Positions 1 through 64,000 of a DNA stretch of 64,000 bases are shown here, piece by piece (position 1 is the first letter of the stretch; every line of letters starts with the position of its first letter). Source of the DNA: Candidatus Latescibacterota bacterium. Lineage in GTDB: Bacteria > Latescibacterota > UBA2968. The position numbers were made by a program, and so were the translations under genes. Where the stretch lies: positions 672,001 to 736,000 of the forward strand of contig OZ242320.1 in assembly GCA_965208125.1 (NCBI GenBank). Reading direction: 5' to 3'. The notes beneath the pieces were generated by a model. The model was not told the DNA's origin, ran no database searches, and saw only the letters and a program-made list of their open reading frames with translations.

Positions 1-677
<677 letters not shown>

Positions 678-688
678 AGGCACAAAAA

Positions 689-1417
689 GTGAGTAACTCT
701 CTCCTACAAATCGCATCGCCAATTTTACCCGAAGAGACCCGCACGCGCCTGAACGCAGTGTACGCACAGGTCCCCGCTGTATCGTGTGCAGGTTGCGATG
801 CACCGGGAAGCTGTTGCGAACTAACAGATGCCGAATACGACGACGATTTTGCAACCATGTATCCGCTTTACGCCGTCGAATACGTCAACATCATAGATTA
901 TGTGCGCTCGCACTTTGATCCCAATAAACAGCGAGAACTGCTGAACACAGTCGAAGAACGCCCGCGCCGTTGTCCGTTCTTGACATCCGAAGGCGGCTGC
1001 TCAATCCATCCGGCGCGTCCCCTGACCTGTCGCACCTACGGTATTTTGAACCAGGTATCACAGGTCAACGCCACCGCTGAATCCGCACGCGACCAGGTAC
1101 CCTGGCAGTGGATATCTTCCTTCTTATCCACAGAGCGATACACAGTATGTCCAAAAACCAGATTACAAGAAACCGACAAAGTCAATGCACACATGAAGGC
1201 GATGGTATCCCTGGAATACGAGCGCGAATTGATCTATCTGTCGGACACACTGAACTGGTTGGACGCAGACCGTCGAGAACTATTCCAAAAAATAACAAAA
1301 AAAACCCACCCCACGCGGTGGACATGGGGTGGATTTAACGCACTCGCCCAAAAACCATTAAAATGGGTAAAACGCCACTTTGCGAATTTTTGGAAAGCAT
1401 CTTTTTTAGGGGAGTAA
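689..1417 (+). CDS. YkgJ-like (CxxCxxCC) cysteine-cluster protein
   Basis: CAGCDAPGSCC, CPFL, CSIHPARPLTCRTY motifs; starts 11 bp after eno. Confidence 0.75.
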   Translation: MSNSLLQIASPILPEETRTRLNAVYAQVPAVSCAGCDAPGSCCELTDAEYDDDFATMYPLYAVEYVNIIDYVRSHFDPNKQRELLNTVEERPRRCPFLTSEGGCSIHPARPLTCRTYGILNQVSQVNATAESARDQVPWQWISSFLSTERYTVCPKTRLQETDKVNAHMKAMVSLEYERELIYLSDTLNWLDADRRELFQKITKKTHPTRWTWGGFNALAQKPLKWVKRHFANFWKASFLGE

Positions 1418-1486
1418 AGGGGATCGTTTAGACCGTGAAGTGCAAGTTTATACGAGTTGATACACCTCGTCGTTTGCCCTGATCCC

Positions 1487-1521
1487 CATTCTTAATTTTT
1501 AATTTTTAATTCCTAATACCC
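1487..1521. repeat. Heptameric tandem repeat overlapping a stop codon
   Basis: cattctt aattttt aattttt aattcct aataccc. Confidence 0.55.
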
Positions 1522-2460
1522 CTTCTCCTTATCCACCACATTCTGCAGCGCCTCACCCCTCACATACCTGTGCAAATTATCCACAAACCGCACCATAGCG
1601 CGCCTCCGAATATGCTGTGAAGACCCCGCACTATGCGATGTCAAAATCACATTGGGCTCGGTCCACAGCGGACTATCTTCCGGACATGGTTCCGTATAAG
1701 TCACATCCAGCCCAATACCCGCCAGTTTGCCCGACCGTAGCGCCGCGACCATAGCCTCCTCATCCACCACCTTTCCCCGACTCACATTGACGAGCAAACT
1801 ACCCTCCATCAACCGATCAAACATCTCACCAGACAGCATCTTATGCGTTTCCGCCGTACTGGGACAACACACCATAACCACATTGGACTGCGACATAAGT
1901 TCGGGTAAATAATCCATCTTCTCCAACCGATCCACAGAAGCCGGACACGCCATATCCTCTGGATCGACCGCAATAACCCGAAACTCAAACGCCTTTGCGC
2001 GGTCTGCAATCGCCCGTCCAATGCCGCCCAAACCAATAATACCCATCGTCATCCCCGCCAGTTCCAAACACGGCACGCGCTCCCAGTGCTTGCGCTTCAT
2101 AAACTCCAACTGCGTGTGAATCTGCCGCGTCAACGCCAGCAAAAGCGCAAACGCATGTTCCGCAATTTGCGGACCGAACAACCCCCCCGCATTGGTCAAA
2201 ACCATATCGCTATTCTTAAATTTTTCATACAAATGTCCTTCGGCCCCCGCATGAGGCTGCTGAACCCACTTCAACGCATCTGCGTGATCAAAATCGGATT
2301 CGGCAAGCCGCCCAAAAAGCACTTCCACACCCGACAAATAATCGGCTTGCTTTTCTCCCTCTGGCAAAAAAATCACCTCAACCTCAGAAGGCGCATCTTT
2401 TAACAACGCCTCAACATCTTCTGAATACCGACTGCCAATCAACGTGCGAACCATGCTCAT
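1513..2460 (-). CDS. D-2-hydroxyacid dehydrogenase (NAD-binding)
   Basis: GIIGLGGIG Rossmann motif, NVSRG, LDV, TSHSAG; SD AAGGAG before ATG at 2460. Confidence 0.92.
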   Translation of the reverse strand: MSMVRTLIGSRYSEDVEALLKDAPSEVEVIFLPEGEKQADYLSGVEVLFGRLAESDFDHADALKWVQQPHAGAEGHLYEKFKNSDMVLTNAGGLFGPQIAEHAFALLLALTRQIHTQLEFMKRKHWERVPCLELAGMTMGIIGLGGIGRAIADRAKAFEFRVIAVDPEDMACPASVDRLEKMDYLPELMSQSNVVMVCCPSTAETHKMLSGEMFDRLMEGSLLVNVSRGKVVDEEAMVAALRSGKLAGIGLDVTYTEPCPEDSPLWTEPNVILTSHSAGSSQHIRRRAMVRFVDNLHRYVRGEALQNVVDKEKGY

Positions 2461-2520
2461 ATCTCCTTTTGGTCTCATGAATAACTAAATCAGCCTCTGG
2501 TCTTTCTCATGGTACAAAAA

Positions 2521-2558
2521 GAAAACGCCACCGCAAAGTATTTCCGATGGCGTTTTTC
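2521..2558 (-). terminator. Probable intrinsic terminator after the ankyrin gene
   Basis: aaaacgcca...tggcgtttt inverted repeat with T-rich tail on the minus strand. Confidence 0.55.
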
Positions 2559-2572
2559 GACGATATCCATTT

Positions 2573-4285
2573 TTACAGATACCGTTTGATGAGATCGGCA
2601 ATATCCCCATACCCTTTTTTCTCTGCCCAGGCGAGTGGCGTTGCCCAATCAGCACCCGCCAGTGTGGGATCGGCACCGCGCTCGAGATAGAGACGCGCGA
2701 GATCGTATTTTCCCCATCGCACAGCCCAGCCAAGCGGTGAAGATTGCAAAAGCTCATCAATCACATCGAGATCTGCACCATAATCGAGGAGAATAGTGGC
2801 AAAGGCAACGCGCTCAGCTTCGGTCATAATCACCTCTCCCCACACAACACCGCACGCCGCCATGTGATGGGCGAGGCGATACCCGAAACGCCCGACCAGA
2901 TTGGGATTGACGCCATGATCGAGAATCATGCGAAAAATCTCGGGATAGACCGTGCGATCAAAATCTCGGAATTTGCGATGAGGGTGGGTGCGCCACAGGC
3001 GCACAGGTTGCTCCAGCAAGCCAAACCAGCGACCGTCATCGGGATCCCACTCGAGTTGACGCAGACACATCCCCACAATATTTGGATCGCCCCCACAACC
3101 CGCAGCCCACAAAAGCCTCTCCGCAAGCGAAGAATCATTGTGAAGCGCAACAGCAGCGGCAGACGTCTCGCCTTCAAGCCCAGCAGTGATATGATCCAAA
3201 ACCCCACCGTATCTAAACAGCAAACCCTTCATCTTATCGTCGCGATTATTATACGCAGCCGCTATGGGATTGCCACTCGCGTAAATACTCGCATTGGGAT
3301 CGGCGCCGCGCGCGAGCAGAAGCTCGGCAATCTCATACTGCGAGTGACCCGCCGCATGAGCCAGCGGTTGGCCCCATGAATAGGGTTTGGTCTCATAGTG
3401 ATGCAGTTGATATTTGTCATCGGGATCGAGACCCAAATCCAGCAGCATACGCACCATATCGAGATTGTCATTTTGCACAGCGATCGGTAAAAGACCGTCT
3501 CGCTCGCTATCATTGGACTGAAAGCGTTCGGGATGTTGTCTCTTATAATCTTGAACAAAACCAAGATCCCCAAGCGCGACAGCAGACTCAAGCGATTGTT
3601 CGCATCCGGCCTGAAGCAGAATACCCGCACAAATCAAACACCCCTCATTGAGCGGCCTGTTGCGACCGCGAATATTGTGAACAGCGCCGTCGAGAGGCGA
3701 TTGCCCCTCGGGCGTGAGATGGGTGATATCCGCACCGCGCTTGAGCAGATATTGAACAAGCTCATAATTTCCAAGAGATGCACCAGTGTGAATCACACTA
3801 CCGCCATTGCGATGGCAGGCGTTGATCAAATCGGGATTCTTATAGAGAATTTCCACGGTCTCCATCATCCGCCCCTCATGAATAGCCTCAAAAAGCGCGT
3901 CATTCTCCTCTGTAATAGTAATATTCTCGCAAGCCGCGAGTTTGCGTTTCTCGTCTTCCTCTCGCAAAATCTGAACAATATCATCCATACCGCGTTCATC
4001 CGCCATGGTAAGCGCGTCCGTAGCATCGCGATGGGGATAAATACCCGACGTGTGATCTGCACCCGACTCCATAAGAACGCGCACCGCATCCGCGTGCTGA
4101 TTCATAACCGCGTAGTGAATGGCGAGGTGTTCGTCATTCTCGGCCATGTGCACATTGACCAGATCGGGTTGCACATCGAGAATCTGACGAATTTTGGCGA
4201 CATCGCCCTCACTTGCCGCTTCGCATAAATCGGCGACCTGATAAGTTCCATTTGTATCCATGTCGGTTCCTTTCCCGAATGTCAT
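2573..4285 (-). CDS. Ankyrin-repeat protein
   Basis: Multiple ANK repeats (AIHYAV..AVRVLMESGAD, QSPLDGAV, SPLGWAVRWGKYDLARLYLERGADP). Confidence 0.9.
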   Translation of the reverse strand: MTFGKGTDMDTNGTYQVADLCEAASEGDVAKIRQILDVQPDLVNVHMAENDEHLAIHYAVMNQHADAVRVLMESGADHTSGIYPHRDATDALTMADERGMDDIVQILREEDEKRKLAACENITITEENDALFEAIHEGRMMETVEILYKNPDLINACHRNGGSVIHTGASLGNYELVQYLLKRGADITHLTPEGQSPLDGAVHNIRGRNRPLNEGCLICAGILLQAGCEQSLESAVALGDLGFVQDYKRQHPERFQSNDSERDGLLPIAVQNDNLDMVRMLLDLGLDPDDKYQLHHYETKPYSWGQPLAHAAGHSQYEIAELLLARGADPNASIYASGNPIAAAYNNRDDKMKGLLFRYGGVLDHITAGLEGETSAAAVALHNDSSLAERLLWAAGCGGDPNIVGMCLRQLEWDPDDGRWFGLLEQPVRLWRTHPHRKFRDFDRTVYPEIFRMILDHGVNPNLVGRFGYRLAHHMAACGVVWGEVIMTEAERVAFATILLDYGADLDVIDELLQSSPLGWAVRWGKYDLARLYLERGADPTLAGADWATPLAWAEKKGYGDIADLIKRYL

Positions 4286-4317
4286 TACACAACATCTCCA
4301 GGTTTTCTATAATAAAA

Positions 4318-4346
4318 ATTATAGTGAACATTTGTATATCTGTCAA
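4318..4346 (-). promoter_or_regulatory. Perfect-consensus sigma70 promoter of the ankyrin gene
   Basis: Minus strand TTGACA-N17-TATAAT. Confidence 0.85.
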
Positions 4347-4402
4347 GGGAAGTTCTGCATCACTGATTGTGCGGAAAAATTCTCTAATCCAACTTTTTTT
4401 CT

Positions 4403-6775
4403 CTATTCACATCGCAATATATCAACGGGATTAGTACGCGCTGTTTTCCAGGCGAGGCATCCTGCTGTCAAAACAGCAATAAAAAGCAGAACCGCTATAC
4501 TCAAAAGAAACGGCCAAACCGCGAGATCAATCTGATAGGCAAAATTTTGCAACCAATCCCGCATCAAAAAATATCCAACCGGACACGCAATCGTGCTGGC
4601 GAAGAGAGCTAGCCTGGCAAAGTCCTGGCTAATCAAAACCACGAGATGGGATGCCGAAGCACCCAGCACCTTGCGAATACCAATTTCGCGGGTACGCTGT
4701 TCAGCGGCAAAAGCCGCCAGACCCGCCAGACCCAGACAGGCCAGCACAATGGCGACAATTGCAGACCGCGTAAAAATGTGCCCCTGGCGTTGTTCTCGTC
4801 GATATTTGGAATCGATATAATCGTCAATAAAAAAGTATTCAAAAGGCCGCGTCGGGATAAAATGCGACCAGGTCTCTTCAACAAAAGCCAGCGTCTCCCG
4901 AATACGGTCGGGTTTAATCTTGAGATGCAAGTATTTCAAATCCGCACCCGCCGCAGATAAAACCACAGGACCCAGAGGCTCTCTGAGAGAACGCACGTGA
5001 AAATCTCCCATCACGCCAATAACCTGAGCGGGTTTCTCCCCAATCATAAGCGTATGTCCCAAAGGATTCGACCAACCGAACCGCTTTACAGCAGTCTCGT
5101 TTATCACCACTTGCATCGCACCCGCGTTCTCTGTCACCTGCTCCGCATAAGACTGCGAAAAATTTCGACCCGCAAGTATCGGAATATTATAACAGGAGAG
5201 AAAATCCTCATTCGCCCGAAAAACGCGCACTTCAACTTCGCGGTCAGGCATTTCAACATCCGACGCAAAACGCCGACTCGGCCAACTGTGTCCGGGCAGG
5301 TCCAGACTCGTACCCGCTATGATAATATCGGGATGCTGAAGAAACCGCTGTTTGACCGCATTATACTGACCATTTAAGTGGATTTGCTCCGCATCGGGAC
5401 CAAAAATTTTCACCACGACAATCTGATCGCGATCAAAACCCAGGTATTTGCCGCGGACCAGATCCATTTGCTGATAGACCACGAGCGTAGATGCAATGAG
5501 AATAGCAGACACGGCAAATTGCACCACCACAAGACCTTTCCGTAGCCAGAGATCTCTCGGAAACCTGTTGCGCAGCCCCTTCAGCGCATCAACGGGCTGC
5601 TGCGCCGAAAGATAAAAGGCGGGATAACTCCCCGAAACAAGGGCGGTAACCAGCGCAATGCCCCCAATCCACAAAACATGATCAGAAATATTGAAGACAA
5701 GCGGTTGGCCCATCAGGCCTGAAAATTGGGACAAAAGCAACACCGTCAATCCAAAAGATACGGGCAACGCAACCCCGGTAAACAACACAGACTCGCACAA
5801 AAACTGACCCATAATATGCTGCCTGCGCGCCCCCACAACCTTCCGCAGACCAATTTCGCGGGCGCGAATAGCTGACCGCGCAGTAGCCAGATTCATAAAA
5901 TTGATACAGGCGATGAGCAAAATACCCAGCCCCAGAACAGACAGGGGATAGAGATCGCGGACATCTCGATACGGCATCCCCGAATCACCCGTAAAACCCT
6001 CCAGATCAATCCTGGAATACAGATGGATGCGCGGCAGAGCCTGGAGATGGTAAGTCGCCTCCGATTCAGAGGGAAAGTGAGTAGCAAGTGCGCGCTCGAG
6101 AGCCGCAACATCGGCATCGGGACGCAAACGCACGTAAATCGGCGCAGCGCGTATAGCCCAGTTATCGGACGCAAAAAAAGTCACACTATCAAACTCCAAC
6201 CGCGTATTGGTCGGGCGATCTTTCATCACAGCAACAACCGAAAACACCAGCTGATAGGTCTCGCGCTGCACTTCAACGGTGCGACCAATGGGGTCAGCAT
6301 TTCCGTAGAGCTTATTGGCGACGCTCTGCGTTAAAACAATGGACGCATCTCGGCGTTTGAGCGCGGTCGCATCCCCCCGAATAATATCCAGACCAAAGAA
6401 ATCCACAACATCTCCATCAACTGGACAAAGGCGCTGTTGAAACAATCGGTCCTCCGCGCGAAACCAGGACGTGATGCGGCGAAACTGAACAACAGCCTCG
6501 ACCTCGGGATATTCATCGCGCAAATGCACGGCAATCTCTGACGGAAGTGCGCCGCGCCATTCGACTTGTCCGCGCGCATTTACATCCCTCTTCATAATTC
6601 GATAGACCCGATCAGCATGGGGTCGAAAGGCGTCATAACTCATCTCATAGCGGATAGAAAGCATAATGAGCACAGCACACGTCAATCCAATGGCGAGACT
6701 GCTCAGACTAATAAACGCATAAAACTTGTGACGCATCGCGTTGCGAATCGCAACTGTCAGAAAATTGTAGAACAT
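4403..6775 (-). CDS. MacB/FtsX-family ABC transporter permease
   Basis: Two MacB_PCD plus FtsX halves; INFMNLATARSAIRAREIGLRKVVGA, NPVDILRCE. Confidence 0.92.
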   Translation of the reverse strand: MFYNFLTVAIRNAMRHKFYAFISLSSLAIGLTCAVLIMLSIRYEMSYDAFRPHADRVYRIMKRDVNARGQVEWRGALPSEIAVHLRDEYPEVEAVVQFRRITSWFRAEDRLFQQRLCPVDGDVVDFFGLDIIRGDATALKRRDASIVLTQSVANKLYGNADPIGRTVEVQRETYQLVFSVVAVMKDRPTNTRLEFDSVTFFASDNWAIRAAPIYVRLRPDADVAALERALATHFPSESEATYHLQALPRIHLYSRIDLEGFTGDSGMPYRDVRDLYPLSVLGLGILLIACINFMNLATARSAIRAREIGLRKVVGARRQHIMGQFLCESVLFTGVALPVSFGLTVLLLSQFSGLMGQPLVFNISDHVLWIGGIALVTALVSGSYPAFYLSAQQPVDALKGLRNRFPRDLWLRKGLVVVQFAVSAILIASTLVVYQQMDLVRGKYLGFDRDQIVVVKIFGPDAEQIHLNGQYNAVKQRFLQHPDIIIAGTSLDLPGHSWPSRRFASDVEMPDREVEVRVFRANEDFLSCYNIPILAGRNFSQSYAEQVTENAGAMQVVINETAVKRFGWSNPLGHTLMIGEKPAQVIGVMGDFHVRSLREPLGPVVLSAAGADLKYLHLKIKPDRIRETLAFVEETWSHFIPTRPFEYFFIDDYIDSKYRREQRQGHIFTRSAIVAIVLACLGLAGLAAFAAEQRTREIGIRKVLGASASHLVVLISQDFARLALFASTIACPVGYFLMRDWLQNFAYQIDLAVWPFLLSIAVLLFIAVLTAGCLAWKTARTNPVDILRCE

Positions 6776-6781
6776 GGAAAC

Positions 6782-7630
6782 TCAGGGAAAACGACCAGCG
6801 TGTTGATAAACGCGGGCTCCGTGTGCCATAAGCATCTCATTCTCTTCTGGCGCAGGTGCCCGCCAATCATCCAACAGTGAAAAATCGTGCTCAAGCTCCG
6901 CCCGGTCATTGGGCGCTGCAATCGCAATGGCAACAGAGGGATAGGCCAGCGCAAAGCGGTACCACTCTCTTGCAGGTGGCGGTATAAAATCGGGTGGATC
7001 ATCCGGAGTAGGCTTCATCAAAGCACCCCATCGCAGACAGGTATAAACAACCACCGGAATACTGATCGGATCGGTCAGAGGGAACACATCCTCCTCCGCC
7101 CCCCGGTGGGCGGCATTGTACCGGAGCATAAGCATATCCAGAGGACGGGACCCAACCTGTTCAGGCGCTCGGAGGTCGCCCACCGCAATGCGCGCGGCCA
7201 TATTGCGCTGGTGGCTGGTAAGACCGAGAAAGCGCACCTTACCCTGCTCTTGGGCGCGAGCCATAGCTTCATAAGCGCCCCCTTCAGACGCGACCTCGCA
7301 CCATTCACCCTCGCTCTCCACATAGTAAAAAGTCACAACATCTATATAGTCCGTATTCAGCTCACACAACGCATCTTCAAGCTCCCGTTCAGCATCTGAA
7401 GCAGTACGAGACTTGAGTTGCCATGCCAGTACAATCTCCTCCCGCTCCGCACCCATACCCGCAACCGCGCTACTCAAACCATCGGGACGCCCGCACCAAT
7501 TGAGATAATTGACACCGCGCTCAACCGCATAATAGACATCGGCAGGGGACAAATGCGTATTGCCCCTCGTCGCCAGACCCAGGCGACAAAGAGGTGGGGT
7601 ATTCTGGTCAAATTGAAAGATACGTCGCAT
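6782..7630 (-). CDS. Aldo/keto reductase family protein
   Basis: LNTDYIDVV, GKVRFLGLTSH, LRYNAAHRG. Confidence 0.85.
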   Translation of the reverse strand: MRRIFQFDQNTPPLCRLGLATRGNTHLSPADVYYAVERGVNYLNWCGRPDGLSSAVAGMGAEREEIVLAWQLKSRTASDAERELEDALCELNTDYIDVVTFYYVESEGEWCEVASEGGAYEAMARAQEQGKVRFLGLTSHQRNMAARIAVGDLRAPEQVGSRPLDMLMLRYNAAHRGAEEDVFPLTDPISIPVVVYTCLRWGALMKPTPDDPPDFIPPPAREWYRFALAYPSVAIAIAAPNDRAELEHDFSLLDDWRAPAPEENEMLMAHGARVYQHAGRFP

Positions 7631-7794
7631 GTATTTCTCCTGAGATTGTTTAACGTAAAAATACTGAACACAGGTATAGTTTAATTTTGGTAAATGTCAA
7701 GGACAAACACATAGATTTTAACGATGTATTGACATCAAGTGTAAGTTGGCTATCATGTCTGAATCTGACGAAATTCTTATGAACAGGAAACATA

Positions 7795-9030
7795 TTGACA
7801 AAACACAATCCCTATGAAGCATTTCACATCAGGGAATTTCGGTTATACGCGCTGGGCTGGTTTGCCGCACTGGTCGGCACACAAATTCAGAGTGCAGCCA
7901 TAGGATGGGAAATGTATGCCCGCACCGGGCAAGCACTCGCGCTCGGCCTCGTGGGCCTGGCAATCGCATTGCCCACAATGATCCTCGCACTCCCCGCGGG
8001 TTATCTCGCCGACCGCTTTAACCGACGCACAGTCATGATGTTGAGCTTGACCGGCACGACATTAACCTCTCTGGGCCTTGCCGCAGTATCGTGGAAACAG
8101 GGACCAATTGCCCTGATGTACGCCCTGCTCGTCGTCGATGCCGCAATAACCGTACTCGGTGCACCAGCACGGCGGGCAATCGTACCCCAACTGGTACCGC
8201 GCGGAATGTTCCCCAATGCCGTGGCCTGGAGCATGAGCTTGATGCAAATGGCATGGGTAGTGGGACCCATGATCGGAGGCGTGATCGCAGCAGTTTACGT
8301 ACCTGCAGCGTACCTTGCAAGTGCCGGATGTACAGGGTGGTTTTTGCTGATATTGTCCCGATTGCGCGTACCGCCCGTAGAACGCGATAAAAACGCAGTG
8401 AGGGTCTCACCGCTGCAAAATCTGATGGGCGGACTGGTATTTTTAAAAAACAACCGCTTGTTATTGTCGCTCATGGCACTGGACATGTTCGCCGTGCTAT
8501 TGGGTGGCGCCGTATATTTATTGCCAATTTACGCACAGGACATATTGAAGGTAGGATCCGAGGGATTCGGAATTTTGCGCTCAGCACCCGCGGTGGGTGC
8601 CCTGATAATGGCACTCACACTGGCACACTTGCCGCCAATGAAAAAAGCCGGCAGAAATTTGCTCCTCACCGTAGCCGGATTTGGCGTGGCAACCATAGTA
8701 TTTGGAATATCGGAAAACTTCTGGTTATCATTTGCGATGCTCGTATTGACCGGGGCATTTGACAACGTGAGCATGGTCATTCGTCACACACTCGTACAGT
8801 TAATCACGCCCGATGCAATGCGCGGCAGGGTATCCGCTGTAAACGGAGTATTTGTGAGCGCGTCAAATGAACTGGGTGGCCTCGAATCTGGAGGCGTGGC
8901 GGAATTGTATGGACCTGTATTCTCAGTCGTAAGCGGCGGCATCGGAACGCTATTAGTCACAGGCATAACAGCAATAGCTTCCCCGAGCTTGAGAAAAGTA
9001 GGCGCACTGGATGAAGTGGAAGAGGGATAA
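7795..9030 (+). CDS. MFS transporter (MFS_3/EntS-like)
   Basis: About 12 TM segments; GYLADRFNRR motif A; TPDAMRGRVSA. Confidence 0.9.
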   Translation: MTKHNPYEAFHIREFRLYALGWFAALVGTQIQSAAIGWEMYARTGQALALGLVGLAIALPTMILALPAGYLADRFNRRTVMMLSLTGTTLTSLGLAAVSWKQGPIALMYALLVVDAAITVLGAPARRAIVPQLVPRGMFPNAVAWSMSLMQMAWVVGPMIGGVIAAVYVPAAYLASAGCTGWFLLILSRLRVPPVERDKNAVRVSPLQNLMGGLVFLKNNRLLLSLMALDMFAVLLGGAVYLLPIYAQDILKVGSEGFGILRSAPAVGALIMALTLAHLPPMKKAGRNLLLTVAGFGVATIVFGISENFWLSFAMLVLTGAFDNVSMVIRHTLVQLITPDAMRGRVSAVNGVFVSASNELGGLESGGVAELYGPVFSVVSGGIGTLLVTGITAIASPSLRKVGALDEVEEG

Positions 9031-9064
9031 TACAGCGATCAGACCTGGGACCACAACCCGTGAT

Positions 9065-10003
9065 TTAGCTTCGCTTAATAATAACGTAACTGATATCATC
9101 ATCGGGTGCATTGAACGCGGCGAGGTCTTCTTGGATAGCGTGGAAAATTTCTTTGGCGGCCAGATCTCTGATCTCGTGAAGTTTTTGTTCGAGATAATGC
9201 GGCGCGTAAAACTCGCCATTTCGGTGATGCTCAACCAGACCATCGGTAAAAAGAATAAGAATATCGCCCGTGCCCATTAAATCCCATTCGTTAAGTTCGT
9301 ATTCTTCCTTAAAACCGAGCACACTCTCATTGATATTGCGATCAATATCGCGTCCCGAGGGAAGTGTACCAATGGGCGGAGAGGCAATCATCCGATCTTC
9401 GGACACATCGACAATACCTTTGTACTTGCGCGAATACACCAGCGGCATGGGATGTCCCGCCGACAGAAACTGGAAATGCCCTTCCTGAGATATCTCCCCG
9501 TAAATCATCGTAATAAATTTGCTGAGACTCGACGAATTGTAAAACCGCGTATTGAGATTTTCAAACAACTTGGCCGTGATATTGCCGTAATAATCCATCT
9601 CGTAAATCGCACCCATCAAAAAAGCCTGATGGAGCATCGCCGCGAGAAGCGCGTCCGTAATCTGATGCCCTGAAACATCGGCCACTGCCACACCGGCCTT
9701 AAAGCGACATTCCTCCAGCTTTTTGACAACATCACCCTGCCCGCGGTTGCGAGCTTTTTCTATACGAGCATCGAGATCATAGCGCTTCTTAAAATCGACA
9801 TAGACAATATGATCGCCACCTACAATGCCATTGAGCGGAATGGTCTCGCCGTAAATATCAACACCATCAAGCGCGGGTATTTCCCCCGGCAATGGTTTGA
9901 CGTAGCGGGCAATATCCTGAAAATTAGCCAACTCCCCCATAAGCATCTTCATGGAGTCATTCACTTGCTGGATACCCGTTTCACCTATCTCATCAAAAGC
10001 CAT
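9065..10003 (-). CDS. Stand-alone PP2C/SpoIIE-family phosphatase
   Basis: VGGDH, VADVSGH, SAGHP, LFTDGL, DDIS motifs. Confidence 0.88.
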   Translation of the reverse strand: MAFDEIGETGIQQVNDSMKMLMGELANFQDIARYVKPLPGEIPALDGVDIYGETIPLNGIVGGDHIVYVDFKKRYDLDARIEKARNRGQGDVVKKLEECRFKAGVAVADVSGHQITDALLAAMLHQAFLMGAIYEMDYYGNITAKLFENLNTRFYNSSSLSKFITMIYGEISQEGHFQFLSAGHPMPLVYSRKYKGIVDVSEDRMIASPPIGTLPSGRDIDRNINESVLGFKEEYELNEWDLMGTGDILILFTDGLVEHHRNGEFYAPHYLEQKLHEIRDLAAKEIFHAIQEDLAAFNAPDDDISYVIIKRS

Positions 10004-10068
10004 TCATCCTCCTAAAAAATCTCGAGCCAAACACAACTCTTGAAAAGTAACCATTTGTCAGCCTCAAA

Positions 10069-12264
10069 TCAAGTCAGGCAATTCTCATCCGACAAAATCT
10101 TGTATGAAGACATAAACGGCACATAAAAAGAAGCAAACGCTTTGGGACCCGAACCATCAAAAAGCACAGTATCGCCAACGAGATCTTTGACAATGCGCTT
10201 GCCACTGCGGCTACCACCCGGTCGCATGGATTTCATCATGCGCTCGGCCTGTTCCAAAAAGCGTTTATCGCCCGAATGCTCATAAGCATGACACAGCGCT
10301 TCCATCTCTCGGGGACCGCCTGCACGCCGCTGGAGACTGGGCAATTCCTTGTAAAAAAAACGCCCATCGGGCATCACACAATGATCGAGCAAATCGCCCA
10401 TCTCTGCCACAATAAGTGGCGGAATGCGACCGTCTCCCGTCGCGGTATAATACCGATGCAACGCATTGATCGCTATAGAAATCATAAAAGGAACGCGCAC
10501 CAGCGTATGCGCGGTATAAGGCGCGAGAAAAGCCCCCCATTTTTCCTTCCACGCAATAAATTGCTCGGCAATACTGCGACACGCATCGAGGTATTTTTCT
10601 TCCCTTGTCTCGATGTACACAGCAATCAAACCGCGCATCGCCCAGCCAGTCTCGCGGGCTTGCTGCCCCCCGGCGCGAGAAAATTTGGGCGAATCGAGAT
10701 GGCGGATCATATTATCCGCAATAGAAATAGCCTTTTCGCGAGCCTCCCGTTTACCGGTCATGTGATAATAATCCAGCAGCCCCTCGGTCCACTCGTGCGA
10801 AGGCGTTACACTACCTGTCACATGCCCCGCCGTGTGAATGGGTTGCCCACCCATCTTGAGTGGATCGTCGCTGTAATGGCAAAAATCCACATCAATCCAG
10901 TGTTGTGCAGCCACACACGCGGCATCTCTAAACCGGCGCTCACCCGTCTTCGCATAGAGCAAAAACATCGCATGTGGAAAATCGTATTCATTATTGGTCC
11001 ACACCAATTCCCCTTTGCCGCGCCCCTGCTGCGTGTACCCGTGATCCGGACCATCGCCCCAGTGCATCATCCCAAGCCCCTGATTGCGCCCATCGGCCAT
11101 ATTGATAATACTGGCTTCAATATCCCAATTTTTATTCGTGGGAAAAAGATTCTCCCAAACATTGGCTTCGCGATACCACGACTCGGGCAAAATACCGATA
11201 TCCGGATATTGAAATTGGAGCGATTGTACAACAACATCATCCAGAGACACGGCAGAAGTGTGAAAATAAAATTGCATGCGATGGGTCTTAGCCACGCCCT
11301 GCAAAATCTTGACGGGATCCTGACTCGCGGGATAAATATCCAGATCAATGCCATCTTCGCCGACTGCAATCCCTTTGGGAAAATTTTGATGCGCTTGAAA
11401 AGGCGTAATACAAACGCCTTTTTCAGCATCGCACCAGTCCGCCCAGAAATCCCCGTAAAACGTATCAAGCACGTGTTCAACAGACTGAAAAACAATCGTC
11501 TCAGCATCCAGAAGACGCGCATTTGCACCCTCTGTTATGGTAGTTTGATAATAACCCTCTCCAGTAGCGCATCGCACATCGCCCGCACCCGATGCGGCGA
11601 ACTTCAGCGCAATTTCTGCCACATCAACGCTCGCTGCCTTCTCCCGATTGATAAACTGATAATCCAGACGAATAAAAGGTTTTCCCGCCCATGCCTCAAT
11701 GAGAACGCGCATATCGAACAACGTGCCCGCATCGCCAACGTGTTTGCCCGCACATTCGACAAGACTCCGCACGGGACCTGACTCCAGAATAGTAATGGTA
11801 TCAATATTGGCGAGATACGATCCACCTTCTGCACCAGCTATACCAAAAGAAGAATTTGCACCAAACCACTCAATACCATTTACGCGAATCGCCTTAAAAA
11901 GATCTGTCTCAAGCCCTACATCAACAGAAAGAACACCCGTATCAATGGTATAGAAATCTCCCCCTTGTGTCACTGTGGTCCTCTCATCGGAATCAGGCGT
12001 AGAAATACTGCCATCAGTGGCAAAAGTGAGATCGTGTGCGCGATTGCCGGGAAGATCAGCCAGAAAATGCGCCATAAGCCACTTAATTGACCCATCGTCC
12101 CAGCGCGCTGTAACATCGGTCTGAACCGCTATATCTGTTCCATCATTACAAATACCAAATTGCCCAGAGTCGGTGAGCCGTCCCTGGGCAAATGGAATAC
12201 CGAGCGAAACGGGTTCGCCAATGCGGTCGTACATCGAAAGTTTGTCAAAATGAATTGTAGCCAT
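10069..12264 (-). CDS. Putative carbohydrate lyase/hydrolase (PcRGLX/YetA-like, alpha/alpha barrel)
   Basis: N-terminal EPVSLGIPF..WDDGSIKW, WTNNEYD, SHEWTEGLLDYYHMTG, RETGW. Confidence 0.6.
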   Translation of the reverse strand: MATIHFDKLSMYDRIGEPVSLGIPFAQGRLTDSGQFGICNDGTDIAVQTDVTARWDDGSIKWLMAHFLADLPGNRAHDLTFATDGSISTPDSDERTTVTQGGDFYTIDTGVLSVDVGLETDLFKAIRVNGIEWFGANSSFGIAGAEGGSYLANIDTITILESGPVRSLVECAGKHVGDAGTLFDMRVLIEAWAGKPFIRLDYQFINREKAASVDVAEIALKFAASGAGDVRCATGEGYYQTTITEGANARLLDAETIVFQSVEHVLDTFYGDFWADWCDAEKGVCITPFQAHQNFPKGIAVGEDGIDLDIYPASQDPVKILQGVAKTHRMQFYFHTSAVSLDDVVVQSLQFQYPDIGILPESWYREANVWENLFPTNKNWDIEASIINMADGRNQGLGMMHWGDGPDHGYTQQGRGKGELVWTNNEYDFPHAMFLLYAKTGERRFRDAACVAAQHWIDVDFCHYSDDPLKMGGQPIHTAGHVTGSVTPSHEWTEGLLDYYHMTGKREAREKAISIADNMIRHLDSPKFSRAGGQQARETGWAMRGLIAVYIETREEKYLDACRSIAEQFIAWKEKWGAFLAPYTAHTLVRVPFMISIAINALHRYYTATGDGRIPPLIVAEMGDLLDHCVMPDGRFFYKELPSLQRRAGGPREMEALCHAYEHSGDKRFLEQAERMMKSMRPGGSRSGKRIVKDLVGDTVLFDGSGPKAFASFYVPFMSSYKILSDENCLT

Positions 12265-12331
12265 AATTTCCTCCCGCAAATTTCTCGATCATCAGATCGA
12301 TAGCCTACAACCTCTTACACGTCACACTTCT

Positions 12332-12625
12332 CTATACAGATATTCGAACCTCAGCATCTACCGGCAGTGCTTCAACAACGAGTAGGGCCAGAGCATCACT
12401 GGCGTCGGGATGAGTGAGAATAGCGTCTGCGGAACTGGGTGCAGGAATCTCATCTCCATCCTCGGCAAGGCCATCCAGATGGAGCGCAAGAGCTTCGGCG
12501 GCCATTTCCCGGGTCTCCTCAATCGTGCGCCCGGCGGTGACGCAACCGGGCAGATCGGGAAAATAGACGCAGTAATCGCTGTCAGGTTCTTTTTCAACCA
12601 AACCTATGTACGTTCGACTATCCAT
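12332..12625 (-). CDS. hicB: HicB-family antitoxin (no adjacent hicA)
   Basis: YCVYFPDLPGCVTAGRTIEETREMAAEAL..IPAPS. Confidence 0.88.
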   Translation of the reverse strand: MDSRTYIGLVEKEPDSDYCVYFPDLPGCVTAGRTIEETREMAAEALALHLDGLAEDGDEIPAPSSADAILTHPDASDALALLVVEALPVDAEVRISV

Positions 12626-12794
12626 AGCTCATATCTTGTAAATACACAAATGAATATATTTTAAAGCGCCACCTCATGCAACAACGCGATAAACTTGACA
12701 ACTTGACGGAGTATAGTTTTATCTTATATTATCGCCACGCAGTTGGATTTTGAAGTCTCTATCTCCTCCACAATCCAATAGAAAGGATTACACT

Positions 12795-13427
12795 ATGTCA
12801 TTGCAGTTAGGCGATGTTGCCCCCGACTTTACAGCAGAAACAACAGAAGGCACCATCAATTTTCACGAATGGTTGGGTGATGGCTGGGGCATTCTGTTCT
12901 CCCATCCCGCCGACTTTACGCCAGTATGCACCACCGAATTGGGCGCCATGGCAAATATCAAAGACGAATTTGATAAGCGTGGCGTCAAAGTTTTAGCCAT
13001 CAGCGTTGATCCCCTCGAATCCCATGAAGGCTGGATTAGCGACATCAACGAAACGCAAAATGCAACCGTCAATTATCCCATGATCGCCGACCCAGACCGC
13101 CAGGTAGCCGATCTCTACGAGATGATCCATCCCAATGCAGATAACACGCTAACCGTGCGATCGGTATTTGTAATTGGACCCGACAAGACCATCAAACTGA
13201 TGCTCACCTACCCCGCATCTACGGGTCGAAACTTCGACGAAATCCTGCGCGTAGTCGATTCTCTGCAACTCACAGCCAAGCACAGTTTGGCCACACCAGT
13301 GAACTGGCGACCCGGCGAAGACGTGATCATTTCACCCACGGTTACAGACGAAGAAGCCGCCGAGCGCTTCCCCGGATATACCGCGGTAAAACCCTATTTG
13401 CGCGTCATACAGCAACCCGCCGAGTAA
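12795..13427 (+). CDS. 1-Cys peroxiredoxin (Prx6)
   Basis: FSHPADFTPVCTTE, YPASTGRNFDEILR; SD AAGGA before ATG 12795. Confidence 0.95.
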   Translation: MSLQLGDVAPDFTAETTEGTINFHEWLGDGWGILFSHPADFTPVCTTELGAMANIKDEFDKRGVKVLAISVDPLESHEGWISDINETQNATVNYPMIADPDRQVADLYEMIHPNADNTLTVRSVFVIGPDKTIKLMLTYPASTGRNFDEILRVVDSLQLTAKHSLATPVNWRPGEDVIISPTVTDEEAAERFPGYTAVKPYLRVIQQPAE

Positions 13428-13446
13428 ACGACCATCCGCAAAAAGC

Positions 13447-13480
13447 AAAAGGTCTGTGACAAATGTCACAGACCTTTTTT
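13447..13480. terminator. Bidirectional intrinsic terminator
   Basis: aaaaggtctgtgaca-aa-tgtcacagacctttt perfect hairpin between convergent genes. Confidence 0.85.
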
Positions 13481-13495
13481 ATTTTTTTTACCAAT

Positions 13496-15931
13496 CTACT
13501 CATGCCGCAACGCTTCCACCGGATTAGACAGCGCCGCGCGAAGGGCGTGGAAACTCACAGTAAACAACGCAATCGCCAGGGCAACCACACCACTCAACAC
13601 AAATATCCACCACGAAAGATCCGTGCGATAGGCAAAACTTTCCAACCAACTTTGCATGACAAAATAGACAACCGGCCATGCAAACAGATTCGCAATCAGA
13701 ACCATAATGGCAAATGTCCTGGAAATTAAAAGCACAATATTTGACACACTCGCACCCAACACCTTTCGCACCCCAATCTCTTTCACGCGCTGCTCAACCG
13801 TAAATGCCGCAAGGCCAAAAAGACCCATACACGCGAGCAAAATCGCCATCCCCGAAGAGAGCAATGTCAGCGCCTGCGCCCGTTGCTCTGCAGAGTACAT
13901 ATATTCAAACTGCTGATCCCACATCATATATTCAAAAGGCTGATCTGCAGGAACGAATTGCTTCCATGTCTCTTCAAAAAAAGCGAGCGTCTCTTCCATC
14001 CCCTCGGCTTTGACGCGCACGCCCAGATTGTAAAATTGCTGGTGCCGAATCGTCAGCACAATGGGACCAATTTCATCTCGCAACGAACTGAAGTGAAAGT
14101 CCTGCACAACGCCAATCACCGTCCCCTTTCGATTTCTCACCCGATCAATCCACTCAAAAGATTTGCCAATAGGATCATCCCAACCGAGCCGAGCCACCGC
14201 CGTTTCATTAATAATAAAAGCTCTCGACGTATCTGTGGGAAATGCAATTGGATCAAATTTGCGCCCTTCTACCAGCCCAATTTGAAACACATCGAGAAAA
14301 TCTTCATCGACCTCCAGAAGGGGCATGCGCCAGTCTGTACCCTCGTGTCCTTCTGCCCGAAGGGTCCGGATAATACCCCCACCCCATCCAAGCCCCCAGC
14401 GATAAGCCGTCACCTCAAGCACATTCGGATGGGCGCGAAAAGCCTCTTTCACCGTAGCATAACGGGCGGCGAGCTTTTGTCCCGGGTCCGATTTTGTCTC
14501 CTGATCGAGAACAAATATGGGTATGAGCACCATCTGCTCCATATTAAAACCCAGATTCTTGTTTCTGATATAATCGAGTTGCTGATAGATCACCCCCGTA
14601 CTCGCAAGCAGAATAATTGAAATTGCAAACTGCACCACCACCAGCCCCTTGCGAATCCACTGCCCCCGAGAACCCGCGCGAAACGCCCCCTTTAGCGTCT
14701 CCGCAGGTTCATACGCCGAAAGAAAAAATGCGGGATAAACGCCAGCCAACAGCCCGACGAATATAGCTATACCAATCAAAGGGATTACAAGCAACGGATC
14801 GCTCGACAAATTCAACTCGATCTGCATGAAGAAAAAGGTGTTAAACTCGGGAAGCACGAATTTAACGGCAACAAGCGCGAGCACAAGCGCGACCAGTGCT
14901 GTGAGAACAGACTCACCCAAAAACTGACCCATCAGTTGTGAACGATACGCTCCCGACACCTTTCGCAAACCCACCTCGTGCGCCCTGCGAGCCGATTGCG
15001 CCGTGGTCAAATTTGTAAAATTGATACATCCAATTGCAAGGACCAGAACCGCAATAGCCCCAAATTGATAGACGCGGTCAATATCGCCGAACCACTCCAG
15101 ATCATAGTCCTTCCTCGAATAGAGATAAATGCGATTGAGAGGCTGGAGATGATACGCATTTGTGCGCGCAATCTCTGCCCCCATATAGCGATCGATAAAT
15201 TCAGGTAATTTTGCAGACAGTGCCTTTGGATCCGCCCCTTCTCGCAGCAGAAAATACGTATTGACGGGACGCCAACCGTCAGTTGGTATCCAATCTTCCC
15301 AGGCGTATTTCGCGCCTGGGGACGTAAATCCACCTGTTGAAACATAATCGAATTGCAGTGTAGAATTGTGAGGCACATCTTTTAATACCGCTGTGATGGT
15401 GCGTTCGCCTCCGTGATGATTGCTCTCAGCGGTGATGGTCTTCCCAATCGGATCTTCGTCTCCAAACAACACCTTTGCCGCTGATTCCGTTATCGCGATC
15501 GCATTGGGATTGGGAAATGCGGTTTCGAGATTGCCGCGCACAAAGGGAAAATCGAAAATTTCAAACATCTCTGGATCGGCAACACAGACACTCATATCAA
15601 ACTTCTTTTCGCCCAAATGCACATCTAAGAACACTAACATCACGCGCACGGCTTTTTCCACCTCGGGAAAGTCCCGCTCAAGTGCCCGCGCCAGCGCGCC
15701 CGACGTATATGGCAAATAATCCGACTGCCCCCCGGCTCTGGTCTCCCGGATAACCTGGTAGATCCGATCTCCTTTTGCATGCCAACTGTCAACACTCAAC
15801 TCATCCTGAATATAGAGCACGATCAAAATGCACGTACCCAGACCAATGGCAAGCCCCAGAATATTAATCGCACTAAAAGTCTTTTGCCGATTGAGATTTC
15901 TCAGTGCGATAACCAGATAATTTTTAAACAC
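13496..15931 (-). CDS. MacB/FtsX-family ABC transporter permease
   Basis: Same architecture as 4403-6775; EQRVKEIGVRKVLGAS, NPVEALRHE. Confidence 0.92.
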   Translation of the reverse strand: MFKNYLVIALRNLNRQKTFSAINILGLAIGLGTCILIVLYIQDELSVDSWHAKGDRIYQVIRETRAGGQSDYLPYTSGALARALERDFPEVEKAVRVMLVFLDVHLGEKKFDMSVCVADPEMFEIFDFPFVRGNLETAFPNPNAIAITESAAKVLFGDEDPIGKTITAESNHHGGERTITAVLKDVPHNSTLQFDYVSTGGFTSPGAKYAWEDWIPTDGWRPVNTYFLLREGADPKALSAKLPEFIDRYMGAEIARTNAYHLQPLNRIYLYSRKDYDLEWFGDIDRVYQFGAIAVLVLAIGCINFTNLTTAQSARRAHEVGLRKVSGAYRSQLMGQFLGESVLTALVALVLALVAVKFVLPEFNTFFFMQIELNLSSDPLLVIPLIGIAIFVGLLAGVYPAFFLSAYEPAETLKGAFRAGSRGQWIRKGLVVVQFAISIILLASTGVIYQQLDYIRNKNLGFNMEQMVLIPIFVLDQETKSDPGQKLAARYATVKEAFRAHPNVLEVTAYRWGLGWGGGIIRTLRAEGHEGTDWRMPLLEVDEDFLDVFQIGLVEGRKFDPIAFPTDTSRAFIINETAVARLGWDDPIGKSFEWIDRVRNRKGTVIGVVQDFHFSSLRDEIGPIVLTIRHQQFYNLGVRVKAEGMEETLAFFEETWKQFVPADQPFEYMMWDQQFEYMYSAEQRAQALTLLSSGMAILLACMGLFGLAAFTVEQRVKEIGVRKVLGASVSNIVLLISRTFAIMVLIANLFAWPVVYFVMQSWLESFAYRTDLSWWIFVLSGVVALAIALFTVSFHALRAALSNPVEALRHE

Positions 15932-15976
15932 AACAACCCGCCTCCGTTATAAATAAAACTAAATTCATCACGTACG

Positions 15977-16005
15977 AGTGTAGCTACGATCTTCAGAACC
16001 GTCAA
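15977..16005 (-). promoter_or_regulatory. Candidate sigma70 promoter
   Basis: TTGACG-N17-TACACT on the minus strand upstream of the permease. Confidence 0.45.
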
Positions 16006-16146
16006 GGTTTAGAGCATATAATTTCCCATTAAAAACCATCACCCATTGGACACACCTTGACCGCAGAGGGTTTCTCTTTAAACACATAATACATTATATT
16101 GAGTGATATTCCCCGCTCTCCCATACATCCTCTGCCTGATCGAGAT

Positions 16147-16992
16147 ATGAAGACCTTTACTCGCACAACCCTCTATCTCATCATCCTCTCTACCTTCTTA
16201 CCCGGATGCAAAGACAAACCCACCGCACCGCCGGAAGAACCAGAGGCGCCGCCCCCCGTTGTATCCCAGACGCAAACAGGTATCCAGATTACAACCCATG
16301 TGGGCACGACGCACACCCTCATCTTAATACCCGAAGGCCCATTCGAAATGGGCGCCAACAACGGCATCCGCAACGAAGGACCAGAACACACCGTACACCT
16401 CAAAGCCTATTACATAGACCACACAGAAGTCACCAATGCCCAATGGAACCCCTACGCCATCGCAGAACGCCAACTGCCCAACTTCGACCCGCCCGAACAT
16501 CCCGTTGTCAACATCAACTGGTTTCAAGCCGGCGAATACTGCGAATGGCTCGGCGGACGCCTGCCCACCGAAGCCGAATGGGAAAAAGCAGCGCGCGGAA
16601 CAGACGGGCGCATCTATCCCTGGGGCGCTGCCCCGGACCCCAACCGCGCCAACTACCTCAACAGCGGCGACCCCTTTGACAATGGCACAGCACCTGTTGC
16701 ATATTATCGGGAAGGCAATAGAGACGGGCGCAGCCCTTATGGCGTATTGGACATGGCTGGCAATGTTTGGGAGTGGACACAAGACGAATACGACAGCGCG
16801 TACTATCAACGCAGCCCACGCGACAACCCCGTCAATTACGAACTCAGAACCCACTTCTTACACCTCGAACGCGTCGTGCGCGGTGGATCCTGGTTCAGCA
16901 CGGCCTTCCTGGTACGCACAACCGCACGCGACGCCCGAACATCCAACATCCAAACCGATACTCTGGGATTTCGGTGCGTGGTGGATCGGTAA
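16147..16992 (+). CDS. FGE-sulfatase (SUMF1)-domain lipoprotein
   Basis: Lipobox LPGC, RLPTEAEWEKAARG, DMAGNVWEW, RGGSW, GFRC; catalytic FGE cysteines absent. Confidence 0.88.
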   Translation: MKTFTRTTLYLIILSTFLPGCKDKPTAPPEEPEAPPPVVSQTQTGIQITTHVGTTHTLILIPEGPFEMGANNGIRNEGPEHTVHLKAYYIDHTEVTNAQWNPYAIAERQLPNFDPPEHPVVNINWFQAGEYCEWLGGRLPTEAEWEKAARGTDGRIYPWGAAPDPNRANYLNSGDPFDNGTAPVAYYREGNRDGRSPYGVLDMAGNVWEWTQDEYDSAYYQRSPRDNPVNYELRTHFLHLERVVRGGSWFSTAFLVRTTARDARTSNIQTDTLGFRCVVDR

Positions 16993-17054
16993 TTTTAAAT
17001 AGATATTGGCGTTACGCATACTTGGGTGATATAAACCATCATTTTTCCTTTTAT

Positions 17055-17235
17055 GCCTTCGGCGACTTCATTTTTTTGCGCGCCCAAAAAAATGAAGCAA
17101 AAAAAGGGCGCCCCTGCGGGGGGCTGGCACAGCGCAAACCGTTTCTGTGGTAATACGACATGCTGTGGCCTGCACAGTTGGGATATCATCAAGATGTCCA
17201 CTGCGAATCGGACTCACGCGCTGTGCACAATGGCT
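17055..17235. other. Structured intergenic element (pseudoknot-capable; candidate ncRNA or MITE-like repeat)
   Basis: 12-bp stem 17066-77/17086-97; loop gcgccc complementary to gggcgc 17106-11; outer stem 17127-35/17218-26. Confidence 0.5.
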
Positions 17236-17308
17236 TTGATTGATGGCGTTTTTTGAAGGTGCGTTTTGTAATGCTTTATCTGAAGTACTGCGTAACATCA
17301 GTTATAAA

Positions 17309-17354
17309 TACAAAGGACACGCATTCATATCGAGTGCATGTCCTTTGTACTTTT
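17309..17354. terminator. Hairpin terminator between convergent units
   Basis: tacaaaggacacgcattc/gagtgcatgtcctttgta followed by tttt. Confidence 0.6.
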
Positions 17355-17404
17355 CGACAAAGATCAAAGGCCGAGGATTTTGAGAAGCCTTTTCAGTTCA
17401 CTTT

Positions 17405-18166
17405 TTAACCAATCTTTGGAATACCACCGAGCACCCCCGCCCGGTATTTGGGATAGAGACGCGTATCGCGGCGGAGACCCTGCACATCTTGTGCTCCATG
17501 CACACGAGTCGCGCCACTGCTATCCTTCTCTACAATAAAAATCTCCTCCTTTTCCAGATTGTCGAGCAAGCCAACATTGTGAGAGGAGACAAAAAGCTGT
17601 GCGCCTGAAGGATTGACCTCTTGAGAGCGGAACCAGCTAAGAATTTCTCCGGCAATATCCACATGGAGATCGCCATCTATCTCGTCGAGGACAACAGGAA
17701 CGCCATGGCGGAGCGCGAGACCGATCTGAGGCAACAGATGGAACAGGCGTTTCGTCCCACTGGATTCAAAACGCAGGGGGATCCGCGTATCAAGCCCATG
17801 ATGGTCAAAGAACACTTCCTTTTCCCCAGATTGCTCAGAAATCGTTATATCCTGAATCCCCAAATCACTGGATCGGATATGATTTCTAATCCAGGATCTC
17901 ATATCGGGAACACTCTCGAATATATCCACCACCGTTTGGGTTGGAGGTGCCCATCTCTCATGAAACATGATATTGGATGTGAAAAAAAAAGGTTCCATCC
18001 AGTCTGCAATACGCATTGCCAAGGACACATTGAGCAGGGCGAGCGTGGCGATCACCGATGTGTCTGCCCTAACCGCCTAGAGGCGATCATCTTTGGGCTT
18101 AAGACCAAATTCTTTAGAAATGTATATAGGTTTTCCCGGGGCACCGCGCTCGAATTTTCGTCGAGA
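17405..18166 (-). pseudogene. 5'-truncated AAA_21/RloA-like ATPase with an in-frame TAG
   Basis: ESSGTKRLF, VLDEIDGDLH, SSHN, YRAGVLGGIP present; no Walker A; frame continues upstream past TAG at 18077-18079. Confidence 0.75.
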
Positions 18167-18190
18167 TAGCAATATAATAGTCAAAAAATA

Positions 18191-18235
18191 GAGGGGCAAT
18201 CAGGGCTCCGCTCTTGTGGCCTGATTGCCCCTTTT
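18191..18235. terminator. GC-rich hairpin
   Basis: aggggcaatcagg...cctgattgcccct followed by tttt. Confidence 0.5.
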
Positions 18236-18366
18236 CGTGTATAAAACTACTATGCCTTTTTTTATTGTATCGATAGAAACAAATTTCATCGCATAAATCC
18301 ACGTAATTAATTATACTACTTCTCAATCACATCAGCGGGTTTTGGTATGTCTGAGGAGACAATCTC

Positions 18367-19776
18367 ATGACATCAGACATAAATTACGCAAGCTGGCCTC
18401 GGCATGTGGCGCGTCACATCGACGTGGGCGCTCAGAAGCAACTCTTTCTGGACGACGGGTTTCTGGTAGAACGCGCTGAAGGGATTCGCTATGTCATGCA
18501 CCAGCCAGTAAAACACCCGCACAACCCGCTGCTCGTGCCCGACATGCCCTATGAATTGCAGGTACAACTCTACGGCTCCGTCCTGTGGGATAAAGAAGAC
18601 CAAACCTACAAAATGTGGTACACAAATCGCACCTTCAAATACGGCAAAGACAGCGCGGTACTGATGGCCTATGCCACCTCTGAAGACGGACTCAAATGGA
18701 CAAAACCCACCCTCAACATCCTGCCCCATGAAGGATCCGCAAAAAATAACCTCCTGCTGGATCCCGGACCCGGCGGCAGTGGCGGCGTATGCGTTTTAAA
18801 AACCCCTGATGAGCGGAACCCCAACAAAAAATACAAAATGCTCTACAAAACCATCGAAGAAGGCGGCGGACTAAAAGTCGCATTCTCCCCAGACGGCATC
18901 CACTGGACAAAACACCCCAAAACCGTCTTACCCGGCGTCTTCGACACATTCAACGTCGCAATACAGGACAACGACAAATACGTCGCGTACGTACGCATAA
19001 ACCAGAGACCGCGAAAGCGACACCGCGCATTGGGACGCATCGAATCCGCAGACTTTATCCACTGGACCACACCCACAATCGTCCTGAAACCAGATGAACA
19101 CGACCCCGAAGACACAGATATCTACACATCCGCTGCATTTAAGTACCCACAAGCGGACTATGCCTATATTATGATGCCCAGCCTTTTTGATTGGCGAACC
19201 GGAAAACTCCAGGTACAATTGGCCACGAGTCGGGACAATGCAAATTGGAATCGAGCGGGGAACCGCGAGATCTTCATCCCATTGGGAAAACCAAACAGTT
19301 ATGAATCGGAAGAAATCATGGTCGGCGCGCCATCAGTCGTAAAAGATCAGATCTACATCTACTACCACGGCAGCAACCGGCCACACTGGAACGGAATGGG
19401 ACGTCCATTTGAAGAAAAAAGCGGCATTGGTCTGGCAACACTGCGCCTGGATGGCTTCATCTCGATTGACGCAGGCGAAAAACCGAGCGGTGGCACAATA
19501 ACAACCGTACCCATACAATTCTCGGGCACCCACCTGGAAATAAACGCAGATGCAACCTGGGGGGAAATACGCGTCGAAATTTTAAACGACGAAAATGAAG
19601 TAATCGAAGGATTTGATCGCCTATCGTGCCAACCCGTAATCGGCGACTCCGTGCGCCATCGCGTCTCCTGGTCGGGCGGCGATGTACGCACCCTGATCGG
19701 AACAACCGTGAAACTGCGATTTCATATCCTCTGCGCCCGGCTCTACGCCTTTCAATTCAGCACAAAACACCCCTGA
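18367..19776 (+). CDS. Putative five-bladed beta-propeller glycoside hydrolase
   Basis: YKMWY, YATSEDGLKWTKP, SPDGIHW Asp-box-like motifs, GLATLRLDGF. Confidence 0.7.
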   Translation: MTSDINYASWPRHVARHIDVGAQKQLFLDDGFLVERAEGIRYVMHQPVKHPHNPLLVPDMPYELQVQLYGSVLWDKEDQTYKMWYTNRTFKYGKDSAVLMAYATSEDGLKWTKPTLNILPHEGSAKNNLLLDPGPGGSGGVCVLKTPDERNPNKKYKMLYKTIEEGGGLKVAFSPDGIHWTKHPKTVLPGVFDTFNVAIQDNDKYVAYVRINQRPRKRHRALGRIESADFIHWTTPTIVLKPDEHDPEDTDIYTSAAFKYPQADYAYIMMPSLFDWRTGKLQVQLATSRDNANWNRAGNREIFIPLGKPNSYESEEIMVGAPSVVKDQIYIYYHGSNRPHWNGMGRPFEEKSGIGLATLRLDGFISIDAGEKPSGGTITTVPIQFSGTHLEINADATWGEIRVEILNDENEVIEGFDRLSCQPVIGDSVRHRVSWSGGDVRTLIGTTVKLRFHILCARLYAFQFSTKHP

Positions 19777-19790
19777 CCTAAGGAGACCCC

Positions 19791-20696
19791 ATGCCTTCAC
19801 ACTTTGTATTTGTCACAGACAGCCATCACCACGCCGCTGCCGAAAAAGACTTCGGCGCGCCCAAAATGCTGACGCGCAGCCACGAAATACACCGTGCAAT
19901 GGTACCCGCCATCAACGCCTGCAAAGCGGACTTCATCGTACACGGCGGCGACGTGGTCTGCGGCGGCGGGGCATTTGAAATGCCCTTTGATATTTATTTG
20001 CAAACCATAGACGAAGCCAAAAACGCGTTTGACGGCCTTCACGCGCCCACATACTACGTCCCGGGCAATCACGATTGCGATGCCCAGGAAGGAAGTTTTG
20101 AGGCTTTTGCCAGACAATTTCCAATCCCCGAAACCCTGGACATCGTCGAAGCCGCACCGCGCCTGCGCTTGGCGCTCGCCAACGTATATCCCATCAGCCC
20201 ACTGGAAGACAGTTTGGGCACATGGACAGAAGCACACGACCGCATCTTGCGCGAAGCCGCCGCAAAAGCTCATAATGACCGTTGCGCGCTCATCCTGTTC
20301 ATTCACCCCTGGGTCTTCCCCCAATACGAAGCACAGGCCGATTTCGTACCGAGTGGCGTTGTCACCAACGCCGAGCAACTCATGGAAGCCGTAAAAGATC
20401 TGCCCGCTGTCATAGCCATCTTCACCGGACACAGACACATCAACCGCATCCGCATGTATCGCGACTTCCTCATCGTTGACACCGCCTGCCTGATTGGTTT
20501 CCCATTGGGATTCCGCGAAATCTGGCTCACAGAAGACGGCTATTTCAAAACGCGCTTCCGCACACTGGACCTGCCCGACCTGATGCAGGCTTCCTTTGAC
20601 CGCTCCCCCGTAAAAACAAATCAAATGTGGCAAGGCGAAGTCCACGATCGCGACACAGAAATCTTAATCCCGCGACTAAAAGCACTCTGGGAATAA
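19791..20696 (+). CDS. Calcineurin-like metallophosphoesterase
   Basis: TDSH, HGGD, PGNHD, GHRH motifs. Confidence 0.88.
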   Translation: MPSHFVFVTDSHHHAAAEKDFGAPKMLTRSHEIHRAMVPAINACKADFIVHGGDVVCGGGAFEMPFDIYLQTIDEAKNAFDGLHAPTYYVPGNHDCDAQEGSFEAFARQFPIPETLDIVEAAPRLRLALANVYPISPLEDSLGTWTEAHDRILREAAAKAHNDRCALILFIHPWVFPQYEAQADFVPSGVVTNAEQLMEAVKDLPAVIAIFTGHRHINRIRMYRDFLIVDTACLIGFPLGFREIWLTEDGYFKTRFRTLDLPDLMQASFDRSPVKTNQMWQGEVHDRDTEILIPRLKALWE

Positions 20697-20697
20697 A

Positions 20698-21507
20698 CTA
20701 TCGCCCCTGAAAATCCGGCTTGCGCTTCTCCATAAATGCCGCGCGGCCCTCTTTGTAATCCTCACTCGCAAAACAGGCATCGATAATCCGCTGGCACAAA
20801 TCGAGATCGCGCTCATCCGCATCTTTGCCAATCTCTGCAATAATCTGCTTGGTTGCCCTGATCGTAAGCGGCGCATTGCCCGCAATAGTCTCTGCATAAT
20901 CATCCACATAAGCGTCTAACTCATCCCGCGACAAAACCCGGTTAATCAGGCCCATGTGATACGCCTCAGAAGCATTAAACCGGCGCGCCGTAAACAAAAT
21001 CTCGCACGCATTGGCAGGACCCACCAGACCCACAAGTGGTTTGAGCGCACCGTACCCATACCCCAGACCCAGCTTCGCAGCGGGAATGGCAAAAGACGAA
21101 TCATCGGACGCAATCCGCAAATCGCAACACAGCGCAGTAGCAAGCCCCCCGCCAATACAATACCCCGCAATTTTGGCAATCGTGGGCTTGAGCACCTGCG
21201 CGAGCTTCTCATAAGCGCGTCCCATAGTCGCATTATACACCTCCACCGCATCTGCCGTCCCGCGTTGCGCTTCAAACTGCGAAATATCCGCCCCCGCAGA
21301 AAACGCCCTGCCGCCCGCGCCCGAAAGCACAATAACGCGAACAGCATCATCCGATTCAAAATCGTCAATCGCCCGCGCCATACCCTGCCACATCTCATAA
21401 GAAATGGCATTGTGTTTCTCCGGCTGATTCAGGCGAATATGTCCAACACCGCCATCTTTTTGCACAATAATTTTATCCGTCATTGAATCCCTCACAGAGA
21501 ACATCAA
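20698..21507 (-). CDS. Enoyl-CoA hydratase/isomerase
   Basis: AFSAGADI, GYCIGGG, CDLRIA, SEDYKEGRAAFMEKRKP. Confidence 0.93.
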   Translation of the reverse strand: MMFSVRDSMTDKIIVQKDGGVGHIRLNQPEKHNAISYEMWQGMARAIDDFESDDAVRVIVLSGAGGRAFSAGADISQFEAQRGTADAVEVYNATMGRAYEKLAQVLKPTIAKIAGYCIGGGLATALCCDLRIASDDSSFAIPAAKLGLGYGYGALKPLVGLVGPANACEILFTARRFNASEAYHMGLINRVLSRDELDAYVDDYAETIAGNAPLTIRATKQIIAEIGKDADERDLDLCQRIIDACFASEDYKEGRAAFMEKRKPDFQGR

Positions 21508-22691
21508 ACGACATTCTCCTCTTTCATAGTCGCAATTTCATCTTCCGAAAACCCAAACTCGCGCAAAATCTCATCCGTATGCTCACCCCGTTCGGGCGAC
21601 GCCCTGTAGGGCAAGTCTGACGCATTACTCAAATTAGTTGCATTCCTCACCACCTCATAATCCCCCATAACGCTGTGATTCACTGAACGCGACATTTTCA
21701 AGTGCATAACCTGCGGATCGGACCACATCTCATCCATCTTATAAATCGGCCCACACGGCACACCCGCTTCATTCAGCGCATCAATCCAATAGGCACTATC
21801 TCGCCCTACAAAATACTTTTGCAAATGCTCGTTTAGCGCATCCCGATTTGTCAACCGCACTCCGCCATTAATAAACCTCTCATCCCTGTACAAATCTCCA
21901 GCACCCAGCACATCGCACAAACGCTGCCACATAAGCTCCCCGCTACAGGCAATATTGATATACCCATCGCGGGTCTGAAACACCCCCGTCGGAATACTCG
22001 TAGGATGATTATTACCCGCCTGCTCGGGCACCTCATTTGCAATCAACCATCGCGCCGCCTGAAAATCCAGCATCGCAATCTGAGCTTCCAGCAATGACGT
22101 ATGCACCCACTGACCCTCCCCGGTCTCCTCGCGCTGAAGCAAAGCAGTGAGAATACCAATAGCGGTGTACAAACCCGAAGCGAGATCTGCAATCGGCACC
22201 CCAACGCGCACCGGCCCCTGCCCCGGCAAACCCGTAATCCACATTAACCCCCCCATACCCTGTGCAATCTGATCAAAACCCGGGCGCAATCTATACGGCC
22301 CCTCCTGCCCAAATCCCGAAATACTCGCGTACACAATACCCGAATTCTCTCTCTTACACCTCTCATACCCAATGTCAAGGCGATCTTTCACATCGGGCCT
22401 AAAATTCTCCACCACCACATCCGCGCGCTTAACCATGCGGAAAAACGCCTCGCGCCCCGCATCGGCTTTGAGATTCAAAGTCATCCCGCGTTTGTTTCTG
22501 TGCAAATTCTGAAAATCCGGCCCGTGACGCGGTCCCCCCATGGTCTTCGCCTCGTCAATATTCTCAGGCGGCTCAATTTTAATAATATTCGCCCCCCAAT
22601 CCGCAAGCTGACGCACAGCAGTGGGACCCGCACGCACGCGGGTCAAATCGAGCACAGTAAAACGGGCGAGAGGTGCATGTCCATTTTTCAT
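21504..22691 (-). CDS. Class III CoA-transferase (CaiB/BaiF)
   Basis: VLDLTRVRAGP, RNKRG, DVVVENFRP, ISGFG. Confidence 0.95.
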   Translation of the reverse strand: MKNGHAPLARFTVLDLTRVRAGPTAVRQLADWGANIIKIEPPENIDEAKTMGGPRHGPDFQNLHRNKRGMTLNLKADAGREAFFRMVKRADVVVENFRPDVKDRLDIGYERCKRENSGIVYASISGFGQEGPYRLRPGFDQIAQGMGGLMWITGLPGQGPVRVGVPIADLASGLYTAIGILTALLQREETGEGQWVHTSLLEAQIAMLDFQAARWLIANEVPEQAGNNHPTSIPTGVFQTRDGYINIACSGELMWQRLCDVLGAGDLYRDERFINGGVRLTNRDALNEHLQKYFVGRDSAYWIDALNEAGVPCGPIYKMDEMWSDPQVMHLKMSRSVNHSVMGDYEVVRNATNLSNASDLPYRASPERGEHTDEILREFGFSEDEIATMKEENVV

Positions 22692-22706
22692 AACACAAGT
22701 AACTCC

Positions 22707-23513
22707 TCAATAACTTACGCTTTGCACACCCGGCGGCATCTTAGGCGGCAGAGGTTGAACAATCTTACGTCGTTCAGGCGTCAACCGCGCAATCAACTCG
22801 GGCGAAGGCTGATAGCCATATCGGTCATTGCCCCAGTGCGGACCATAGCGAATAATAGCAACGCGTCGTTCCCCCGTGCGCGTGCGCTCTGACGAACCGT
22901 GCGCCATACAATCCACAAAAAAAATCGCATCACCCGCGTCGAGCTGAATCTGAACAGCCGCCTCAACGCGATCCAGCGAATGCCCACTACCCGTACCCTC
23001 GGGATCCTCAAACGCGGGATGAAGCAAATTGGACTTATGCGAACCGGGAATCGCCATCGTCGCCCCATCGCCATCCCCAATATCGTTAAGCGCCAGCAAA
23101 ATATTGATCTGCCCACACCGAAACTGATTGTTGTGAAAGCGAAACTGCGTGCGGATGCGCCGCTTGTGCGCGCCCGAATGAATGCGCGTCGCACCGCCCC
23201 GAGACCGAATATCAATAAATGACTCATCTATAAAAAGACCGTCATCCCCACCGACAAAGCGCCCCATGTGATGAACCCACGATGGATGGTCAATCAAGCG
23301 TTCAAAAGGTTCACCCATCTCAAAAATATTGTGCAAATGTCGTGGCCCCCCGCTCCGATGAACCCACCCCCGCCATCCATCGGGTTCGAGATCGTCATAC
23401 GTATCGATAATCTCATTGAGTTCGACGAGATGTTCGGCATCCACGGCATTTTTCAGCACAATATAGCCGCGCAAATCAAAAAGATATTCCTCCATTTCAG
23501 TCGGTCGCATCAT
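22707..23513 (-). CDS. Phytanoyl-CoA dioxygenase (PhyH) family protein
   Basis: GYIVLKNAV, GATMAIPGSHK, AGDAIFF..HGS. Confidence 0.85.
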   Translation of the reverse strand: MMRPTEMEEYLFDLRGYIVLKNAVDAEHLVELNEIIDTYDDLEPDGWRGWVHRSGGPRHLHNIFEMGEPFERLIDHPSWVHHMGRFVGGDDGLFIDESFIDIRSRGGATRIHSGAHKRRIRTQFRFHNNQFRCGQINILLALNDIGDGDGATMAIPGSHKSNLLHPAFEDPEGTGSGHSLDRVEAAVQIQLDAGDAIFFVDCMAHGSSERTRTGERRVAIIRYGPHWGNDRYGYQPSPELIARLTPERRKIVQPLPPKMPPGVQSVSY

Positions 23514-24184
23514 TCTCCCCTAAGAATATTGCACAACTCCGATAAACTGCTAATCTCATAATCAGGCTCCGGAATATCGTCCCGCCGCACCGCCCCATCC
23601 CGGTTGAGCCATGCAATGGAAATACCAGCCCGCCTTGCACCCACAATATCGTCCTCCTGAGAATCGCCGACATACAGAGTCTGATCGGGATCGGCACCGA
23701 GAGCCTCAAACGCAGAAAAGAAAATATCGGGATTCGGCTTATAACACCGCGCGGACTCCGAACTAACCACAACCGGAAAACTCAGATCATTAGCACGCAA
23801 AGCAGACGTGAGATGCCCGTGATCCGCATTGGAAATCACACCAATTTTCACATCGGGCAAAGCATCAATAGCCGGTTTCACATCGCAAAACAAGGGCGTG
23901 CGACCAAAAGCGTCAAAAAGATCTGCCGTATAAGACTCGGGATTCGCCCGCACACTCAAATCGGCAAACGTCTTCTCCAGACCAATAATATGCGCGTCCC
24001 AAAACGTGATAAAATCCCCCTCTCTCAACAGGGGGAAAAAGTAGCGATCCCAGTGATCGAGAAACGCCTCCTTACTCATATCGATCTGCAAATCATCGAC
24101 AATAATCTGACACGTCTCATACAGCGCATCAAAAGCCTTATCAAAAAGCGTCCCATACCCATCAAAAAAAATCGTCCCGTACAT
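23510..24184 (-). CDS. HAD-family hydrolase
   Basis: FDGYGTL, ISNAD, YKPNP, YVGDSQEDD. Confidence 0.9.
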   Translation of the reverse strand: MYGTIFFDGYGTLFDKAFDALYETCQIIVDDLQIDMSKEAFLDHWDRYFFPLLREGDFITFWDAHIIGLEKTFADLSVRANPESYTADLFDAFGRTPLFCDVKPAIDALPDVKIGVISNADHGHLTSALRANDLSFPVVVSSESARCYKPNPDIFFSAFEALGADPDQTLYVGDSQEDDIVGARRAGISIAWLNRDGAVRRDDIPEPDYEISSLSELCNILRGE

Positions 24185-24930
24185 TACCGATAATCCTCCG
24201 CATCCCCCTCGGGTTCAAAACCGAGCACATCGCGCGCATGCGTCATATCTCGATAGCTGTATTTATTATTCGAAACCACATAAAAAATATCAAACTTGAG
24301 ATCATCAGACACCTCAATACACGACTCGACCATGCCAGCAATCGTACTTTGACTGCACCACACAGAATAACCGCGCGTACCATTGGGCTGATCCTCTGCA
24401 TTCACCGCACCAATGCGAAGACAAATAACAGACAGATCCGTACTATCGGCATAATGCCGCGCCAAAGCCTCGCCCCAGACCTTTGTACACCCGTAAATCC
24501 CGCGCGGGCGCGTAGGCGTCTGGTGGGAAAATTTATCCCAACTCTCGGGCACCTCATCGTATCGCCCCGACACAATCGCACCATACGGCGAATCGTTCTC
24601 CCAACCCGCTGTCACCGACCCGCTACTGGCAAAAATAACGCGCTTGACCCCGGCGCGGAGCGCCGCTTCAAAAACATTATAAGTCCCCACGATATTATGC
24701 GCGACAAACCCCTCAAAATCGCTTCTAATCGCAGCAGCCAGATGCACAACCGTATCAATCCCCTCAAACGCCGGGCAAATCGCATCAAAATCCGAAATAT
24801 CAGCCCGACGACAATCCACGTCAGCCACATCGCGGCGATTGAGCGCGCGAAGCTCATACTTCCCCTCGAGTTGCTCGCGAACAGCCCCGCCAATAAGCCC
24901 ACTCATGCCCGTAATAAGAATTTTTTTCAT
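24184..24930 (-). CDS. NAD-dependent epimerase/dehydratase (uronate dehydrogenase-like)
   Basis: ITGMSGLIG, VHLAA, FASS, YGCTK, CLRIG. Confidence 0.88.
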   Translation of the reverse strand: MKKILITGMSGLIGGAVREQLEGKYELRALNRRDVADVDCRRADISDFDAICPAFEGIDTVVHLAAAIRSDFEGFVAHNIVGTYNVFEAALRAGVKRVIFASSGSVTAGWENDSPYGAIVSGRYDEVPESWDKFSHQTPTRPRGIYGCTKVWGEALARHYADSTDLSVICLRIGAVNAEDQPNGTRGYSVWCSQSTIAGMVESCIEVSDDLKFDIFYVVSNNKYSYRDMTHARDVLGFEPEGDAEDYR

Positions 24931-24976
24931 GTGTTATCTCCCTGAATGTTTCACCTCTCTATAAAATCACATCAGC

Positions 24977-25047
24977 GGGCGACCACAGGGGGTCGCCCCT
25001 ACAAACACGACAATATCATCGTAGGGGAAGGCCCCTGTACCGTCCCC
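24977..25047. repeat. GTAG-family REP doublet
   Basis: gggcgaccacagggggtcgcccCTAC and GTAGgggaaggcccctgtaccgtcccc. Confidence 0.75.
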
Positions 25048-25178
25048 AGTAGTCAGCCCTTGTAGCATCCTCAATGAGGATACATTGAGAATCGGAATTT
25101 ATCAAGACCGATTTTGCTTGTGGTTCTCTCTTCTTATGCCCGAAGACAAATCCATTGAACCACCAATGAGACCCTAAT

Positions 25179-25216
25179 AAAAAAAGCCCAACGGTTTGGA
25201 AGAGGCCGTTGGGCTT
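25179..25216 (-). terminator. Intrinsic terminator
   Basis: aagcccaacgg..ccgttgggc followed by a T run on the minus strand. Confidence 0.7.
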
Positions 25217-25282
25217 CACCTAAAAGATAAGGACCGATCACACCCTTAGCTGCTTTTCAATTACAGACGCCTGAGTAACTGG

Positions 25283-25528
25283 TCATAGTCCGCATGCGAT
25301 CCTATCCAATGAAAAAACATCATCAAGTGGCACCATATCACCCGCAGCAACTTCCCTTCTTACTCCTTTAGCCAAACGATCCCACTCCTCATCAGTTGTG
25401 GCCTCAAAACGTTCTGTCCAGGCCTGATCATCTTTCAGATCAGCTATAATACGTGCGGCAATGGCATCCCGTTGGTCTTGCGGCAGTTTTTGAATCTCTG
25501 CGACTACCTGTTCAAGTAAATCAGCCAT
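25283..25528 (-). CDS. Small acidic putative antitoxin (orphan)
   Basis: LLEQVVAEIQKLPQDQRDAIAARIIADL..W..RF, typical of antitoxins paired with RelE/ParE-like toxins. Confidence 0.6.
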   Translation of the reverse strand: MADLLEQVVAEIQKLPQDQRDAIAARIIADLKDDQAWTERFEATTDEEWDRLAKGVRREVAAGDMVPLDDVFSLDRIACGL

Positions 25529-25746
25529 TTCTGTGACTCCCTGCATAAATGCTCTGCTGACTTAAAATATAACTTCAAATAACAATATTAACCAGATAGA
25601 TTTCTTGTCAGCGACTATAAAGTGCAGGTAGTTATGGGGATTAGGATTATGTATTTTTGAGACTTATATCCCCATGACCACCTGAAATAAGCCCGTTGAT
25701 CGGCTGTGATTAACGGGCTTGTTGTGTTATACTTGAGATGGCCAAG

Positions 25747-25782
25747 TTAGAATGAGATATGCGCGCCGAGCCAAAGGGTCAT
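25747..25782 (-). pseudogene. N-terminal remnant of a DUF5615 PIN-like toxin
   Basis: ATGA overlap with the DUF433 stop; MTLWLGAHISF then stop. Confidence 0.55.
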
Positions 25783-26003
25783 GCAGCGAGGACCGGATGG
25801 TTAAGCCGATTACTGGCAAATCGCAGACAGGCGCGGATGTCCTCAGGCTTAAGATCTGGATGTTCAGATATAATTTGTTCACGAGTCAAGTCATGAGCGA
25901 GCAGATCCAGCACATCCGTGACGCGAATCCGCATACCCCGAATACAGGGTCGTCCCCCGCACTGATTGGGATTGACCGTGATACGATCTGTTAGAGTAGC
26001 CAT
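25779..26003 (-). CDS. DUF433 antitoxin-like protein
   Basis: RITVNPNQCGGRPCIRGMRIRVTDVLDLLA. Confidence 0.92.
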   Translation of the reverse strand: MATLTDRITVNPNQCGGRPCIRGMRIRVTDVLDLLAHDLTREQIISEHPDLKPEDIRACLRFASNRLNHPVLAA

Positions 26004-26111
26004 AGCTGTCCTTTCTTCCACAAAATAGCTCCCTGTATGAAATGCTCTGATTATAGGACTATTTTTTAGCTGAGACCCTCAACTAACTCCCGCTGGCGAT
26101 TTTCTCAGACA

Positions 26112-26333
26112 TTACGGCCCTGTTGGCTTGCCCAGTCGCCGTTGTTCCGCTTCCCATTGGAGCGCAGCCTCTTGAGTGGTGCGAAAACCGACCTGAAAAA
26201 TGTGGCCCCTGTCCCAACCGGGTTTTCGCTGGTGCTCGGCCTCGCGGCGATCAAGATCTCTGGTGATGCCCGTGTGGACAATGCGATTGCCCAACTTAAA
26301 GTGGTATTTGTAAACGGTTCTGCTGGTTGCCAT
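26112..26333 (-). CDS. Minimal GIY-YIG-like nuclease-fold protein
   Basis: YKY..VHTGITRDLDRREAEH..AALQWE; SD GGAGG. Confidence 0.65.
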   Translation of the reverse strand: MATSRTVYKYHFKLGNRIVHTGITRDLDRREAEHQRKPGWDRGHIFQVGFRTTQEAALQWEAEQRRLGKPTGP

Positions 26334-26337
26334 GTTG

Positions 26338-26850
26338 TTAAACCTCCACAATAAATTCCTCGCTTAAAATGATACAGTATTCCACGAATTTTTCACAGTC
26401 TAACAATGCGCGAGTCGCTTGTTGTCCCCTTCTTCCTCTTCGTCTTCCTCGAACAGTGATTGTTCCTTTATAGTAATCTGCCTTCCAGGTGCCCTCAAGA
26501 GTGCTTTCTTCATCATCGGGATCGTAAGAAAGAATTTCTACAGCGTGGATGATAGCGTTACACGCAGTGCGAAAATTCAGATCACCATAGCCTCTATGTG
26601 GAAAATTATTACAGTATTGTCCACATATCTGTGCCCCTATAGCGTGGTTTTTGATATCAAGCAACTGGCGAGTCGCTATAGCTATCCATATCAATAGCCT
26701 ATTGACTTCGTTGTCATGGTTAATTTCGGACAAATTTCTGAAATTCGCATTCATCGCAACTTTTTCGTCTGCCAACAACAAGGTAAGCAGTTGGTAAAGG
26801 TCACGACGATAGGAAGGAATGTTTATGATAGGGGATTCGTCTTGGACCAT
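26338..26850 (-). CDS. Hypothetical protein (AT-rich)
   Basis: 170-aa ORF with LNFRTACNAIIHA motif, ending 4 bp before the GIY-YIG-like gene. Confidence 0.65.
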   Translation of the reverse strand: MVQDESPIINIPSYRRDLYQLLTLLLADEKVAMNANFRNLSEINHDNEVNRLLIWIAIATRQLLDIKNHAIGAQICGQYCNNFPHRGYGDLNFRTACNAIIHAVEILSYDPDDEESTLEGTWKADYYKGTITVRGRRRGRRGQQATRALLDCEKFVEYCIILSEEFIVEV

Positions 26851-27022
26851 TCTCTACTTCTCTATCAGGATGATTGACAATTATAGAATACTGGGGCTAT
26901 TCAAAGCGTTTCGCTTATACAACCATTTTTCTTTATTAGAGCAGCAAAGGGATTAGTTCAGGTCGATTTCATCTGCGGCGGCGTAACCTTCCCTTGTGAC
27001 TTCAAACATTTCGAAAAGGGAA

Positions 27023-27073
27023 TTATCCCTTTCGCAATTCTTTGATGCGGAATCTACGTCTTCTCGACGGCAT
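27023..27073 (-). pseudogene. N-terminal remnant of an RloB-like gene
   Basis: SD GAGGA then MPSRRRRFR followed by an early stop, directly after an RloA-like ATPase. Confidence 0.5.
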
Positions 27074-27119
27074 CAGTCCGTTCCTCTATTTTTTTCGGAT
27101 TATGAAGATTTGCAAATAA

Positions 27120-28418
27120 TCATCCTGGCGAGATGCGAGGGATACCTCCCATCCGCCCCTGCAAATAACTTTTCCGAATATCCTTGTCATAACGAACATC
27201 TTTGTACTCGCTAAAAGAAAACAGACTCGACACACCAGCCTCATCCCTTTCCGCCGCCCACATTTCGTCCCGACGCAACAACTGCTGATCCATCAGCATA
27301 ACATTATGGGTCGTCAGCAGCAATTGCATCCGAGTCTCCTCAGAACAACTATCCAGATATAGCTCAAGCAATTGGCGAATCAGCAGGGGATGCAGACTGC
27401 GTTCAATGTCATCAATAATATAAACTCTCTGCGACACTTGTGCTGAAAGCTCGAGAAAGGCGGGCAGTAGATCGATAACTCGTTGCGAACCATCCGATTC
27501 CTGATAAATCTCAAATCTGGCCTCTGTACCATCCGATTTTGGGTGGAAAGTGACCGGTCTTTTTGCGATTAACTCTCCATCCTTGCGAGTAACCACGATG
27601 CGATTGGTCTGCGGTTCCATCAGCAACCGAACAGCCATGCCTTCTTTGACCTCTTCCTGAAGCTCTGTCTTTAATGGCTCGGGAATCGATATATTTTCTA
27701 ATGGAATTTCTTCACTGCCAAGATGGGAAATTCCGGTATCGAGCCGTGGCAACATCTCGTTCATAGCCGCGTAAAGTGGATGTCCCTCATCGAGAAATAT
27801 CTCGAAAAGATCAAACCGCGAGTCGGGTGCCACCAGTACAAGCGTATTCTCAAACCAGTCATAGACCGGCCTGAAATAGTCGATATTTTGGGATACGGAG
27901 TTGGTCAAGAAAAGCTGATTGTCCCGGGTTCCCCTGAAAACGAATGGGAAGAAATCGTCTTTGGAGAGCGATTTGTCAAAGCTGAGTTCGCCGTCTCGTC
28001 GATCATAGAGCACTTTTTCACTCGTACTCGTTATCTTCACCAGTCTTTCTTCCCGCACCACCTTTTGGGTCACTGCAAAGCTAAAATCGTAGATGGTCTC
28101 ATCAATCAGCAACTCAAAAGCAAAGCGCGAAGGCTTACTGCTCCCCTCGGCCTCCAACCGAAATGTCTCAATTGGAATCAGGCTATCGGGTCTGGTACCT
28201 TTAATAACCAGCGTCTTGGCAAAATTTAGAGCCTTAAAAAAATTCGTCTTGCCCGATGCATTGCCGCCATAAATCGCCGCAATCGGAAGAACTCGCGTTT
28301 GGTACTTGCCGAGCTTTGGGACGCGTTCTCCATGCTGACGCTCTCGGCTGGCAACCATCGAAAAGGTGGTTGGGTCGCGGAAAGACATCCAGTTTTCTAC
28401 TGAGAAACTGATTATCAT
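27120..28418 (-). CDS. RloA/AbiEii-like AAA_21 ATPase
   Basis: [53 protein letters not shown]. Confidence 0.9.
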
Positions 28419-28572
28419 CTCACCACCTCCTAATGTGGTATTTTCGGTTTATATCATCTTAAATTTAGAGAATTTTAGCCATAAATCAAGGTAGATAGAG
28501 AAAAAATCTCTTTAAATACTTTTTTTACTAATGATCATCGGGTTGCAACCACAGAAACAGGTACAAAAAACA

Positions 28573-28623
28573 GGGCGACCACAAGGGTCGCCCCTACTGT
28601 CGCGGCAGGGATGCCGCTCCTAC
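28573..28623 (-). repeat. Two tandem GTAG-family REP elements
   Basis: Minus strand GTAGgagcggcatccctgccgcga and GTAGgggcgacccttgtggtcgccc. Confidence 0.75.
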
Positions 28624-28632
28624 GATTTAATT

Positions 28633-28667
28633 TTCCCACTTCCAACTTCTCCCTTCACACTTCTAAC
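28633..28667. repeat. Heptameric tandem repeat (5 x TTCNNNC) overlapping a stop codon
   Basis: ttcccac ttccaac ttctccc ttcacac ttctaac. Confidence 0.6.
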
Positions 28668-29575
28668 CCCACACCAAACGCCCTCTCAAATTCCTCCCAG
28701 AGATCGAGATCGACATCGGCAGTGGAATCGGAGAGCACCTCGTCGAGTTCGCGGGGAGAAGCCGGTCCCACAAGAAGCATGCCATTGCCATTTAAAGGTG
28801 CCGCCAGACAAAATTGCAGGGCGAATCGGCGAATACTAATGCCCCGCGCATTGCACCACTCCCACATCGCAACAGCGCGCTCTGCCTGTCCTGGATAGCG
28901 GCGACCAGACAACTCGGCATCGGGTCTGGGACCAGCCAGCAGGCCCATCCCCTGCACACTCGCCAGAATAAGACCCACATCGTGCTCAAGCGCGAGAGGA
29001 ATCGTCGTCTCCGCAGCTGTCTGACTCAGCAGCGTATAATCGAGAAACGTAATCACAATATCGCAAACCCCCGTCTCAATCGCGTAGCGGTGAAAATCGT
29101 GCGAACGACAGCCAATACCCGTATATCCAATCAACCCCTCGTCTCTCATCTTCAAAAGCTCATCCGAAGCAAATCCCGGTGAATAAACCTCTTCTATATC
29201 CCTCGGATCGTGGATAAGCAACGCATCGATATAATCCGTCTTGAGCTGTCTCAGACTATTTTCAACCGTCCACCGGATCGACTTCGCCGAAAAATCGTGC
29301 CGCCGATCCCGATGGGTACCCGCCTTAGTCTGCAAATAAACCTTCTCCCGGTACCCCCCTTGAAGCGCGAGACCCACACGCCGCTCGCTCTCGCCCCCGC
29401 CATAAGCAGCAGACGTATCGATAAAATTAATCCCCCGATCAATCGCCTCCCGCACAGTCGCGATCCCCTCGTCATCAGAGACCCGCTGCGGACTGCCGAG
29501 AAAAGCACAGCCAAGACCAATCGCTTTGGGTTTAAGTTCCGTGCGACCAAGACGTCGCGTTTCGAGTTCTGGCAT
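28655..29575 (-). CDS. Aldo/keto reductase
   Basis: GINFIDTSAAYGGGESE, SLRQLKTDYIDALLIHD. Confidence 0.92.
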   Translation of the reverse strand: MPELETRRLGRTELKPKAIGLGCAFLGSPQRVSDDEGIATVREAIDRGINFIDTSAAYGGGESERRVGLALQGGYREKVYLQTKAGTHRDRRHDFSAKSIRWTVENSLRQLKTDYIDALLIHDPRDIEEVYSPGFASDELLKMRDEGLIGYTGIGCRSHDFHRYAIETGVCDIVITFLDYTLLSQTAAETTIPLALEHDVGLILASVQGMGLLAGPRPDAELSGRRYPGQAERAVAMWEWCNARGISIRRFALQFCLAAPLNGNGMLLVGPASPRELDEVLSDSTADVDLDLWEEFERAFGVGLEV

Positions 29576-29588
29576 AGCATCTCCTTAT

Positions 29589-31025
29589 TTATTTTCGTTC
29601 ACTTCTCACATAACGCGCCAGCAAGCTCAGATTCCGAATAAACGTGCGGCACGAAAGAACCTCAGCATCAAGGCGCTCGCGTCTATTCTCTGGATTCCTC
29701 AACGACCCCTGCTCGACCCAGCGCCCCCGGTCATCAAGCGCATCGATAACTTCTTTCACGCGATCATCACCGGGGCTGGTAACGCGTCCGCGCTCAGACA
29801 GAATCTTCTCCCGCCCCTCTGTCCTGATGCGATTGTACAGGGCCTCAGCCCTCTCAACCCGATTCCCACTCACCTTAAACGCATAATGCGTGGGCAGATC
29901 TGAATCGTCATACGTAAGCACATAATCGCGGGTAAAAAACAGCGGGCGATTGGTTTGGAGCTCGTAGAACCGCGCCAGGCGACCATTGGGCAGAAGCGAG
30001 CGCTTGGCCCAATCCAGCGCGCTGGGAATCGGATCCAAAAAGCGTTCCTCCCCAGTCGCCAAATACAAATCCAAAAGCACTTGCAAAACCCCAAAACTCT
30101 CGCCACCCGTAACAGCAGGCGGCTCAAAACGACGCGCCCAGGTCGGCTCCATATCCAAATTGTACTGCTGCGCCCACGCTGGCTGTGGCTCGGGCATCTG
30201 CGCCAGAATAATAAAATCGCCACCCCGTTTCGCCGCATCGAGATAGCGGTCATCCCCATAAATATCGTATGCCTCAACCATCGTCTCGATCACATCGGCA
30301 ATCGCATTATCGTTAAACGTATAATACTCCAAATACCGCGTATTGGGATAGGTCCGCGACCACGTTTTGGGATAACGCGCCTTCTTCACCGGAAATTTTT
30401 CCGGATCTGGAAAAACCTCAAACCGCTGCGGCCATGCCCCATTCGGATACTGAGCTTTAATCAGAGCATTAAGACCAAATAGCACCGCCGCATGAACCTC
30501 CCCATCCTCAAAATTTTGTACCTTATCGACCCGCATCAACAACTGCAACGCACTCTGCGTATTATTGTCGTCGAGCGTCGTGCGATTGCGGCGGTCCCCC
30601 GTATCAACGTCACCCCGTTCGACATCCCGCCGAAAGTGCCAGCGCTTACTTCCCTCCGCATCAAAATCAATCCGATAATCCCAACCCCCAGAAGCGAGTT
30701 GCCCCCAAACAAGCGCGCGCGCCGCCTCAACAGCACCATTGAGAAACAGCGTATCGCCCGTAGCCTCATACGCCTCCAAAAACGCCATACCCACAGCAGG
30801 CGTACCCGGCGGCTGCACCCAGATTGTCAAAGGCGACGCCGTACCCTCGCCCTCGCGCATAGAAAAATCGGTCTTATACCGCCACAAATAACCGCCATGA
30901 GTCGCAACATCGGTGCGAAAATAGCGAGTCGCCACAACCATGGCATCAATCGCAGCCCGATGAAGACTTTCATCAGCACTGAGCGGCGCACTAACCATCA
31001 TGAGCAAAACAAAAAATCTTTTCAT
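29589..31025 (-). CDS. Secreted pectate lyase-like protein (PL10-like)
   Basis: Signal peptide; TTLDDNNT, AQYPNGAWPQ, TFNDNA, AWAQQY, ARRFEP. Confidence 0.75.
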   Translation of the reverse strand: MKRFFVLLMMVSAPLSADESLHRAAIDAMVVATRYFRTDVATHGGYLWRYKTDFSMREGEGTASPLTIWVQPPGTPAVGMAFLEAYEATGDTLFLNGAVEAARALVWGQLASGGWDYRIDFDAEGSKRWHFRRDVERGDVDTGDRRNRTTLDDNNTQSALQLLMRVDKVQNFEDGEVHAAVLFGLNALIKAQYPNGAWPQRFEVFPDPEKFPVKKARYPKTWSRTYPNTRYLEYYTFNDNAIADVIETMVEAYDIYGDDRYLDAAKRGGDFIILAQMPEPQPAWAQQYNLDMEPTWARRFEPPAVTGGESFGVLQVLLDLYLATGEERFLDPIPSALDWAKRSLLPNGRLARFYELQTNRPLFFTRDYVLTYDDSDLPTHYAFKVSGNRVERAEALYNRIRTEGREKILSERGRVTSPGDDRVKEVIDALDDRGRWVEQGSLRNPENRRERLDAEVLSCRTFIRNLSLLARYVRSERK

Positions 31026-31047
31026 CTCGAACTCTTAAAAGAAGCGC

Positions 31048-31074
31048 GGGCGGGCACAGGGGCACCGCCCCTAC
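31048..31074 (-). repeat. GTAG-family REP element
   Basis: GTAGgggcggtgcccctgtgcccgccc. Confidence 0.7.
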
Positions 31075-31247
31075 AAACACTGGATCGCGGCTTTAATCAT
31101 GCCGCGATGACAATAGCATGAACCTGCATATCAGATACAACACCAGCCACCAACCGCTGCAAGCTATCCCATTCATCCCCAGCGGTCAACCGCAAAATGC
31201 CCACATCAGTTGCGCTTTTAATCTTTAACATGTAAATTTGAGACACA

Positions 31248-31895
31248 ATGGACATCCTCTACCTCGACAATCACCTGCTGGTCGTACGCAAACCCGCCGG
31301 CATGCTCGTACAGGGCAACCACACTCGCGACGAAAACTTGTTGGACATGGGCAAAGCCTATCTCAAAGTCAAATTCAACAAACCCGGCAACGTATTTCTC
31401 GGACTCGTACACCGACTGGACCGTCCTGTATCTGGCGTAGTCGTCTTTGCGCGCACATCGACATCAGCGCGCCGCTTATCGCAACAATTTCGAGAGCGAA
31501 CCGTTGAAAAACGCTATATCGCTCTCGTCCACGGCAAAACCCCCAAAAGTGGCCGTCTTATAAACCACATCGCGCGTCGGCAAACAAAAAGCCGCATCGT
31601 AAACGCCCCTCGCGGACAACGCGCAGAACTCACCTACGAACGACTGGCATACCACAAAGGCATATCCTCAGTCCGCGTGGACCTCGCCACCGGACGCCAT
31701 CATCAAATACGCGTACAATTCGCAGACATAGGCCACCCCGTATTGGGCGATTTTAAATACGGATCGCGCAAACCATTTCCCAACCGCACCATCGCCCTCC
31801 ACGCACAAAGCCTGACCATAATACACCCGACAAAAAAGGAACGCATGACCTTTGAAACCCGCCCAGAAACATTTTGGCCCAAATCTTTCACATAG
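31248..31895 (+). CDS. RluA-family pseudouridine synthase
   Basis: KPAGM, VHRLDRPVSG, TGRHHQIR, GHPVLGD. Confidence 0.93.
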   Translation: MDILYLDNHLLVVRKPAGMLVQGNHTRDENLLDMGKAYLKVKFNKPGNVFLGLVHRLDRPVSGVVVFARTSTSARRLSQQFRERTVEKRYIALVHGKTPKSGRLINHIARRQTKSRIVNAPRGQRAELTYERLAYHKGISSVRVDLATGRHHQIRVQFADIGHPVLGDFKYGSRKPFPNRTIALHAQSLTIIHPTKKERMTFETRPETFWPKSFT

Positions 31896-31915
31896 CTTTA
31901 GAGCACACCCCACTC

Positions 31916-32821
31916 ATGACCGAACAAATAACATATCGCAACCGCAAAACGGGCGAAATGATCTCCGAATCGCTCATATTGCCCCGCGTTCAATACGCTG
32001 TTGCGCGATCTCGCGTCGCAATATTTGTTTATAACATCCTCCTGAACACATACCCATTTTGCTGGCTACTCGGCAAATGGATGGACCTATCGGGATCGCG
32101 AAAAAAAATCCAGGCATTTATACAAAAATACGACATTAACCTGAACGAAATCGAATTGCCCCTGGACCAATACAAAAATCTAAACGCCTTTTTCTCCCGC
32201 AAACTCAGACCCGACGCACGCCCCTTTATCGCCGACCCCCGCATCTTCTGTTCACCCGCCGATGGAAAAGTACTCGCATATCCCAAACTGAATGCACAAA
32301 CCCATTTACCCATCAAAGGGTCCCATGTCGATATTGTACACCTCCTATCATCAAAAGAATCCGCAATCCCTTACAGGAATGGTGCTGCGCTCGTCATCCG
32401 ATTGGCCCCGGCAGACTACCACCGCTACCACTTTCCCGTTGCTGGCATCGCAACTGCATCTGCTAAAATCTCTGGACGCTATTATCTCGTCAACCCCATT
32501 GCCCTCGACGTAAAACCCGACTTATTTGCCCACAACAAACGCGAAGTGACATACCTCGAAACCGAACACTTTGGCCGCATCATGATCATGGAAGTAGCGG
32601 GCTGGGGCGTGGGTCGCATCGTCCAAACCTACCAGCCGGGCAATGTAGAGCGGGGACAGGAAAAGGGCTATTTTCAATTTGGAGGATCTACCCTGGTACT
32701 CCTGTTCGAGCCTGGACGCATTGTCTTTGACAACGACCTGACCCGTGACACACAAACAGGCATCGAAGTCCAGGTCCTCACAGGATCACAACTCGGCGTA
32801 CAGGCCATATCCAAAAATTAA
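31916..32821 (+). CDS. psd: Phosphatidylserine decarboxylase
   Basis: SPADG, RLAPADYHRYHFP, FQFGGST cleavage motif. Confidence 0.9.
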   Translation: MTEQITYRNRKTGEMISESLILPRVQYAVARSRVAIFVYNILLNTYPFCWLLGKWMDLSGSRKKIQAFIQKYDINLNEIELPLDQYKNLNAFFSRKLRPDARPFIADPRIFCSPADGKVLAYPKLNAQTHLPIKGSHVDIVHLLSSKESAIPYRNGAALVIRLAPADYHRYHFPVAGIATASAKISGRYYLVNPIALDVKPDLFAHNKREVTYLETEHFGRIMIMEVAGWGVGRIVQTYQPGNVERGQEKGYFQFGGSTLVLLFEPGRIVFDNDLTRDTQTGIEVQVLTGSQLGVQAISKN

Positions 32822-32843
32822 ACCATAAAACCAAGAATACACT

Positions 32844-34202
32844 ATGCCAACAATCAACCTCATCACCCTGGGCTGCCCCAAAAACACCGTCGATTCCGAG
32901 CGCATGCACCACCTTCTCAAGCTCAACGGTTACCACCTCTCGGACGACGCTGAAGACGCCGACATCATCGTCGTCAACACCTGCGGATTCATCGAACCAG
33001 CCAAAGAAGAATCAATAGCAACAGTAATGGACGCCGCCGAATACAAAAAAAACGGACGCTGTCGCGGCGTCATCGTCACGGGCTGCCTGGCCGAGCGGTA
33101 CCGAACAGAATTGGAAACCGAACTCGTCGAAGCAGACATGATCGTAGGCCTTGCTGGCGAACGCGAAATCGTCGCACACTGTGATAGTCTCCTGGGCACA
33201 TCGCGCATACACACCATCCGAGATGCAGAGGCGCGCCATCTACTCACCCCAAAACACTGGGCGTACTTGCGAATCTCGGACGGATGCGACAGAACATGTG
33301 CATTTTGTGCCATCCCGAGCTTCCGCGGAAAAAACAAAAGTACAAACCTGGATCGCCTCATCGCCGAAGCCTATCGCATGGTCGGCAACGGCGTGCGCGA
33401 AATCGCCCTCATCGCCCAGGACACCATGCGATATGGCGCAGACCTGTACGGCAAACCCCGGCTGATGGACTTACTAAAAGAACTCATCCAAATCGAGAAA
33501 CTCGACTGGGTGCGGATGTTATACGCATATCCAACCGGTTGGCGCAATGAGCTAATCGACCTGTTGGCAACCGAAGAAAAATTGTGCGCCTACATCGACC
33601 TGCCCATCCAGCACGCATCAGACCCCATACTAAAAACCATGAACCGGGGCACCACAAAAGCGGGCATTCGAAAACTCATCCACACCTTGCGCGAACGCAT
33701 CCCAAACTTGACCATCCGATCGTCAATCATCACCGGATTTCCCGGCGAACGCGATGAACACTTTGCAGAACTCATGGACTTTGTCGATGAAATGCAATTC
33801 AACCGCCTCGTAGGATTCACCTATTCGCACGAAGAAGGCACGCAAGCGGGCACATTGGAAGACGATGTCCCCGAAGACATCAAACGCGAACGGTTGAACG
33901 ACCTCATGGCATTGCAGGCGCAAATATCGGGCGAATTAAACGCCGCACATGTGGGACGCACCTTCAAAGTACTCGTAGATGAGGTTTCAGACGACCCGGC
34001 ATATCACTACGTCGGCCGCACGCGAATGGACGCCCCGGAAATCGACGGCGCCGTATTCTTCACAGGTCCTGCAAATATCGGCGACTTCGTCGAAGTAGAA
34101 ATCACCGACGCAACCGAACACGATCTCATCGGACACGTCGTCAAAACCAATGCCCTATTGGAAATCGCGCCCATTAAAGCATCCGCAGATGGACGCAGAT
34201 AG
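32844..34202 (+). CDS. rimO: Ribosomal protein S12 methylthiotransferase
   Basis: LGCPKN, NTCGFI, CDRTCAFC radical SAM motif, DAPEIDG TRAM domain. Confidence 0.95.
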   Translation: MPTINLITLGCPKNTVDSERMHHLLKLNGYHLSDDAEDADIIVVNTCGFIEPAKEESIATVMDAAEYKKNGRCRGVIVTGCLAERYRTELETELVEADMIVGLAGEREIVAHCDSLLGTSRIHTIRDAEARHLLTPKHWAYLRISDGCDRTCAFCAIPSFRGKNKSTNLDRLIAEAYRMVGNGVREIALIAQDTMRYGADLYGKPRLMDLLKELIQIEKLDWVRMLYAYPTGWRNELIDLLATEEKLCAYIDLPIQHASDPILKTMNRGTTKAGIRKLIHTLRERIPNLTIRSSIITGFPGERDEHFAELMDFVDEMQFNRLVGFTYSHEEGTQAGTLEDDVPEDIKRERLNDLMALQAQISGELNAAHVGRTFKVLVDEVSDDPAYHYVGRTRMDAPEIDGAVFFTGPANIGDFVEVEITDATEHDLIGHVVKTNALLEIAPIKASADGRR

Positions 34203-34213
34203 ACACAGATAAA
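34184..34213 (+). repeat. Decameric tandem repeat overlapping the rimO stop
   Basis: cgcagatgga cgcagataga cacagataaa. Confidence 0.6.
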
Positions 34214-34243
34214 AGGAGAAAAGCACCTTCAGGAGATAGAACG

Positions 34244-35455
34244 ATGTTCGACAGCAGAGAACAGATTATAGACCAACTTCGCGCTGGGGAAGATGGGTAC
34301 GCCGAGTTCAAGGAAGTGCGCTTTGGGGCACATGGCGTAATCTCACCCAATACCGAAGATATGGCCGCAGAGTTGGTTGCATTGGCAAATGCGGCAGGTG
34401 GTGTAATATTCCTTGGTATCGACGATTCGGGCACCGTGCGTGGGATACCAACGGCGCGTATTAATGCTGTCGAACAGTGGGTTATTAATATCGCAACGCA
34501 CAACTGCGACCCGCCGATTCGGCCGATCTTGCGCAAGGTATTGCTTCCTGATGTGGACGGAGGCGATCAAAGCGTACTTCTGGCCGAAGTTCCGCGCGGA
34601 CTCTACGTCCACCGGACATCGGGCGGGCGTTATTATATGCGGATCGGCTCCACAAAACGCGACCTCACACCATCGGAACTCGCACGGCTATTCCAGCAGC
34701 GGGGTCGCGAGTACGTATTTGACGAGCAGCCTGTGCTCACCGCCACAGTTGACGACCTCAGCCGCAATCGGCTCGAAGCGTTTTTCGGACGCTCGCCAAC
34801 GATTCCCTATCTCGACTTGCTACGCAACACCCGGGTGATCTTCCAGGATGAGAACGGCGTAGATCATCCGACCATAGCTGGCCTGCTTGTCTTTGCCAAT
34901 GAACCGACCGAATTCCTCCCCTCCGGGTCCATTGAGGCCGCGTGCTATGAGGGAACCCAACTATCGTCCGATGAGTTGGTGCATGCCGAACGCCTCGCTG
35001 GCCCCGTATCCGACCAAATCGACGCCGGAATCGCTTTCGTCGCCAGCCATCGCCCGCACCGCGGTGCTGACACGCCGTACGACCTCGATGTTGTTGACGA
35101 AGCTATTGTCAATGCTGTCGCCCACCGCGACTACGCCATTGCCGGCTCGAAAATCCGCCTATTTCTGTTCGCCGACCGGCTGGAACTATACAGCCCGGGC
35201 AAGTTGCCCAACACCATCACGCTCGACGACATGCCTTACCGCACATTCACGCGCAACCAATTGTTGGTCAATTTCCTATCGCGGATCCGCAGCAAGCGCA
35301 CCGGACAGGTATTCCTCGAATCTCGCGGCGAAGGCGTGCGGAAAATCCTGGAAGATGGCGAAGCGCACTCGGGCCGTCGTCCAGAGTACGAACTATTCGG
35401 CGACGAACTTCGACTGACACTGTGGGCGAAGGAAGGATTGACCGCTAATCGCTAA
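34244..35455 (+). CDS. AlbA_2 (Schlafen-like) plus HATPase_c_4 ATP-binding protein
   Basis: GEDGYAEFKE, ALANAAGGVIFLGIDD, EAIVNAVAHRDY, SPGKLP. Confidence 0.85.
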   Translation: MFDSREQIIDQLRAGEDGYAEFKEVRFGAHGVISPNTEDMAAELVALANAAGGVIFLGIDDSGTVRGIPTARINAVEQWVINIATHNCDPPIRPILRKVLLPDVDGGDQSVLLAEVPRGLYVHRTSGGRYYMRIGSTKRDLTPSELARLFQQRGREYVFDEQPVLTATVDDLSRNRLEAFFGRSPTIPYLDLLRNTRVIFQDENGVDHPTIAGLLVFANEPTEFLPSGSIEAACYEGTQLSSDELVHAERLAGPVSDQIDAGIAFVASHRPHRGADTPYDLDVVDEAIVNAVAHRDYAIAGSKIRLFLFADRLELYSPGKLPNTITLDDMPYRTFTRNQLLVNFLSRIRSKRTGQVFLESRGEGVRKILEDGEAHSGRRPEYELFGDELRLTLWAKEGLTANR

Positions 35456-35466
35456 CAGGAGAAATC

Positions 35467-35931
35467 ATGACCATCATCGCTGCAATGGACAAAAACCGCG
35501 TCATTGGCCGGGACAACAAAATGCCCTGGTACATCTCTGAAGAATCCAGGCACTTTCGGCGCACCACCACTGGACACGTCCTCCTCGTAGGGCGCAAGAC
35601 CTATGAATCTTGGGGTGGCAAACCCCTGCCGGACCGCCTGCATGTAATCGTGAGCCGAACCATGCCCGACACAAAAGGCATAGATGTATGCAGATCGCTC
35701 GAAGAAGCCATCGAAAAAGCCAGGTCCTATGGCCGCGAAGTATTCATCTGTGGAGGCGGCGAAATTTATCGCGCCACACTATCAAAAGCCGACCGGATGA
35801 TCCTATCGTATATCGACGCAGAATACGCAGGCGATGAATACTTCCCCAAATTTGACGAAGATGAATGGATCATCTCAAAAAAAGAGACACACGATCAATT
35901 CACAGTTGTATATTATGAACGCAAGAGTTAG
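35467..35931 (+). CDS. folA: Dihydrofolate reductase
   Basis: IGRDNKMPW, GRKTYES, PLPDR, ICGGGEIY, GDEYFP. Confidence 0.95.
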   Translation: MTIIAAMDKNRVIGRDNKMPWYISEESRHFRRTTTGHVLLVGRKTYESWGGKPLPDRLHVIVSRTMPDTKGIDVCRSLEEAIEKARSYGREVFICGGGEIYRATLSKADRMILSYIDAEYAGDEYFPKFDEDEWIISKKETHDQFTVVYYERKS

Positions 35932-35999
35932 ATAGGCTACGCTTCTCGCCTTTATGCTCCCCCATCAAATATTGACATGTGAAGAGGGGGTATTTCTGT

Positions 36000-36839
36000 A
36001 TGCACACATATCTCGACCAACTACAACACGTCCTGGACCACGGCGTAAAAAAGGGCGACCGCACGGGTGTGGGCACAATCTCGTGTTTTGGCCTGCATGC
36101 GCGCTATGCAATGGCAGACGGATTTCCCGCAGTAACCACCAAGCGACTGGTGTGGAAATCGATGCTATCGGAACTCCTGTGGTTTATATCCGGATCCGAC
36201 AACATCTATGACTTAAAAACCTATTTGAAAAGCAATCGGCTATGGGATGGCAATTATGAGGACTATTTGAACCGCCTGGGGATAGACAAAAACGACGGCA
36301 GCATGGGACGTATTTACGGTGTACAGTGGCGGCGATGGAAAGGCGCCAACGGAAAAGTGGTCGATCAACTTCAAAATGCGATTGAATTGATCCGAGAAAA
36401 CCCCGAATCCCGGCGCATCATGGTCGATGCCTGGAACGCAGCCGAAACAGGCACTCGAGACGTGGCCCTGCCCCCGTGTCACAACTTCTTCCAATTTTAC
36501 GTCGCAGAAGGCAAACTATCCTTACAAATGTATCAACGATCCTGCGATATGTTCTTAGGCGTACCACTCAACATCGCGTCCTATTCCGTATTATTGCACA
36601 TGGTCGCAAAAATTACGGGCCTCGTACCCCATGAATTTATCCACGTCCTGGGCGACGCGCACATCTACTTAAACCATCTCGACGCAGTAAAAGAACAACT
36701 ATCTCGCAAGCCATATCCCCTGCCTAAATTGCGGATAAAAAACCGCGGACAAACTGAAATCGACCATTTTGAAATGGTCGATTTTGAACTCATCAATTAT
36801 CAGCACCACGACACTATACGCGCGGAAATGGCGGTTTGA
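36000..36839 (+). CDS. thyA: Thymidylate synthase
   Basis: DRTGVGT, ELLWF, LPPCH, YQRSCD, GDAHIY. Confidence 0.97.
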   Translation: MHTYLDQLQHVLDHGVKKGDRTGVGTISCFGLHARYAMADGFPAVTTKRLVWKSMLSELLWFISGSDNIYDLKTYLKSNRLWDGNYEDYLNRLGIDKNDGSMGRIYGVQWRRWKGANGKVVDQLQNAIELIRENPESRRIMVDAWNAAETGTRDVALPPCHNFFQFYVAEGKLSLQMYQRSCDMFLGVPLNIASYSVLLHMVAKITGLVPHEFIHVLGDAHIYLNHLDAVKEQLSRKPYPLPKLRIKNRGQTEIDHFEMVDFELINYQHHDTIRAEMAV

Positions 36840-36861
36840 AAGCAGGTAAAACGACCACCCA

Positions 36862-36999
36862 TCATTCTCTTTTATCGCGTATTGCGCGGATCATCTGCCA
36901 CAAGATACATCCAATGCCGACCAAAATAAAAACGGACGTGAGAATCAGGAAAATCTGGAATCCTAAAGGCAGGTTTTCAAATGGAATGATCGGATACAT
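36862..36999 (-). CDS. Small single-TM membrane protein (45 aa, below the ORF-track cutoff)
   Basis: MYPIIPFENLPLGFQIFLILTSVFILVGIGCILWQMIRAIRDKRE; fills an intergenic gap, basic tail after the TM helix. Confidence 0.55.
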   Translation of the reverse strand: MYPIIPFENLPLGFQIFLILTSVFILVGIGCILWQMIRAIRDKRE

Positions 37000-37059
37000 A
37001 ATGGGTAAACCAGTTATTATCACTTTTGCCGAGTGTCGTCTAAATAGGACGCGAATATC

Positions 37060-37773
37060 GTGAACACATTACTCTTAATCTGTGCTGAAAGTAAAGTACA
37101 AGTTTCTCGCCAATTTATCAACACGGCAACCGACGTCAAAATCGCCGATCAGGTAGTAGCCACTTCTTTTGATAAATTGGAAGAAAGCGTGCGTACCGCT
37201 GAAGGAATCGATCAAATTCTCATCTTCCCCGCACTGATCGCCCTGCCCGATGCAATGCGCGAAAACCTGTTACAACGCATCGCATCTCTCCAAAATGAAA
37301 ATCCACAAACACGCATCCTCCTCACCAACCCATTGGGCGGCGACCCCCGCTTATTCGACATGATCCAGGACCGCATGGCAGCCGCGCTGAAAAGCACGCA
37401 AAACACACCCATATTGACAATAGAAACACCGAATACCTCTCGAACCCTCGACTTTGAAAATTTCGCCACACTACCAAACCAGATTGCAGATATAAGTACG
37501 CTCATCCCCGACCGCCAGGGACAGGGCGTTTGGGTACGCGAAGTATTGGACGAAACAGTCAATGCCGACGCAATCTTTTACGCAGACGCCGACCGTTTTT
37601 CCGCCACCGTCGATCTCGCCCTCGTTCGGGAACAAGGATTATTAATCTACGGACTGGAAGGACAACCCCTGCCTGCCAGCTATGGCGGACCCCTACGACT
37701 GATCATACCCGGACACGACGACCGCTGTGCAAATGTAAAAGGCGTAGCGCGAGTCGAAATCGTATTGAGATAA
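37060..37773 (+). CDS. CbiX/SirB-like domain fused to a molybdopterin-oxidoreductase-like domain
   Basis: N-half ends TNPLGGDPRL (chelatase-like); C-half GQPLPASYGGPLRLIIP..CANVKGV. Confidence 0.6.
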   Translation: MNTLLLICAESKVQVSRQFINTATDVKIADQVVATSFDKLEESVRTAEGIDQILIFPALIALPDAMRENLLQRIASLQNENPQTRILLTNPLGGDPRLFDMIQDRMAAALKSTQNTPILTIETPNTSRTLDFENFATLPNQIADISTLIPDRQGQGVWVREVLDETVNADAIFYADADRFSATVDLALVREQGLLIYGLEGQPLPASYGGPLRLIIPGHDDRCANVKGVARVEIVLR

Positions 37774-37831
37774 AAGAGTTGCACAAAAGTTAAAAACCAG
37801 AAAACTTCAACACCTGAAAGGCATAACATAT

Positions 37832-38623
37832 ATGAATAGGTTAAATTTTGGCGTCGTGGTCAAAAAATGGCGGTTTAAGGTATTGAGAAACTGCGTTCTA
37901 CTTATGATGACAGTCATAACATTGGGACAAGCAGACGCGGGATTGCTACCAGAAACCCCTACGCCTCAAGGTGGCGACATCGTCGGCTCCTGGATAGCCG
38001 AGAAGATCGAGCTGAACGCTTATGTCCCGGCCGCACTCGTGCAGATTGTATCTCCTGTTACCGTTGAAGGCGAGATCAACGGCACACTGATTTTTGATTC
38101 AGACGGCAGTGTTCAAGCGAACTACACAATAGAGGCCAATGTCTCTGCGGTATTATTTGCTCCGATTTCGGTGCCTGTACACGATATGAGCCAATACACA
38201 GGCAATTACATGGTCATGTCCGATACCCATGCACTCACCATAACGCGCGAAAATGAGGACCCACTCAATTATACGTACACAGCTACGGAGGATTTACTGC
38301 ATATTATACGCCCGCTTCTTTTAGAAGAATTATTGGCGTCAGTACCCGAAACTTTAAGACCCGCGGTTATAAGCGCACTTTCTCAGTACGTACCACCAGA
38401 TGATCCTATCAAGATCGTGATCTCTTTTGCGAAAGTTCCTGCCGACTTTGATGGCGATGGACAGGTCGGAATCCCAGACTTTTTGCTTTTTGTTAAAGTG
38501 TTTGGAACCCAAAGCGGACAGGAAAACTTCGATCCAAAATTTGACCTCGACAGCGATGGAACCATTGGCATTTCCGACTTCCTCATCTTTATGGATTCTT
38601 TTGGCAAAACGGTCAATGGATAG
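37832..38623 (+). CDS. Secreted protein with a C-terminal dockerin/EF-hand-like pair
   Basis: ADFDGDGQVGIPDFLLF and DLDSDGTIGISDFLIF. Confidence 0.75.
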   Translation: MNRLNFGVVVKKWRFKVLRNCVLLMMTVITLGQADAGLLPETPTPQGGDIVGSWIAEKIELNAYVPAALVQIVSPVTVEGEINGTLIFDSDGSVQANYTIEANVSAVLFAPISVPVHDMSQYTGNYMVMSDTHALTITRENEDPLNYTYTATEDLLHIIRPLLLEELLASVPETLRPAVISALSQYVPPDDPIKIVISFAKVPADFDGDGQVGIPDFLLFVKVFGTQSGQENFDPKFDLDSDGTIGISDFLIFMDSFGKTVNG

Positions 38624-38683
38624 TTATATTTCAATCAACACCAACGCCCGTCACGCACACCATTTTTTAGGAAAAAACACACC

Positions 38684-39574
38684 ATGCCATTGACACAAGA
38701 TCAGATCAATCAATATCGCGATCGGGGAGTCTTGATTGCGGAAAATGTATTGGATGACGCGGCCTTTGAACCGATTGAACACGCGTATGACGTATTGATC
38801 AATCAAAAGGCGCAAGAGCTATTGGAAGAAGGGGCGATCTCATCCGTACATGCAGACAAATCATTTAGCCATCGCCTGGCTGCAATAGCCCAGGAATTAG
38901 ACGACGAGGGATATGACGCGCTGCGCAGTTTTGCGGGTGGATTCGACATCATGCGCGCGCGCGTCAAACCGATGTTCGACATCTTCTTCAATCAACAATT
39001 ATTATCCGCAGTCGAAAGCCTCATAGGACCAGAAATAACCCTGAGCCCCATTCAGCATTTCCGCCCCTACTTACCCGCGCGAGAAACACAACCCGGACAG
39101 GTACCCTGGCATCAGGACCAGGGCGTAACAAAAGAAGAAGCAGACATCTCGGAAATCATAACCTGCTGGATACCACTCGTAGATGTCACCCCAGAACGCG
39201 GGTGCTTGCAGGTACTGCCCGGCGTGGTACCCATGGGACTGCTCGAACACCAGCGCGAAGGCGGCACCATGATCAAACCCATGTACATGCCAGAAATCGA
39301 ACCTGTAAACTGCATCATGAAACGCGGCGACGTACTCATGATGAGTGCGTACACCCCGCACAGAGGACAACCAAACCACTCCAATCTGGTGCGCTGGAGC
39401 ATGGACCTGCGATTTCAAAAAACCGGTACACCCACGGGACGTCCATTCTGGCCCGAATTTATCGTCCAGAGCAAAGAAAATCCCGCATCTGTACAAAACA
39501 GCTTTGACGAATGGTGTACGCGGTGGATAACGGACATGCGGGAGAGCAAGGGAACCCATCTGCATCGGGTATGA
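38684..39574 (+). CDS. Phytanoyl-CoA dioxygenase (PhyH) family protein
   Basis: PWHQD, WIPLVD, GCLQVLPG, TPHRG, RWSMDLR. Confidence 0.9.
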   Translation: MPLTQDQINQYRDRGVLIAENVLDDAAFEPIEHAYDVLINQKAQELLEEGAISSVHADKSFSHRLAAIAQELDDEGYDALRSFAGGFDIMRARVKPMFDIFFNQQLLSAVESLIGPEITLSPIQHFRPYLPARETQPGQVPWHQDQGVTKEEADISEIITCWIPLVDVTPERGCLQVLPGVVPMGLLEHQREGGTMIKPMYMPEIEPVNCIMKRGDVLMMSAYTPHRGQPNHSNLVRWSMDLRFQKTGTPTGRPFWPEFIVQSKENPASVQNSFDEWCTRWITDMRESKGTHLHRV

Positions 39575-39583
39575 CGCAACCCC

Positions 39584-40387
39584 TTATTCAAACGGAATAT
39601 CATCCGCATTAAAAACCTGCGTGCGTTTCATCATGCGGCGTTCCGATGGGGGAAAGGGTTCGCGGCGATGCATCGTAGGGCGGTTATCCCACATCACAAG
39701 ATCGCCAACCTGCCAGACGTGGGTCCATAAAAATTCGGGACGGGCCGCGTGCTCAAAAAGCATCTTGAGAAGCGCGTCGCTCTCATCGGCGGGCATATCG
39801 AGAATATATTTGGTCAGATGGGGACCGGCATAAAGCGACTTGCGCCCGGTTTCTGGATGGGTGCGCACGACCGGATGGTCAACGCGCTCGGGTGGATTTT
39901 GTTCCTCAACATAATGGCGATGCACGGCTCGCAATCCCGTGAGCCGTTTTTTCATATCTTCATCTAACGCTTCATACGCGGCATAACAATTGCACCACTG
40001 GGTATTGCCCCCAGTACTGGGAATCTCAAGCGCATAGAGAACAGAAATAGTACCAGGCCTCTTGAGATATGACAAATCGGAGTGAAAGCTAACCTCCCCA
40101 TCGCCCAGAGCACCGATAGGCTGGCCGTTCTCCTCGATATTGGAAACAATAAAAATCTCTTTGTGTTCGCGGTCGAGCTGTTTGCGAACGTGTTCGACTG
40201 CACGGCCAAAATAATTGGTAAAACGAATCTGATCTTCCTCGCTTAAATCCTGATCGCGAAAATACACCACACAGTAATCGAGCAATGCCTGACGAATGGC
40301 CCGGACGGTATCATATTCGAGTGCCTGCGAAAGATCAAGCCCCCGAATTTCAGCGCCCAGTGCGCCGCCAGAAGGTATAACTTGCAT
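39584..40387 (-). CDS. TauD/TfdA-family 2-oxoglutarate dioxygenase
   Basis: LGAEIRGLDL, FHSD, HPVVRTHPETGRKSL, WDNRPTMH; start at MQVIP after SD GAGGTG. Confidence 0.92.
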   Translation of the reverse strand: MQVIPSGGALGAEIRGLDLSQALEYDTVRAIRQALLDYCVVYFRDQDLSEEDQIRFTNYFGRAVEHVRKQLDREHKEIFIVSNIEENGQPIGALGDGEVSFHSDLSYLKRPGTISVLYALEIPSTGGNTQWCNCYAAYEALDEDMKKRLTGLRAVHRHYVEEQNPPERVDHPVVRTHPETGRKSLYAGPHLTKYILDMPADESDALLKMLFEHAARPEFLWTHVWQVGDLVMWDNRPTMHRREPFPPSERRMMKRTQVFNADDIPFE

Positions 40388-40400
40388 AGTTCGTACCACC

Positions 40401-41231
40401 TCACCTATCGGGCCATTTATACGCGACCTTTGCATTCTTCCAAAAATACTTCTCCAGCACCGCATCACCCTTTTGAGAAAAATAATCATACACAAGGCGT
40501 TGCGCCTCGGCAGGCGTGCGCTTGCTGCGTTCGAGAACCGGCCAATCACTGCCGTAAATCACGCGATCTTCACCAAAAAGCTGCCAGAGCGCGTCGAGCA
40601 AATAGACATAAAAATCGGGATCTGTGGGCGCTGGAATAACCTGACAGCGCAAATCCATTAGACCCGACACCTTGCAAAAAATATTGGGCTGTTCCGCGGC
40701 TTTTTGCATAAGCTCCAAATGCTCGGGCGCGATGGGATTGCCATCTGCCGGAATATTGCCGCAGTGATTGATCACAATGCGAAGATCGGGCAATCGACGC
40801 GCGATTTCGATAACCGCCTCATTGATCCCCGAATCGAGTTCGAGATCGTGTTCGACGAGCTTTTCAAAAGCACCCGCCATCTCGCCCAAATCTTCTCGCT
40901 CCCAGGGATGGGTACGCGGGCGAATACCCAAAAAGAGTGGATTGGGAGATAGGCGGTTGAGATGATCGCCAAAATCCTCAGCGCGCGGATCGAGATTGCC
41001 AACCAGCCCCACGATAAACGGATCATCCTCGATCACATCGAGCACCCATTGGTTGTCTTCAACCCATGTACTCGCCTCGACAATAATAGCCCCCGTAACA
41101 CCTTCAGACGCGACCAGTGCTCTGTAGTCTTCGGGCATAACGCGGCGATAAATCTCGTCATCGGGTTCGGGAAAGGGCACCCCCTCTGGACGAGTGGGAT
41201 CGTAAATATGGATATGCGTATCGATAATCAT
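40401..41231 (-). CDS. Amidohydrolase_2 family (lactonase-like)
   Basis: IDTHIH, INHCG, CKVSG, YGSDWP. Confidence 0.9.
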   Translation of the reverse strand: MIIDTHIHIYDPTRPEGVPFPEPDDEIYRRVMPEDYRALVASEGVTGAIIVEASTWVEDNQWVLDVIEDDPFIVGLVGNLDPRAEDFGDHLNRLSPNPLFLGIRPRTHPWEREDLGEMAGAFEKLVEHDLELDSGINEAVIEIARRLPDLRIVINHCGNIPADGNPIAPEHLELMQKAAEQPNIFCKVSGLMDLRCQVIPAPTDPDFYVYLLDALWQLFGEDRVIYGSDWPVLERSKRTPAEAQRLVYDYFSQKGDAVLEKYFWKNAKVAYKWPDR

Positions 41232-41242
41232 TCATGACTCCT

Positions 41243-42118
41243 CTATAGTACAACTTCTTCTATGTCCATATGCTCGCGCAATCGCCCGAGCGCGCGGTCT
41301 TTGAGCTGGCGTACGCGCTCGCGGCTAATGTGAAAACGCTTGCCCACCTGCTCCAGCGATTCCGCGTTATCGACATCCAGGCCAAAATAACGATTGATAA
41401 TCTCAGCTTCGCGCTCGGGCAAATCGGCCAGACCCTTGTGCAAAAGATCGCGCAATCGGCTGGCATGCACATCCTCATCTGGTTGGGGTGCATCATCGGG
41501 AACAACATCGGCAAACCGACGGTCCCCATCTTCATATACTGGTCCGTCGAGCGAAACAGATGCGCGGCTCGTTTGCAGCGCCTTATGAACCCTCCGAGTT
41601 GAAAAATCAGTCTCTGAAGCCAACTCGTCAATCGTGGGAACGCGACCGTATTCTTGTGAAAGTGCGGCAGACACTTTATTGAGCACATCGCGATCATCTA
41701 TCTGATTGACCGGAAACGCGACCGGATGCGTCTGGCGATTAATAGCAGAGAGAATAGCCTGGCGAATCCACCACACCGCATAAGTGATAAATTTGTACCC
41801 GCGCTCTGGATCATAGGTTTGAGTAGCGCGTATAAGGCCCATATTGCCCTCGGCGATGAGATCGGAAAGGGGCAACCCACGCCCCGTGTATTCGCCAGCC
41901 ACGCGCACAACAAAGCGCAAATTGGCTTTAATGAGGTGATCCAGCGCCTTTTGATCGCCCTTGTGCGCGGCATTTATAGCCTTGACTTCGTCCTCTCGGG
42001 AAAGAGGGGTGTATTTGCGAATATCACGCAAATAAAGATCTGTAAGCTGGCCCTGAGCCTGCGAAGGAGAATCGCTTCCAGTTAAGGGCTCAACTGATTT
42101 TTTTAATTCTTTTTTCAT
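41243..42118 (-). CDS. Sigma70-family factor (RpoD/RpoS-like, lacking region 1.1)
   Basis: YLRDI, ANLRFVV, DLIAEGNMGL, KFITYAVWWIRQAI, SRERVRQ; ATGA overlap with the MerR stop. Confidence 0.92.
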   Translation of the reverse strand: MKKELKKSVEPLTGSDSPSQAQGQLTDLYLRDIRKYTPLSREDEVKAINAAHKGDQKALDHLIKANLRFVVRVAGEYTGRGLPLSDLIAEGNMGLIRATQTYDPERGYKFITYAVWWIRQAILSAINRQTHPVAFPVNQIDDRDVLNKVSAALSQEYGRVPTIDELASETDFSTRRVHKALQTSRASVSLDGPVYEDGDRRFADVVPDDAPQPDEDVHASRLRDLLHKGLADLPEREAEIINRYFGLDVDNAESLEQVGKRFHISRERVRQLKDRALGRLREHMDIEEVVL

Positions 42119-42621
42119 AGCTTTAATTCCAGTGTCTCGGCAGTTGATGTAGAGTGAAAAAATGGTACGGACTGACACGTCGGTTGGTTGAGCGTTTGAC
42201 ACGCTGGACAGAGACGCTCTTCAACTCTGAGATCACAGGGCAAACACGCGCAGATACTGGCTATGGTTTGGGTCAGCGTTTTGCGTATATGCTTGTAGTG
42301 TTCAATCTGTTCTTCAACTTCTTTAAGACGTTCATTGAGATCTTCGAGAATATCATGCGCAAGTTCACCTGCAGTTTTGTTTTGCTCTCGTTTGTCAATA
42401 ATGATCTTGATATGTTCGAGATCAAATTCCATCTCTTTGAGACTCAAAATCATGCGCAACCGCGTCAGTTGCTCGTGGGAATAACATCGAAAACCACCGC
42501 TACTTCGACATTCGGGATATATCAGACCCATCTCTTCGTAATAGCGCACTGTGCGGGTAGTCGTACCGGCTTCTTTTGCCAATTTCCCAATATGCATCAA
42601 ACCATCATCGCATTTTGACAC
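42115..42621 (-). CDS. MerR-family regulator with a Cys-rich C-terminus
   Basis: IGKLAKEAGTTTRTVRYYEEMGLI; C-terminal CACLPC..CPAC..C. Confidence 0.9.
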   Translation of the reverse strand: MSKCDDGLMHIGKLAKEAGTTTRTVRYYEEMGLIYPECRSSGGFRCYSHEQLTRLRMILSLKEMEFDLEHIKIIIDKREQNKTAGELAHDILEDLNERLKEVEEQIEHYKHIRKTLTQTIASICACLPCDLRVEERLCPACQTLNQPTCQSVPFFHSTSTAETLELKL

Positions 42622-42655
42622 AACAAATCACCTCGTTTTTATGGGTAAATAGACA

Positions 42656-42745
42656 AACTTTGACGTAACGTTAAAGTTGGGCGTAAAAATATACCCCAAC
42701 ACAACATCAATGTCAACGAAAAACTTTGACGTAACGTTAAGGTTT
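42656..42745 (-). promoter_or_regulatory. Promoter flanked by two 23-bp palindromic operators
   Basis: aactttgacgtaacgttaaagtt (42656-78) and aactttgacgtaacgttaaggtt (42722-44) around TTGACA(42711-16)-N17-TATATT(42688-93). Confidence 0.85.
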
Positions 42746-42759
42746 GGCAATCAACGATC

Positions 42760-43935
42760 TCAATGGTGGAACAAACGCACCCCGGTCATAACCAGAAGCA
42801 TACCGTATTCATCACAGGCTGCGATAACATCGTCGTCGCGCACTGAACCTCCGGTTTCAACCACGTATTTGACGCCCGTACGAGCGGCGCGATCAATATT
42901 ATCTCGAAAGGGAATAAACGCATCGGAACTGAGCACAATATCGTCCATCTGTCCAATCCAATCTCGCCTCGCGTCCTCGCTTAAAATCAGAGGCACTGTC
43001 TCGAAACAACCTTCCCAAACCCGACGTTCCTCATCGGTCATATTGCCGCGCAAATAAGCTTCAATAGCATTGATCTTTTCAGGGCGCTTCAGACCTCTTC
43101 TAAATTTGAAATTGAGAATATCTGGATGCTGGCGCAAATACCACGCTTCGGCTTTACCCGCGGCAATCTCCGTACACGCCAGACGATTTTGCTGCCCAGC
43201 ACCATTGCCGATAACCTGTCCATCAAAGGCAAAACACATCGAATTGGATTGCGTGTACTTCAGAACAATAGTCGCCAGGAGCATATCGCGCTGTGCCTCG
43301 GCAGAAACCTCTTTATTCTCTGTTACAATATTCATTAAAATATCTGTATTAATGGCTTTGGTATTGCGCGTCTGTTCCAGAACAACGCCGAAAACATCGC
43401 GAGTCTCCGGACCAGCAGGTGCGTATGATTCATCCATCTGGAGAATGGGATAACTACCACCTTTTTTCCTTTTTAGAATATCGAACGCCTCCGGTTGATA
43501 CCCCGGAGCAATAATGCCATCGGACACTTCGCGGCTGAGCAAACGCGCAGTCGATTGATCCACCTCATCGCTCAAAGCTACCCAATCGCCAAAAGAAGAA
43601 AGCCTATCCGCACCCCGAGCGCGGGCATAAGCCGTAGCCAGAGGCGAAAGATTGAGATCATCGACAAAATACGCCCTTTGCAGCGCGTCGGAAATGGGAA
43701 CAGCAACAGCTGCACCAGCAGGGCTTAAGTGTTTAAAAGATGCCGCCGCCGGCAGATTGAGCACCTCTTTGAGCGCACGCACGAGTTGCCATGAATTGAG
43801 CGCATCGAGCAGGTTGATATAACCCGGCGCGCCATTGAGCACCGTGAAGGGCAGTTTGCCGCTGGGAGAATACGCACGCGCATCAGATTGATGCGGGTTG
43901 CAACCATAGCGCAGAGACAGTCCATCTTGAGACAT
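42760..43935 (-). CDS. purH: AICAR formyltransferase (PurH-type, short form)
   Basis: LRYGCNPHQ, SFKHLSPAG, KYTQSNS, GAGQQNR, SDAFIPFRDN; lacks the N-terminal IMP cyclohydrolase domain. Confidence 0.9.
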   Translation of the reverse strand: MSQDGLSLRYGCNPHQSDARAYSPSGKLPFTVLNGAPGYINLLDALNSWQLVRALKEVLNLPAAASFKHLSPAGAAVAVPISDALQRAYFVDDLNLSPLATAYARARGADRLSSFGDWVALSDEVDQSTARLLSREVSDGIIAPGYQPEAFDILKRKKGGSYPILQMDESYAPAGPETRDVFGVVLEQTRNTKAINTDILMNIVTENKEVSAEAQRDMLLATIVLKYTQSNSMCFAFDGQVIGNGAGQQNRLACTEIAAGKAEAWYLRQHPDILNFKFRRGLKRPEKINAIEAYLRGNMTDEERRVWEGCFETVPLILSEDARRDWIGQMDDIVLSSDAFIPFRDNIDRAARTGVKYVVETGGSVRDDDVIAACDEYGMLLVMTGVRLFHH

Positions 43936-43958
43936 AAGACAATCCTTTTGGAAAAACT

Positions 43959-43989
43959 AAAAAAAGCCCAATCCTCTAACGGATTGAGC
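43959..43989 (-). terminator. Riboswitch expression-platform terminator
   Basis: gctcaatcc-gttaga-ggattgggc-TTTTTTT overlapping the aptamer 3' end. Confidence 0.8.
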
Positions 43990-44066
43990 CCAGGCGATCG
44001 ACCCCTTGAATTTTAGCTCTAACGCTCCCCTCCGGTTATTTCCGGATATTCGCCAGTTGCGTCAGA
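43988..44066 (-). ncRNA. ZMP/ZTP (pfl) riboswitch
   Basis: Minus strand gacgcAACTGGCGAA..ccgg..ccggaGGGGAGCGtt ... gtcgatCGCCTGGGC upstream of purH; promoter TTGACA(44106-11)-N17-TATATT. Confidence 0.88.
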
Positions 44067-44117
44067 TACTATTGGTAAAATCAATATAACGGGGAGCTGC
44101 ATATATGTCAACAGCCA

Positions 44118-45329
44118 TCAACTCGGCCCTCTGTCAACACCCGATACAATTTCCGTAGCACCTGTTTCCGTAGTCACAAAACAGAGCAATTGCTCGGGAT
44201 TAGCCAGGTCGAAAACAACGGGCGAATGCGTAGTGGACAAAATTTGGGCACGCGCTCTATCCTCGTGCTGTGCTACAGCACTGAATGCTTTGAAAACCGC
44301 TTCTACGGCGCCAGAATGGAGACCGTTTTCCGGGACTTCGAGCAAACATATCCCATCGCCATCGGGCGAATAAGCCAGCAATGTTAGAGCCAGCAATCGC
44401 AGGGTCCCATCGGACAACATCCACGACGGTGTTTCGAGATCATTGTGGTGCTTGACCACCAGATAGCAGTGTTGATCTTCGGGACGCACAACTGTGGAAA
44501 CAGCCGATAAACCCGGCAAAACAGTGCACAAAAGCTCCAGCCAGGCCGCATGCTTGCTCGGCTCATTCTCTTTCAGTGCAGCAACCACCCAGGGCAGATT
44601 GGCGCCATTGGACAACAGAGTTTGCGGTTGCCCCGGCGGACTGGGGCGGCGAATGCATTCTCCATTGAGATCGAATTTGCGAATACTGTTTGAAAGCGTG
44701 TGTTTGAGCCATGTAGCGACGGGAAAACGCGCTTCATCCTCGGGCAAATTGCCCAGTGCCGAACGCTTCGCACCGAGCTTGAAAGAAGGATCCCACCCCG
44801 CACCGAATTCATCGTAAAATTTATCATTGCCACCGGGCACTTTATTGACAATGGTCTTGACGCCGCGCAGCCTGGGCGTCGCCAGAGTTTGCGGTATGGG
44901 ACTCTCTACGGCAAAAAGCGATTCTTGAACAGCGCGATCATCTCGCTGAATATCTGTGAGCAAAAGCACCCGCTCGGACAGAATCCCGACTTCACCATTT
45001 TCTTCGGTCACGCCAATGGCGACTTCGTATCGACATCGCGAAAAATCACGATCTGAAAACAGATTGGATTCAGGCGCAGGCACGGACAATTCAACAGCGA
45101 TTTCAAACCGATCTGCAAAACCGTGCCAGGTCAGATCGCGCAAATCATTCGCCCGGTTGTAAATAGCAGTATTGAGACCATCGCGCACAAAATCCCCGAG
45201 AAACGCAATCGCGTCGAGAAAGGTCGTCTTACCGCTGCCATTGGCACCAACCAGCATGTGAAAAGGCGCGAGATCCTGTTCGATATGACGCAAACACTGA
45301 TAATAAAGGGTTTCAAGACGCTGGATCAT
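44118..45329 (-). CDS. AAA_21 ATPase, MADS/MAD3-like, possibly degenerate
   Basis: VGANGSGKTTFLD, LSDGTLRLLAL, LLEVPENGLH, TTHSP. Confidence 0.75.
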   Translation of the reverse strand: MIQRLETLYYQCLRHIEQDLAPFHMLVGANGSGKTTFLDAIAFLGDFVRDGLNTAIYNRANDLRDLTWHGFADRFEIAVELSVPAPESNLFSDRDFSRCRYEVAIGVTEENGEVGILSERVLLLTDIQRDDRAVQESLFAVESPIPQTLATPRLRGVKTIVNKVPGGNDKFYDEFGAGWDPSFKLGAKRSALGNLPEDEARFPVATWLKHTLSNSIRKFDLNGECIRRPSPPGQPQTLLSNGANLPWVVAALKENEPSKHAAWLELLCTVLPGLSAVSTVVRPEDQHCYLVVKHHNDLETPSWMLSDGTLRLLALTLLAYSPDGDGICLLEVPENGLHSGAVEAVFKAFSAVAQHEDRARAQILSTTHSPVVFDLANPEQLLCFVTTETGATEIVSGVDRGPS

Positions 45330-45391
45330 GTGGAACTCCTATATTAAGTTAGAAGCATATTACATGACAGAAAGAGAGGCGTCAAGAGCAA

Positions 45392-46126
45392 ATGCAATCC
45401 AAAAAAACAGTCTTGATCACCGGCGCAACAGACGGAATTGGCCGGGCACTTGCAAAAATCTATCGGAAACGCGGATATCGGTTAGTACTGGTGGGCAGAC
45501 GCACACTGGACACACTCAATGATCCGTTGTACACCAAAGCCACATATTGTCGTACAGACCTATCGCAGAACGATTGTACAAATCGGGTATGCGAATTTCT
45601 GAACGCGCAAAAAATTGACGCCATAGACCTGGCGATTCAAAATGCTGGCACCGGATATTTTGGATCCATCGCAGAACAAAGCGCGGAAAGCATTCGAGAA
45701 ATCACAGCAGTCAACCTGATGGCCCCCTTGCGCTTGACACACGCCCTGATGCCATACCTGAAAAAAACCAATGGAAAACTCGTACTCATCGGCTCAATCG
45801 CACATGCCTTCCCCTGTCCCGATTACGCCGTGTACGCAGCGAGCAAAGAAGCCCTCAACACCCTGGGACGCAATTTGCAAATCGAGAGCGACATAAATGT
45901 ACAGATCATTCACCCGGGTGCGACACGGACGGGCTTGCATCGAAAAATTGGCATGGACAACGAAAAGACAAAGGGATTTCCGTCCGCAGAAAAGATCGCC
46001 CGAAAAATCACACAGGCGATAGATAGACGGCGTTTTGTCGCGACAATTGGATGGGGAAATGCATGGGCGCGATTTTTGGGACGCTATTGCGAAGGCATCA
46101 TCAACGCCATGGTGCGAGCGACGTGA
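45392..46126 (+). CDS. Short-chain dehydrogenase/reductase
   Basis: TGATDGIG, QNAG, YAASK. Confidence 0.9.
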   Translation: MQSKKTVLITGATDGIGRALAKIYRKRGYRLVLVGRRTLDTLNDPLYTKATYCRTDLSQNDCTNRVCEFLNAQKIDAIDLAIQNAGTGYFGSIAEQSAESIREITAVNLMAPLRLTHALMPYLKKTNGKLVLIGSIAHAFPCPDYAVYAASKEALNTLGRNLQIESDINVQIIHPGATRTGLHRKIGMDNEKTKGFPSAEKIARKITQAIDRRRFVATIGWGNAWARFLGRYCEGIINAMVRAT

Positions 46127-46869
46127 AACACGCGGTCATTACAGGCGCGGCGCATGGAATCGGCAAAGCACTTGCCCATCGCTTTGCACAGGCGGGATAT
46201 ACCATAACGGGCGTGGATATAGATGCCGCGGGCGCAGTGAAAGTCCAACGAGAATTGGATGCGCGATTTGTCATTGCAGACCTGCGTTCTGAAGCAGGCA
46301 CCGCACGAGTACTCCCCGAATTACTCCAGAAAAAACCAATTGACGTATTGATCCACAACGCGGGCATCAACGCCGTGGGGCGATTTTCCGACATAAGCAT
46401 AGAAAATCACGAACACGTAATCGCCGTAAACTTCTACGCACCGATGCGACTCACAGCGTCATTGCTAAAAGCCGACCTGATAGCAAAAGGCGCGTCCATA
46501 GTCTTCATCTCCTCCCTTTCCCACTACACCAGCTATCCGGGTGCTGCAACTTATGCGGCAACCAAAAGCGGATTGGCCTCCTACGCACGAAGTTTATCCA
46601 TCGCTCTCGCGCCGCAGAATATTCACGTCATGACAGTCTTTCCCGGTCCAACGCGCACAGCCCATGCGCAGCGACACAGCCCGCACAACACACGCGAAGA
46701 AAAACGCATGCCACCCGAAAAATTGGCGCACCACATCTTTCGAGGAATAAAAAAGAAAAAGCACCTGATCGTACCAGGTGCTACCAATCGCATGCTCGCC
46801 CTCCTGGGCAAATGGTGCCCGCCCCTGATGGCGTATGCGATGCGTAAGGCGATTTTAGAAAAATTGTGA
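46123..46869 (+). CDS. Short-chain dehydrogenase/reductase
   Basis: TGAAHGIG, HNAG, YAATK; GTGA overlap with the previous gene. Confidence 0.9.
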   Translation: MKHAVITGAAHGIGKALAHRFAQAGYTITGVDIDAAGAVKVQRELDARFVIADLRSEAGTARVLPELLQKKPIDVLIHNAGINAVGRFSDISIENHEHVIAVNFYAPMRLTASLLKADLIAKGASIVFISSLSHYTSYPGAATYAATKSGLASYARSLSIALAPQNIHVMTVFPGPTRTAHAQRHSPHNTREEKRMPPEKLAHHIFRGIKKKKHLIVPGATNRMLALLGKWCPPLMAYAMRKAILEKL

Positions 46870-46871
46870 TC

Positions 46872-48002
46872 TTATGCCTCCGAATCCATAAACTCCCGCA
46901 CGTATTCGCCTTTGGGCGTCAACACAGTGGTGACATCAATCACATTGGGTACTTGATCCATAATATTCTCACGGACCTGTTTAACGATATCATGCCCTTC
47001 TGATATCGTGATATCCGGCTCGACTTCCGCTGTTAATTCAACATACAGAGCACTCCCCATGGTCCGTATGCGGATATTGTGGGTAAATGTAATGGCTTCT
47101 ACCTTCTCCGCCATCTCTTCAATCAGGGCAATCACCTTTAACGAAGGCGCGAAATCAATCAACTCTTTAACCGCGGAACTCCCAACCTCCCAGGCACTGT
47201 GCAGGATCAGGCTCGCAATCACGATAGTAGTAATCTGATTGATCAAACTGAAGGTAGGAAAATAAGATGAGACAAAAATGCTCAGAAGAACGGCAAACGC
47301 ACTGGCAGAATCGGCTCGATGATGCCATGCTTTCGCAATCAGCATGGGGCTGTTCAGACCTATGCCCTTTCGCCGAGTAATGCGAAAAAGTATTTCCTTG
47401 GCAATTATTGAAATAATGATGACCACACTGACGAGGAACAAATGACTTGAGAAATCTGCATCATGGCCTACGGAATGCTCGTGACCATGAGCCTCTTTTG
47501 TAGCAGGTGTTTCCACGGGATGCTCATGACTGTGCGCCTCTATTGTATCAGGCGTTGTGGGATGCTCGTGACCGTGGGCCTCCTTTGCATCAGGTACTTC
47601 TGCTTTTTCCACAATATTTACGGAAATCCCATGCCCATGGCCATGCCCATGACCGTGATAGCCAAAAGTACTCAGGATCAGTTCTATACTCACAAACGCG
47701 AGGAGAAAAGCTGCAAAAAGCGACAGGAGAGTTTCGATCCGACGGCGGCCGTAATGGAATCTCAAATCCTCACGCTTTTTCTCAGACTGCGATCCCATCA
47801 GCACAGCGACCCAGGCGACGACATCGGATACAATATCCGATAGCGAGTGGACCCCTGCAGCAATCAATGGAAGGTATCCGGTAAAATTGCCAAGACCAAT
47901 TTTTACGACACCCAGTATGCCGTTCGTGATCCCACTTGCAGTGATAAGGGTTGTCGCTTCCTTAAGTCTGATTTTTTCACTGTGATCTACATGTGCGTGC
48001 AT
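46872..48002 (-). CDS. Cation diffusion facilitator with a His-rich loop
   Basis: HSLSD, WHHRAD, C-terminal ZT_dimer domain; inserted HGHGHGHG and three EAHxHEH repeats. Confidence 0.9.
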   Translation of the reverse strand: MHAHVDHSEKIRLKEATTLITASGITNGILGVVKIGLGNFTGYLPLIAAGVHSLSDIVSDVVAWVAVLMGSQSEKKREDLRFHYGRRRIETLLSLFAAFLLAFVSIELILSTFGYHGHGHGHGHGISVNIVEKAEVPDAKEAHGHEHPTTPDTIEAHSHEHPVETPATKEAHGHEHSVGHDADFSSHLFLVSVVIIISIIAKEILFRITRRKGIGLNSPMLIAKAWHHRADSASAFAVLLSIFVSSYFPTFSLINQITTIVIASLILHSAWEVGSSAVKELIDFAPSLKVIALIEEMAEKVEAITFTHNIRIRTMGSALYVELTAEVEPDITISEGHDIVKQVRENIMDQVPNVIDVTTVLTPKGEYVREFMDSEA

Positions 48003-48046
48003 AACACTTTCTCGAATTAACAGTTATAGATTTTTTCACCCTACCT

Positions 48047-48760
48047 CTATTCACTCTTTTTTCCCACAAAAAAAGGACCTAGCGATTCGACATAAAGCGC
48101 GGTTTGCTGGGTTTTTCTCATATCCTGCACAACGCGAGAAAGCGGATAGAGTTCTGCACCGATCAGGCCAATCACAAAATCGTTGTCATCGGCATCCAAA
48201 CCGTAACTCGCCAAGCGAATATCGTGCGCGTAATCTTCGCGTCCATAAGCGCGTCCGATAGAAGCGTGCTCCATCAAAATTTTGCGCTGTTCCCTGTGAT
48301 CGAGACGAGCAAAAGCCCCATTGCGACGCAGCGGGTACCAGATCGCCCAGGGCCATTCGGAATTGAGCACATTATCGCGTGGTCGGTCAATAAGGGCGTA
48401 TTCGAGATCTGGCTCGTAACCCGTGGCATACGTTCGCCCGAGCATGGTCAGTTCAGGGCGACGTGTACAGGCAGAGAATGGATCGCTACTGAGCAGCGCG
48501 CGAATATCTGTCACAAACAAATCCGGCGATTCCGTCAAAAAAACAATGCCAATGCCATAGGGATCTTGCACATCGAGATAGAGCGCGGCATCGAGACCGC
48601 TTTGATCGAGCACCTCAGATACAGCATCGACATCCCTGACATCAGTAAAAACCTGCAACTGCATGTAAAGCCGCCGATCACTCGTTTGCGGTTTCCCATC
48701 AACAGGCGCGCCGTGTTCGAGAATATCGAGTTTTTCTTTCGATTCAGTGGGATGATGCAC
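48047..48760 (-). CDS. Chlorite dismutase/coproheme decarboxylase (HemQ) family
   Basis: YPLRR..ILMEHASIG, YGLDADDNDFV, MRKT, GPFFVG. Confidence 0.8.
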   Translation of the reverse strand: MHHPTESKEKLDILEHGAPVDGKPQTSDRRLYMQLQVFTDVRDVDAVSEVLDQSGLDAALYLDVQDPYGIGIVFLTESPDLFVTDIRALLSSDPFSACTRRPELTMLGRTYATGYEPDLEYALIDRPRDNVLNSEWPWAIWYPLRRNGAFARLDHREQRKILMEHASIGRAYGREDYAHDIRLASYGLDADDNDFVIGLIGAELYPLSRVVQDMRKTQQTALYVESLGPFFVGKKSE

Positions 48761-48903
48761 GTCTTCAGGCCTCCAGTTATGTGTTCTACTGCAAAACTCT
48801 TTTCATCTTCAACGCGAAAAGATATGACTTGACCCTAAAAAGAGCAAGTCCCAGATCAGGCTACTGATCTGAGACTTGGAGTTAGGATAACAGACCAATA
48901 AAA

Positions 48904-51105
48904 TTAAAAAAACGACAACTTGTAATGCGCTTTAACACTCCGCCCTGTCTCGGGCATCACGGATCGAATGCGCGAGAGATGATTGCGGTATTCCGTATCC
49001 AAAAGGTTGTCCAAAGAGAGAATAATACTATGGCGGGTATGGTCGGTGTTAATGTCGCGCTGGGCATAGACACTGAAAACAGCATAGCCATCCGTAGGAT
49101 CTTCGAATATATCCACGCGCTCCTGTCCTGCGACAAATTCCGCAGTCCCACCAACCGTAAGATAAGGATGCTGATATGTCGCACTGCCCACAAACTTGAG
49201 CGGTGGCATCTCGGGCAAGGGCAACTGCTCATCCCGGTTCTCTCCACGCACATAACTGCCGTTCAATTCCAGATCCAAACGCGTATTCAAACGCCACCCC
49301 AGATGCATCTCCAGACCCAAAAATCGCGCGGCAACACCATCGGCAGCGTAAATCGGCAGCAGTTGGGCAAAATTGATCTCTCCGGTATTGCGCGGGGCAA
49401 TATAGGTATCAAACTCGTTCCAATATCCGCTCAAAACAAAATCGACACCCGGTTGCAAATAATGAAAAAAGACCTCGAAGCCCAGACTCGTCTCTGCTTC
49501 CAGATCAACATTACCCACCTCAAAAGTGTACGCAGCCAGATGCGGTCCATCGTTGTAAAGCTCTTCAATCGTGGGCACGCGCTGAGACCGGCTGAAATTG
49601 AAACCTCCAGTCAGCCGATCAGTAATGTTCACAAGCGGACTAATTGCTGCGGACCAGGCATGAAAGGTGCGATCTACACCGAGATCTGCAATGCTCTTTG
49701 TTCTTGGACGCGGATCAAAGTCGGCATACGTATAACGCGCAGAAGCCTGAAATTCGATGTGTCGATAGCTAAACTCGTGATAAAAACTAAGGTAAGCGTT
49801 TTGCTCTCGCGTGGGCGGCGTAAAAACAAACGCCCCCAATTTGAGATGGTGGTGGCCAAAGCCCAGGGACAGAACGGTATTTCGCGTCTGACCCTGTGTG
49901 TTCATAAGCAATTTGAGATCACCGCGGTAGTCGTGGAACAAAAACTCGGACCCAATATTACCGCTGGATTCGTACTCGAAGTGGTGATAGTAAGTCCTGG
50001 TAAAATCCACCTCTACACTACTGAACACCTGACGATCAAAATGGTATGCCGCCTTGCCATCAAATACCCGACGCTCAATATCCAGATCCACGCCATTGGG
50101 ATGCCCGCCAATAAATCCGCCGGGAATGCCGTATTGGGTCAAAAACTGATCAAAAGAAGCCCCGATATATCCCCGGTCAGTCGGATATGACAGACCGAGC
50201 GTATGCGTACGCGTTTCAATCGGTGTATTGGCGAGCCTGCCAATAGGCGTTTGCACATCCCGGGTATTGCGGTACGTAGTCTCGGCATACAGCGCAAGCG
50301 GACCCACGGGCACTGTAATCCCAGCGGCAGAGAGATACCCTCGATTGACCGTCTCGCCATAAGCACCAACACTGCCAGAAACGCGCTGCGGATGGTCTTC
50401 CGGAATCTTCTGTTTCACGACATTGATAACCCCACCAATAGCCGATGCCGTGTGAAGCAGGATGCGCGGTCCCCGAATAATTTCGAGGCGTTCTGAATTA
50501 AAAGGCTCAAGCGTAACCGCGTGATCAGCAGAAGTAGCGGATAAATCGCGGGTCTCCATACCATCTATATTGATCTGCACGCGATCGCCACTGAGACCGC
50601 GTATAACTGGTCGAGCAGGTGCAGGTCCCATGCTGCGGATGGCGACGCCGATTTCGTTTTTCATCGTCTCTGCAAGCGTGAGGCTGTACCTCTTCTGAAG
50701 TTCATCTCCAGAAAGCACGCCAGTCGCTTCGTACAATTCTTCAAAGCGCGTCTCCGCATTTTTTTCTACCACCTCAATGGTATCCGTAACAATTTCCCGG
50801 GCGACCATTTCGATGTACAGAACGGGCAATTTCTCATCCGAAACCCTTATTTCCCGACTCACCAATCCATACCCGACACGAAAAAAAGACAGGCGATGAA
50901 CGCCCTCCGGCAGATGAAAGATAAAACGGCCCCGATCATCGGTTGTCGTGCCCTCTGCGCCATCATTGACTTTGATATCAACATCGCCGATTGCACGTTG
51001 GGTTTTGCGATCAAAAACATATCCCTCGAGCAATCGCGTCTCTTGAGATGCGCCGATCGCAAAAAAAAAGAACACAACAACCAAAAAAGAAGTCGTGAAT
51101 CTCAA
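48904..51105 (-). CDS. TonB-dependent receptor (ZnuD-like), copy A
   Basis: N-terminal carboxypeptidase-regulatory-like domain, RPVIRGLSGDRV plug, ELYNDGPHLAAYTFEVGN, C-terminal F; TTG start after GGAG. Confidence 0.88.
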   Translation of the reverse strand: MRFTTSFLVVVFFFFAIGASQETRLLEGYVFDRKTQRAIGDVDIKVNDGAEGTTTDDRGRFIFHLPEGVHRLSFFRVGYGLVSREIRVSDEKLPVLYIEMVAREIVTDTIEVVEKNAETRFEELYEATGVLSGDELQKRYSLTLAETMKNEIGVAIRSMGPAPARPVIRGLSGDRVQINIDGMETRDLSATSADHAVTLEPFNSERLEIIRGPRILLHTASAIGGVINVVKQKIPEDHPQRVSGSVGAYGETVNRGYLSAAGITVPVGPLALYAETTYRNTRDVQTPIGRLANTPIETRTHTLGLSYPTDRGYIGASFDQFLTQYGIPGGFIGGHPNGVDLDIERRVFDGKAAYHFDRQVFSSVEVDFTRTYYHHFEYESSGNIGSEFLFHDYRGDLKLLMNTQGQTRNTVLSLGFGHHHLKLGAFVFTPPTREQNAYLSFYHEFSYRHIEFQASARYTYADFDPRPRTKSIADLGVDRTFHAWSAAISPLVNITDRLTGGFNFSRSQRVPTIEELYNDGPHLAAYTFEVGNVDLEAETSLGFEVFFHYLQPGVDFVLSGYWNEFDTYIAPRNTGEINFAQLLPIYAADGVAARFLGLEMHLGWRLNTRLDLELNGSYVRGENRDEQLPLPEMPPLKFVGSATYQHPYLTVGGTAEFVAGQERVDIFEDPTDGYAVFSVYAQRDINTDHTRHSIILSLDNLLDTEYRNHLSRIRSVMPETGRSVKAHYKLSFF

Positions 51106-51123
51106 AACGAATCTCCAACAGAG

Positions 51124-51163
51124 AAAAAGCCCCCACCCTGTGTCTGAAAGACCGGATGAGGGC
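51124..51163 (-). terminator. Terminator-like hairpin between lipoprotein and TBDR (A)
   Basis: gccctcatcc..gggtgggggc-TTTTT. Confidence 0.65.
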
Positions 51164-51173
51164 AAAGCAGTTA

Positions 51174-51662
51174 CTACTCTCCGACATGCACCGGAATGGG
51201 AATGGTGCGAAAATCCACATGATCGCCATGCGTGACCTGGAGTTCAATCGTAGTTTCGCCTACCTTGAGACCCCGCAGGTGAAAATCAAACTTGCCGACA
51301 TCGCCAGGATCCTGAACAACTTCCAAAACCGTGGGATCGGCAATCGCCCATGTAAATCTGAAATCCGGATCATCTGGCGGGTCAATCTCGTCGCCATGGT
51401 CATCCAGAAAACGGATGCTCCAGTGTGGCGTTTCCTCATTGAGGGGGGCGTCGAGATGATCTTTCCGACCACCGCTGGCATCAATCTGCCCTTGATAATA
51501 GCGGAAAAAACGATTGCCCGAATCTATGATAACCAGACCCTCGGGTTCGAAATGCTCTTCCTGGTGAGACATAGGATCATCACTACCACAACCAATCACA
51601 AACAAAGTCAGAACTGCCACAGCAGCAAAAATGCGTTGAAACGAGTTTCTTACAAAAAACAT
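51174..51662 (-). CDS. His-containing lipoprotein, copy A
   Basis: Lipobox VIGC, HQEEHFE, HGDH; SD AGGAG. Confidence 0.85.
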   Translation of the reverse strand: MFFVRNSFQRIFAAVAVLTLFVIGCGSDDPMSHQEEHFEPEGLVIIDSGNRFFRYYQGQIDASGGRKDHLDAPLNEETPHWSIRFLDDHGDEIDPPDDPDFRFTWAIADPTVLEVVQDPGDVGKFDFHLRGLKVGETTIELQVTHGDHVDFRTIPIPVHVGE

Positions 51663-51800
51663 GATAGTCTCCTGAATGGTAAAACCTGTACAGGACGCAC
51701 GGGTAGAGAACACATAGAGGGAGAGACTCTGCCCGCGCTCGCAAAAAAGACGTAAAAATATAAAAAATAATGCAAATTTCAGTATTAAGATATTCAGTAT

Positions 51801-52079
51801 TCAGGAAACTACTGGAGGGGATCGGCCCTGAGGCGAAAGGAAAAACTGGTGGGATAAAAATGTGAGATGCGGCAGAATAGCAAAACAACAGGCATATAAT
51901 ACACCAAAAACGACTATCGCACTGATAAGACCACTAAAGCTATAAACCCAATGGCAAACGAGGCAATGGATGTCATGTTCAACATGGTCAACCGCATGCC
52001 CAAAGGCAAAGACAAACGCGCCGATGAACAATATGGCGATCAGCCTTTTAACGAGTGGGTGTCTGAGGTAGAGATTCAT
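51801..52079 (-). CDS. DUF2946/CruR/CutF-like uORF, copy A
   Basis: TM segment, GHAVDHVEHDIHCLVCH, C-terminal QGRSPPVVS. Confidence 0.75.
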   Translation of the reverse strand: MNLYLRHPLVKRLIAILFIGAFVFAFGHAVDHVEHDIHCLVCHWVYSFSGLISAIVVFGVLYACCFAILPHLTFLSHQFFLSPQGRSPPVVS

Positions 52080-52246
52080 TTTTAATACTATATAGGTCAT
52101 CTCGAGCAAACATTTTCTGCTACAAGTGGCGTTGATCTTTTTCGCCTCTTAAGTTCAAAGATAGAGCTTGACCCCAAAAAGAGCAAGCCCCAGATCAGCA
52201 GACTGAACTGGGGCGTAGTGAAGTGTCAGCATATCTGACCGCTAAA

Positions 52247-54448
52247 TTAAAAGAAAAACATCTTGTAATGCACTTTAACACTCCGCCCTGTTTCGGGCAT
52301 CACGGATCGAATGCGCGAAAGATGATTGCGGTATTCCGTATCCAAAAGGTTATCAACAGAGAGAATAATACTATGGCGGGTATGATTGGTGTTAATATCG
52401 CGCTGGGCATACACACCGAAAACAGCATAGCCATCCGTAGGCTCTTCGAATATATCCACCCGCTCTTGTCCTGCGACAAATTCCGCAGTCCCGCCAACCG
52501 TAAGATAGGGATGCTGATATGTCGTACTGCCCACAAACTTGAGCGGTGGCATCTCGGGCAAGGGCAACTGCTCATCCCGGTTCTCTCCACGCACATAACT
52601 GCCGTTCAATTCCAGATCCAAACGCGTATTCAAACGCCACCCCAGATACATCTCCAGACCCAAAAACCGAGCGGCAACACCATCGGCAGCGTAAATCGGC
52701 AGCAGTTGGGCAAAATTGATCTCTCCGGTATTGCGCGGGGCAATATAGGTATCAAACTCGTTCCAATATCCGCTCAAAACGAAATCGACGCCCGGTTGCA
52801 AATAGTGAAAAAAAACTTCGAAGCCCAGGCTCGTCTCGGCCCCGAGATCGACATTGCCCACCTCAAAAGTGTACGCAGCCAGATGCGGTCCATCGTTGTA
52901 AAGCTCTTCAATAGTAGGCTCCCGCTGGGATCGGCTGAAATTAAAACCGCCAGTTAGCTGATCGGTAATGTTCACAAGCGGACTAATTGCCGCAGACCAG
53001 GCGTGAAAGGTGCGACCTACATCGAGAGCCGCAATACTCCTTGTCGTCGGACGCGGATCAAAATCGGCATACGTATAACGCGCAGAAGCCTGAAATTCGA
53101 TATCGCGATAAATAAATTCGTGGTAGAGACCTAATGAAGCGCATTGCTCTCGCGTGGGCGGCGTAAAAACAAAACCCCCCAATTTGAGGTTATGATGGCC
53201 AAAGCCGAGGGACAGAACGGTATTTCGCGTCTGACCCTGCGTGTTCATAAGCAATTTGAGATCACCGCGGTAGTCGTGGAACAAAAACTCGGACCCAATA
53301 CTGCCGCTGGACTCGTACTCGAAGTGGTGATAGAAGGTCCTGGTAAAATCCATTTCTACACTACTGAACACCTGGTGATCAAAATGGAAGGCCGCCCTGC
53401 CATCAAATATCCGACGATCAATATCCAGATCTACGCCATTGGGATGCCCGCCAATAAATCCACCGGGAATGCCGTATTGGGTATCGAACTGATCAAACGA
53501 GGCACCGATATACCCCCGGTCAGTCGGGTATGACAGACCGAGCGTATGTGTGCGCGTATCAATAGGTGTATTGACAAGCCTGCCAATGGGCGTTTGCACA
53601 TCCCGGGTATTGCGGTACGTAGTCTCGGCATACAGCGCAAGCGGACCCACAGGCACTGTAATCCCAGCGGCAGAGAGATACCCTCGATTGACCGTCTCGC
53701 CATAAGCACCAACACTGCCAGAAACGCGCTGCGGATGGTCTTCCGGTATCTTCTGTTTGACGACATTGATAACCCCACCAATAGCCGATGCCGTGTGAAG
53801 CAGGATGCGCGGTCCCCGAATAATTTCGAGGCGTTCTGAATTAAAAGGCTCAAGCGTAACCGCGTGATCAGCAGAAGTAGCGGATAAATCTCGAGTCTCC
53901 ATACCATCTATATTAATCTGCACGCGGTCGCCACTGAGGCCACGTATAACTGGTCGAGCAGGTGCAGGCCCCATGCTGCGGATGGCGACGCCGATTTCGT
54001 TTTTCATCGTCTCTGCAAGCGTGAGACTGTACTTCTTCTGAAGTTCATCTCCAGAAAGCACGCCAGTCGCTTCGTACAATTCTTCAAAGCGCGTCTCTGC
54101 ACTTTGGGCGACCACCTCAATGGTATCCGCAACAATTTCCCGGGCAACCATTTCGATGTACAAAATGGGCAATTTCTCATCCGAAACCCTTATTTCCCGA
54201 CTCACCAATCCATACCCGACACGAAAAAAAGACAGGCGATAAACACCCTCCGGCAGACGCAAGATAAAACGGCCCCGATCATCGGTTGTTGTACCCACCG
54301 CGTCATCATCGAGTATGATATCGACATTGTCAATTGTGCGTTGGGTCTTGTGATCAAAAACATATCCCTCGAGCAAACGCATTTCACTCGATGCGTTGAT
54401 CGCGGAAAAGCAGACCACAAAAACGAGAATGAAGGCTGTAAATCTCAA
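52247..54448 (-). CDS. TonB-dependent receptor (ZnuD-like), copy B
   Basis: Same motifs as copy A; SD AGGAGG then TTG at 54448. Confidence 0.88.
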   Translation of the reverse strand: MRFTAFILVFVVCFSAINASSEMRLLEGYVFDHKTQRTIDNVDIILDDDAVGTTTDDRGRFILRLPEGVYRLSFFRVGYGLVSREIRVSDEKLPILYIEMVAREIVADTIEVVAQSAETRFEELYEATGVLSGDELQKKYSLTLAETMKNEIGVAIRSMGPAPARPVIRGLSGDRVQINIDGMETRDLSATSADHAVTLEPFNSERLEIIRGPRILLHTASAIGGVINVVKQKIPEDHPQRVSGSVGAYGETVNRGYLSAAGITVPVGPLALYAETTYRNTRDVQTPIGRLVNTPIDTRTHTLGLSYPTDRGYIGASFDQFDTQYGIPGGFIGGHPNGVDLDIDRRIFDGRAAFHFDHQVFSSVEMDFTRTFYHHFEYESSGSIGSEFLFHDYRGDLKLLMNTQGQTRNTVLSLGFGHHNLKLGGFVFTPPTREQCASLGLYHEFIYRDIEFQASARYTYADFDPRPTTRSIAALDVGRTFHAWSAAISPLVNITDQLTGGFNFSRSQREPTIEELYNDGPHLAAYTFEVGNVDLGAETSLGFEVFFHYLQPGVDFVLSGYWNEFDTYIAPRNTGEINFAQLLPIYAADGVAARFLGLEMYLGWRLNTRLDLELNGSYVRGENRDEQLPLPEMPPLKFVGSTTYQHPYLTVGGTAEFVAGQERVDIFEEPTDGYAVFGVYAQRDINTNHTRHSIILSVDNLLDTEYRNHLSRIRSVMPETGRSVKVHYKMFFF

Positions 54449-54462
54449 AACATACCTCCTAT

Positions 54463-54502
54463 AAAAAGCCCTCACCCTGTGTCTGAAAGACCGGGTGAGG
54501 GC
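54463..54502 (-). terminator. Terminator-like hairpin between lipoprotein and TBDR (B)
   Basis: gccctcaccc..gggtgagggc-TTTTT, perfect 10-bp stem. Confidence 0.7.
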
Positions 54503-54512
54503 AAAGCAGTTA

Positions 54513-55001
54513 CTACTCTCCGACATGCACGGGAATGGGAATCGTGCGAAAATCCACATGATCGCCATGCGTGACCTGGAGTTCAATCGTAGTTTCGCCT
54601 ACCTTGAGACCGCGCAGGTGAAAATCAAACTTGCCGACATCGCCAGGATCCTGAACAACTTCCAAAACCGTGGGATCGGCAATCGCCCATGTAAATCTGA
54701 AATCCGGATCATCTGGCGGGTCAATCTCGTCGCCATGGTCATCCAGAAAACGGATGCTCCAGTGTGGCGTTTCCTCATTGAGGGGGGCGTCGAGATGATC
54801 TTTCCGACCACCGCTGGCATCAATCTGCCCTTGATAATAGCGGAAAAAACGATTGCCCGAATCTATGATAACCAGACCCTCGGGTTCGAAATGCTCTTCC
54901 TGATGAGACGTGGGATCGTCACTACCACAACCGATCACAAAGAAAGTCAGAACTGCCATAGCAGCAAAGTTGCGTTGAAAAGATTTTCTACTAAAAAACA
55001 T
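54513..55001 (-). CDS. His-containing lipoprotein, copy B
   Basis: Mature part essentially identical to copy A. Confidence 0.85.
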   Translation of the reverse strand: MFFSRKSFQRNFAAMAVLTFFVIGCGSDDPTSHQEEHFEPEGLVIIDSGNRFFRYYQGQIDASGGRKDHLDAPLNEETPHWSIRFLDDHGDEIDPPDDPDFRFTWAIADPTVLEVVQDPGDVGKFDFHLRGLKVGETTIELQVTHGDHVDFRTIPIPVHVGE

Positions 55002-55140
55002 GATATAGTCTCCTGAATGGTAAAACCTGTACAGTACGCACGGGTAGAGAACACGCAGAGGAAGCCCCTCTTATGCCCGCACAAAAAGGCACAAAAATAC
55101 AGAAAAATAATGCAAACTTTAGTATTGAGATATTCAGTAT

Positions 55141-55428
55141 TCAGAAGACTACTGGAGGGGATCGACTCTGAGGTGAAAGGGAAAACTGGTGGGATAAAAA
55201 TGTGGGATGCGGCAGAGCCAAAAAATAACAGGCGTATAATACACCAAAAACGACTATGGCACTGATAAGACCACTAAAACTATAAACCCAATGGCAAACG
55301 AAGCAATGGGTGTCATGTTCACCATGTTCACCATGGTCAACCGCATGCCCAAAGGCAAGGGCAAACGCGCCGACGAGCAATATGACGATCAGCGTTTTAA
55401 CGAGCGGGGGTCTGAGGTAGAGATTCAT
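55141..55428 (-). CDS. DUF2946/CruR/CutF-like uORF, copy B
   Basis: GHAVDHGEHGEHDTHCFVCH, C-terminal QSRSPPVVF. Confidence 0.75.
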   Translation of the reverse strand: MNLYLRPPLVKTLIVILLVGAFALAFGHAVDHGEHGEHDTHCFVCHWVYSFSGLISAIVVFGVLYACYFLALPHPTFLSHQFSLSPQSRSPPVVF

Positions 55429-55481
55429 TTTTAATACTATATGGGGCTACCACGAGCAAAAATAGTTGTCTATCAGTGCGT

Positions 55482-55958
55482 CTATTTGTCCCCTGCGGAA
55501 TGCGCTCGCAATTGTCTAATCGATTGCAATCGCAAAAGTAGCTTTTCGAGATTTGATTTTAGCTCTTTTTGGATCTCGACCATTTGCTCGGGCGTCACCT
55601 GTAGATCTTCTTTTTCGTGATGGTGATCATGGCCGTGATCATGGCCGTGATCATGGCCGTGATCATGGGCCTCTGCCGAGTCATCTCCCGGCACTTCAAC
55701 CACATTTTTTTCCCACAATTCAAAGTCTTTTTCGATAACCTGAAGACTATCGCGTATTTCCACAGCATGATGTGAAAGTGACTTTAGACTATCCAGTTGA
55801 TTCTCAAATTGCTTTTCAATTTCCATCATCGCCTTGTGAATATCCGCCGCCTGTTGCAAGTGGTGTGCATCTTCTTTATTTTCTCCCTGGCAAGAAACAA
55901 AGAACGCAAACACTATAACACTTATCACTTTGAGCCGCATTGGATTTTGTTTCTCCAT
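55482..55958 (-). CDS. His-rich coiled-coil lipoprotein
   Basis: Lipobox FVSC; HDHGHDHGHDHGHDHHH. Confidence 0.8.
   Translation of the reverse strand: MEKQNPMRLKVISVIVFAFFVSCQGENKEDAHHLQQAADIHKAMMEIEKQFENQLDSLKSLSHHAVEIRDSLQVIEKDFELWEKNVVEVPGDDSAEAHDHGHDHGHDHGHDHHHEKEDLQVTPEQMVEIQKELKSNLEKLLLRLQSIRQLRAHSAGDK
55623..55668. repeat. 12-bp tandem repeat (about 3.8 x gtgatcatggcc) encoding HDHG
   Basis: Read directly from the sequence. Confidence 0.9.
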
Positions 55959-55986
55959 ATTTTACGTCTCCTTTCACATGTTTATC

Positions 55987-56385
55987 CTATTTTTCACAAT
56001 CATCTTTGCGACATAAATGATGATTCCGAATATGGCCTGAGATCAAAAATCCCGACCCTAAAACGGTCCCCACCCGTTCCCCTATTTCCCCAAAAAGATC
56101 ATGGCCAACCATAACCATTACGACGAGGAGGGACAGCCCGAAGATACCGAAACCAATGACAAATTGATCTTTATGACGGCGACACCCCAATCCAAGAGCA
56201 AGAATGCTGGTGGGCAGAATCAGCCACATCAAAAGCGCATGAAAATGTTCATCGCCAACAAATGTAGTTGCCAACAACGGAAACGCAATAAGTGCAACAG
56301 GCAACGTCAAACAATGGATCGCACACATTGTTGAAAGAACAATGGCGATTTTGTCACCTGCGGTTTGATAGCTCAAACGCGCCAT
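55987..56385 (-). CDS. MerC-domain membrane protein
   Basis: DKIAIVLSTMCAIHCLTLP, four TM segments, GHIRN. Confidence 0.85.
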   Translation of the reverse strand: MARLSYQTAGDKIAIVLSTMCAIHCLTLPVALIAFPLLATTFVGDEHFHALLMWLILPTSILALGLGCRRHKDQFVIGFGIFGLSLLVVMVMVGHDLFGEIGERVGTVLGSGFLISGHIRNHHLCRKDDCEK

Positions 56386-56420
56386 TTATTATCTCCTTTT
56401 TATTCATAATAACTACACAC

Positions 56421-56954
56421 TTAATATGTATCACCAGGATTGTTTTTCATATCGCGCTTATCCACCACCTCGGCTTTGCTGATGCGAAAAAAGAGTTCGG
56501 AAGGATCTTTTTGCAACAATTCCAGGCGACCTGTAATAGTAACGGGATAATAAGTAAAATCAATCGGTTTGCTCGGGTGAATATCTACCAGAGACTCAGG
56601 CCCACCCCCGCCTACACAAAATGAACATCCCCCAAGTGAATACGGGGTCAAAACAAAACGCGCCTGTTTTTTTTGAGCCGATAGCGGAATCATAAACCCG
56701 ACAAGCTCGACGTATTTGCCATTCATTTTTTTTAACGTATCGGAAAAAATGGGTATAAAGGTCGGCGCATAAGGATCATAACTCACCGTCGCAAGGGTTT
56801 CCCAAAGCGACCCCTTCATCATCTGGGGCAGTGGAGACGCCTGAAGCTCTGGGCGATGGTCTGTTGACGAGGGCGGTGTCTCACTGCCAGTATCTATTCT
56901 CAAAACCACAGCAAATAACAAAATAAACATTACCGTGCGTTGTATATACATCAC
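56421..56954 (-). CDS. DUF3299 (ZrgD-like) protein
   Basis: GKYVELVGFMIPL, FVLTP..GCSFC..P. Confidence 0.8.
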   Translation of the reverse strand: MMYIQRTVMFILLFAVVLRIDTGSETPPSSTDHRPELQASPLPQMMKGSLWETLATVSYDPYAPTFIPIFSDTLKKMNGKYVELVGFMIPLSAQKKQARFVLTPYSLGGCSFCVGGGGPESLVDIHPSKPIDFTYYPVTITGRLELLQKDPSELFFRISKAEVVDKRDMKNNPGDTY

Positions 56955-58225
56955 GATACCTCCACCAGTGTTTGTGCAACATCTGTCCGATAGACCTGAA
57001 GCGCGGGTATAAGAGCCGATACACTACCCAACACAAGCGCCAGACCAATGAGCCAGAATTCATCGGATAAAATAATCCATCCCGTCAAATTTATATGCTG
57101 TGCCTCGCGCACCCATGCGCCAATCACTTCCGTGCTGGCATGCCCAAGCACAAAGCCCAATCCCGTGCCCATAAATGTAAGCAAAATCCCCTCCAAAAGC
57201 ACCTGAACAAAAAGTTTACCGCGACTTGCCCCCAAAGCACGCATCATAGCCAGATCGTATCGCCGATCTTTCATCGCATTATAAAGTGCCACAAAAATGC
57301 TCAACGCCGCTGCAAACACCAGAACCCCACCAAAAACCCGCACCACCTCCAACCCAACACCGAGCAATGCAAAAAGGCGCGTTGTCTCAAATGCGGGGGA
57401 CGCAGCCTGAAATTTGGTCTCTTTATTAACATACCTCGGAAATGACACGGCTGCAATAGGTGAACGATAGCGAATCAACAAACCCGTAACTTCGCGCTCG
57501 GCATCGGCTTCACTGTCCATCGGCAAACCCAGAACATCGCGTGCGCGGTTCTCATCGGCCTGGCTCTCCAGGTGGTGATCCAGTCCATCGCCCTCTTCTT
57601 CATGCGGTTCGTGAACCAGCCAGACCGTTTCCACAGCAGTCAGTAACAGACGGTCAATAATCGAACCCGTTGGTTGCAAAACACCCACCACGCGAAACGG
57701 TTGCGATTCGTGTTGTTCAGAAGCCGTTTCTGCGGTCAAACCATGCGAACTAATAACCTCATCGCCCAGTGCAAGACCTGTCTCTCTGGCAACCTGCGCG
57801 CCTACAACCACCTGGTATGGTCCATCCCAAAAAGTACCATCAACCAACTCCGCCCGGTAGTGTTTGGCGTATGCGGATGTCGTTCCCACAATGCGATATC
57901 CCCGATAATTATCCCCCAACGCCAGAGGTATCACCTGTGCAACTGCTCTGTTTTTTGCCAGTTCACGCGCCTCTAAAAGCGGAATATTTCCCGTTGGCAC
58001 GTCAACGTGAAATATACTGGATAAAATCAATTGCAGGGGACTGCCCTTAGCACCCACAACGACATCAATATTTTGAACATTGCGGTGCAAATTCTCTTCA
58101 AATTGTTCGCCAAAAAGCAACAAAACAACGACAATACCCGTTCCAAGCCCCAACAATATCATATTGAGCAATGTATTCAACTTGCGCCGATAAATATAGG
58201 CCAGACTAATTTTGAAGAGATTCAT
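56951..58225 (-). CDS. ABC permease, FtsX/MacB type (ZrgC-like)
   Basis: DVVVGAKGSPLQLILSSIFH, IPLALGDNYRGYRIVGT, LAMMRALGAS. Confidence 0.88.
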   Translation of the reverse strand: MNLFKISLAYIYRRKLNTLLNMILLGLGTGIVVVLLLFGEQFEENLHRNVQNIDVVVGAKGSPLQLILSSIFHVDVPTGNIPLLEARELAKNRAVAQVIPLALGDNYRGYRIVGTTSAYAKHYRAELVDGTFWDGPYQVVVGAQVARETGLALGDEVISSHGLTAETASEQHESQPFRVVGVLQPTGSIIDRLLLTAVETVWLVHEPHEEEGDGLDHHLESQADENRARDVLGLPMDSEADAEREVTGLLIRYRSPIAAVSFPRYVNKETKFQAASPAFETTRLFALLGVGLEVVRVFGGVLVFAAALSIFVALYNAMKDRRYDLAMMRALGASRGKLFVQVLLEGILLTFMGTGLGFVLGHASTEVIGAWVREAQHINLTGWIILSDEFWLIGLALVLGSVSALIPALQVYRTDVAQTLVEVS

Positions 58226-58875
58226 GCGGGCAATCCCACCTGTTCATCGAGCGCAATACAATGGTCAAAATTATCGGTAATACGATGATCATGTGAGGCC
58301 ACCACCAGAGTAGCCTGAACCTCTTGCGCCGATGACGTGAGCAAATCCAACACCTGTTTGCTGCGCGCGTCATCCAATCCAGATGTCGGTTCATCGGCCA
58401 ACAGCAATTGGGGGCGGTTAACAACAGCCCGAGCGATTGCCACGCGCTGTTGTTGACCAAAACTCAGTTCCGATGGATAAGCATGTTCGCGACCTGCGAG
58501 ACCGAGAGCCGCAAGCACCTGTTGAACACGCGCTTTGTCCTGCTGTACACCGGCCATATAATGCGCCATAAGCAAATTTTCCAGCACCGTAAAAACCGGG
58601 AACAGGTGAAATTGTTGAAAAACAATGCCAATGCGTTGCCCGCGAAATTGATCACGAGCGGTTTCTGTCAGTGCATAAATATCCTGTTTGGCAATATGCA
58701 CACTGCCCTGTGAGGGCTTTAACAAACCAGCTATAATATGCAAAAGCGTCGTCTTCCCGCTTCCCGATGGCCCGTGCAACAGCCATTTTTCATCGGGCTG
58801 AGCCTCAATATATTCTGGCAAGTCCAATACAAGACGACCGCCATAAACATGCCCAACGTGTTTAAGTGCAAACAT
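58222..58875 (-). CDS. ABC ATP-binding protein (ZrgB-like)
   Basis: GPSGSGKTT, LSFGQQQRVAIARA, LADEPT, SHD. Confidence 0.93.
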   Translation of the reverse strand: MFALKHVGHVYGGRLVLDLPEYIEAQPDEKWLLHGPSGSGKTTLLHIIAGLLKPSQGSVHIAKQDIYALTETARDQFRGQRIGIVFQQFHLFPVFTVLENLLMAHYMAGVQQDKARVQQVLAALGLAGREHAYPSELSFGQQQRVAIARAVVNRPQLLLADEPTSGLDDARSKQVLDLLTSSAQEVQATLVVASHDHRITDNFDHCIALDEQVGLPA

Positions 58876-58949
58876 GAGATAGTACTCAAAAAATGCGATG
58901 TGTGACTTCAAAATGTGCCGTCAAAATCGAGCGGATGAGGCAGTTTCGG

Positions 58950-60170
58950 TCATGCGGGCTCCTCGGTCATGATAAGCTCCGGAAACGGGTTCCGGAACCC
59001 TGCCCAGGTCTTGCTGTTAGCGGAGGCGAGGCGCTCGTCGAGCAGGCACGCGTCGAGGCGAGCGCGCATCGACGCCTCGTGCATCTGCTGGCCGATGAAG
59101 ACGAGTTGCTGCGCGCGATCGCCGAAGCGAGGATGCCAGTCCGGATGCTGGTCAGGGCGCTGACCCTCGGGGTGCCCCCAGTGTTCGCGAGGCACGGCCG
59201 CCCACCACATCCCGACGGGGTTCACATTGATGACGCCGCCGGCTTGAGACCACTCGTAGAGGATCCGATGGTCAGCGGCGACCCAGAAGAAGCCCTTCGA
59301 GCGGAGCACGCCGCGCCAGTTCTCGTCGTCGTGCAGAAGCGCCCACAGCTTCTCGGCGTCGAAGGGCTGCGACGTCCGATAGGTGAAGCTCGAAATCCCG
59401 TACTCCTCGGTCTCCGGCGTGTGCTCACCCTGAAGCTCTCGAATCCAGCCGGCGGAGTGCGCCGCCTTCTCGTAGTCGAACAGGCCCGTGTCGAGCACGC
59501 ATTCGAGCGGGACCTGTCCGTGCGTCGCCATGAGGACCTTCGCGCCGGGGTTGAACGCTTTCACGATGGCCTCGACCTCGAGAGCCTGATCGTCGCTCAC
59601 GAGATCGAGCTTGTTCAGCACGATGACGTCGGCGAACTCGATCTGGTCGATGAGCAGGTCGGTCACCGTCCGGTGATCTTCTTCGCCCAGCGACTCACCG
59701 CGGTCTTGGAGCGCCTCGGAGGCGTTGTAGTCCCGCAGGAAGCGCGCCGCGTCCACGACTGTGACCATTGTATCGAGGCGCGAAACCTGACCCAGGCTCA
59801 CACCGTTCTCGTCCTCGAAGGTGAAGGTCTGCGCGACGGGAATGGGCTCCGAGATCCCCGTGGACTCGATGAGCAGGTAGTCGAAGCGTCCCTCCTGCGC
59901 GAGCCGTGAGACCTCGGCGAGCAGGTCGTCTCGCAGCGTGCAGCAGATGCAGCCGTTCGACATCTCGATCAGCTTCTCCTCGGTCCGCGAGAGTTCCGCA
60001 CCGCCGCGCTCAACGAGCGTCGCGTCGATGTTGACCTCGCTCATATCGTTGACGATGACCGCGACGCGCATGCCCTCGCGGTTGTTGAGCACGTTGTTGA
60101 GTAGAGTGGTCTTACCTGCGCCGAGAAAGCCGGACAGGACAGTAACGGGAAGTCTCTCTGACAGGGGCAC
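58950..60170 (-). CDS. COG0523 G3E metallochaperone GTPase (ZigA/YciC-like)
   Basis: [28 protein letters not shown], CobW_C domain; GTG start after GAGG. Confidence 0.93.
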
Positions 60171-60250
60171 TTTAGTTTCCTCTCTTAAAGGGTGATGACA
60201 TACAACAGCGAATCGTTCAAACCGGTGGCGATTCAGTTTGCGGTCGTGCT

Positions 60251-61297
60251 TCACCTGTTGCCCACTCGCCAAACCGTTGCGCCGCCCTGAGCGTCGAGCG
60301 CAGCAAGCCCGCGTCCATCTGGTCGCCAGTACAAGGCGCTGACAACATCTGCCATAAGCGCAACTCCTATCGGATTGCCTTGTCCATCGCGCCTAAGTGA
60401 CCACACAACTACGCCGCCATCCCGAGCTCCCGAGGCCAAGCGCATCCCGCGGCGAGCGAAGGCGAGCGTTGTAACAGTTTGAACATGAAGTTCTAGAGCG
60501 CCGGGCCGCGTGCCTTCGGGACCACTTCCCCAGAAGCTCCAGACCGTCACCGCCTCGCCTCCGCCGGTGGCCAAAAGGGTGCCAGTGTCATCGAAGGCCA
60601 AGGCCGACGGCTTGGCAGGATATCCTGACATCATCGAGTCCTGCTCCGTGGAGCGACGCCAGAAATGCACCGAGTTGTCCTGGCTGCCGCAGGCCACGAT
60701 ATCCCCGTCCGGGCTCAGTACCATCGACACCAGGGAGCCCCTCCACTCCAGCTTCTGGCGAAGTTCTCCAGTAGATGCGTCGAAGAACGTCACCCGACCG
60801 TAACAGGCCGTCGCCAGCTCCCCTGCGCTGGACCAGGCAATCGCGCTGACGGTGCTGGGATGATCATCAGATCGCCAGACTTCTCCGCCGTCCACACCAT
60901 ACGCGCAAACCTGCCGGGAGCAGGAGGCCGCCAGCCATTGGCCGTCCGGCGACCACGCCACGTTCTCCACCCAATCGCTGCCGACATCGATAGCCTGTTT
61001 TACCTGACCTTCGGCGACACCCCAGATAAGGACTCGTCCGTCCTGGCCAGCCGTAGCGAACGCGGTTCCGCTCGGGTGGATCGCCATCGCGAGCACACCG
61101 CCATCATGAGCTCCCTGCCGGGCCCAGGCACTTGCGCCGGACTTGCCGTCGAACGCGTAGATGCCACCCGCGGCGTCACTGACCACCAGCGCCTCACCGC
61201 GGAGGGTCCAGCCCCCGGCGATGGCGTAGTCGCCGACCGCCGCAGACCAGCCCCGGCGAAGAACACCCTTTGAGCTGACGACATTCAAATCAGACAT
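60251..61297 (-). CDS. WD40-repeat beta-propeller protein
   Basis: [39 protein letters not shown]. Confidence 0.9.
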
Positions 61298-62631
61298 GCC
61301 TCGAATCCCTGCCGCATGCTCTGCTCATCGAGGTTGCGGCCGATGAAGACGAGCTGATTGCGCCGGGGCGCGTCTCCCCATGGACGCTCCGGCTGGCCGT
61401 CAAAGAGCATGTGAACCCCCTGGAAGACGAAGCGAGACGACTCACCCGCGAGGCTGATGAAGCCCTTCATTCGGAAGATGTCCACCCCGCGCTCACGAAG
61501 CAGTTCGCCAAGCCAGATGTCGAGCCTTTCGGAATCTACGTCGCCGTCCATCTCAATCGCGATCGAGCCGACCTCGTCGTCGTGCTCGTGCTGTGCGACC
61601 CAGGTACGCTCGACCTCTTGCTTGATTGTCGCTCCTTCCGCGTTCGTCAGTTGGAGATCAAACTCCTCCGCGGTGTGCTGGGCGTATAGGCCAACCCGCA
61701 CCTGCGTATCGACCTCCAAGAAGAACGACTTGCGCCCTGCGGAATCGAGTTGGAGATTCACATGCTTTCCGACAGGAATATCTTCCCCCGGGCGAATGAG
61801 CTCCGCAGGTTCGGCGTACCGCCGCACACTCCACTCCGCGCCCTCACGAAGGGCAGCGTCATCCGTGCCCTGGTCGGGCACGACGACGAGCGACATCGTC
61901 GGATCAGGTCCATCGGCGAGGCTGAGTTCGTAGCGGCCGATATCGAGCGAATAGACGCCAGTCCATTCGAACGGATACTCCGGCTCGAGGAAGGCGGGAC
62001 GACGCTCGAGCACCTGGTCCAGATCGAAGGCACCGAGGTTGAGTACCGTGTCCAGGGAGACGTTCGCTCGCTCGCTACGCACGACTTGCGCCATTCGGTT
62101 CATGTCCTGGATCCGAGCCTCGAGCCTGTCGAGCACCTCGCTATTGACGAGGTCCGTCTTGTTAAGAACAAGGACGTCAGCGAACGCGATCTGTTCCGTG
62201 CTCTCATCGCTTCGTCCGAGCTGCTGCTCGATGTGGGCTGCATCGACGAGCGTGACGATCCCGTCAAGCGCGAACTCCGCGCGAATCTCGTCGTCCATGA
62301 AAAAGGTTTGAGCGACCGGACCGGGATCGGCGAGCCCCGTGGTCTCAACCAACACGTAGTCAAACTTGTCTCGGCGCTTCATGAGGTTGCCGAGCACGCG
62401 AATCAGGTCTCCGCGCACCGTGCAGCAGATGCAGCCGTTCGACATTTCGAAGATCTCCTCGTCAGCATTTATGACGAGCTCATGATCGATGCCGACCTCC
62501 CCGTATTCGTTCTCGATCACGGCAATGCGCTTGCCGTGCTCCTCACTCAAGATCCGGTTGAGCAGAGTCGTCTTGCCAGAGCCGAGGAAGCCGGTGAGGA
62601 TGGAAACAGGTACTTTTCGCGGTGTGTTCAT
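61285..62631 (-). CDS. COG0523/CobW-family GTPase with an inserted domain
   Basis: TGFLGSGKTT, ENEYGE, GCICC, ETTG, NKTD; about 130-aa insert before CobW_C. Confidence 0.93.
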   Translation of the reverse strand: MNTPRKVPVSILTGFLGSGKTTLLNRILSEEHGKRIAVIENEYGEVGIDHELVINADEEIFEMSNGCICCTVRGDLIRVLGNLMKRRDKFDYVLVETTGLADPGPVAQTFFMDDEIRAEFALDGIVTLVDAAHIEQQLGRSDESTEQIAFADVLVLNKTDLVNSEVLDRLEARIQDMNRMAQVVRSERANVSLDTVLNLGAFDLDQVLERRPAFLEPEYPFEWTGVYSLDIGRYELSLADGPDPTMSLVVVPDQGTDDAALREGAEWSVRRYAEPAELIRPGEDIPVGKHVNLQLDSAGRKSFFLEVDTQVRVGLYAQHTAEEFDLQLTNAEGATIKQEVERTWVAQHEHDDEVGSIAIEMDGDVDSERLDIWLGELLRERGVDIFRMKGFISLAGESSRFVFQGVHMLFDGQPERPWGDAPRRNQLVFIGRNLDEQSMRQGFEACLI

Positions 62632-62819
62632 CTAGTTCTCCTGGAGCAGAGGTACGAGTATTGGAATTTGGACGTCGAATCCCCACGCCGTGCAGACCCG
62701 GACCAGATCCTTGGCGTCAACGGCGTCCATGGATTTGTGTAGCTTGTGAAGCTGTGGCACATCGGGCCGAAGCAGGCCGATCACGGTTTCGACGGGCGCG
62801 CAGCCTTCTGCTAGATGCA

Positions 62820-62945
62820 TCAGCGCCCTTCCCGGCATGGCAATCGAGGCAAAAACAGGAACAGGAGGGGAGCGATCAGACAGTGGACCGTGCAGGGCGA
62901 CGCGACGATCCCCAATTGATTCCACCGCTCCTGGGCGACCGTCAT
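62820..62945 (-). pseudogene. Truncated MerC-like gene
   Basis: ATGA overlap with the fur stop; MTVAQERWNQLGIVASPCTVHCLIAPLLFLFLP then an early stop. Confidence 0.6.
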
Positions 62946-63334
62946 GCCGCATTGCCACACGCATCACAGGTTCCGAGCAACACCACCTCATGTCCCGTCA
63001 TCTGAAACCCGTCTGGAACCAGGGAATCGAGGCCCTCGACACAACCGAAGAGGTCGAACGCGTGGTCGCAGGTCGAACAAAGAAAGTGATGGTGATGCTC
63101 GCGGTCCTTGGGCTCGTACCGAACGCCGCGGCCCAACACCTCGACCGACTCCAGCGTGCCTTCCTCAACACCCCTTTGGAGCGCGCGGTATACCGTGGCG
63201 AGACCGATACTCTCTCCGCTTCCGCTCAGGCGGCTCCACAGTTCCCTGGCGGATAGGGGGCCGTCCGCTTCGCTAAGGGCTCGCAAGACGGTTAGCTGCT
63301 GTTTCGCTCTCTGCTGTTGATTCGCTCTTTGCAT
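62942..63334 (-). CDS. Fur/Zur-family regulator
   Basis: SIGLATVYRAL, HHHHFLCSTC, GTCDAC. Confidence 0.92.
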   Translation of the reverse strand: MQRANQQQRAKQQLTVLRALSEADGPLSARELWSRLSGSGESIGLATVYRALQRGVEEGTLESVEVLGRGVRYEPKDREHHHHFLCSTCDHAFDLFGCVEGLDSLVPDGFQMTGHEVVLLGTCDACGNAA

Positions 63335-63340
63335 GAAGAA

Positions 63341-63369
63341 ATGATAATCAATTCTCACATTACTGTCAA
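63341..63369 (-). promoter_or_regulatory. Leaderless-type promoter containing a Fur/Zur-like box
   Basis: TTGACA-N17-TATCAT-6 nt-ATG; dyad TGAGAATTGATTATCA overlaps the spacer and -10. Confidence 0.7.
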
Positions 63370-63379
63370 GACTTAATGG

Positions 63380-63440
63380 GTGACTACTCCCAACGCTAAA
63401 GCTGTTGGGTTTTACGGGCTTTTCGGATAAAACCGTACAC
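63380..63440 (-). mobile_element. Orphan IS200/IS605-type right end (hairpin plus TCAC)
   Basis: Minus strand aaaacccaacagctttagcgttgggagtagTCAC. Confidence 0.6.
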
Positions 63441-63601
63441 AACGGGTGCATCAACGGACGGCAGATGGTTGAGAAAACAGATCAAACGCAGAAAGGACGA
63501 TCAAAAAATCGGCGGGGAACTGCATTGAGGTGAGAGGAAAAACTGGTGGAAAAATCGGTATCAAGGGTTACAGTGACGAGTGACACAACAAACTTCCGAT
63601 T

Positions 63602-63988
63602 TCAAAGAATTTGAAATAGCGCATGATTTTTGAGAGCACGATCAAATGTGAGTGTTTTATTACATCCAGCTTGTTTGCTTTTATGACCAAGTAGATAATC
63701 CGAAAAATCTCCTTTATTTTTTTTATAATCGGCCAGTGCTTTCTCCATCAGTGCTTTATTGTCAAAAGCGAATTGACGTGTTTGAAGTATTTTTCTAAGT
63801 GTGTCTGAAATCGTTGACCTGTCATAATTATATGCCGTTTCCAGAACCCAAACCAGTTCGCACATGCCCATGGATGTGATGAAAAAGGAGACGTTATCTG
63901 TCTCAATTTCGCGTGCTGCGATTCTCGATTGTTCAGGATCATCTTGCGTAAGATAACGAACGAGTACATTGGTATCCAAGCCCATCAT
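63602..63988 (-). CDS. vapC: PIN-domain (VapC) toxin
   Basis: GLDTNVLVRYL, ELVWVL, DFSDYL, TFDR. Confidence 0.9.
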   Translation of the reverse strand: MMGLDTNVLVRYLTQDDPEQSRIAAREIETDNVSFFITSMGMCELVWVLETAYNYDRSTISDTLRKILQTRQFAFDNKALMEKALADYKKNKGDFSDYLLGHKSKQAGCNKTLTFDRALKNHALFQIL

Positions 63989-64000
63989 TGATTTTTACTA

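Follow-up and report, generated by a model that had tools for sequence, protein, structure and literature searches.

The question raised by this locus is whether the end of a small open reading frame, which is complementary to the Shine-Dalgarno (SD) region of the gene that follows it, acts as a translational switch that is set by a pausing ribosome. The window, that is the whole stretch of 64,000 nucleotides analysed here, carries on its minus strand two tandem copies (A and B) of a three-gene unit, which is composed of an upstream ORF (uORF), an ORF with a lipoprotein-type N-terminus and a gene for a TonB-dependent receptor (Table 1). The uORF and the lipoprotein ORF are separated by 136-139 nt, and the receptor gene lies about 8 nt past the lipoprotein ORF. 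The genome contains two copies of the small ORF and likewise two of the lipoprotein gene, which are those of the tandem pair. The same gene order was found in relatives, and it is from this spacing that each unit may be regarded as an operon; the lipoprotein was present in 47 of 61 related genomes. For copy A the listed uORF begins farther upstream at a TTG, while the homologues begin at the ATG of position 52079, which was used here. The lipoprotein matched no Pfam or NCBIfam family, and among its homologues Pfam annotation is limited to one weak row. The receptors contain Plug, barrel and CarboxypepD_reg domains. A scan of 51100-55700 for sigma-70 promoters and intrinsic terminators yielded none on the minus strand within either spacer; it gave fewer sites overall than shuffled sequences, and the consensus may not fit this phylum.

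Table 1. Positions of the two tandem units and of their candidate regulatory elements in the window.
Feature	Position	Strand	Remarks
uORF copy A	51801..52079	-	92 aa + stop, CruR/CutF-like
CxxC codons, copy A (residues 39-42)	51954..51965	-	in His-rich stretch
RSPP codons, copy A (residues 86-89)	51813..51824	-	presumed arrest motif, three codons ahead of stop
5' arm (anti-SD), copy A	51799..51812	-	last three codons, TGA + 2 nt
Spacer/loop, copy A	51678..51798	-	121 nt, varies among homologues
3' arm, copy A	51664..51677	-	includes SD AGGAG 51669-51673
Lipoprotein gene copy A	51174..51662	-	162 aa, putative regulated gene
TonB-dependent receptor copy A	48904..51165	-	true start uncertain; best NCBIfam match ZnuD, below cut-off
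uORF copy B	55141..55428	-	95 aa + stop
CxxC codons, copy B (residues 42-45)	55294..55305	-
RSPP codons, copy B (residues 89-92)	55153..55164	-
5' arm (anti-SD), copy B	55139..55152	-
3' arm, copy B	55005..55018	-	includes SD AGGAG 55010-55014
Lipoprotein gene copy B	54513..55001	-	162 aa
TonB-dependent receptor copy B	52247..54499	-	approximate start

In both copies the 5' arm, made up of the last three uORF codons, the TGA and two further bases, is complementary to the 3' arm over 14 contiguous pairs, two of which are G-U. The 3' arm holds the AGGAG of the lipoprotein gene, located 6 nt (copy A) or 8 nt (copy B) ahead of its ATG. The two arm bases that differ between the copies are U/C changes facing G and are therefore compatible with wobble pairing. 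In all these points the original prediction was confirmed, and as a sequence feature the stem is real. Folding with RNAfold, which had been proposed as a check, recovered the stem in one copy: it was part of the minimum free energy (MFE) structure of copy A (z -2.3; 4 of 200 shuffled sequences folded equally well), where its probability was 0.96-0.98 across five sequence contexts, but it was absent from the MFE structure of copy B. There its probability ranged from 0.09 to 0.79 with a ddG of 0-2.4 kcal/mol over the MFE, and the MFE alternative had the Pro codons paired with GAGGGG of the spacer. The further hairpin claimed for the loop was predicted too, but it was poorly supported across homologues, since alifold kept some of its pairs and only one of them was compensatory.

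To judge how unusual such a stem is, the AGGAG-bearing arm was compared with the 420 nt upstream of it in crude ORFs of the same genome. Helices of at least 12 contiguous pairs (G-U allowed) were obtained for 19 of 729 ORFs and helices of at least 14 for 3 of 729. Using RNAduplex, energies of -17.9 or lower were reached by 77 and of -19.5 or lower by 34 of 600 control genes. Because such helices and energies recur in the genome controls, the single locus is only mildly unusual, and what distinguishes the stem from the background is its position and its conservation. No match to an Rfam covariance model was obtained at E <= 1 on either strand of 48000-58000. A function as RNase III site was set aside as the helix is too short, and termination-reinitiation was set aside as 136 nt are too far.

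Conservation was examined in Latescibacterota genomes, which contained 31 unique units of uORF, spacer and lipoprotein gene; 30 of these were analysed, and the remaining one (L029) was handled together with distant loci. Across the 30 units 93.1% of the stem cells formed standard pairs, compared with 41.7-53.5% when the partner was slid by 1-3 columns, and none of 500 shuffles reached this value. Within uORF and spacer, the best duplex partner of the SD arm was the stop-codon region in 29 of 30 units, and the SD core paired with this region at P >= 0.9 in 26 of 30. RNAalifold, applied to 16 of the 30 units, recovered all 14 pairs. The spacers range from 85 to 288 nt and fall into several types that cannot be aligned with each other, with both arms retained throughout. 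Sequence variation within the stem consisted mostly of U or C facing G (12 and 8 U-G cells at two positions), and all four wobble combinations occur among the units. In L013 the stem has two mismatches and an energy of -7.5.

The covariation that had been suggested as a further check is modest: while the pairing itself is kept, only 2 of the 14 pairs change on both sides, a number equalled by 49 of 500 shuffles, and both-sided changes were seen in three cells (equalled by 5 of 500 shuffles). This leaves room for the view that the complementarity is a by-product of a C-terminus PPVVS/F, coded by CU-rich codons that resemble an anti-SD, and of a strong SD downstream, without any functional structure. 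Both arms indeed carry independent reasons for conservation, namely the protein C-terminus and the SD. The third-codon-position entropy of the arm codons (0.26, 0.90 and 0.00) was not distinct from the ORF mean of 0.55 in an analysis from which L025 (divergence) and L035 (deletion) were also left out, and duplex energies like those of the window are found in 6-13% of the control genes. We nevertheless regard a mere by-product as very unlikely. The noncoding bases after the stop codon and the AUU before CAGGAG are conserved although the spacers are otherwise unalignable, and a contiguous helix of at least 10 bp ended 1-3 nt past the stop in 27 of 30 units. Compensatory changes were observed in L022, where a TAA stop is matched by a C to U exchange in the 3' arm, and in L026, where one A inserted past the stop has its counterpart in a U inserted in the 3' arm. 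Furthermore, distant homologues reach the same arrangement via different sequences, whereas the paralogue L047, which ends in SPPVV-stop and is found in a different gene context, has neither the arm nor the pairing. The original prediction had further stated that structure rather than protein is conserved at this position. The wobble-compatible exchanges agree with this, but the C-terminal residues RSPP[VA]V[SF] are conserved as well, so that the two cannot be separated.

The uORF is more than a short leader. It encodes a conserved membrane protein of 92-95 aa with an N-terminal hydrophobic segment, a His-rich region with a CxxC motif, 43 residues up to the sequence RSPP and a further three residues before the stop; a second hydrophobic segment follows the CxxC in the window proteins. 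The spacing between CxxC and RSPP and the distance of RSPP from the C-terminus are identical in both copies, and the sole indel between the two motifs among the homologues was found in L025. In an alignment of 26 homologues H28, H32, H38, C42, C45, W47, R89, P91 and P92 are invariant, and the two cysteines of CxxC are invariant in 26 of 26 homologues as well as in 62 of 62 members of a wider set. At the second position of the arrest-like motif the window proteins have S, while A (RAPP) is found in L008 and in sister clades.

When 1.84 billion representatives were searched with a profile, 60 proteins were retrieved that are about 90-100 aa long and share this plan, retaining the CxxC and a GR[SA]PP near the C-terminus, and the family profile matched 79 of 168 Latescibacterota genomes. 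The sole recurrent Pfam family in the wider set was DUF2946 (24 of 62 at E <= 1, best 1.5e-6). Copy B of the window aligned to DUF2946 (PF11162) with 11.6 bits (E 0.48; profile positions 50-117 of 117), below the gathering cut-off of 23.7 bits, which both window proteins fail. Neither copy matched PF11162 at E <= 0.1, and a six-frame search of the genome with this profile returned nothing at E <= 10. When ten relatives were scanned again with PF11162, nine gave matches of 10.8-21.2 bits, none of which reached the cut-off and each of which ended at position 117. The DUF2946 matches always covered the C-terminal half of the profile, from CxxC through RxPP. Since the scores stay below the cut-off, the uORF products are read from these sequence comparisons as distant relatives of the CruR/CutF (DUF2946) proteins.

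CruR (Bp2923) of Bordetella pertussis is a DUF2946 protein described as having a CXXC motif and a RAPP sequence three residues from its C-terminus with a spacing of 45 +/- 2 aa. Its gene heads a TonB-transporter operon and is followed by 162 nt of intergenic sequence; once copper has relieved the arrest, Rho terminates transcription (Roy et al. 2022, PMC9426467). A later study reports that CruR arrests in vitro and that, by toeprinting, its pair of Pro codons then occupies the P and A sites. It also describes RSPP as partially arrest-permissive, with a depletion of this sequence from proteomes, and uORFs with RAPP or RGPP ahead of TonB receptors as widespread (Fujiwara et al. 2025, PMC12992588). 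CutF of Rhodobacter capsulatus, likewise a DUF2946 protein, stalls and thereby melts a stem that shields the downstream SD, and its sensor acts only in cis (PMC9973294; bioRxiv 10.1101/2025.02.05.636593). In view of the literature on CruR, CutF and RSPP, the pause on two Pro codons that had been predicted here corresponds to a documented class of arrest.

The window uORFs resemble cruR in being the first ORF of a TonB-transporter unit, in their N-terminal hydrophobic segment and in the long intergenic region. They differ from it in having RSPP in place of RAPP with a score below the PF11162 cut-off, in the second hydrophobic segment past the CxxC and in the lipoprotein gene inserted between uORF and receptor. 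The proposed output is also different, being SD unmasking here and Rho-dependent termination in CruR, as are the phylum (Latescibacterota) and the likely metal, zinc rather than copper. The term 'Shine-Dalgarno' does not occur in the text of the CruR paper (PMC9426467). With CutF-CutO (Ozturk et al. 2023, PMC9973294) the locus shares a C-terminal Pro-rich sequence, here a presumed stall site, and an mRNA stem that masks the SD of the next gene. As is characteristic of the CutF type, a helix, here of 14 bp, includes AGGAG and lies within the reach of the stalled ribosome. The CutF motifs are CxxxC and PPP compared with CxxC and RSPP here, and the CutF stem-loop is a local intergenic hairpin, while the stem of the window joins the last uORF codons and the stop across a loop of about 120 nt. 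Moreover, the target of CutF is a multicopper oxidase and copper induces its stall, whereas a lipoprotein and a TonB receptor lie downstream here; as the target is an uptake system, a logic opposite to that of CutF would be expected.

A similar output is known from SecM-SecA, ApdA and ApdP, whose arrest occurs at R-A-(G/P)-P while Pro-tRNA occupies the A site; there the stalled ribosome disrupts an SD-sequestering stem, the peptide has an N-terminal localisation signal, Sec or YidC machinery is encoded downstream and the arrest is released by translocon pulling (PMC10987492, PMC12992588). Unlike SecM, MifM, VemP and ApdA/P, the window units encode a lipoprotein and a TonB receptor downstream, and their uORF carries a putative metal-binding motif. 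In the literature surveyed, no SD-masking helix was found for a CruR-like uORF of the TonB-receptor type, and published lists of DUF2946/CutF-like proteins may already include Latescibacterota.

The position of the stem relative to a stalled ribosome was analysed next. If the P site holds CCU and the A site CCA, the base that follows is the first of the 5' arm. Counted from the first base of the P-site codon, the partners of AGGAG are located at +12 to +16, which from the coordinates would correspond to the edge of the ribosomal mRNA channel. In a model of the 30 units, the median cost of opening the ribosome binding site (RBS; -16 to +5) was 11.5 kcal/mol on free mRNA and 6.4 kcal/mol with a stalled ribosome, and the modelled relief was above zero in 28 of the 30. 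For 150 AGGAG genes taken as background the median was 6.8 kcal/mol and 13 were at or over 11.5, so the switch would shift the RBS from unusually closed to ordinary. The earlier idea that a ribosome paused on the PP codons frees the SD is supported, with corrections. The arm starts directly after the A-site codon and the opening cost falls, in copy A from 12.6 to 8.6 kcal/mol, but copy B showed no relief (5.1 to 5.4 kcal/mol) and the SD did not become fully single-stranded. With the 5' arm forced open, weak local pairing of the SD was still predicted (mean P(unpaired) 0.03-0.08), using substitute partners that are a UCCUG about 20 nt upstream in copy A and the second CUGAAU repeat in copy B.

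A ribosome modelled at the stop codon had about the same effect as the stalled one. This would also be expected for plain translational coupling, in which any ribosome that reaches the uORF stop melts the 5' arm, with no arrest and no metal sensing. The pairing of a downstream SD with a distant upstream coding segment that is opened by translating ribosomes is familiar from the MS2 coat-replicase and rpmI-rplT pairs, both of which, to our knowledge, are without arrest motif and without sensor domain. At the window locus the 5' arm spans the stop codon and would be fully covered by a terminating ribosome, and the upstream ORF encodes a conserved full-length protein that may have a function of its own. 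On the other hand, coupling alone does not account for the invariant R-x-P-P three codons from the stop and its invariant 43-aa distance from CxxC, nor for the match of this plan to a family with demonstrated arrest. In addition, L035 has lost the middle part containing the CxxC and keeps the N-terminus, RSPPVVS and the stem, which is more in line with a regulatory tail than with a protein product. Coupling without arrest is therefore considered unlikely.

We rather favour, with a little more than even confidence, a CruR/CutF-like arrest-peptide switch in which the anti-SD strand is the end of the uORF itself. Each tandem unit would be an operon headed by a DUF2946-like regulatory ORF of the CruR/CutF type. 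As long as the mRNA is free, the final three codons together with the stop codon and two nt would pair across the spacer of about 120 nt with the SD region of the lipoprotein gene and hold this gene, and probably also the tightly linked receptor gene, at poor translation. Stalling with one Pro codon in the P site and the other in the A site would place the ribosome over the 5' arm; opening the RBS would then cost less energy, and the uptake genes would be translated. Metal bound by the nascent His/Cys motif is expected to alter the duration of the stall; by analogy to CruR, it may relieve the stall and so shut off uptake.

The analogy to CruR also offers another route, in which Rho-dependent termination in the spacer is the main output, the stall blocks loading of Rho and the stem has a secondary role in leader stability or polarity. 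CruR works in this way with its 162-nt intergenic region (PMC9426467). The spacer is long here as well, a Rho gene is present in the genome (689.9 bits, cut-off 509), and a lipoprotein gene that is not translated would in any case be accessible to Rho, so that both effects could be combined. As the main output, however, Rho appears quite improbable to us, because the spacer is U-rich and not visibly C-rich and because homologues have exchanged it for unrelated sequence while keeping the arms, which marks the arms as the constrained element.

To see how far SD masking extends in the wider family, 40 distant loci were analysed together with 8 earlier ones. Among the 40, a uORF was detected in 35, and the motif search gave none in L079, L081, L082, L084 and L089. 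The whole set comprised 46 uORFs ending in R[ASGP]PP or HAPP followed by 2-11 residues; those of L059 and L069 had no called downstream ORF, leaving 44 uORF-gene pairs. Of the partners for the downstream RBS, the stall/stop window fell within the top 5% in 12 of the 44 pairs, where about 2 would be expected, a count in which start calls were automatic, several of them wrong (L032, L061, L076), and kin are not independent. These top-ranked cases include unrelated sequences, namely L074 and L075 with RGPP tails, L077, L085 and L051; in L077 the UAG stop pairs with a segment lying between SD and AUG. The other 32 pairs were without top-ranked pairing and include most of the RAPPVS sister-family loci, which have spacers of about 300 nt. 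From these sequence comparisons SD masking looks like a common but not universal output of the family, and other members may use Rho as CruR does.

To obtain hints on the metal, the gene context was inspected. The best NCBIfam match of both receptors was ZnuD, with 226 and 223 bits far under the cut-off. Neighbouring genes encode a CDF exporter with a zinc-transporter dimerisation domain, a His-rich protein of 158 aa, a MerC-like protein, a DUF3299 protein with a MacB-type ABC transporter and two CobW/COG0523 GTPases. COG0523 proteins and ZnuD are typical of zinc-limitation regulons, which makes zinc a reasonable guess, and the context suggests zinc as the metal, with copper as the less likely candidate. 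The full version of this idea, a membrane-anchored arrest peptide with two hydrophobic segments and a His-rich CxxC loop that senses zinc availability, and whose RSPP stall and long-range anti-SD helix switch a ZnuD-like zinc-piracy receptor and its lipoprotein partner, is put forward as tentative and, taken as a whole, rather unlikely. If true, zinc uptake would for the first time be linked to an arrest-peptide switch, which would also be the first in Latescibacterota, an FCB-group phylum with sponge-associated relatives, and it would mean that a CruR-type sensor can be wired to SD masking in place of Rho.

Descriptions of CruR/CutF-type arrest uORFs date only from 2022-2025 and concern two Proteobacteria. 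Each of the two provides one known route from arrest to output, by way of Rho in CruR and of an SD-shielding hairpin in CutF. The locus adds a relative of DUF2946 below the family threshold in a new phylum, with a natural RSPP tail, and probably a CruR-type sensor that is related to zinc and joined to an SD-masking output across a long loop. It is compact and readable from its sequence, with sensor, stall motif and anti-SD strand within 150 nt, and comes from an uncultured phylum. Its natural variants, comprising the RSPP and RAPP tails, the four wobble combinations, the sensor-loop deletion and the armless paralogue, are ready-made mutants. The results suggest that families just under the DUF2946 threshold hide many more such switches, and that arrest uORFs may sense further metals besides copper, at this locus probably zinc.

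Finally, RNA contigs from four sponge runs, in which DNA carry-over is possible, were inspected for transcripts of the units, which would presumably be co-transcribed. None of these contigs bridges uORF, spacer and lipoprotein gene. Pieces of the lipoprotein, receptor and uORF were present with 90-97% similarity. Contig X2 (record 12) reaches from uORF B over the stop codon to 74 nt within the spacer, and two further contigs extend from the lipoprotein gene through the SD into another spacer type.

Both units, copies A and B, each composed of a uORF encoding a small CruR/CutF-like protein, a spacer, a lipoprotein gene and a gene for a TonB-dependent receptor, are surrounded by an island of metal-related genes. 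The gene set around them looks like a zinc-limitation set.

Genes of the metal-related island surrounding both units (window 46872-48002 and 55482-62631), with the WD40 gene that lies between two of them
Feature	Coordinates	Remark
CDF exporter	within the island	with ZT_dimer
His-rich protein	55482-55958	158 aa
MerC-like protein	55987-56385	
DUF3299 protein	56421-56954	
MacB/FtsX permease and ABC ATPase	56951-58911	
CobW/COG0523 GTPase	58950-60272	first of two
WD40 beta-propeller protein	60251-61297	348 aa, flanked by both COG0523 genes
CobW/COG0523 GTPase	61285-62631	second of two

The same conserved stretch precedes the uORF ATG in copy A (52080-52120) and copy B (55429-55470), both on the minus strand, and reads TTTGCTCG, approximately 11 nt, TATAGTATTAAAA and ATG. 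No Shine-Dalgarno (SD) sequence was found before the uORF start in either of these regions. The conserved stretch could be a promoter, in which case the leader would be very short or absent. Within the spacers of uORF loci from related genomes, TGTACA-containing motifs are shared by otherwise unrelated spacer types (L001, L002, L009, L013-L015, L017, L019-L022, L024 and L026), some of them forming inverted repeats (GTACA...TGTAC). Such motifs could represent a putative operator for a DNA-binding regulator. In L024 the spacer has expanded to 288 nt through short tandem repeats, with units such as GCCTTTTGTG and one of 30 nt; both arms of the stem formed by the uORF end and the SD region are nevertheless retained.

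Variants of the uORF and of the gene arrangement were also observed among the relatives. In L035, the second unit of genome G009, the uORF is reduced to 53 aa by an internal deletion, which removes the CxxC loop together with the greater part of the second hydrophobic segment; the N-terminus, the terminal RSPPVVS-stop and the stem are retained. A third uORF paralogue (L047, genome G014), to which a similar match was obtained in genome G004, ends with RSPPVV-stop and is followed 96 nt downstream by an ABC-ATPase-like ORF; at this locus the SD pairing is absent (duplex -3.0). Four loci (L023, L054, L055 and L058) harbor a tandem pair of CruR-like uORFs upstream of a single gene, and in relatives of family f2 the lipoprotein domain is present in two or three repeats within a single open frame of 420-800 aa.

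Around the stem, alternative pairings were noted. The CUGAAUA at the end of the 5' arm belongs to a direct repeat, one in each copy (51786-51803 and 55126-55143, minus strand), and for copy B, folding with the 5' arm covered predicts that the second CUGAAUA base-pairs with AUUCAG in the 3' arm. In addition, the Pro-codon stretch CCCCUCC of copy B (55153-55162) can pair with GAGGGG (about 55066-55074, minus strand), which is part of a small spacer hairpin (AGAGG...CCUCU), making this pairing a competitor of the long stem. The inner pairs of the hairpin change in step across homologues, from GG/CC to GGGG/CCCC.

Among sponge metatranscriptomes, four runs from a single study contain contigs 90-97% similar to the lipoprotein, receptor and uORF (window 51100-55500); relatives of this organism are therefore present in sponge samples.

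What the first reader, a model, noticed from the sequence alone, without database searches (positions are those of the whole stretch)
51801..52079. Candidate metal-sensing arrest peptide with an RSPP motif controlling a Zn-type uptake unit
Seen: both copies (also 55141-55428) encode TM helix, His cluster with HCxxCH, a second hydrophobic stretch, then RSPP three residues before the stop. They lack an SD and have TAGTAT 5 nt before the ATG, so may be leaderless. Established: DUF2946-type uORFs (Bordetella CruR, Rhodobacter CutF) use CxxC and a C-terminal RAPP-like proline motif to couple ribosome stalling to copper-gene expression. Inference: an RSPP variant with His-rich ligands in a Zur/COG0523 context and a non-proteobacterial-looking host. 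Stalling under metal scarcity would open the SD stem, and metal binding would release it.
Basis: partly seen in the sequence, partly recalled or inferred. Interest (0 to 1): 0.9.

Follow-up and report, generated by a model that had tools for sequence, protein, structure and literature searches.

The report
Metal-sensing arrest-peptide leader, RSPP type
Two small membrane-peptide genes in an uncultured Latescibacterota genome look like ribosome-stalling leaders that unmask the ribosome-binding site of a metal-uptake operon, extending a mechanism so far shown only for copper to a zinc-starvation gene cluster.

Summary
Two paralogous ORFs on the minus strand (52079-51801, 92 aa; 55428-55141, 95 aa) encode a TM helix, a His cluster with HCxxCH, a second hydrophobic helix, and RSPP three residues before the stop. 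Each heads a tandemly duplicated unit of small ORF, lipoprotein and TonB receptor. Among 45 homologues found by similarity alone, identity falls to 23%. Only four features persist: the N-terminal helix, one His, CxxC, and G-R-(S/A)-P-P 42-46 residues after CxxC. This is the CruR/DUF2946 layout, but Pfam's DUF2946 model does not hit the window proteins. The new result is a 14-bp helix. The last three codons, the stop and two further bases of each small ORF pair with the Shine-Dalgarno region of the lipoprotein gene about 125 nt away. The helix is kept in 14 of 17 same-genus sequences despite variable spacers. A ribosome stalled with the two Pro codons in its P and A sites would cover the strand that masks the SD. 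The neighbouring genes point to zinc (a ZigA-type COG0523 protein, the genome's only Fur-family gene, ZnuD-like receptors). Stalling, metal identity, direction of control and the leaderless start are all untested.

The parts
51801..52079 (-). Small ORF copy 1 (92 aa plus stop): TM helix, His cluster with HCxxCH, second helix, GRSPPVVS
55141..55428 (-). Small ORF copy 2 (95 aa plus stop), 80% identical to copy 1, ends SRSPPVVF
51813..51824 (-). RSPP codons of copy 1 (CGA TCC CCT CCA). Proposed stall has Pro88 in the P site and Pro89 in the A site.
   Evidence: for the codons. The stall register is taken by analogy with the CruR toeprint in PMC12992588 (passages). It is inferred here, not shown.
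55153..55164 (-). RSPP codons of copy 2
51799..51812 (-). 5' strand of the long-range helix, copy 1: Val90-Val91-Ser92 codons, TGA, and 2 further nt (GTAGTTTCCTGAAT)
51664..51677 (-). 3' strand of the helix, copy 1 (ATTCAGGAGACTAT). It contains the SD GGAG (51669-51672), 6 nt before the lipoprotein ATG (51662-51660).
55139..55152 (-). 5' strand of the helix, copy 2 (GTAGTCTTCTGAAT)
55005..55018 (-). 3' strand of the helix, copy 2, containing the SD GGAG (55010-55013) before the ATG at 55001-54999
51663..51800 (-). Intergenic spacer of copy 1 (138 nt, 40% U), enclosed by the helix, with internal hairpins
55002..55140 (-). Intergenic spacer of copy 2 (139 nt)
51174..51662 (-). Lipoprotein gene 1 (162 aa, lipobox VIGC, Ig-like beta-sandwich), the proposed regulated gene
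54513..55001 (-). Lipoprotein gene 2 (162 aa)
48904..51165 (-). TonB-dependent receptor 1 (CarboxypepD_reg + Plug + barrel). Best NCBIfam model is ZnuD at 223 bits, far below its cut-off of 950.
52247..54586 (-). TonB-dependent receptor 2 (ZnuD model 226 bits, below cut-off)
55482..63454 (-). Upstream same-strand context: His-rich lipoprotein, MerC-family protein, DUF3299 protein, FtsX/MacB permease, ABC ATPase, ZigA-type COG0523, WD40 protein, second COG0523, a 119-aa ORF, and the genome's only Fur-family gene

Best explanation
Each small ORF is a translated, cis-acting leader of the CruR/CutF (DUF2946-like) kind.

Shown from sequence: it encodes a two-helix membrane hairpin with a His/Cys metal site at the tip. 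About 43 residues after that site comes a conserved G-R-S-P-P, which is a RAPP-like arrest core.

Shown by folding and comparison: the three codons after PP, the stop codon and two more bases form a 14-bp helix with the Shine-Dalgarno region of the downstream lipoprotein gene. In free mRNA the ribosome-binding site is therefore masked.

Inferred: a ribosome pauses with Pro88 in the P site and Pro89 in the A site. Its footprint (to about +15) covers 10 of the 14 bases of the masking strand, including those paired to GGAG. The lipoprotein and TonB-receptor genes are then translated while the stall lasts.

Inferred, less certain: the His/Cys loop is about 44-58 residues from the peptidyl-transferase centre at the moment of stalling, so it sits at the tunnel exit or translocon. 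Its metal occupancy changes the pull on the nascent chain and so the stall lifetime.

For an uptake unit in a zinc-starvation cluster, the likely logic is: no metal gives a long stall and expression on; metal bound gives release and expression off. The likely metal is zinc.
For: Family pattern. Among 45 proteins found by similarity alone, 43 carry R[S/A]PP (34 RSPP, 9 RAPP), one has SSPP and one has none. The CxxC-to-R spacing is 42-46 in 44 of 45, and the tail after PP is 2-3 residues in 39 of 45. These counts come, with P0029 and P0034 re-read by eye from the alignment because the regex caught an earlier PP. In alignment A2 (identity down to 23%) only C39 and C42 are invariant, and H28, R86, P88 and P89 are nearly invariant.

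Same-genus orthologues use synonymous codons for the motif.

RxPP is depleted in this genome. RSPP occurs 5 times against a median of 14 for its permutations, RGPP 1 against 21, and RAPP 7 against 17. The two small ORFs are 2 of only 3 intergenic segments that end in R[ASG]PP.

Helix. In all 17 MFE folds the outermost helix joins the small-ORF end to the SD. Duplex energy is -18.5 to -20.8 kcal/mol in 14 of 17, and at most 4 of 1000 random windows from the same locus do as well. Both the MFE and the centroid keep the helix, with z = -3.31 and -2.04. 95.5% of 224 cells pair, against 34-54% when the partner strand is slid, and 2 pairs show double changes, including TGA>TAA matched by C>T in L015. 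Spacers vary from 93 to 288 nt.

Blocking nt 1-25, as a stalled ribosome would, lowers the cost of opening the RBS from a median of 11.45 to 6.0 kcal/mol. The cost falls in 15 of 16 sequences.

Synteny. 15 of 17 loci have small ORF, lipoprotein and receptor in that order.

Literature. RSPP is an arrest-permissive variant of ApdA/ApdP and appeared in E. coli stalling screens, and CruR arrests with the two Pro codons in the P and A sites (PMC12992588, passages). CutF unmasks an SD stem-loop (PMC9973294, passages).

Zinc context. A ZigA equivalog scores 624 bits against a cut-off of 600. There is a second COG0523 gene. The genome's only Fur-family gene is in the cluster. The receptors score best against the ZnuD model, with the TonB-copper model far lower.

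Expression hint. Contigs from RNA libraries of two studies, from relatives, span the lipoprotein gene, the spacer and the small ORF.
Against: No experiment shows a pause, and RSPP has never been shown to arrest in a natural peptide.

The helix is weak in 3 of 17 same-genus sequences: L001 -13.8, L012 -13.1 and L014 -6.9 kcal/mol, with 60, 27 and 535 of 1000 random windows doing as well.

Outside the genus, the helix beats 95% of random windows in only 4 of 23 scored loci, and 6 further loci had no SD-start candidate.

Two loci (L002, L004) put the same peptide in front of an ABC operon with no such helix.

Covariation is thin, because both strands are also constrained by coding and by SD function. 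16 of 500 shuffles reach the observed number of double changes.

With the 5' strand blocked, the SD still finds weak alternative partners. Unpaired probability rises only from 0.001 to 0.044 (median), and 6 kcal/mol of opening cost remains.

Any terminating ribosome also opens the helix, so plain translational coupling would work without a regulated stall.

The metal is not identified. CxxC is a classical Cu(I) motif, and the only characterised relatives sense copper.

Pfam DUF2946 does not recognise the window proteins.

The RNA-library contigs may derive from DNA and cannot show a single transcript.
Confidence: 0.55

Rival explanations
1. The small protein is an ordinary, stable two-helix inner-membrane metal-binding protein that works in trans, for example as an accessory or chaperone of the uptake system. 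The helix only provides constitutive translational coupling of the lipoprotein gene to it. RSPP is a structural or slow-translating tail with no regulated arrest.
For: AF2 gives a plausible helical hairpin with the His/Cys residues at the tip, at mean pLDDT 77. Any ribosome reaching the stop codon would melt the helix (geometry). In L002 and L004 the same protein stands before a different operon without the helix. Outside the genus the helix is not general: 4 of 23 scored loci.
Against: Apart from the motifs, the sequence is barely conserved (66 of the ungapped codon columns vary in amino acid within the genus; identity falls to 23% in A2), unlike a protein with a folded function. The invariant features are exactly those of arrest-type leaders, including fixed CxxC-to-RxPP spacing and a 2-3 residue tail. 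RxPP is counter-selected in this proteome. The tail residues change (S/F, V/A) in ways that keep base pairs.
Confidence: 0.22
2. The architecture and stalling mechanism are as in the best explanation, but the sensed metal is copper (as for CruR and CutF), or cobalt or nickel, not zinc. The receptors would then import that metal or a metallophore.
For: CxxC is the copper-sensing motif of CruR (PMC9426467). CutF-like proteins with His motifs sit beside Ni/Co genes (PMC9973294). The receptors are far below the ZnuD cut-off, at 223-226 against 950 bits. In Pseudomonas, Zur-controlled clusters with a split MacB transporter move cobalt-pyochelin (PMC11481552, passages). The Fur-family protein reaches no equivalog cut-off.
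Against: A ZigA equivalog is above its cut-off, and a second COG0523 gene lies in the same strand run. The TonB-copper model scores only 61-65 bits against 223-226 for ZnuD. No multicopper oxidase, PCuAC, YcnI, CopC or PepSY gene was seen among the neighbours scanned.
Confidence: 0.25
3. CruR-type control: the stalled ribosome mainly blocks Rho-dependent termination or mRNA decay in the long spacer, rather than unmasking the SD.
For: The characterised TonB-receptor leader CruR works this way, with a 162-bp spacer (PMC9426467). Spacers here are also long, at 93-288 nt. L002 and L004 have a hairpin followed by a U-run after the stop.
Against: The spacer is U-rich (40%) with C about equal to G, which is not the C-rich, G-poor composition expected of a rut site (the rut expectation is recalled knowledge). 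No intrinsic terminator was found in the spacer of either window copy. The SD-masking helix is the best conserved RNA feature.
Confidence: 0.1
4. The ORFs are not translated, and the conserved element is purely RNA or an operator.
For: There is no SD before the ATG. AATACT repeats flank the ORF.
Against: The protein-level motif is kept with synonymous codon changes, and variability is highest at codon position 3 (51/42/70 for positions 1/2/3). Homologues at 23-35% identity keep length, hydrophobic pattern and motifs. The reading frame is open in 69 genomes.
Confidence: 0.03

Closest known systems
CruR (Bp2923) of Bordetella pertussis, DUF2946 / PF11162
   Same: A small exported protein that is the first gene before a TonB-dependent transporter, separated from it by a long spacer. 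[quoted passage not shown] Arrest occurs with the two Pro codons in the P and A sites, and metal sensing by the nascent chain switches off an uptake system (PMC9426467, passages; PMC12992588, passages).
   Different: The core here is RSPP, not RAPP. The protein is 92-95 aa against 145 aa. A second hydrophobic helix fills the CxxC-to-RSPP interval. A His cluster is added. The phylum is Latescibacterota, not Proteobacteria. The context is zinc starvation, not copper. The RNA output is an SD-masking helix, whereas CruR acts through Rho-dependent termination. Pfam's model does not reach its cut-off.
CutF of Rhodobacter capsulatus (CutF-like / DUF2946 superfamily)
   Same: [quoted passage not shown] The metal motif and the stalling motif are both needed in cis (PMC9973294, passages; abstract of 10.1101/2025.02.05.636593).
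   Different: CutF has CxxxC, a cleavable Sec signal and a PPP-type motif. There, metal increases stalling to switch on a detoxifying oxidase. Here the downstream genes are for uptake, so the opposite sign is expected. The masking strand here lies inside the leader's own last codons and closes a loop of about 120 nt, rather than forming a local stem-loop.
RAPP-like arrest peptides (SecM RAGP, ApdA/ApdP RAPP, ApcA RAPG; RAPP/RGPP uORFs before TonB receptors and metal genes)
   Same: A C-terminal R-x-P-P core in small secreted or membrane proteins encoded upstream of the regulated gene. RxPP is depleted from proteomes, as found here too. RSPP is reported as arrest-permissive and under-represented (PMC12992588, passages).
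   Different: The published surveys used RAPP and RGPP. A natural family with predominantly RSPP, and a link to zinc, was not mentioned in the passages read ('zinc' occurs 0 times in PMC12992588, PMC9426467 and PMC9973294). Their supplements could not be seen.

Membership tests
DUF2946 (Pfam PF11162) | Score at or above Pfam's gathering cut-off (23.7 bits) | tested here: not met
   P0001 and P0002 give no hit at E<=0.1 or E<=10. The own genome has 0 matches. 0 of 168 genomes of the phylum are over the cut-off. A same-genus RAPP orthologue (G086, = L007) reaches 22.5 bits. 8 of 23 A2 members score 15.4-20.8 bits, aligned to profile positions 51-54 through 117.
DUF2946 (as described for CruR) | Conserved CXXC motif | tested here: met
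   C39 and C42 are invariant in A1 and A2.
DUF2946 (as described for CruR) | C-terminal RAPP motif | tested here: not met
   The window copies have RSPP. Among the 45 homologues, 34 have RSPP and 9 have RAPP (with the correction). RGPP occurs in two further loci.
DUF2946 (as described for CruR) | [quoted passage not shown] | tested here: met
   Both copies have 3 residues after PP. The tail is 2-3 residues in 39 of 45 homologues (two entries corrected by eye).
DUF2946 (as described for CruR) | About 45 residues between CXXC and RAPP, constant within 1-2 | tested here: met
   The spacing is 43 in both copies and 42-46 in 44 of 45 homologues.
DUF2946 (as described for CruR) | N-terminal export signal or N-in/C-out TM segment | tested here: met
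   Hydropathy windows of at least 1.6 start at residues 8-17. AF2 predicts a helix at 8-31. Lys/Arg residues precede it. The topology itself was not tested.
DUF2946 (as described for CruR) | First gene before metal-homeostasis genes, with a long intergenic distance | tested here: met
   The spacers are 138 and 139 nt, followed by lipoprotein and TonB receptor genes. 15 of 17 loci have the same order.
RAPP-like translation arrest peptides | Translation arrest at the motif, shown by an arrested peptidyl-tRNA or a toeprint | not testable with these tools
The claim rests only on analogy.
RAPP-like translation arrest peptides | mRNA structure that links the stalled ribosome to downstream expression | tested here: met
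   A 14-bp helix forms between the ORF end and the SD. The modelled opening cost drops from 11.45 to 6.0 kcal/mol.
Zur regulon / zinc-uptake unit | Zur box, or zinc-dependent expression | not tested
   No Zur-box model was available. The only evidence is context: a ZigA equivalog, a Fur-family gene, and ZnuD-like receptors that are below cut-off.

The most novel reading that the evidence does not exclude
This is the first zinc-responsive nascent-chain sensor. It would be a natural RSPP arrest peptide whose His/Cys loop is held stretched between an inserted first helix and the tunnel exit at the moment of stalling. Zinc binding in or at the translocon would compact the loop, pull the chain and release the ribosome, so that the SD-masking helix re-forms and the uptake genes are switched off. 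This translational layer would act on top of Zur and would be widespread in the sponge- and coral-associated Latescibacterota.
Probability: 0.3. Interest if true: 0.75.

Novelty: new variant of a known kind. Interest (0 to 1): 0.6.

Why it matters
Control of gene expression by a metal-sensing nascent chain has been shown for copper only (CruR, CutF). This family would extend it in three ways. It would reach another metal economy (a zinc-starvation cluster with ZigA-type COG0523), another superphylum, and a different arrest core (RSPP). RSPP is known to stall only in screens and mutants.

The family also offers an unusually clean test case. A 92-aa peptide has its metal site at a fixed distance from the stall site, and a 14-bp helix places the SD-masking strand directly under the stalled ribosome. 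Stall, helix and metal site can therefore be tested separately with a few point mutations in a reporter.

In addition, it shows that Pfam-based surveys of DUF2946 miss a whole branch: 69 of 168 Latescibacterota genomes carry the family, and none is above the Pfam cut-off.

Tried and rejected

Context of distant relatives: the search for related loci on metagenome contigs failed twice because no stretch of the alignment was conserved enough (with A2; with the smaller A3, as the tool's message advised). I then used the genome search on the phylum instead. The genomic context of the non-Latescibacterota relatives P0028-P0045 therefore remains unknown.

Bridging to true DUF2946 proteins:
- The search for homologous proteins with P0036 returned only P0036 itself.
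- With A2 it returned 30 proteins, none carrying a Pfam domain.
- A profile-profile comparison with genuine DUF2946 proteins could not be made because none were in hand.
- The Atlas gave unnamed small-protein clusters. One cluster at rank 23 had PF11162 on 54% of its members, at score 0.91; this is a lead only.

Promoters and terminators: the scan found no minus-strand promoter before either small ORF and no terminator in the spacers, so the leaderless idea stays open.

Lipoprotein: no Pfam or NCBIfam hit. Its AF2 model (mean pLDDT 74.3) matches only generic Ig-like domains, best E 1.3e-4, so no function was gained.

SD accessibility: the unpaired probability of the SD with the ribosome-covered strand blocked rose only from 0.001 to 0.044, because weak local A-U and G-U hairpins take over. 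I judged opening energy the better measure, and both results are reported.

RNA runs: only Logan contigs of relatives (85-97% alike) from sponge and coral metatranscriptomes were available. They cannot show starts, strand or a single transcript. Stretches without cover mean nothing. No habitat claim is made beyond the run labels.

Rejected: the ORFs as chance frames (see rivals), and an intrinsic-terminator attenuator in the window copies.

Supplements of PMC9426467 (Table S1), PMC9973294 (File S1, Figs S5-S7) and PMC12992588 were closed. They may already list this branch or zinc contexts, which would lower the novelty.
Full report
1. Observation

The minus strand of the window carries two small ORFs: 52079-51801 (92 aa) and 55428-55141 (95 aa). 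They are 80% identical. Each protein has these parts, in order:
- a basic N terminus;
- a hydrophobic helix;
- the cluster H28-x3-H32-x2-H35-x2-H38-C39-x2-C42-H43;
- a second hydrophobic helix;
- a tail ending G/S-R-S-P-P-V-V-S/F.

The hydropathy profile and an AF2 model agree on a helical hairpin with the His/Cys residues at its tip. The model has helices at 8-31 and 40-80, an unstructured tail at 81-92, mean pLDDT 77.1 and pTM 0.41.

The two ORFs belong to a tandem duplication of about 3.3 kb, roughly 90% identical. Each repeat contains the small ORF, a 138/139-nt spacer, a 162-aa lipoprotein gene and a TonB-dependent receptor gene.

TAGTAT sits 5 nt before each ATG, and there is no Shine-Dalgarno sequence there.

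2. The ORFs are real genes and form a family

A word-seeded search found 22 homologues at 68-91% identity. A profile search of 1.84 billion representatives found 21 proteins at E<=0.001, down to 23% identity.

All 17 loci recovered from species genomes are Latescibacterota MAGs. A search of the phylum gave these tallies:
- 69 of 168 genomes have a match;
- 26 of the 52 genomes that are at least 90% complete and at most 5% contaminated have one;
- 18 of 49 genera have one, including 20 of 20 other genomes of the window's genus;
- a genome carries up to three copies.

The own genome has only the two window copies plus one weak match that contains a stop.

Codon position 3 varies most (51/42/70 variable columns for positions 1/2/3). 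The R-S-P-P codons vary synonymously between orthologues.

No public source names these proteins. One remote relative comes from a Zixibacteria record.

3. What is conserved

Across the 45 proteins found by similarity alone:
- 43 carry R-(S/A)-P-P (34 RSPP, 9 RAPP), one has SSPP and one has nothing;
- CxxC is followed by 42-46 residues before the Arg in 44 of 45;
- 2-3 residues follow PP in 39 of 45.

Two entries were mis-parsed by my regex and I corrected them from the alignment.

In A2 the only invariant columns are the two Cys. H28, R86, P88 and P89 are at least 90% conserved. The second hydrophobic stretch is kept as a property, not as sequence.

Further Latescibacterota copies include RGPP forms. 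Those were picked with a regex that required the motif, so they do not count as a test of it.

This pattern matches the one published for DUF2946/CruR: CXXC, 45 intervening residues constant within one or two, RAPP three residues before the end, and an N-terminal export signal (PMC9426467, passages read).

4. Relation to DUF2946

Pfam's PF11162 gives no hit for the window proteins at E<=10. It gives none in the own genome. It is above its 23.7-bit cut-off in 0 of 168 genomes of the phylum.

It does come close:
- Eight of the 23 A2 members score 15.4-20.8 bits. They always align from just before CxxC to the last profile position.
- A same-genus orthologue that has RAPP instead of RSPP scores 22.5 bits at exactly the small-ORF position (L007).
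- An embedding search placed one cluster with DUF2946 on 54% of its members among the neighbours. This is a lead only.

I therefore call the family DUF2946-like. It is a sister or fringe branch, not a formal member.

5. The RNA element (new here)

I folded the stretch from the Arg codon to just past the lipoprotein start. In all 17 same-genus sequences the outermost helix pairs the last codons of the small ORF, the stop and two more bases with the SD region. In copy 1 this is GTAGTTTCCTGAAT (51812-51799) pairing with ATTCAGGAGACTAT (51677-51664).

Evidence for the helix:
- The duplex is -18.5 to -20.8 kcal/mol in 14 of 17, and at most 4 of 1000 random windows of the same locus do as well. It is weaker in L001, L012 and L014, at -13.8, -13.1 and -6.9 kcal/mol.
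- MFE and centroid structures of both window copies keep it, with z = -3.31 and -2.04.
- On a 16-sequence alignment, 95.5% of 224 cells pair, against 34-54% when the partner strand is slid.
- Two pairs show double changes. One of them is a TGA-to-TAA stop matched by TTCAGG-to-TTTAGG in L015. 16 of 500 shuffles reach that count, so covariation is only suggestive.
- The enclosed spacer varies from 93 to 288 nt and is partly unalignable. This argues that the ends are what is selected.

6. Geometry and mechanism

CruR arrests with the two Pro codons of its motif in the P and A sites (PMC12992588, passage). Applied here, the P-site codon begins at 51818.

A footprint reaching about +15 covers 51812-51803. 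That is 10 of the 14 bases of the masking strand, including the UUCC that pairs with GGAG. The footprint length is recalled general knowledge.

Forbidding pairing of nt 1-25 lowers the computed cost of opening the RBS from a median of 11.45 to 6.0 kcal/mol. The cost falls in 15 of 16 sequences. The simple unpaired probability stays low because weak local hairpins replace the helix.

This is the SecM/CutF logic: a stalled ribosome keeps an SD open (PMC9973294, passages). The three-residue tail is then explained by RNA geometry. That fits its free variation in protein sequence (VVS, VVF, AVS, and others in distant relatives) while base pairs are kept.

RxPP is also counter-selected in this organism:
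- RSPP occurs 5 times against a median of 14 for its permutations;
- RGPP occurs 1 time against 21;
- RAPP occurs 7 times against 17;
- the two small ORFs are two of only three intergenic segments ending in R[ASG]PP.

RSPP is described as arrest-permissive in ApdA/ApdP mutants and as a hit in E. coli stalling screens (PMC12992588, passage).

7. Which metal, and which direction

The genes upstream on the same strand are, in order:
- the only Fur-family gene of the genome (below every equivalog cut-off);
- a COG0523 gene;
- a WD40 gene;
- a ZigA-type COG0523 gene, above its equivalog cut-off at 624 against 600 bits;
- a split MacB-like ABC transporter with a DUF3299 protein;
- a MerC-family protein;
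- a lipoprotein with an HDHG repeat.

Split MacB clusters with periplasmic metal chaperones are Zur-controlled in Pseudomonas and Vibrio. In Pseudomonas they are tied to cobalt-pyochelin (PMC11481552, passages; DUF3299 is not mentioned there).

The receptors score best with the ZnuD model, at 223-226 bits. That is far under the cut-off of 950. The TonB-copper model scores only 61-65 bits.

Zinc is therefore the best guess, not a result. Copper, cobalt or nickel remain possible.

Because the controlled genes are for uptake, I expect the CruR sign (metal ends the stall, genes off) delivered through a CutF-like RNA switch. This sign is inference.

8. Limits

- Outside the genus, the direct helix beats 95% of random windows in only 4 of 23 scored loci, and six more loci had no SD-start candidate.
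- In L002 and L004 the same peptide precedes the ABC operon. There the helix is absent, and a hairpin plus U-run follows the stop instead. The output module is therefore not uniform across the family.
- The spacer is U-rich, not C-rich, and holds no intrinsic terminator in the window. A Rho-type mechanism is not suggested, but it is not excluded.
- RNA-library contigs of relatives from two studies span lipoprotein gene, spacer and small ORF. One of them also reaches the upstream His-rich gene. Short contigs 97% alike lie inside copy 1. These are contigs only, so they show neither a transcript nor a start.
- The leaderless idea is untested. No promoter was found, and the upstream gene ends only 53 nt before copy 2.

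9. Comparison and novelty

The concept is in print: a metal-sensing exported leader with a C-terminal RxPP arrest core, often before TonB receptors (PMC9426467; PMC9973294; PMC12992588; abstract of 10.1101/2025.02.05.636593).

I did not find the following in print:
- a family that is predominantly RSPP;
- a two-helix hairpin form of about 92 aa;
- Latescibacterota as host;
- a zinc-starvation context;
- an SD-masking strand made of the leader's own last codons.

The basis for this is limited. The searches listed no paper joining zinc with arrest peptides. 'Zinc' occurs 0 times in the three main papers. Supplements were closed, and only passages were read, not whole texts.

Verdict: a new variant of a known kind. 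It is well supported as an architecture, and unproven as a mechanism.

Noticed in passing
window 51778-51802 and 55118-55142 (- strand); 52083-52092 and 55432-55441 (+ strand): A 10-mer, TAATACTRAA (at most 1 mismatch), occurs 10 times in the window. Six of the ten flank the two small ORFs: an inverted copy just 5' of each ATG and two direct copies right after each stop. One of 100 shuffles reaches 10 matches. It could be an operator or a 5'/3' pairing element.
   Followed up: partly
L002:6001-6372 and L004:6001-6372: In two related genomes the same small ORF (ending PPVV-stop) heads the MacB-like ABC / FtsX / DUF3299 operon instead of the lipoprotein-receptor pair. It has no ORF-end:SD helix (-3 kcal/mol). 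A hairpin followed by a U-run lies in the 96-nt spacer, which looks attenuator-like.
   Followed up: partly
window 44118-45329 (-): A 403-aa protein matches the antiphage methylation-associated defence ATPase MAD3 model NF047739 at 383 bits, below its cut-off of 420.
   Followed up: no
window 63602-63988 (-): A 128-aa ORF next to the Fur-family gene looks like a PIN/VapC-type protein by eye. It has no NCBIfam hit at E<=1e-4.
   Followed up: no
G000:C1:4007712-4007999 (-), outside the window: This is the only other intergenic stop-to-stop segment of the genome that ends in R[ASG]PP (…EQRAPPI). It is not hydrophobic.
   Followed up: no
window 55482-55958 (-), around 55623-55628: The His-rich lipoprotein gene carries an HDHG repeat. 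RNA-library contigs of relatives differ there by 24-nt indels.
   Followed up: no
L016:6280-6567: The 288-nt spacer of this orthologous locus contains a run of GCCTTTTGTG-like tandem repeats, yet it keeps the closing helix at -18.5 kcal/mol.
   Followed up: no
window 46872-48002 (-) and 48047-48760 (-): Just downstream of the receptor units lie a CDF transporter with two His-rich loops (HGHGHGHGH) and a chlorite-dismutase/HemQ-like gene.
   Followed up: no
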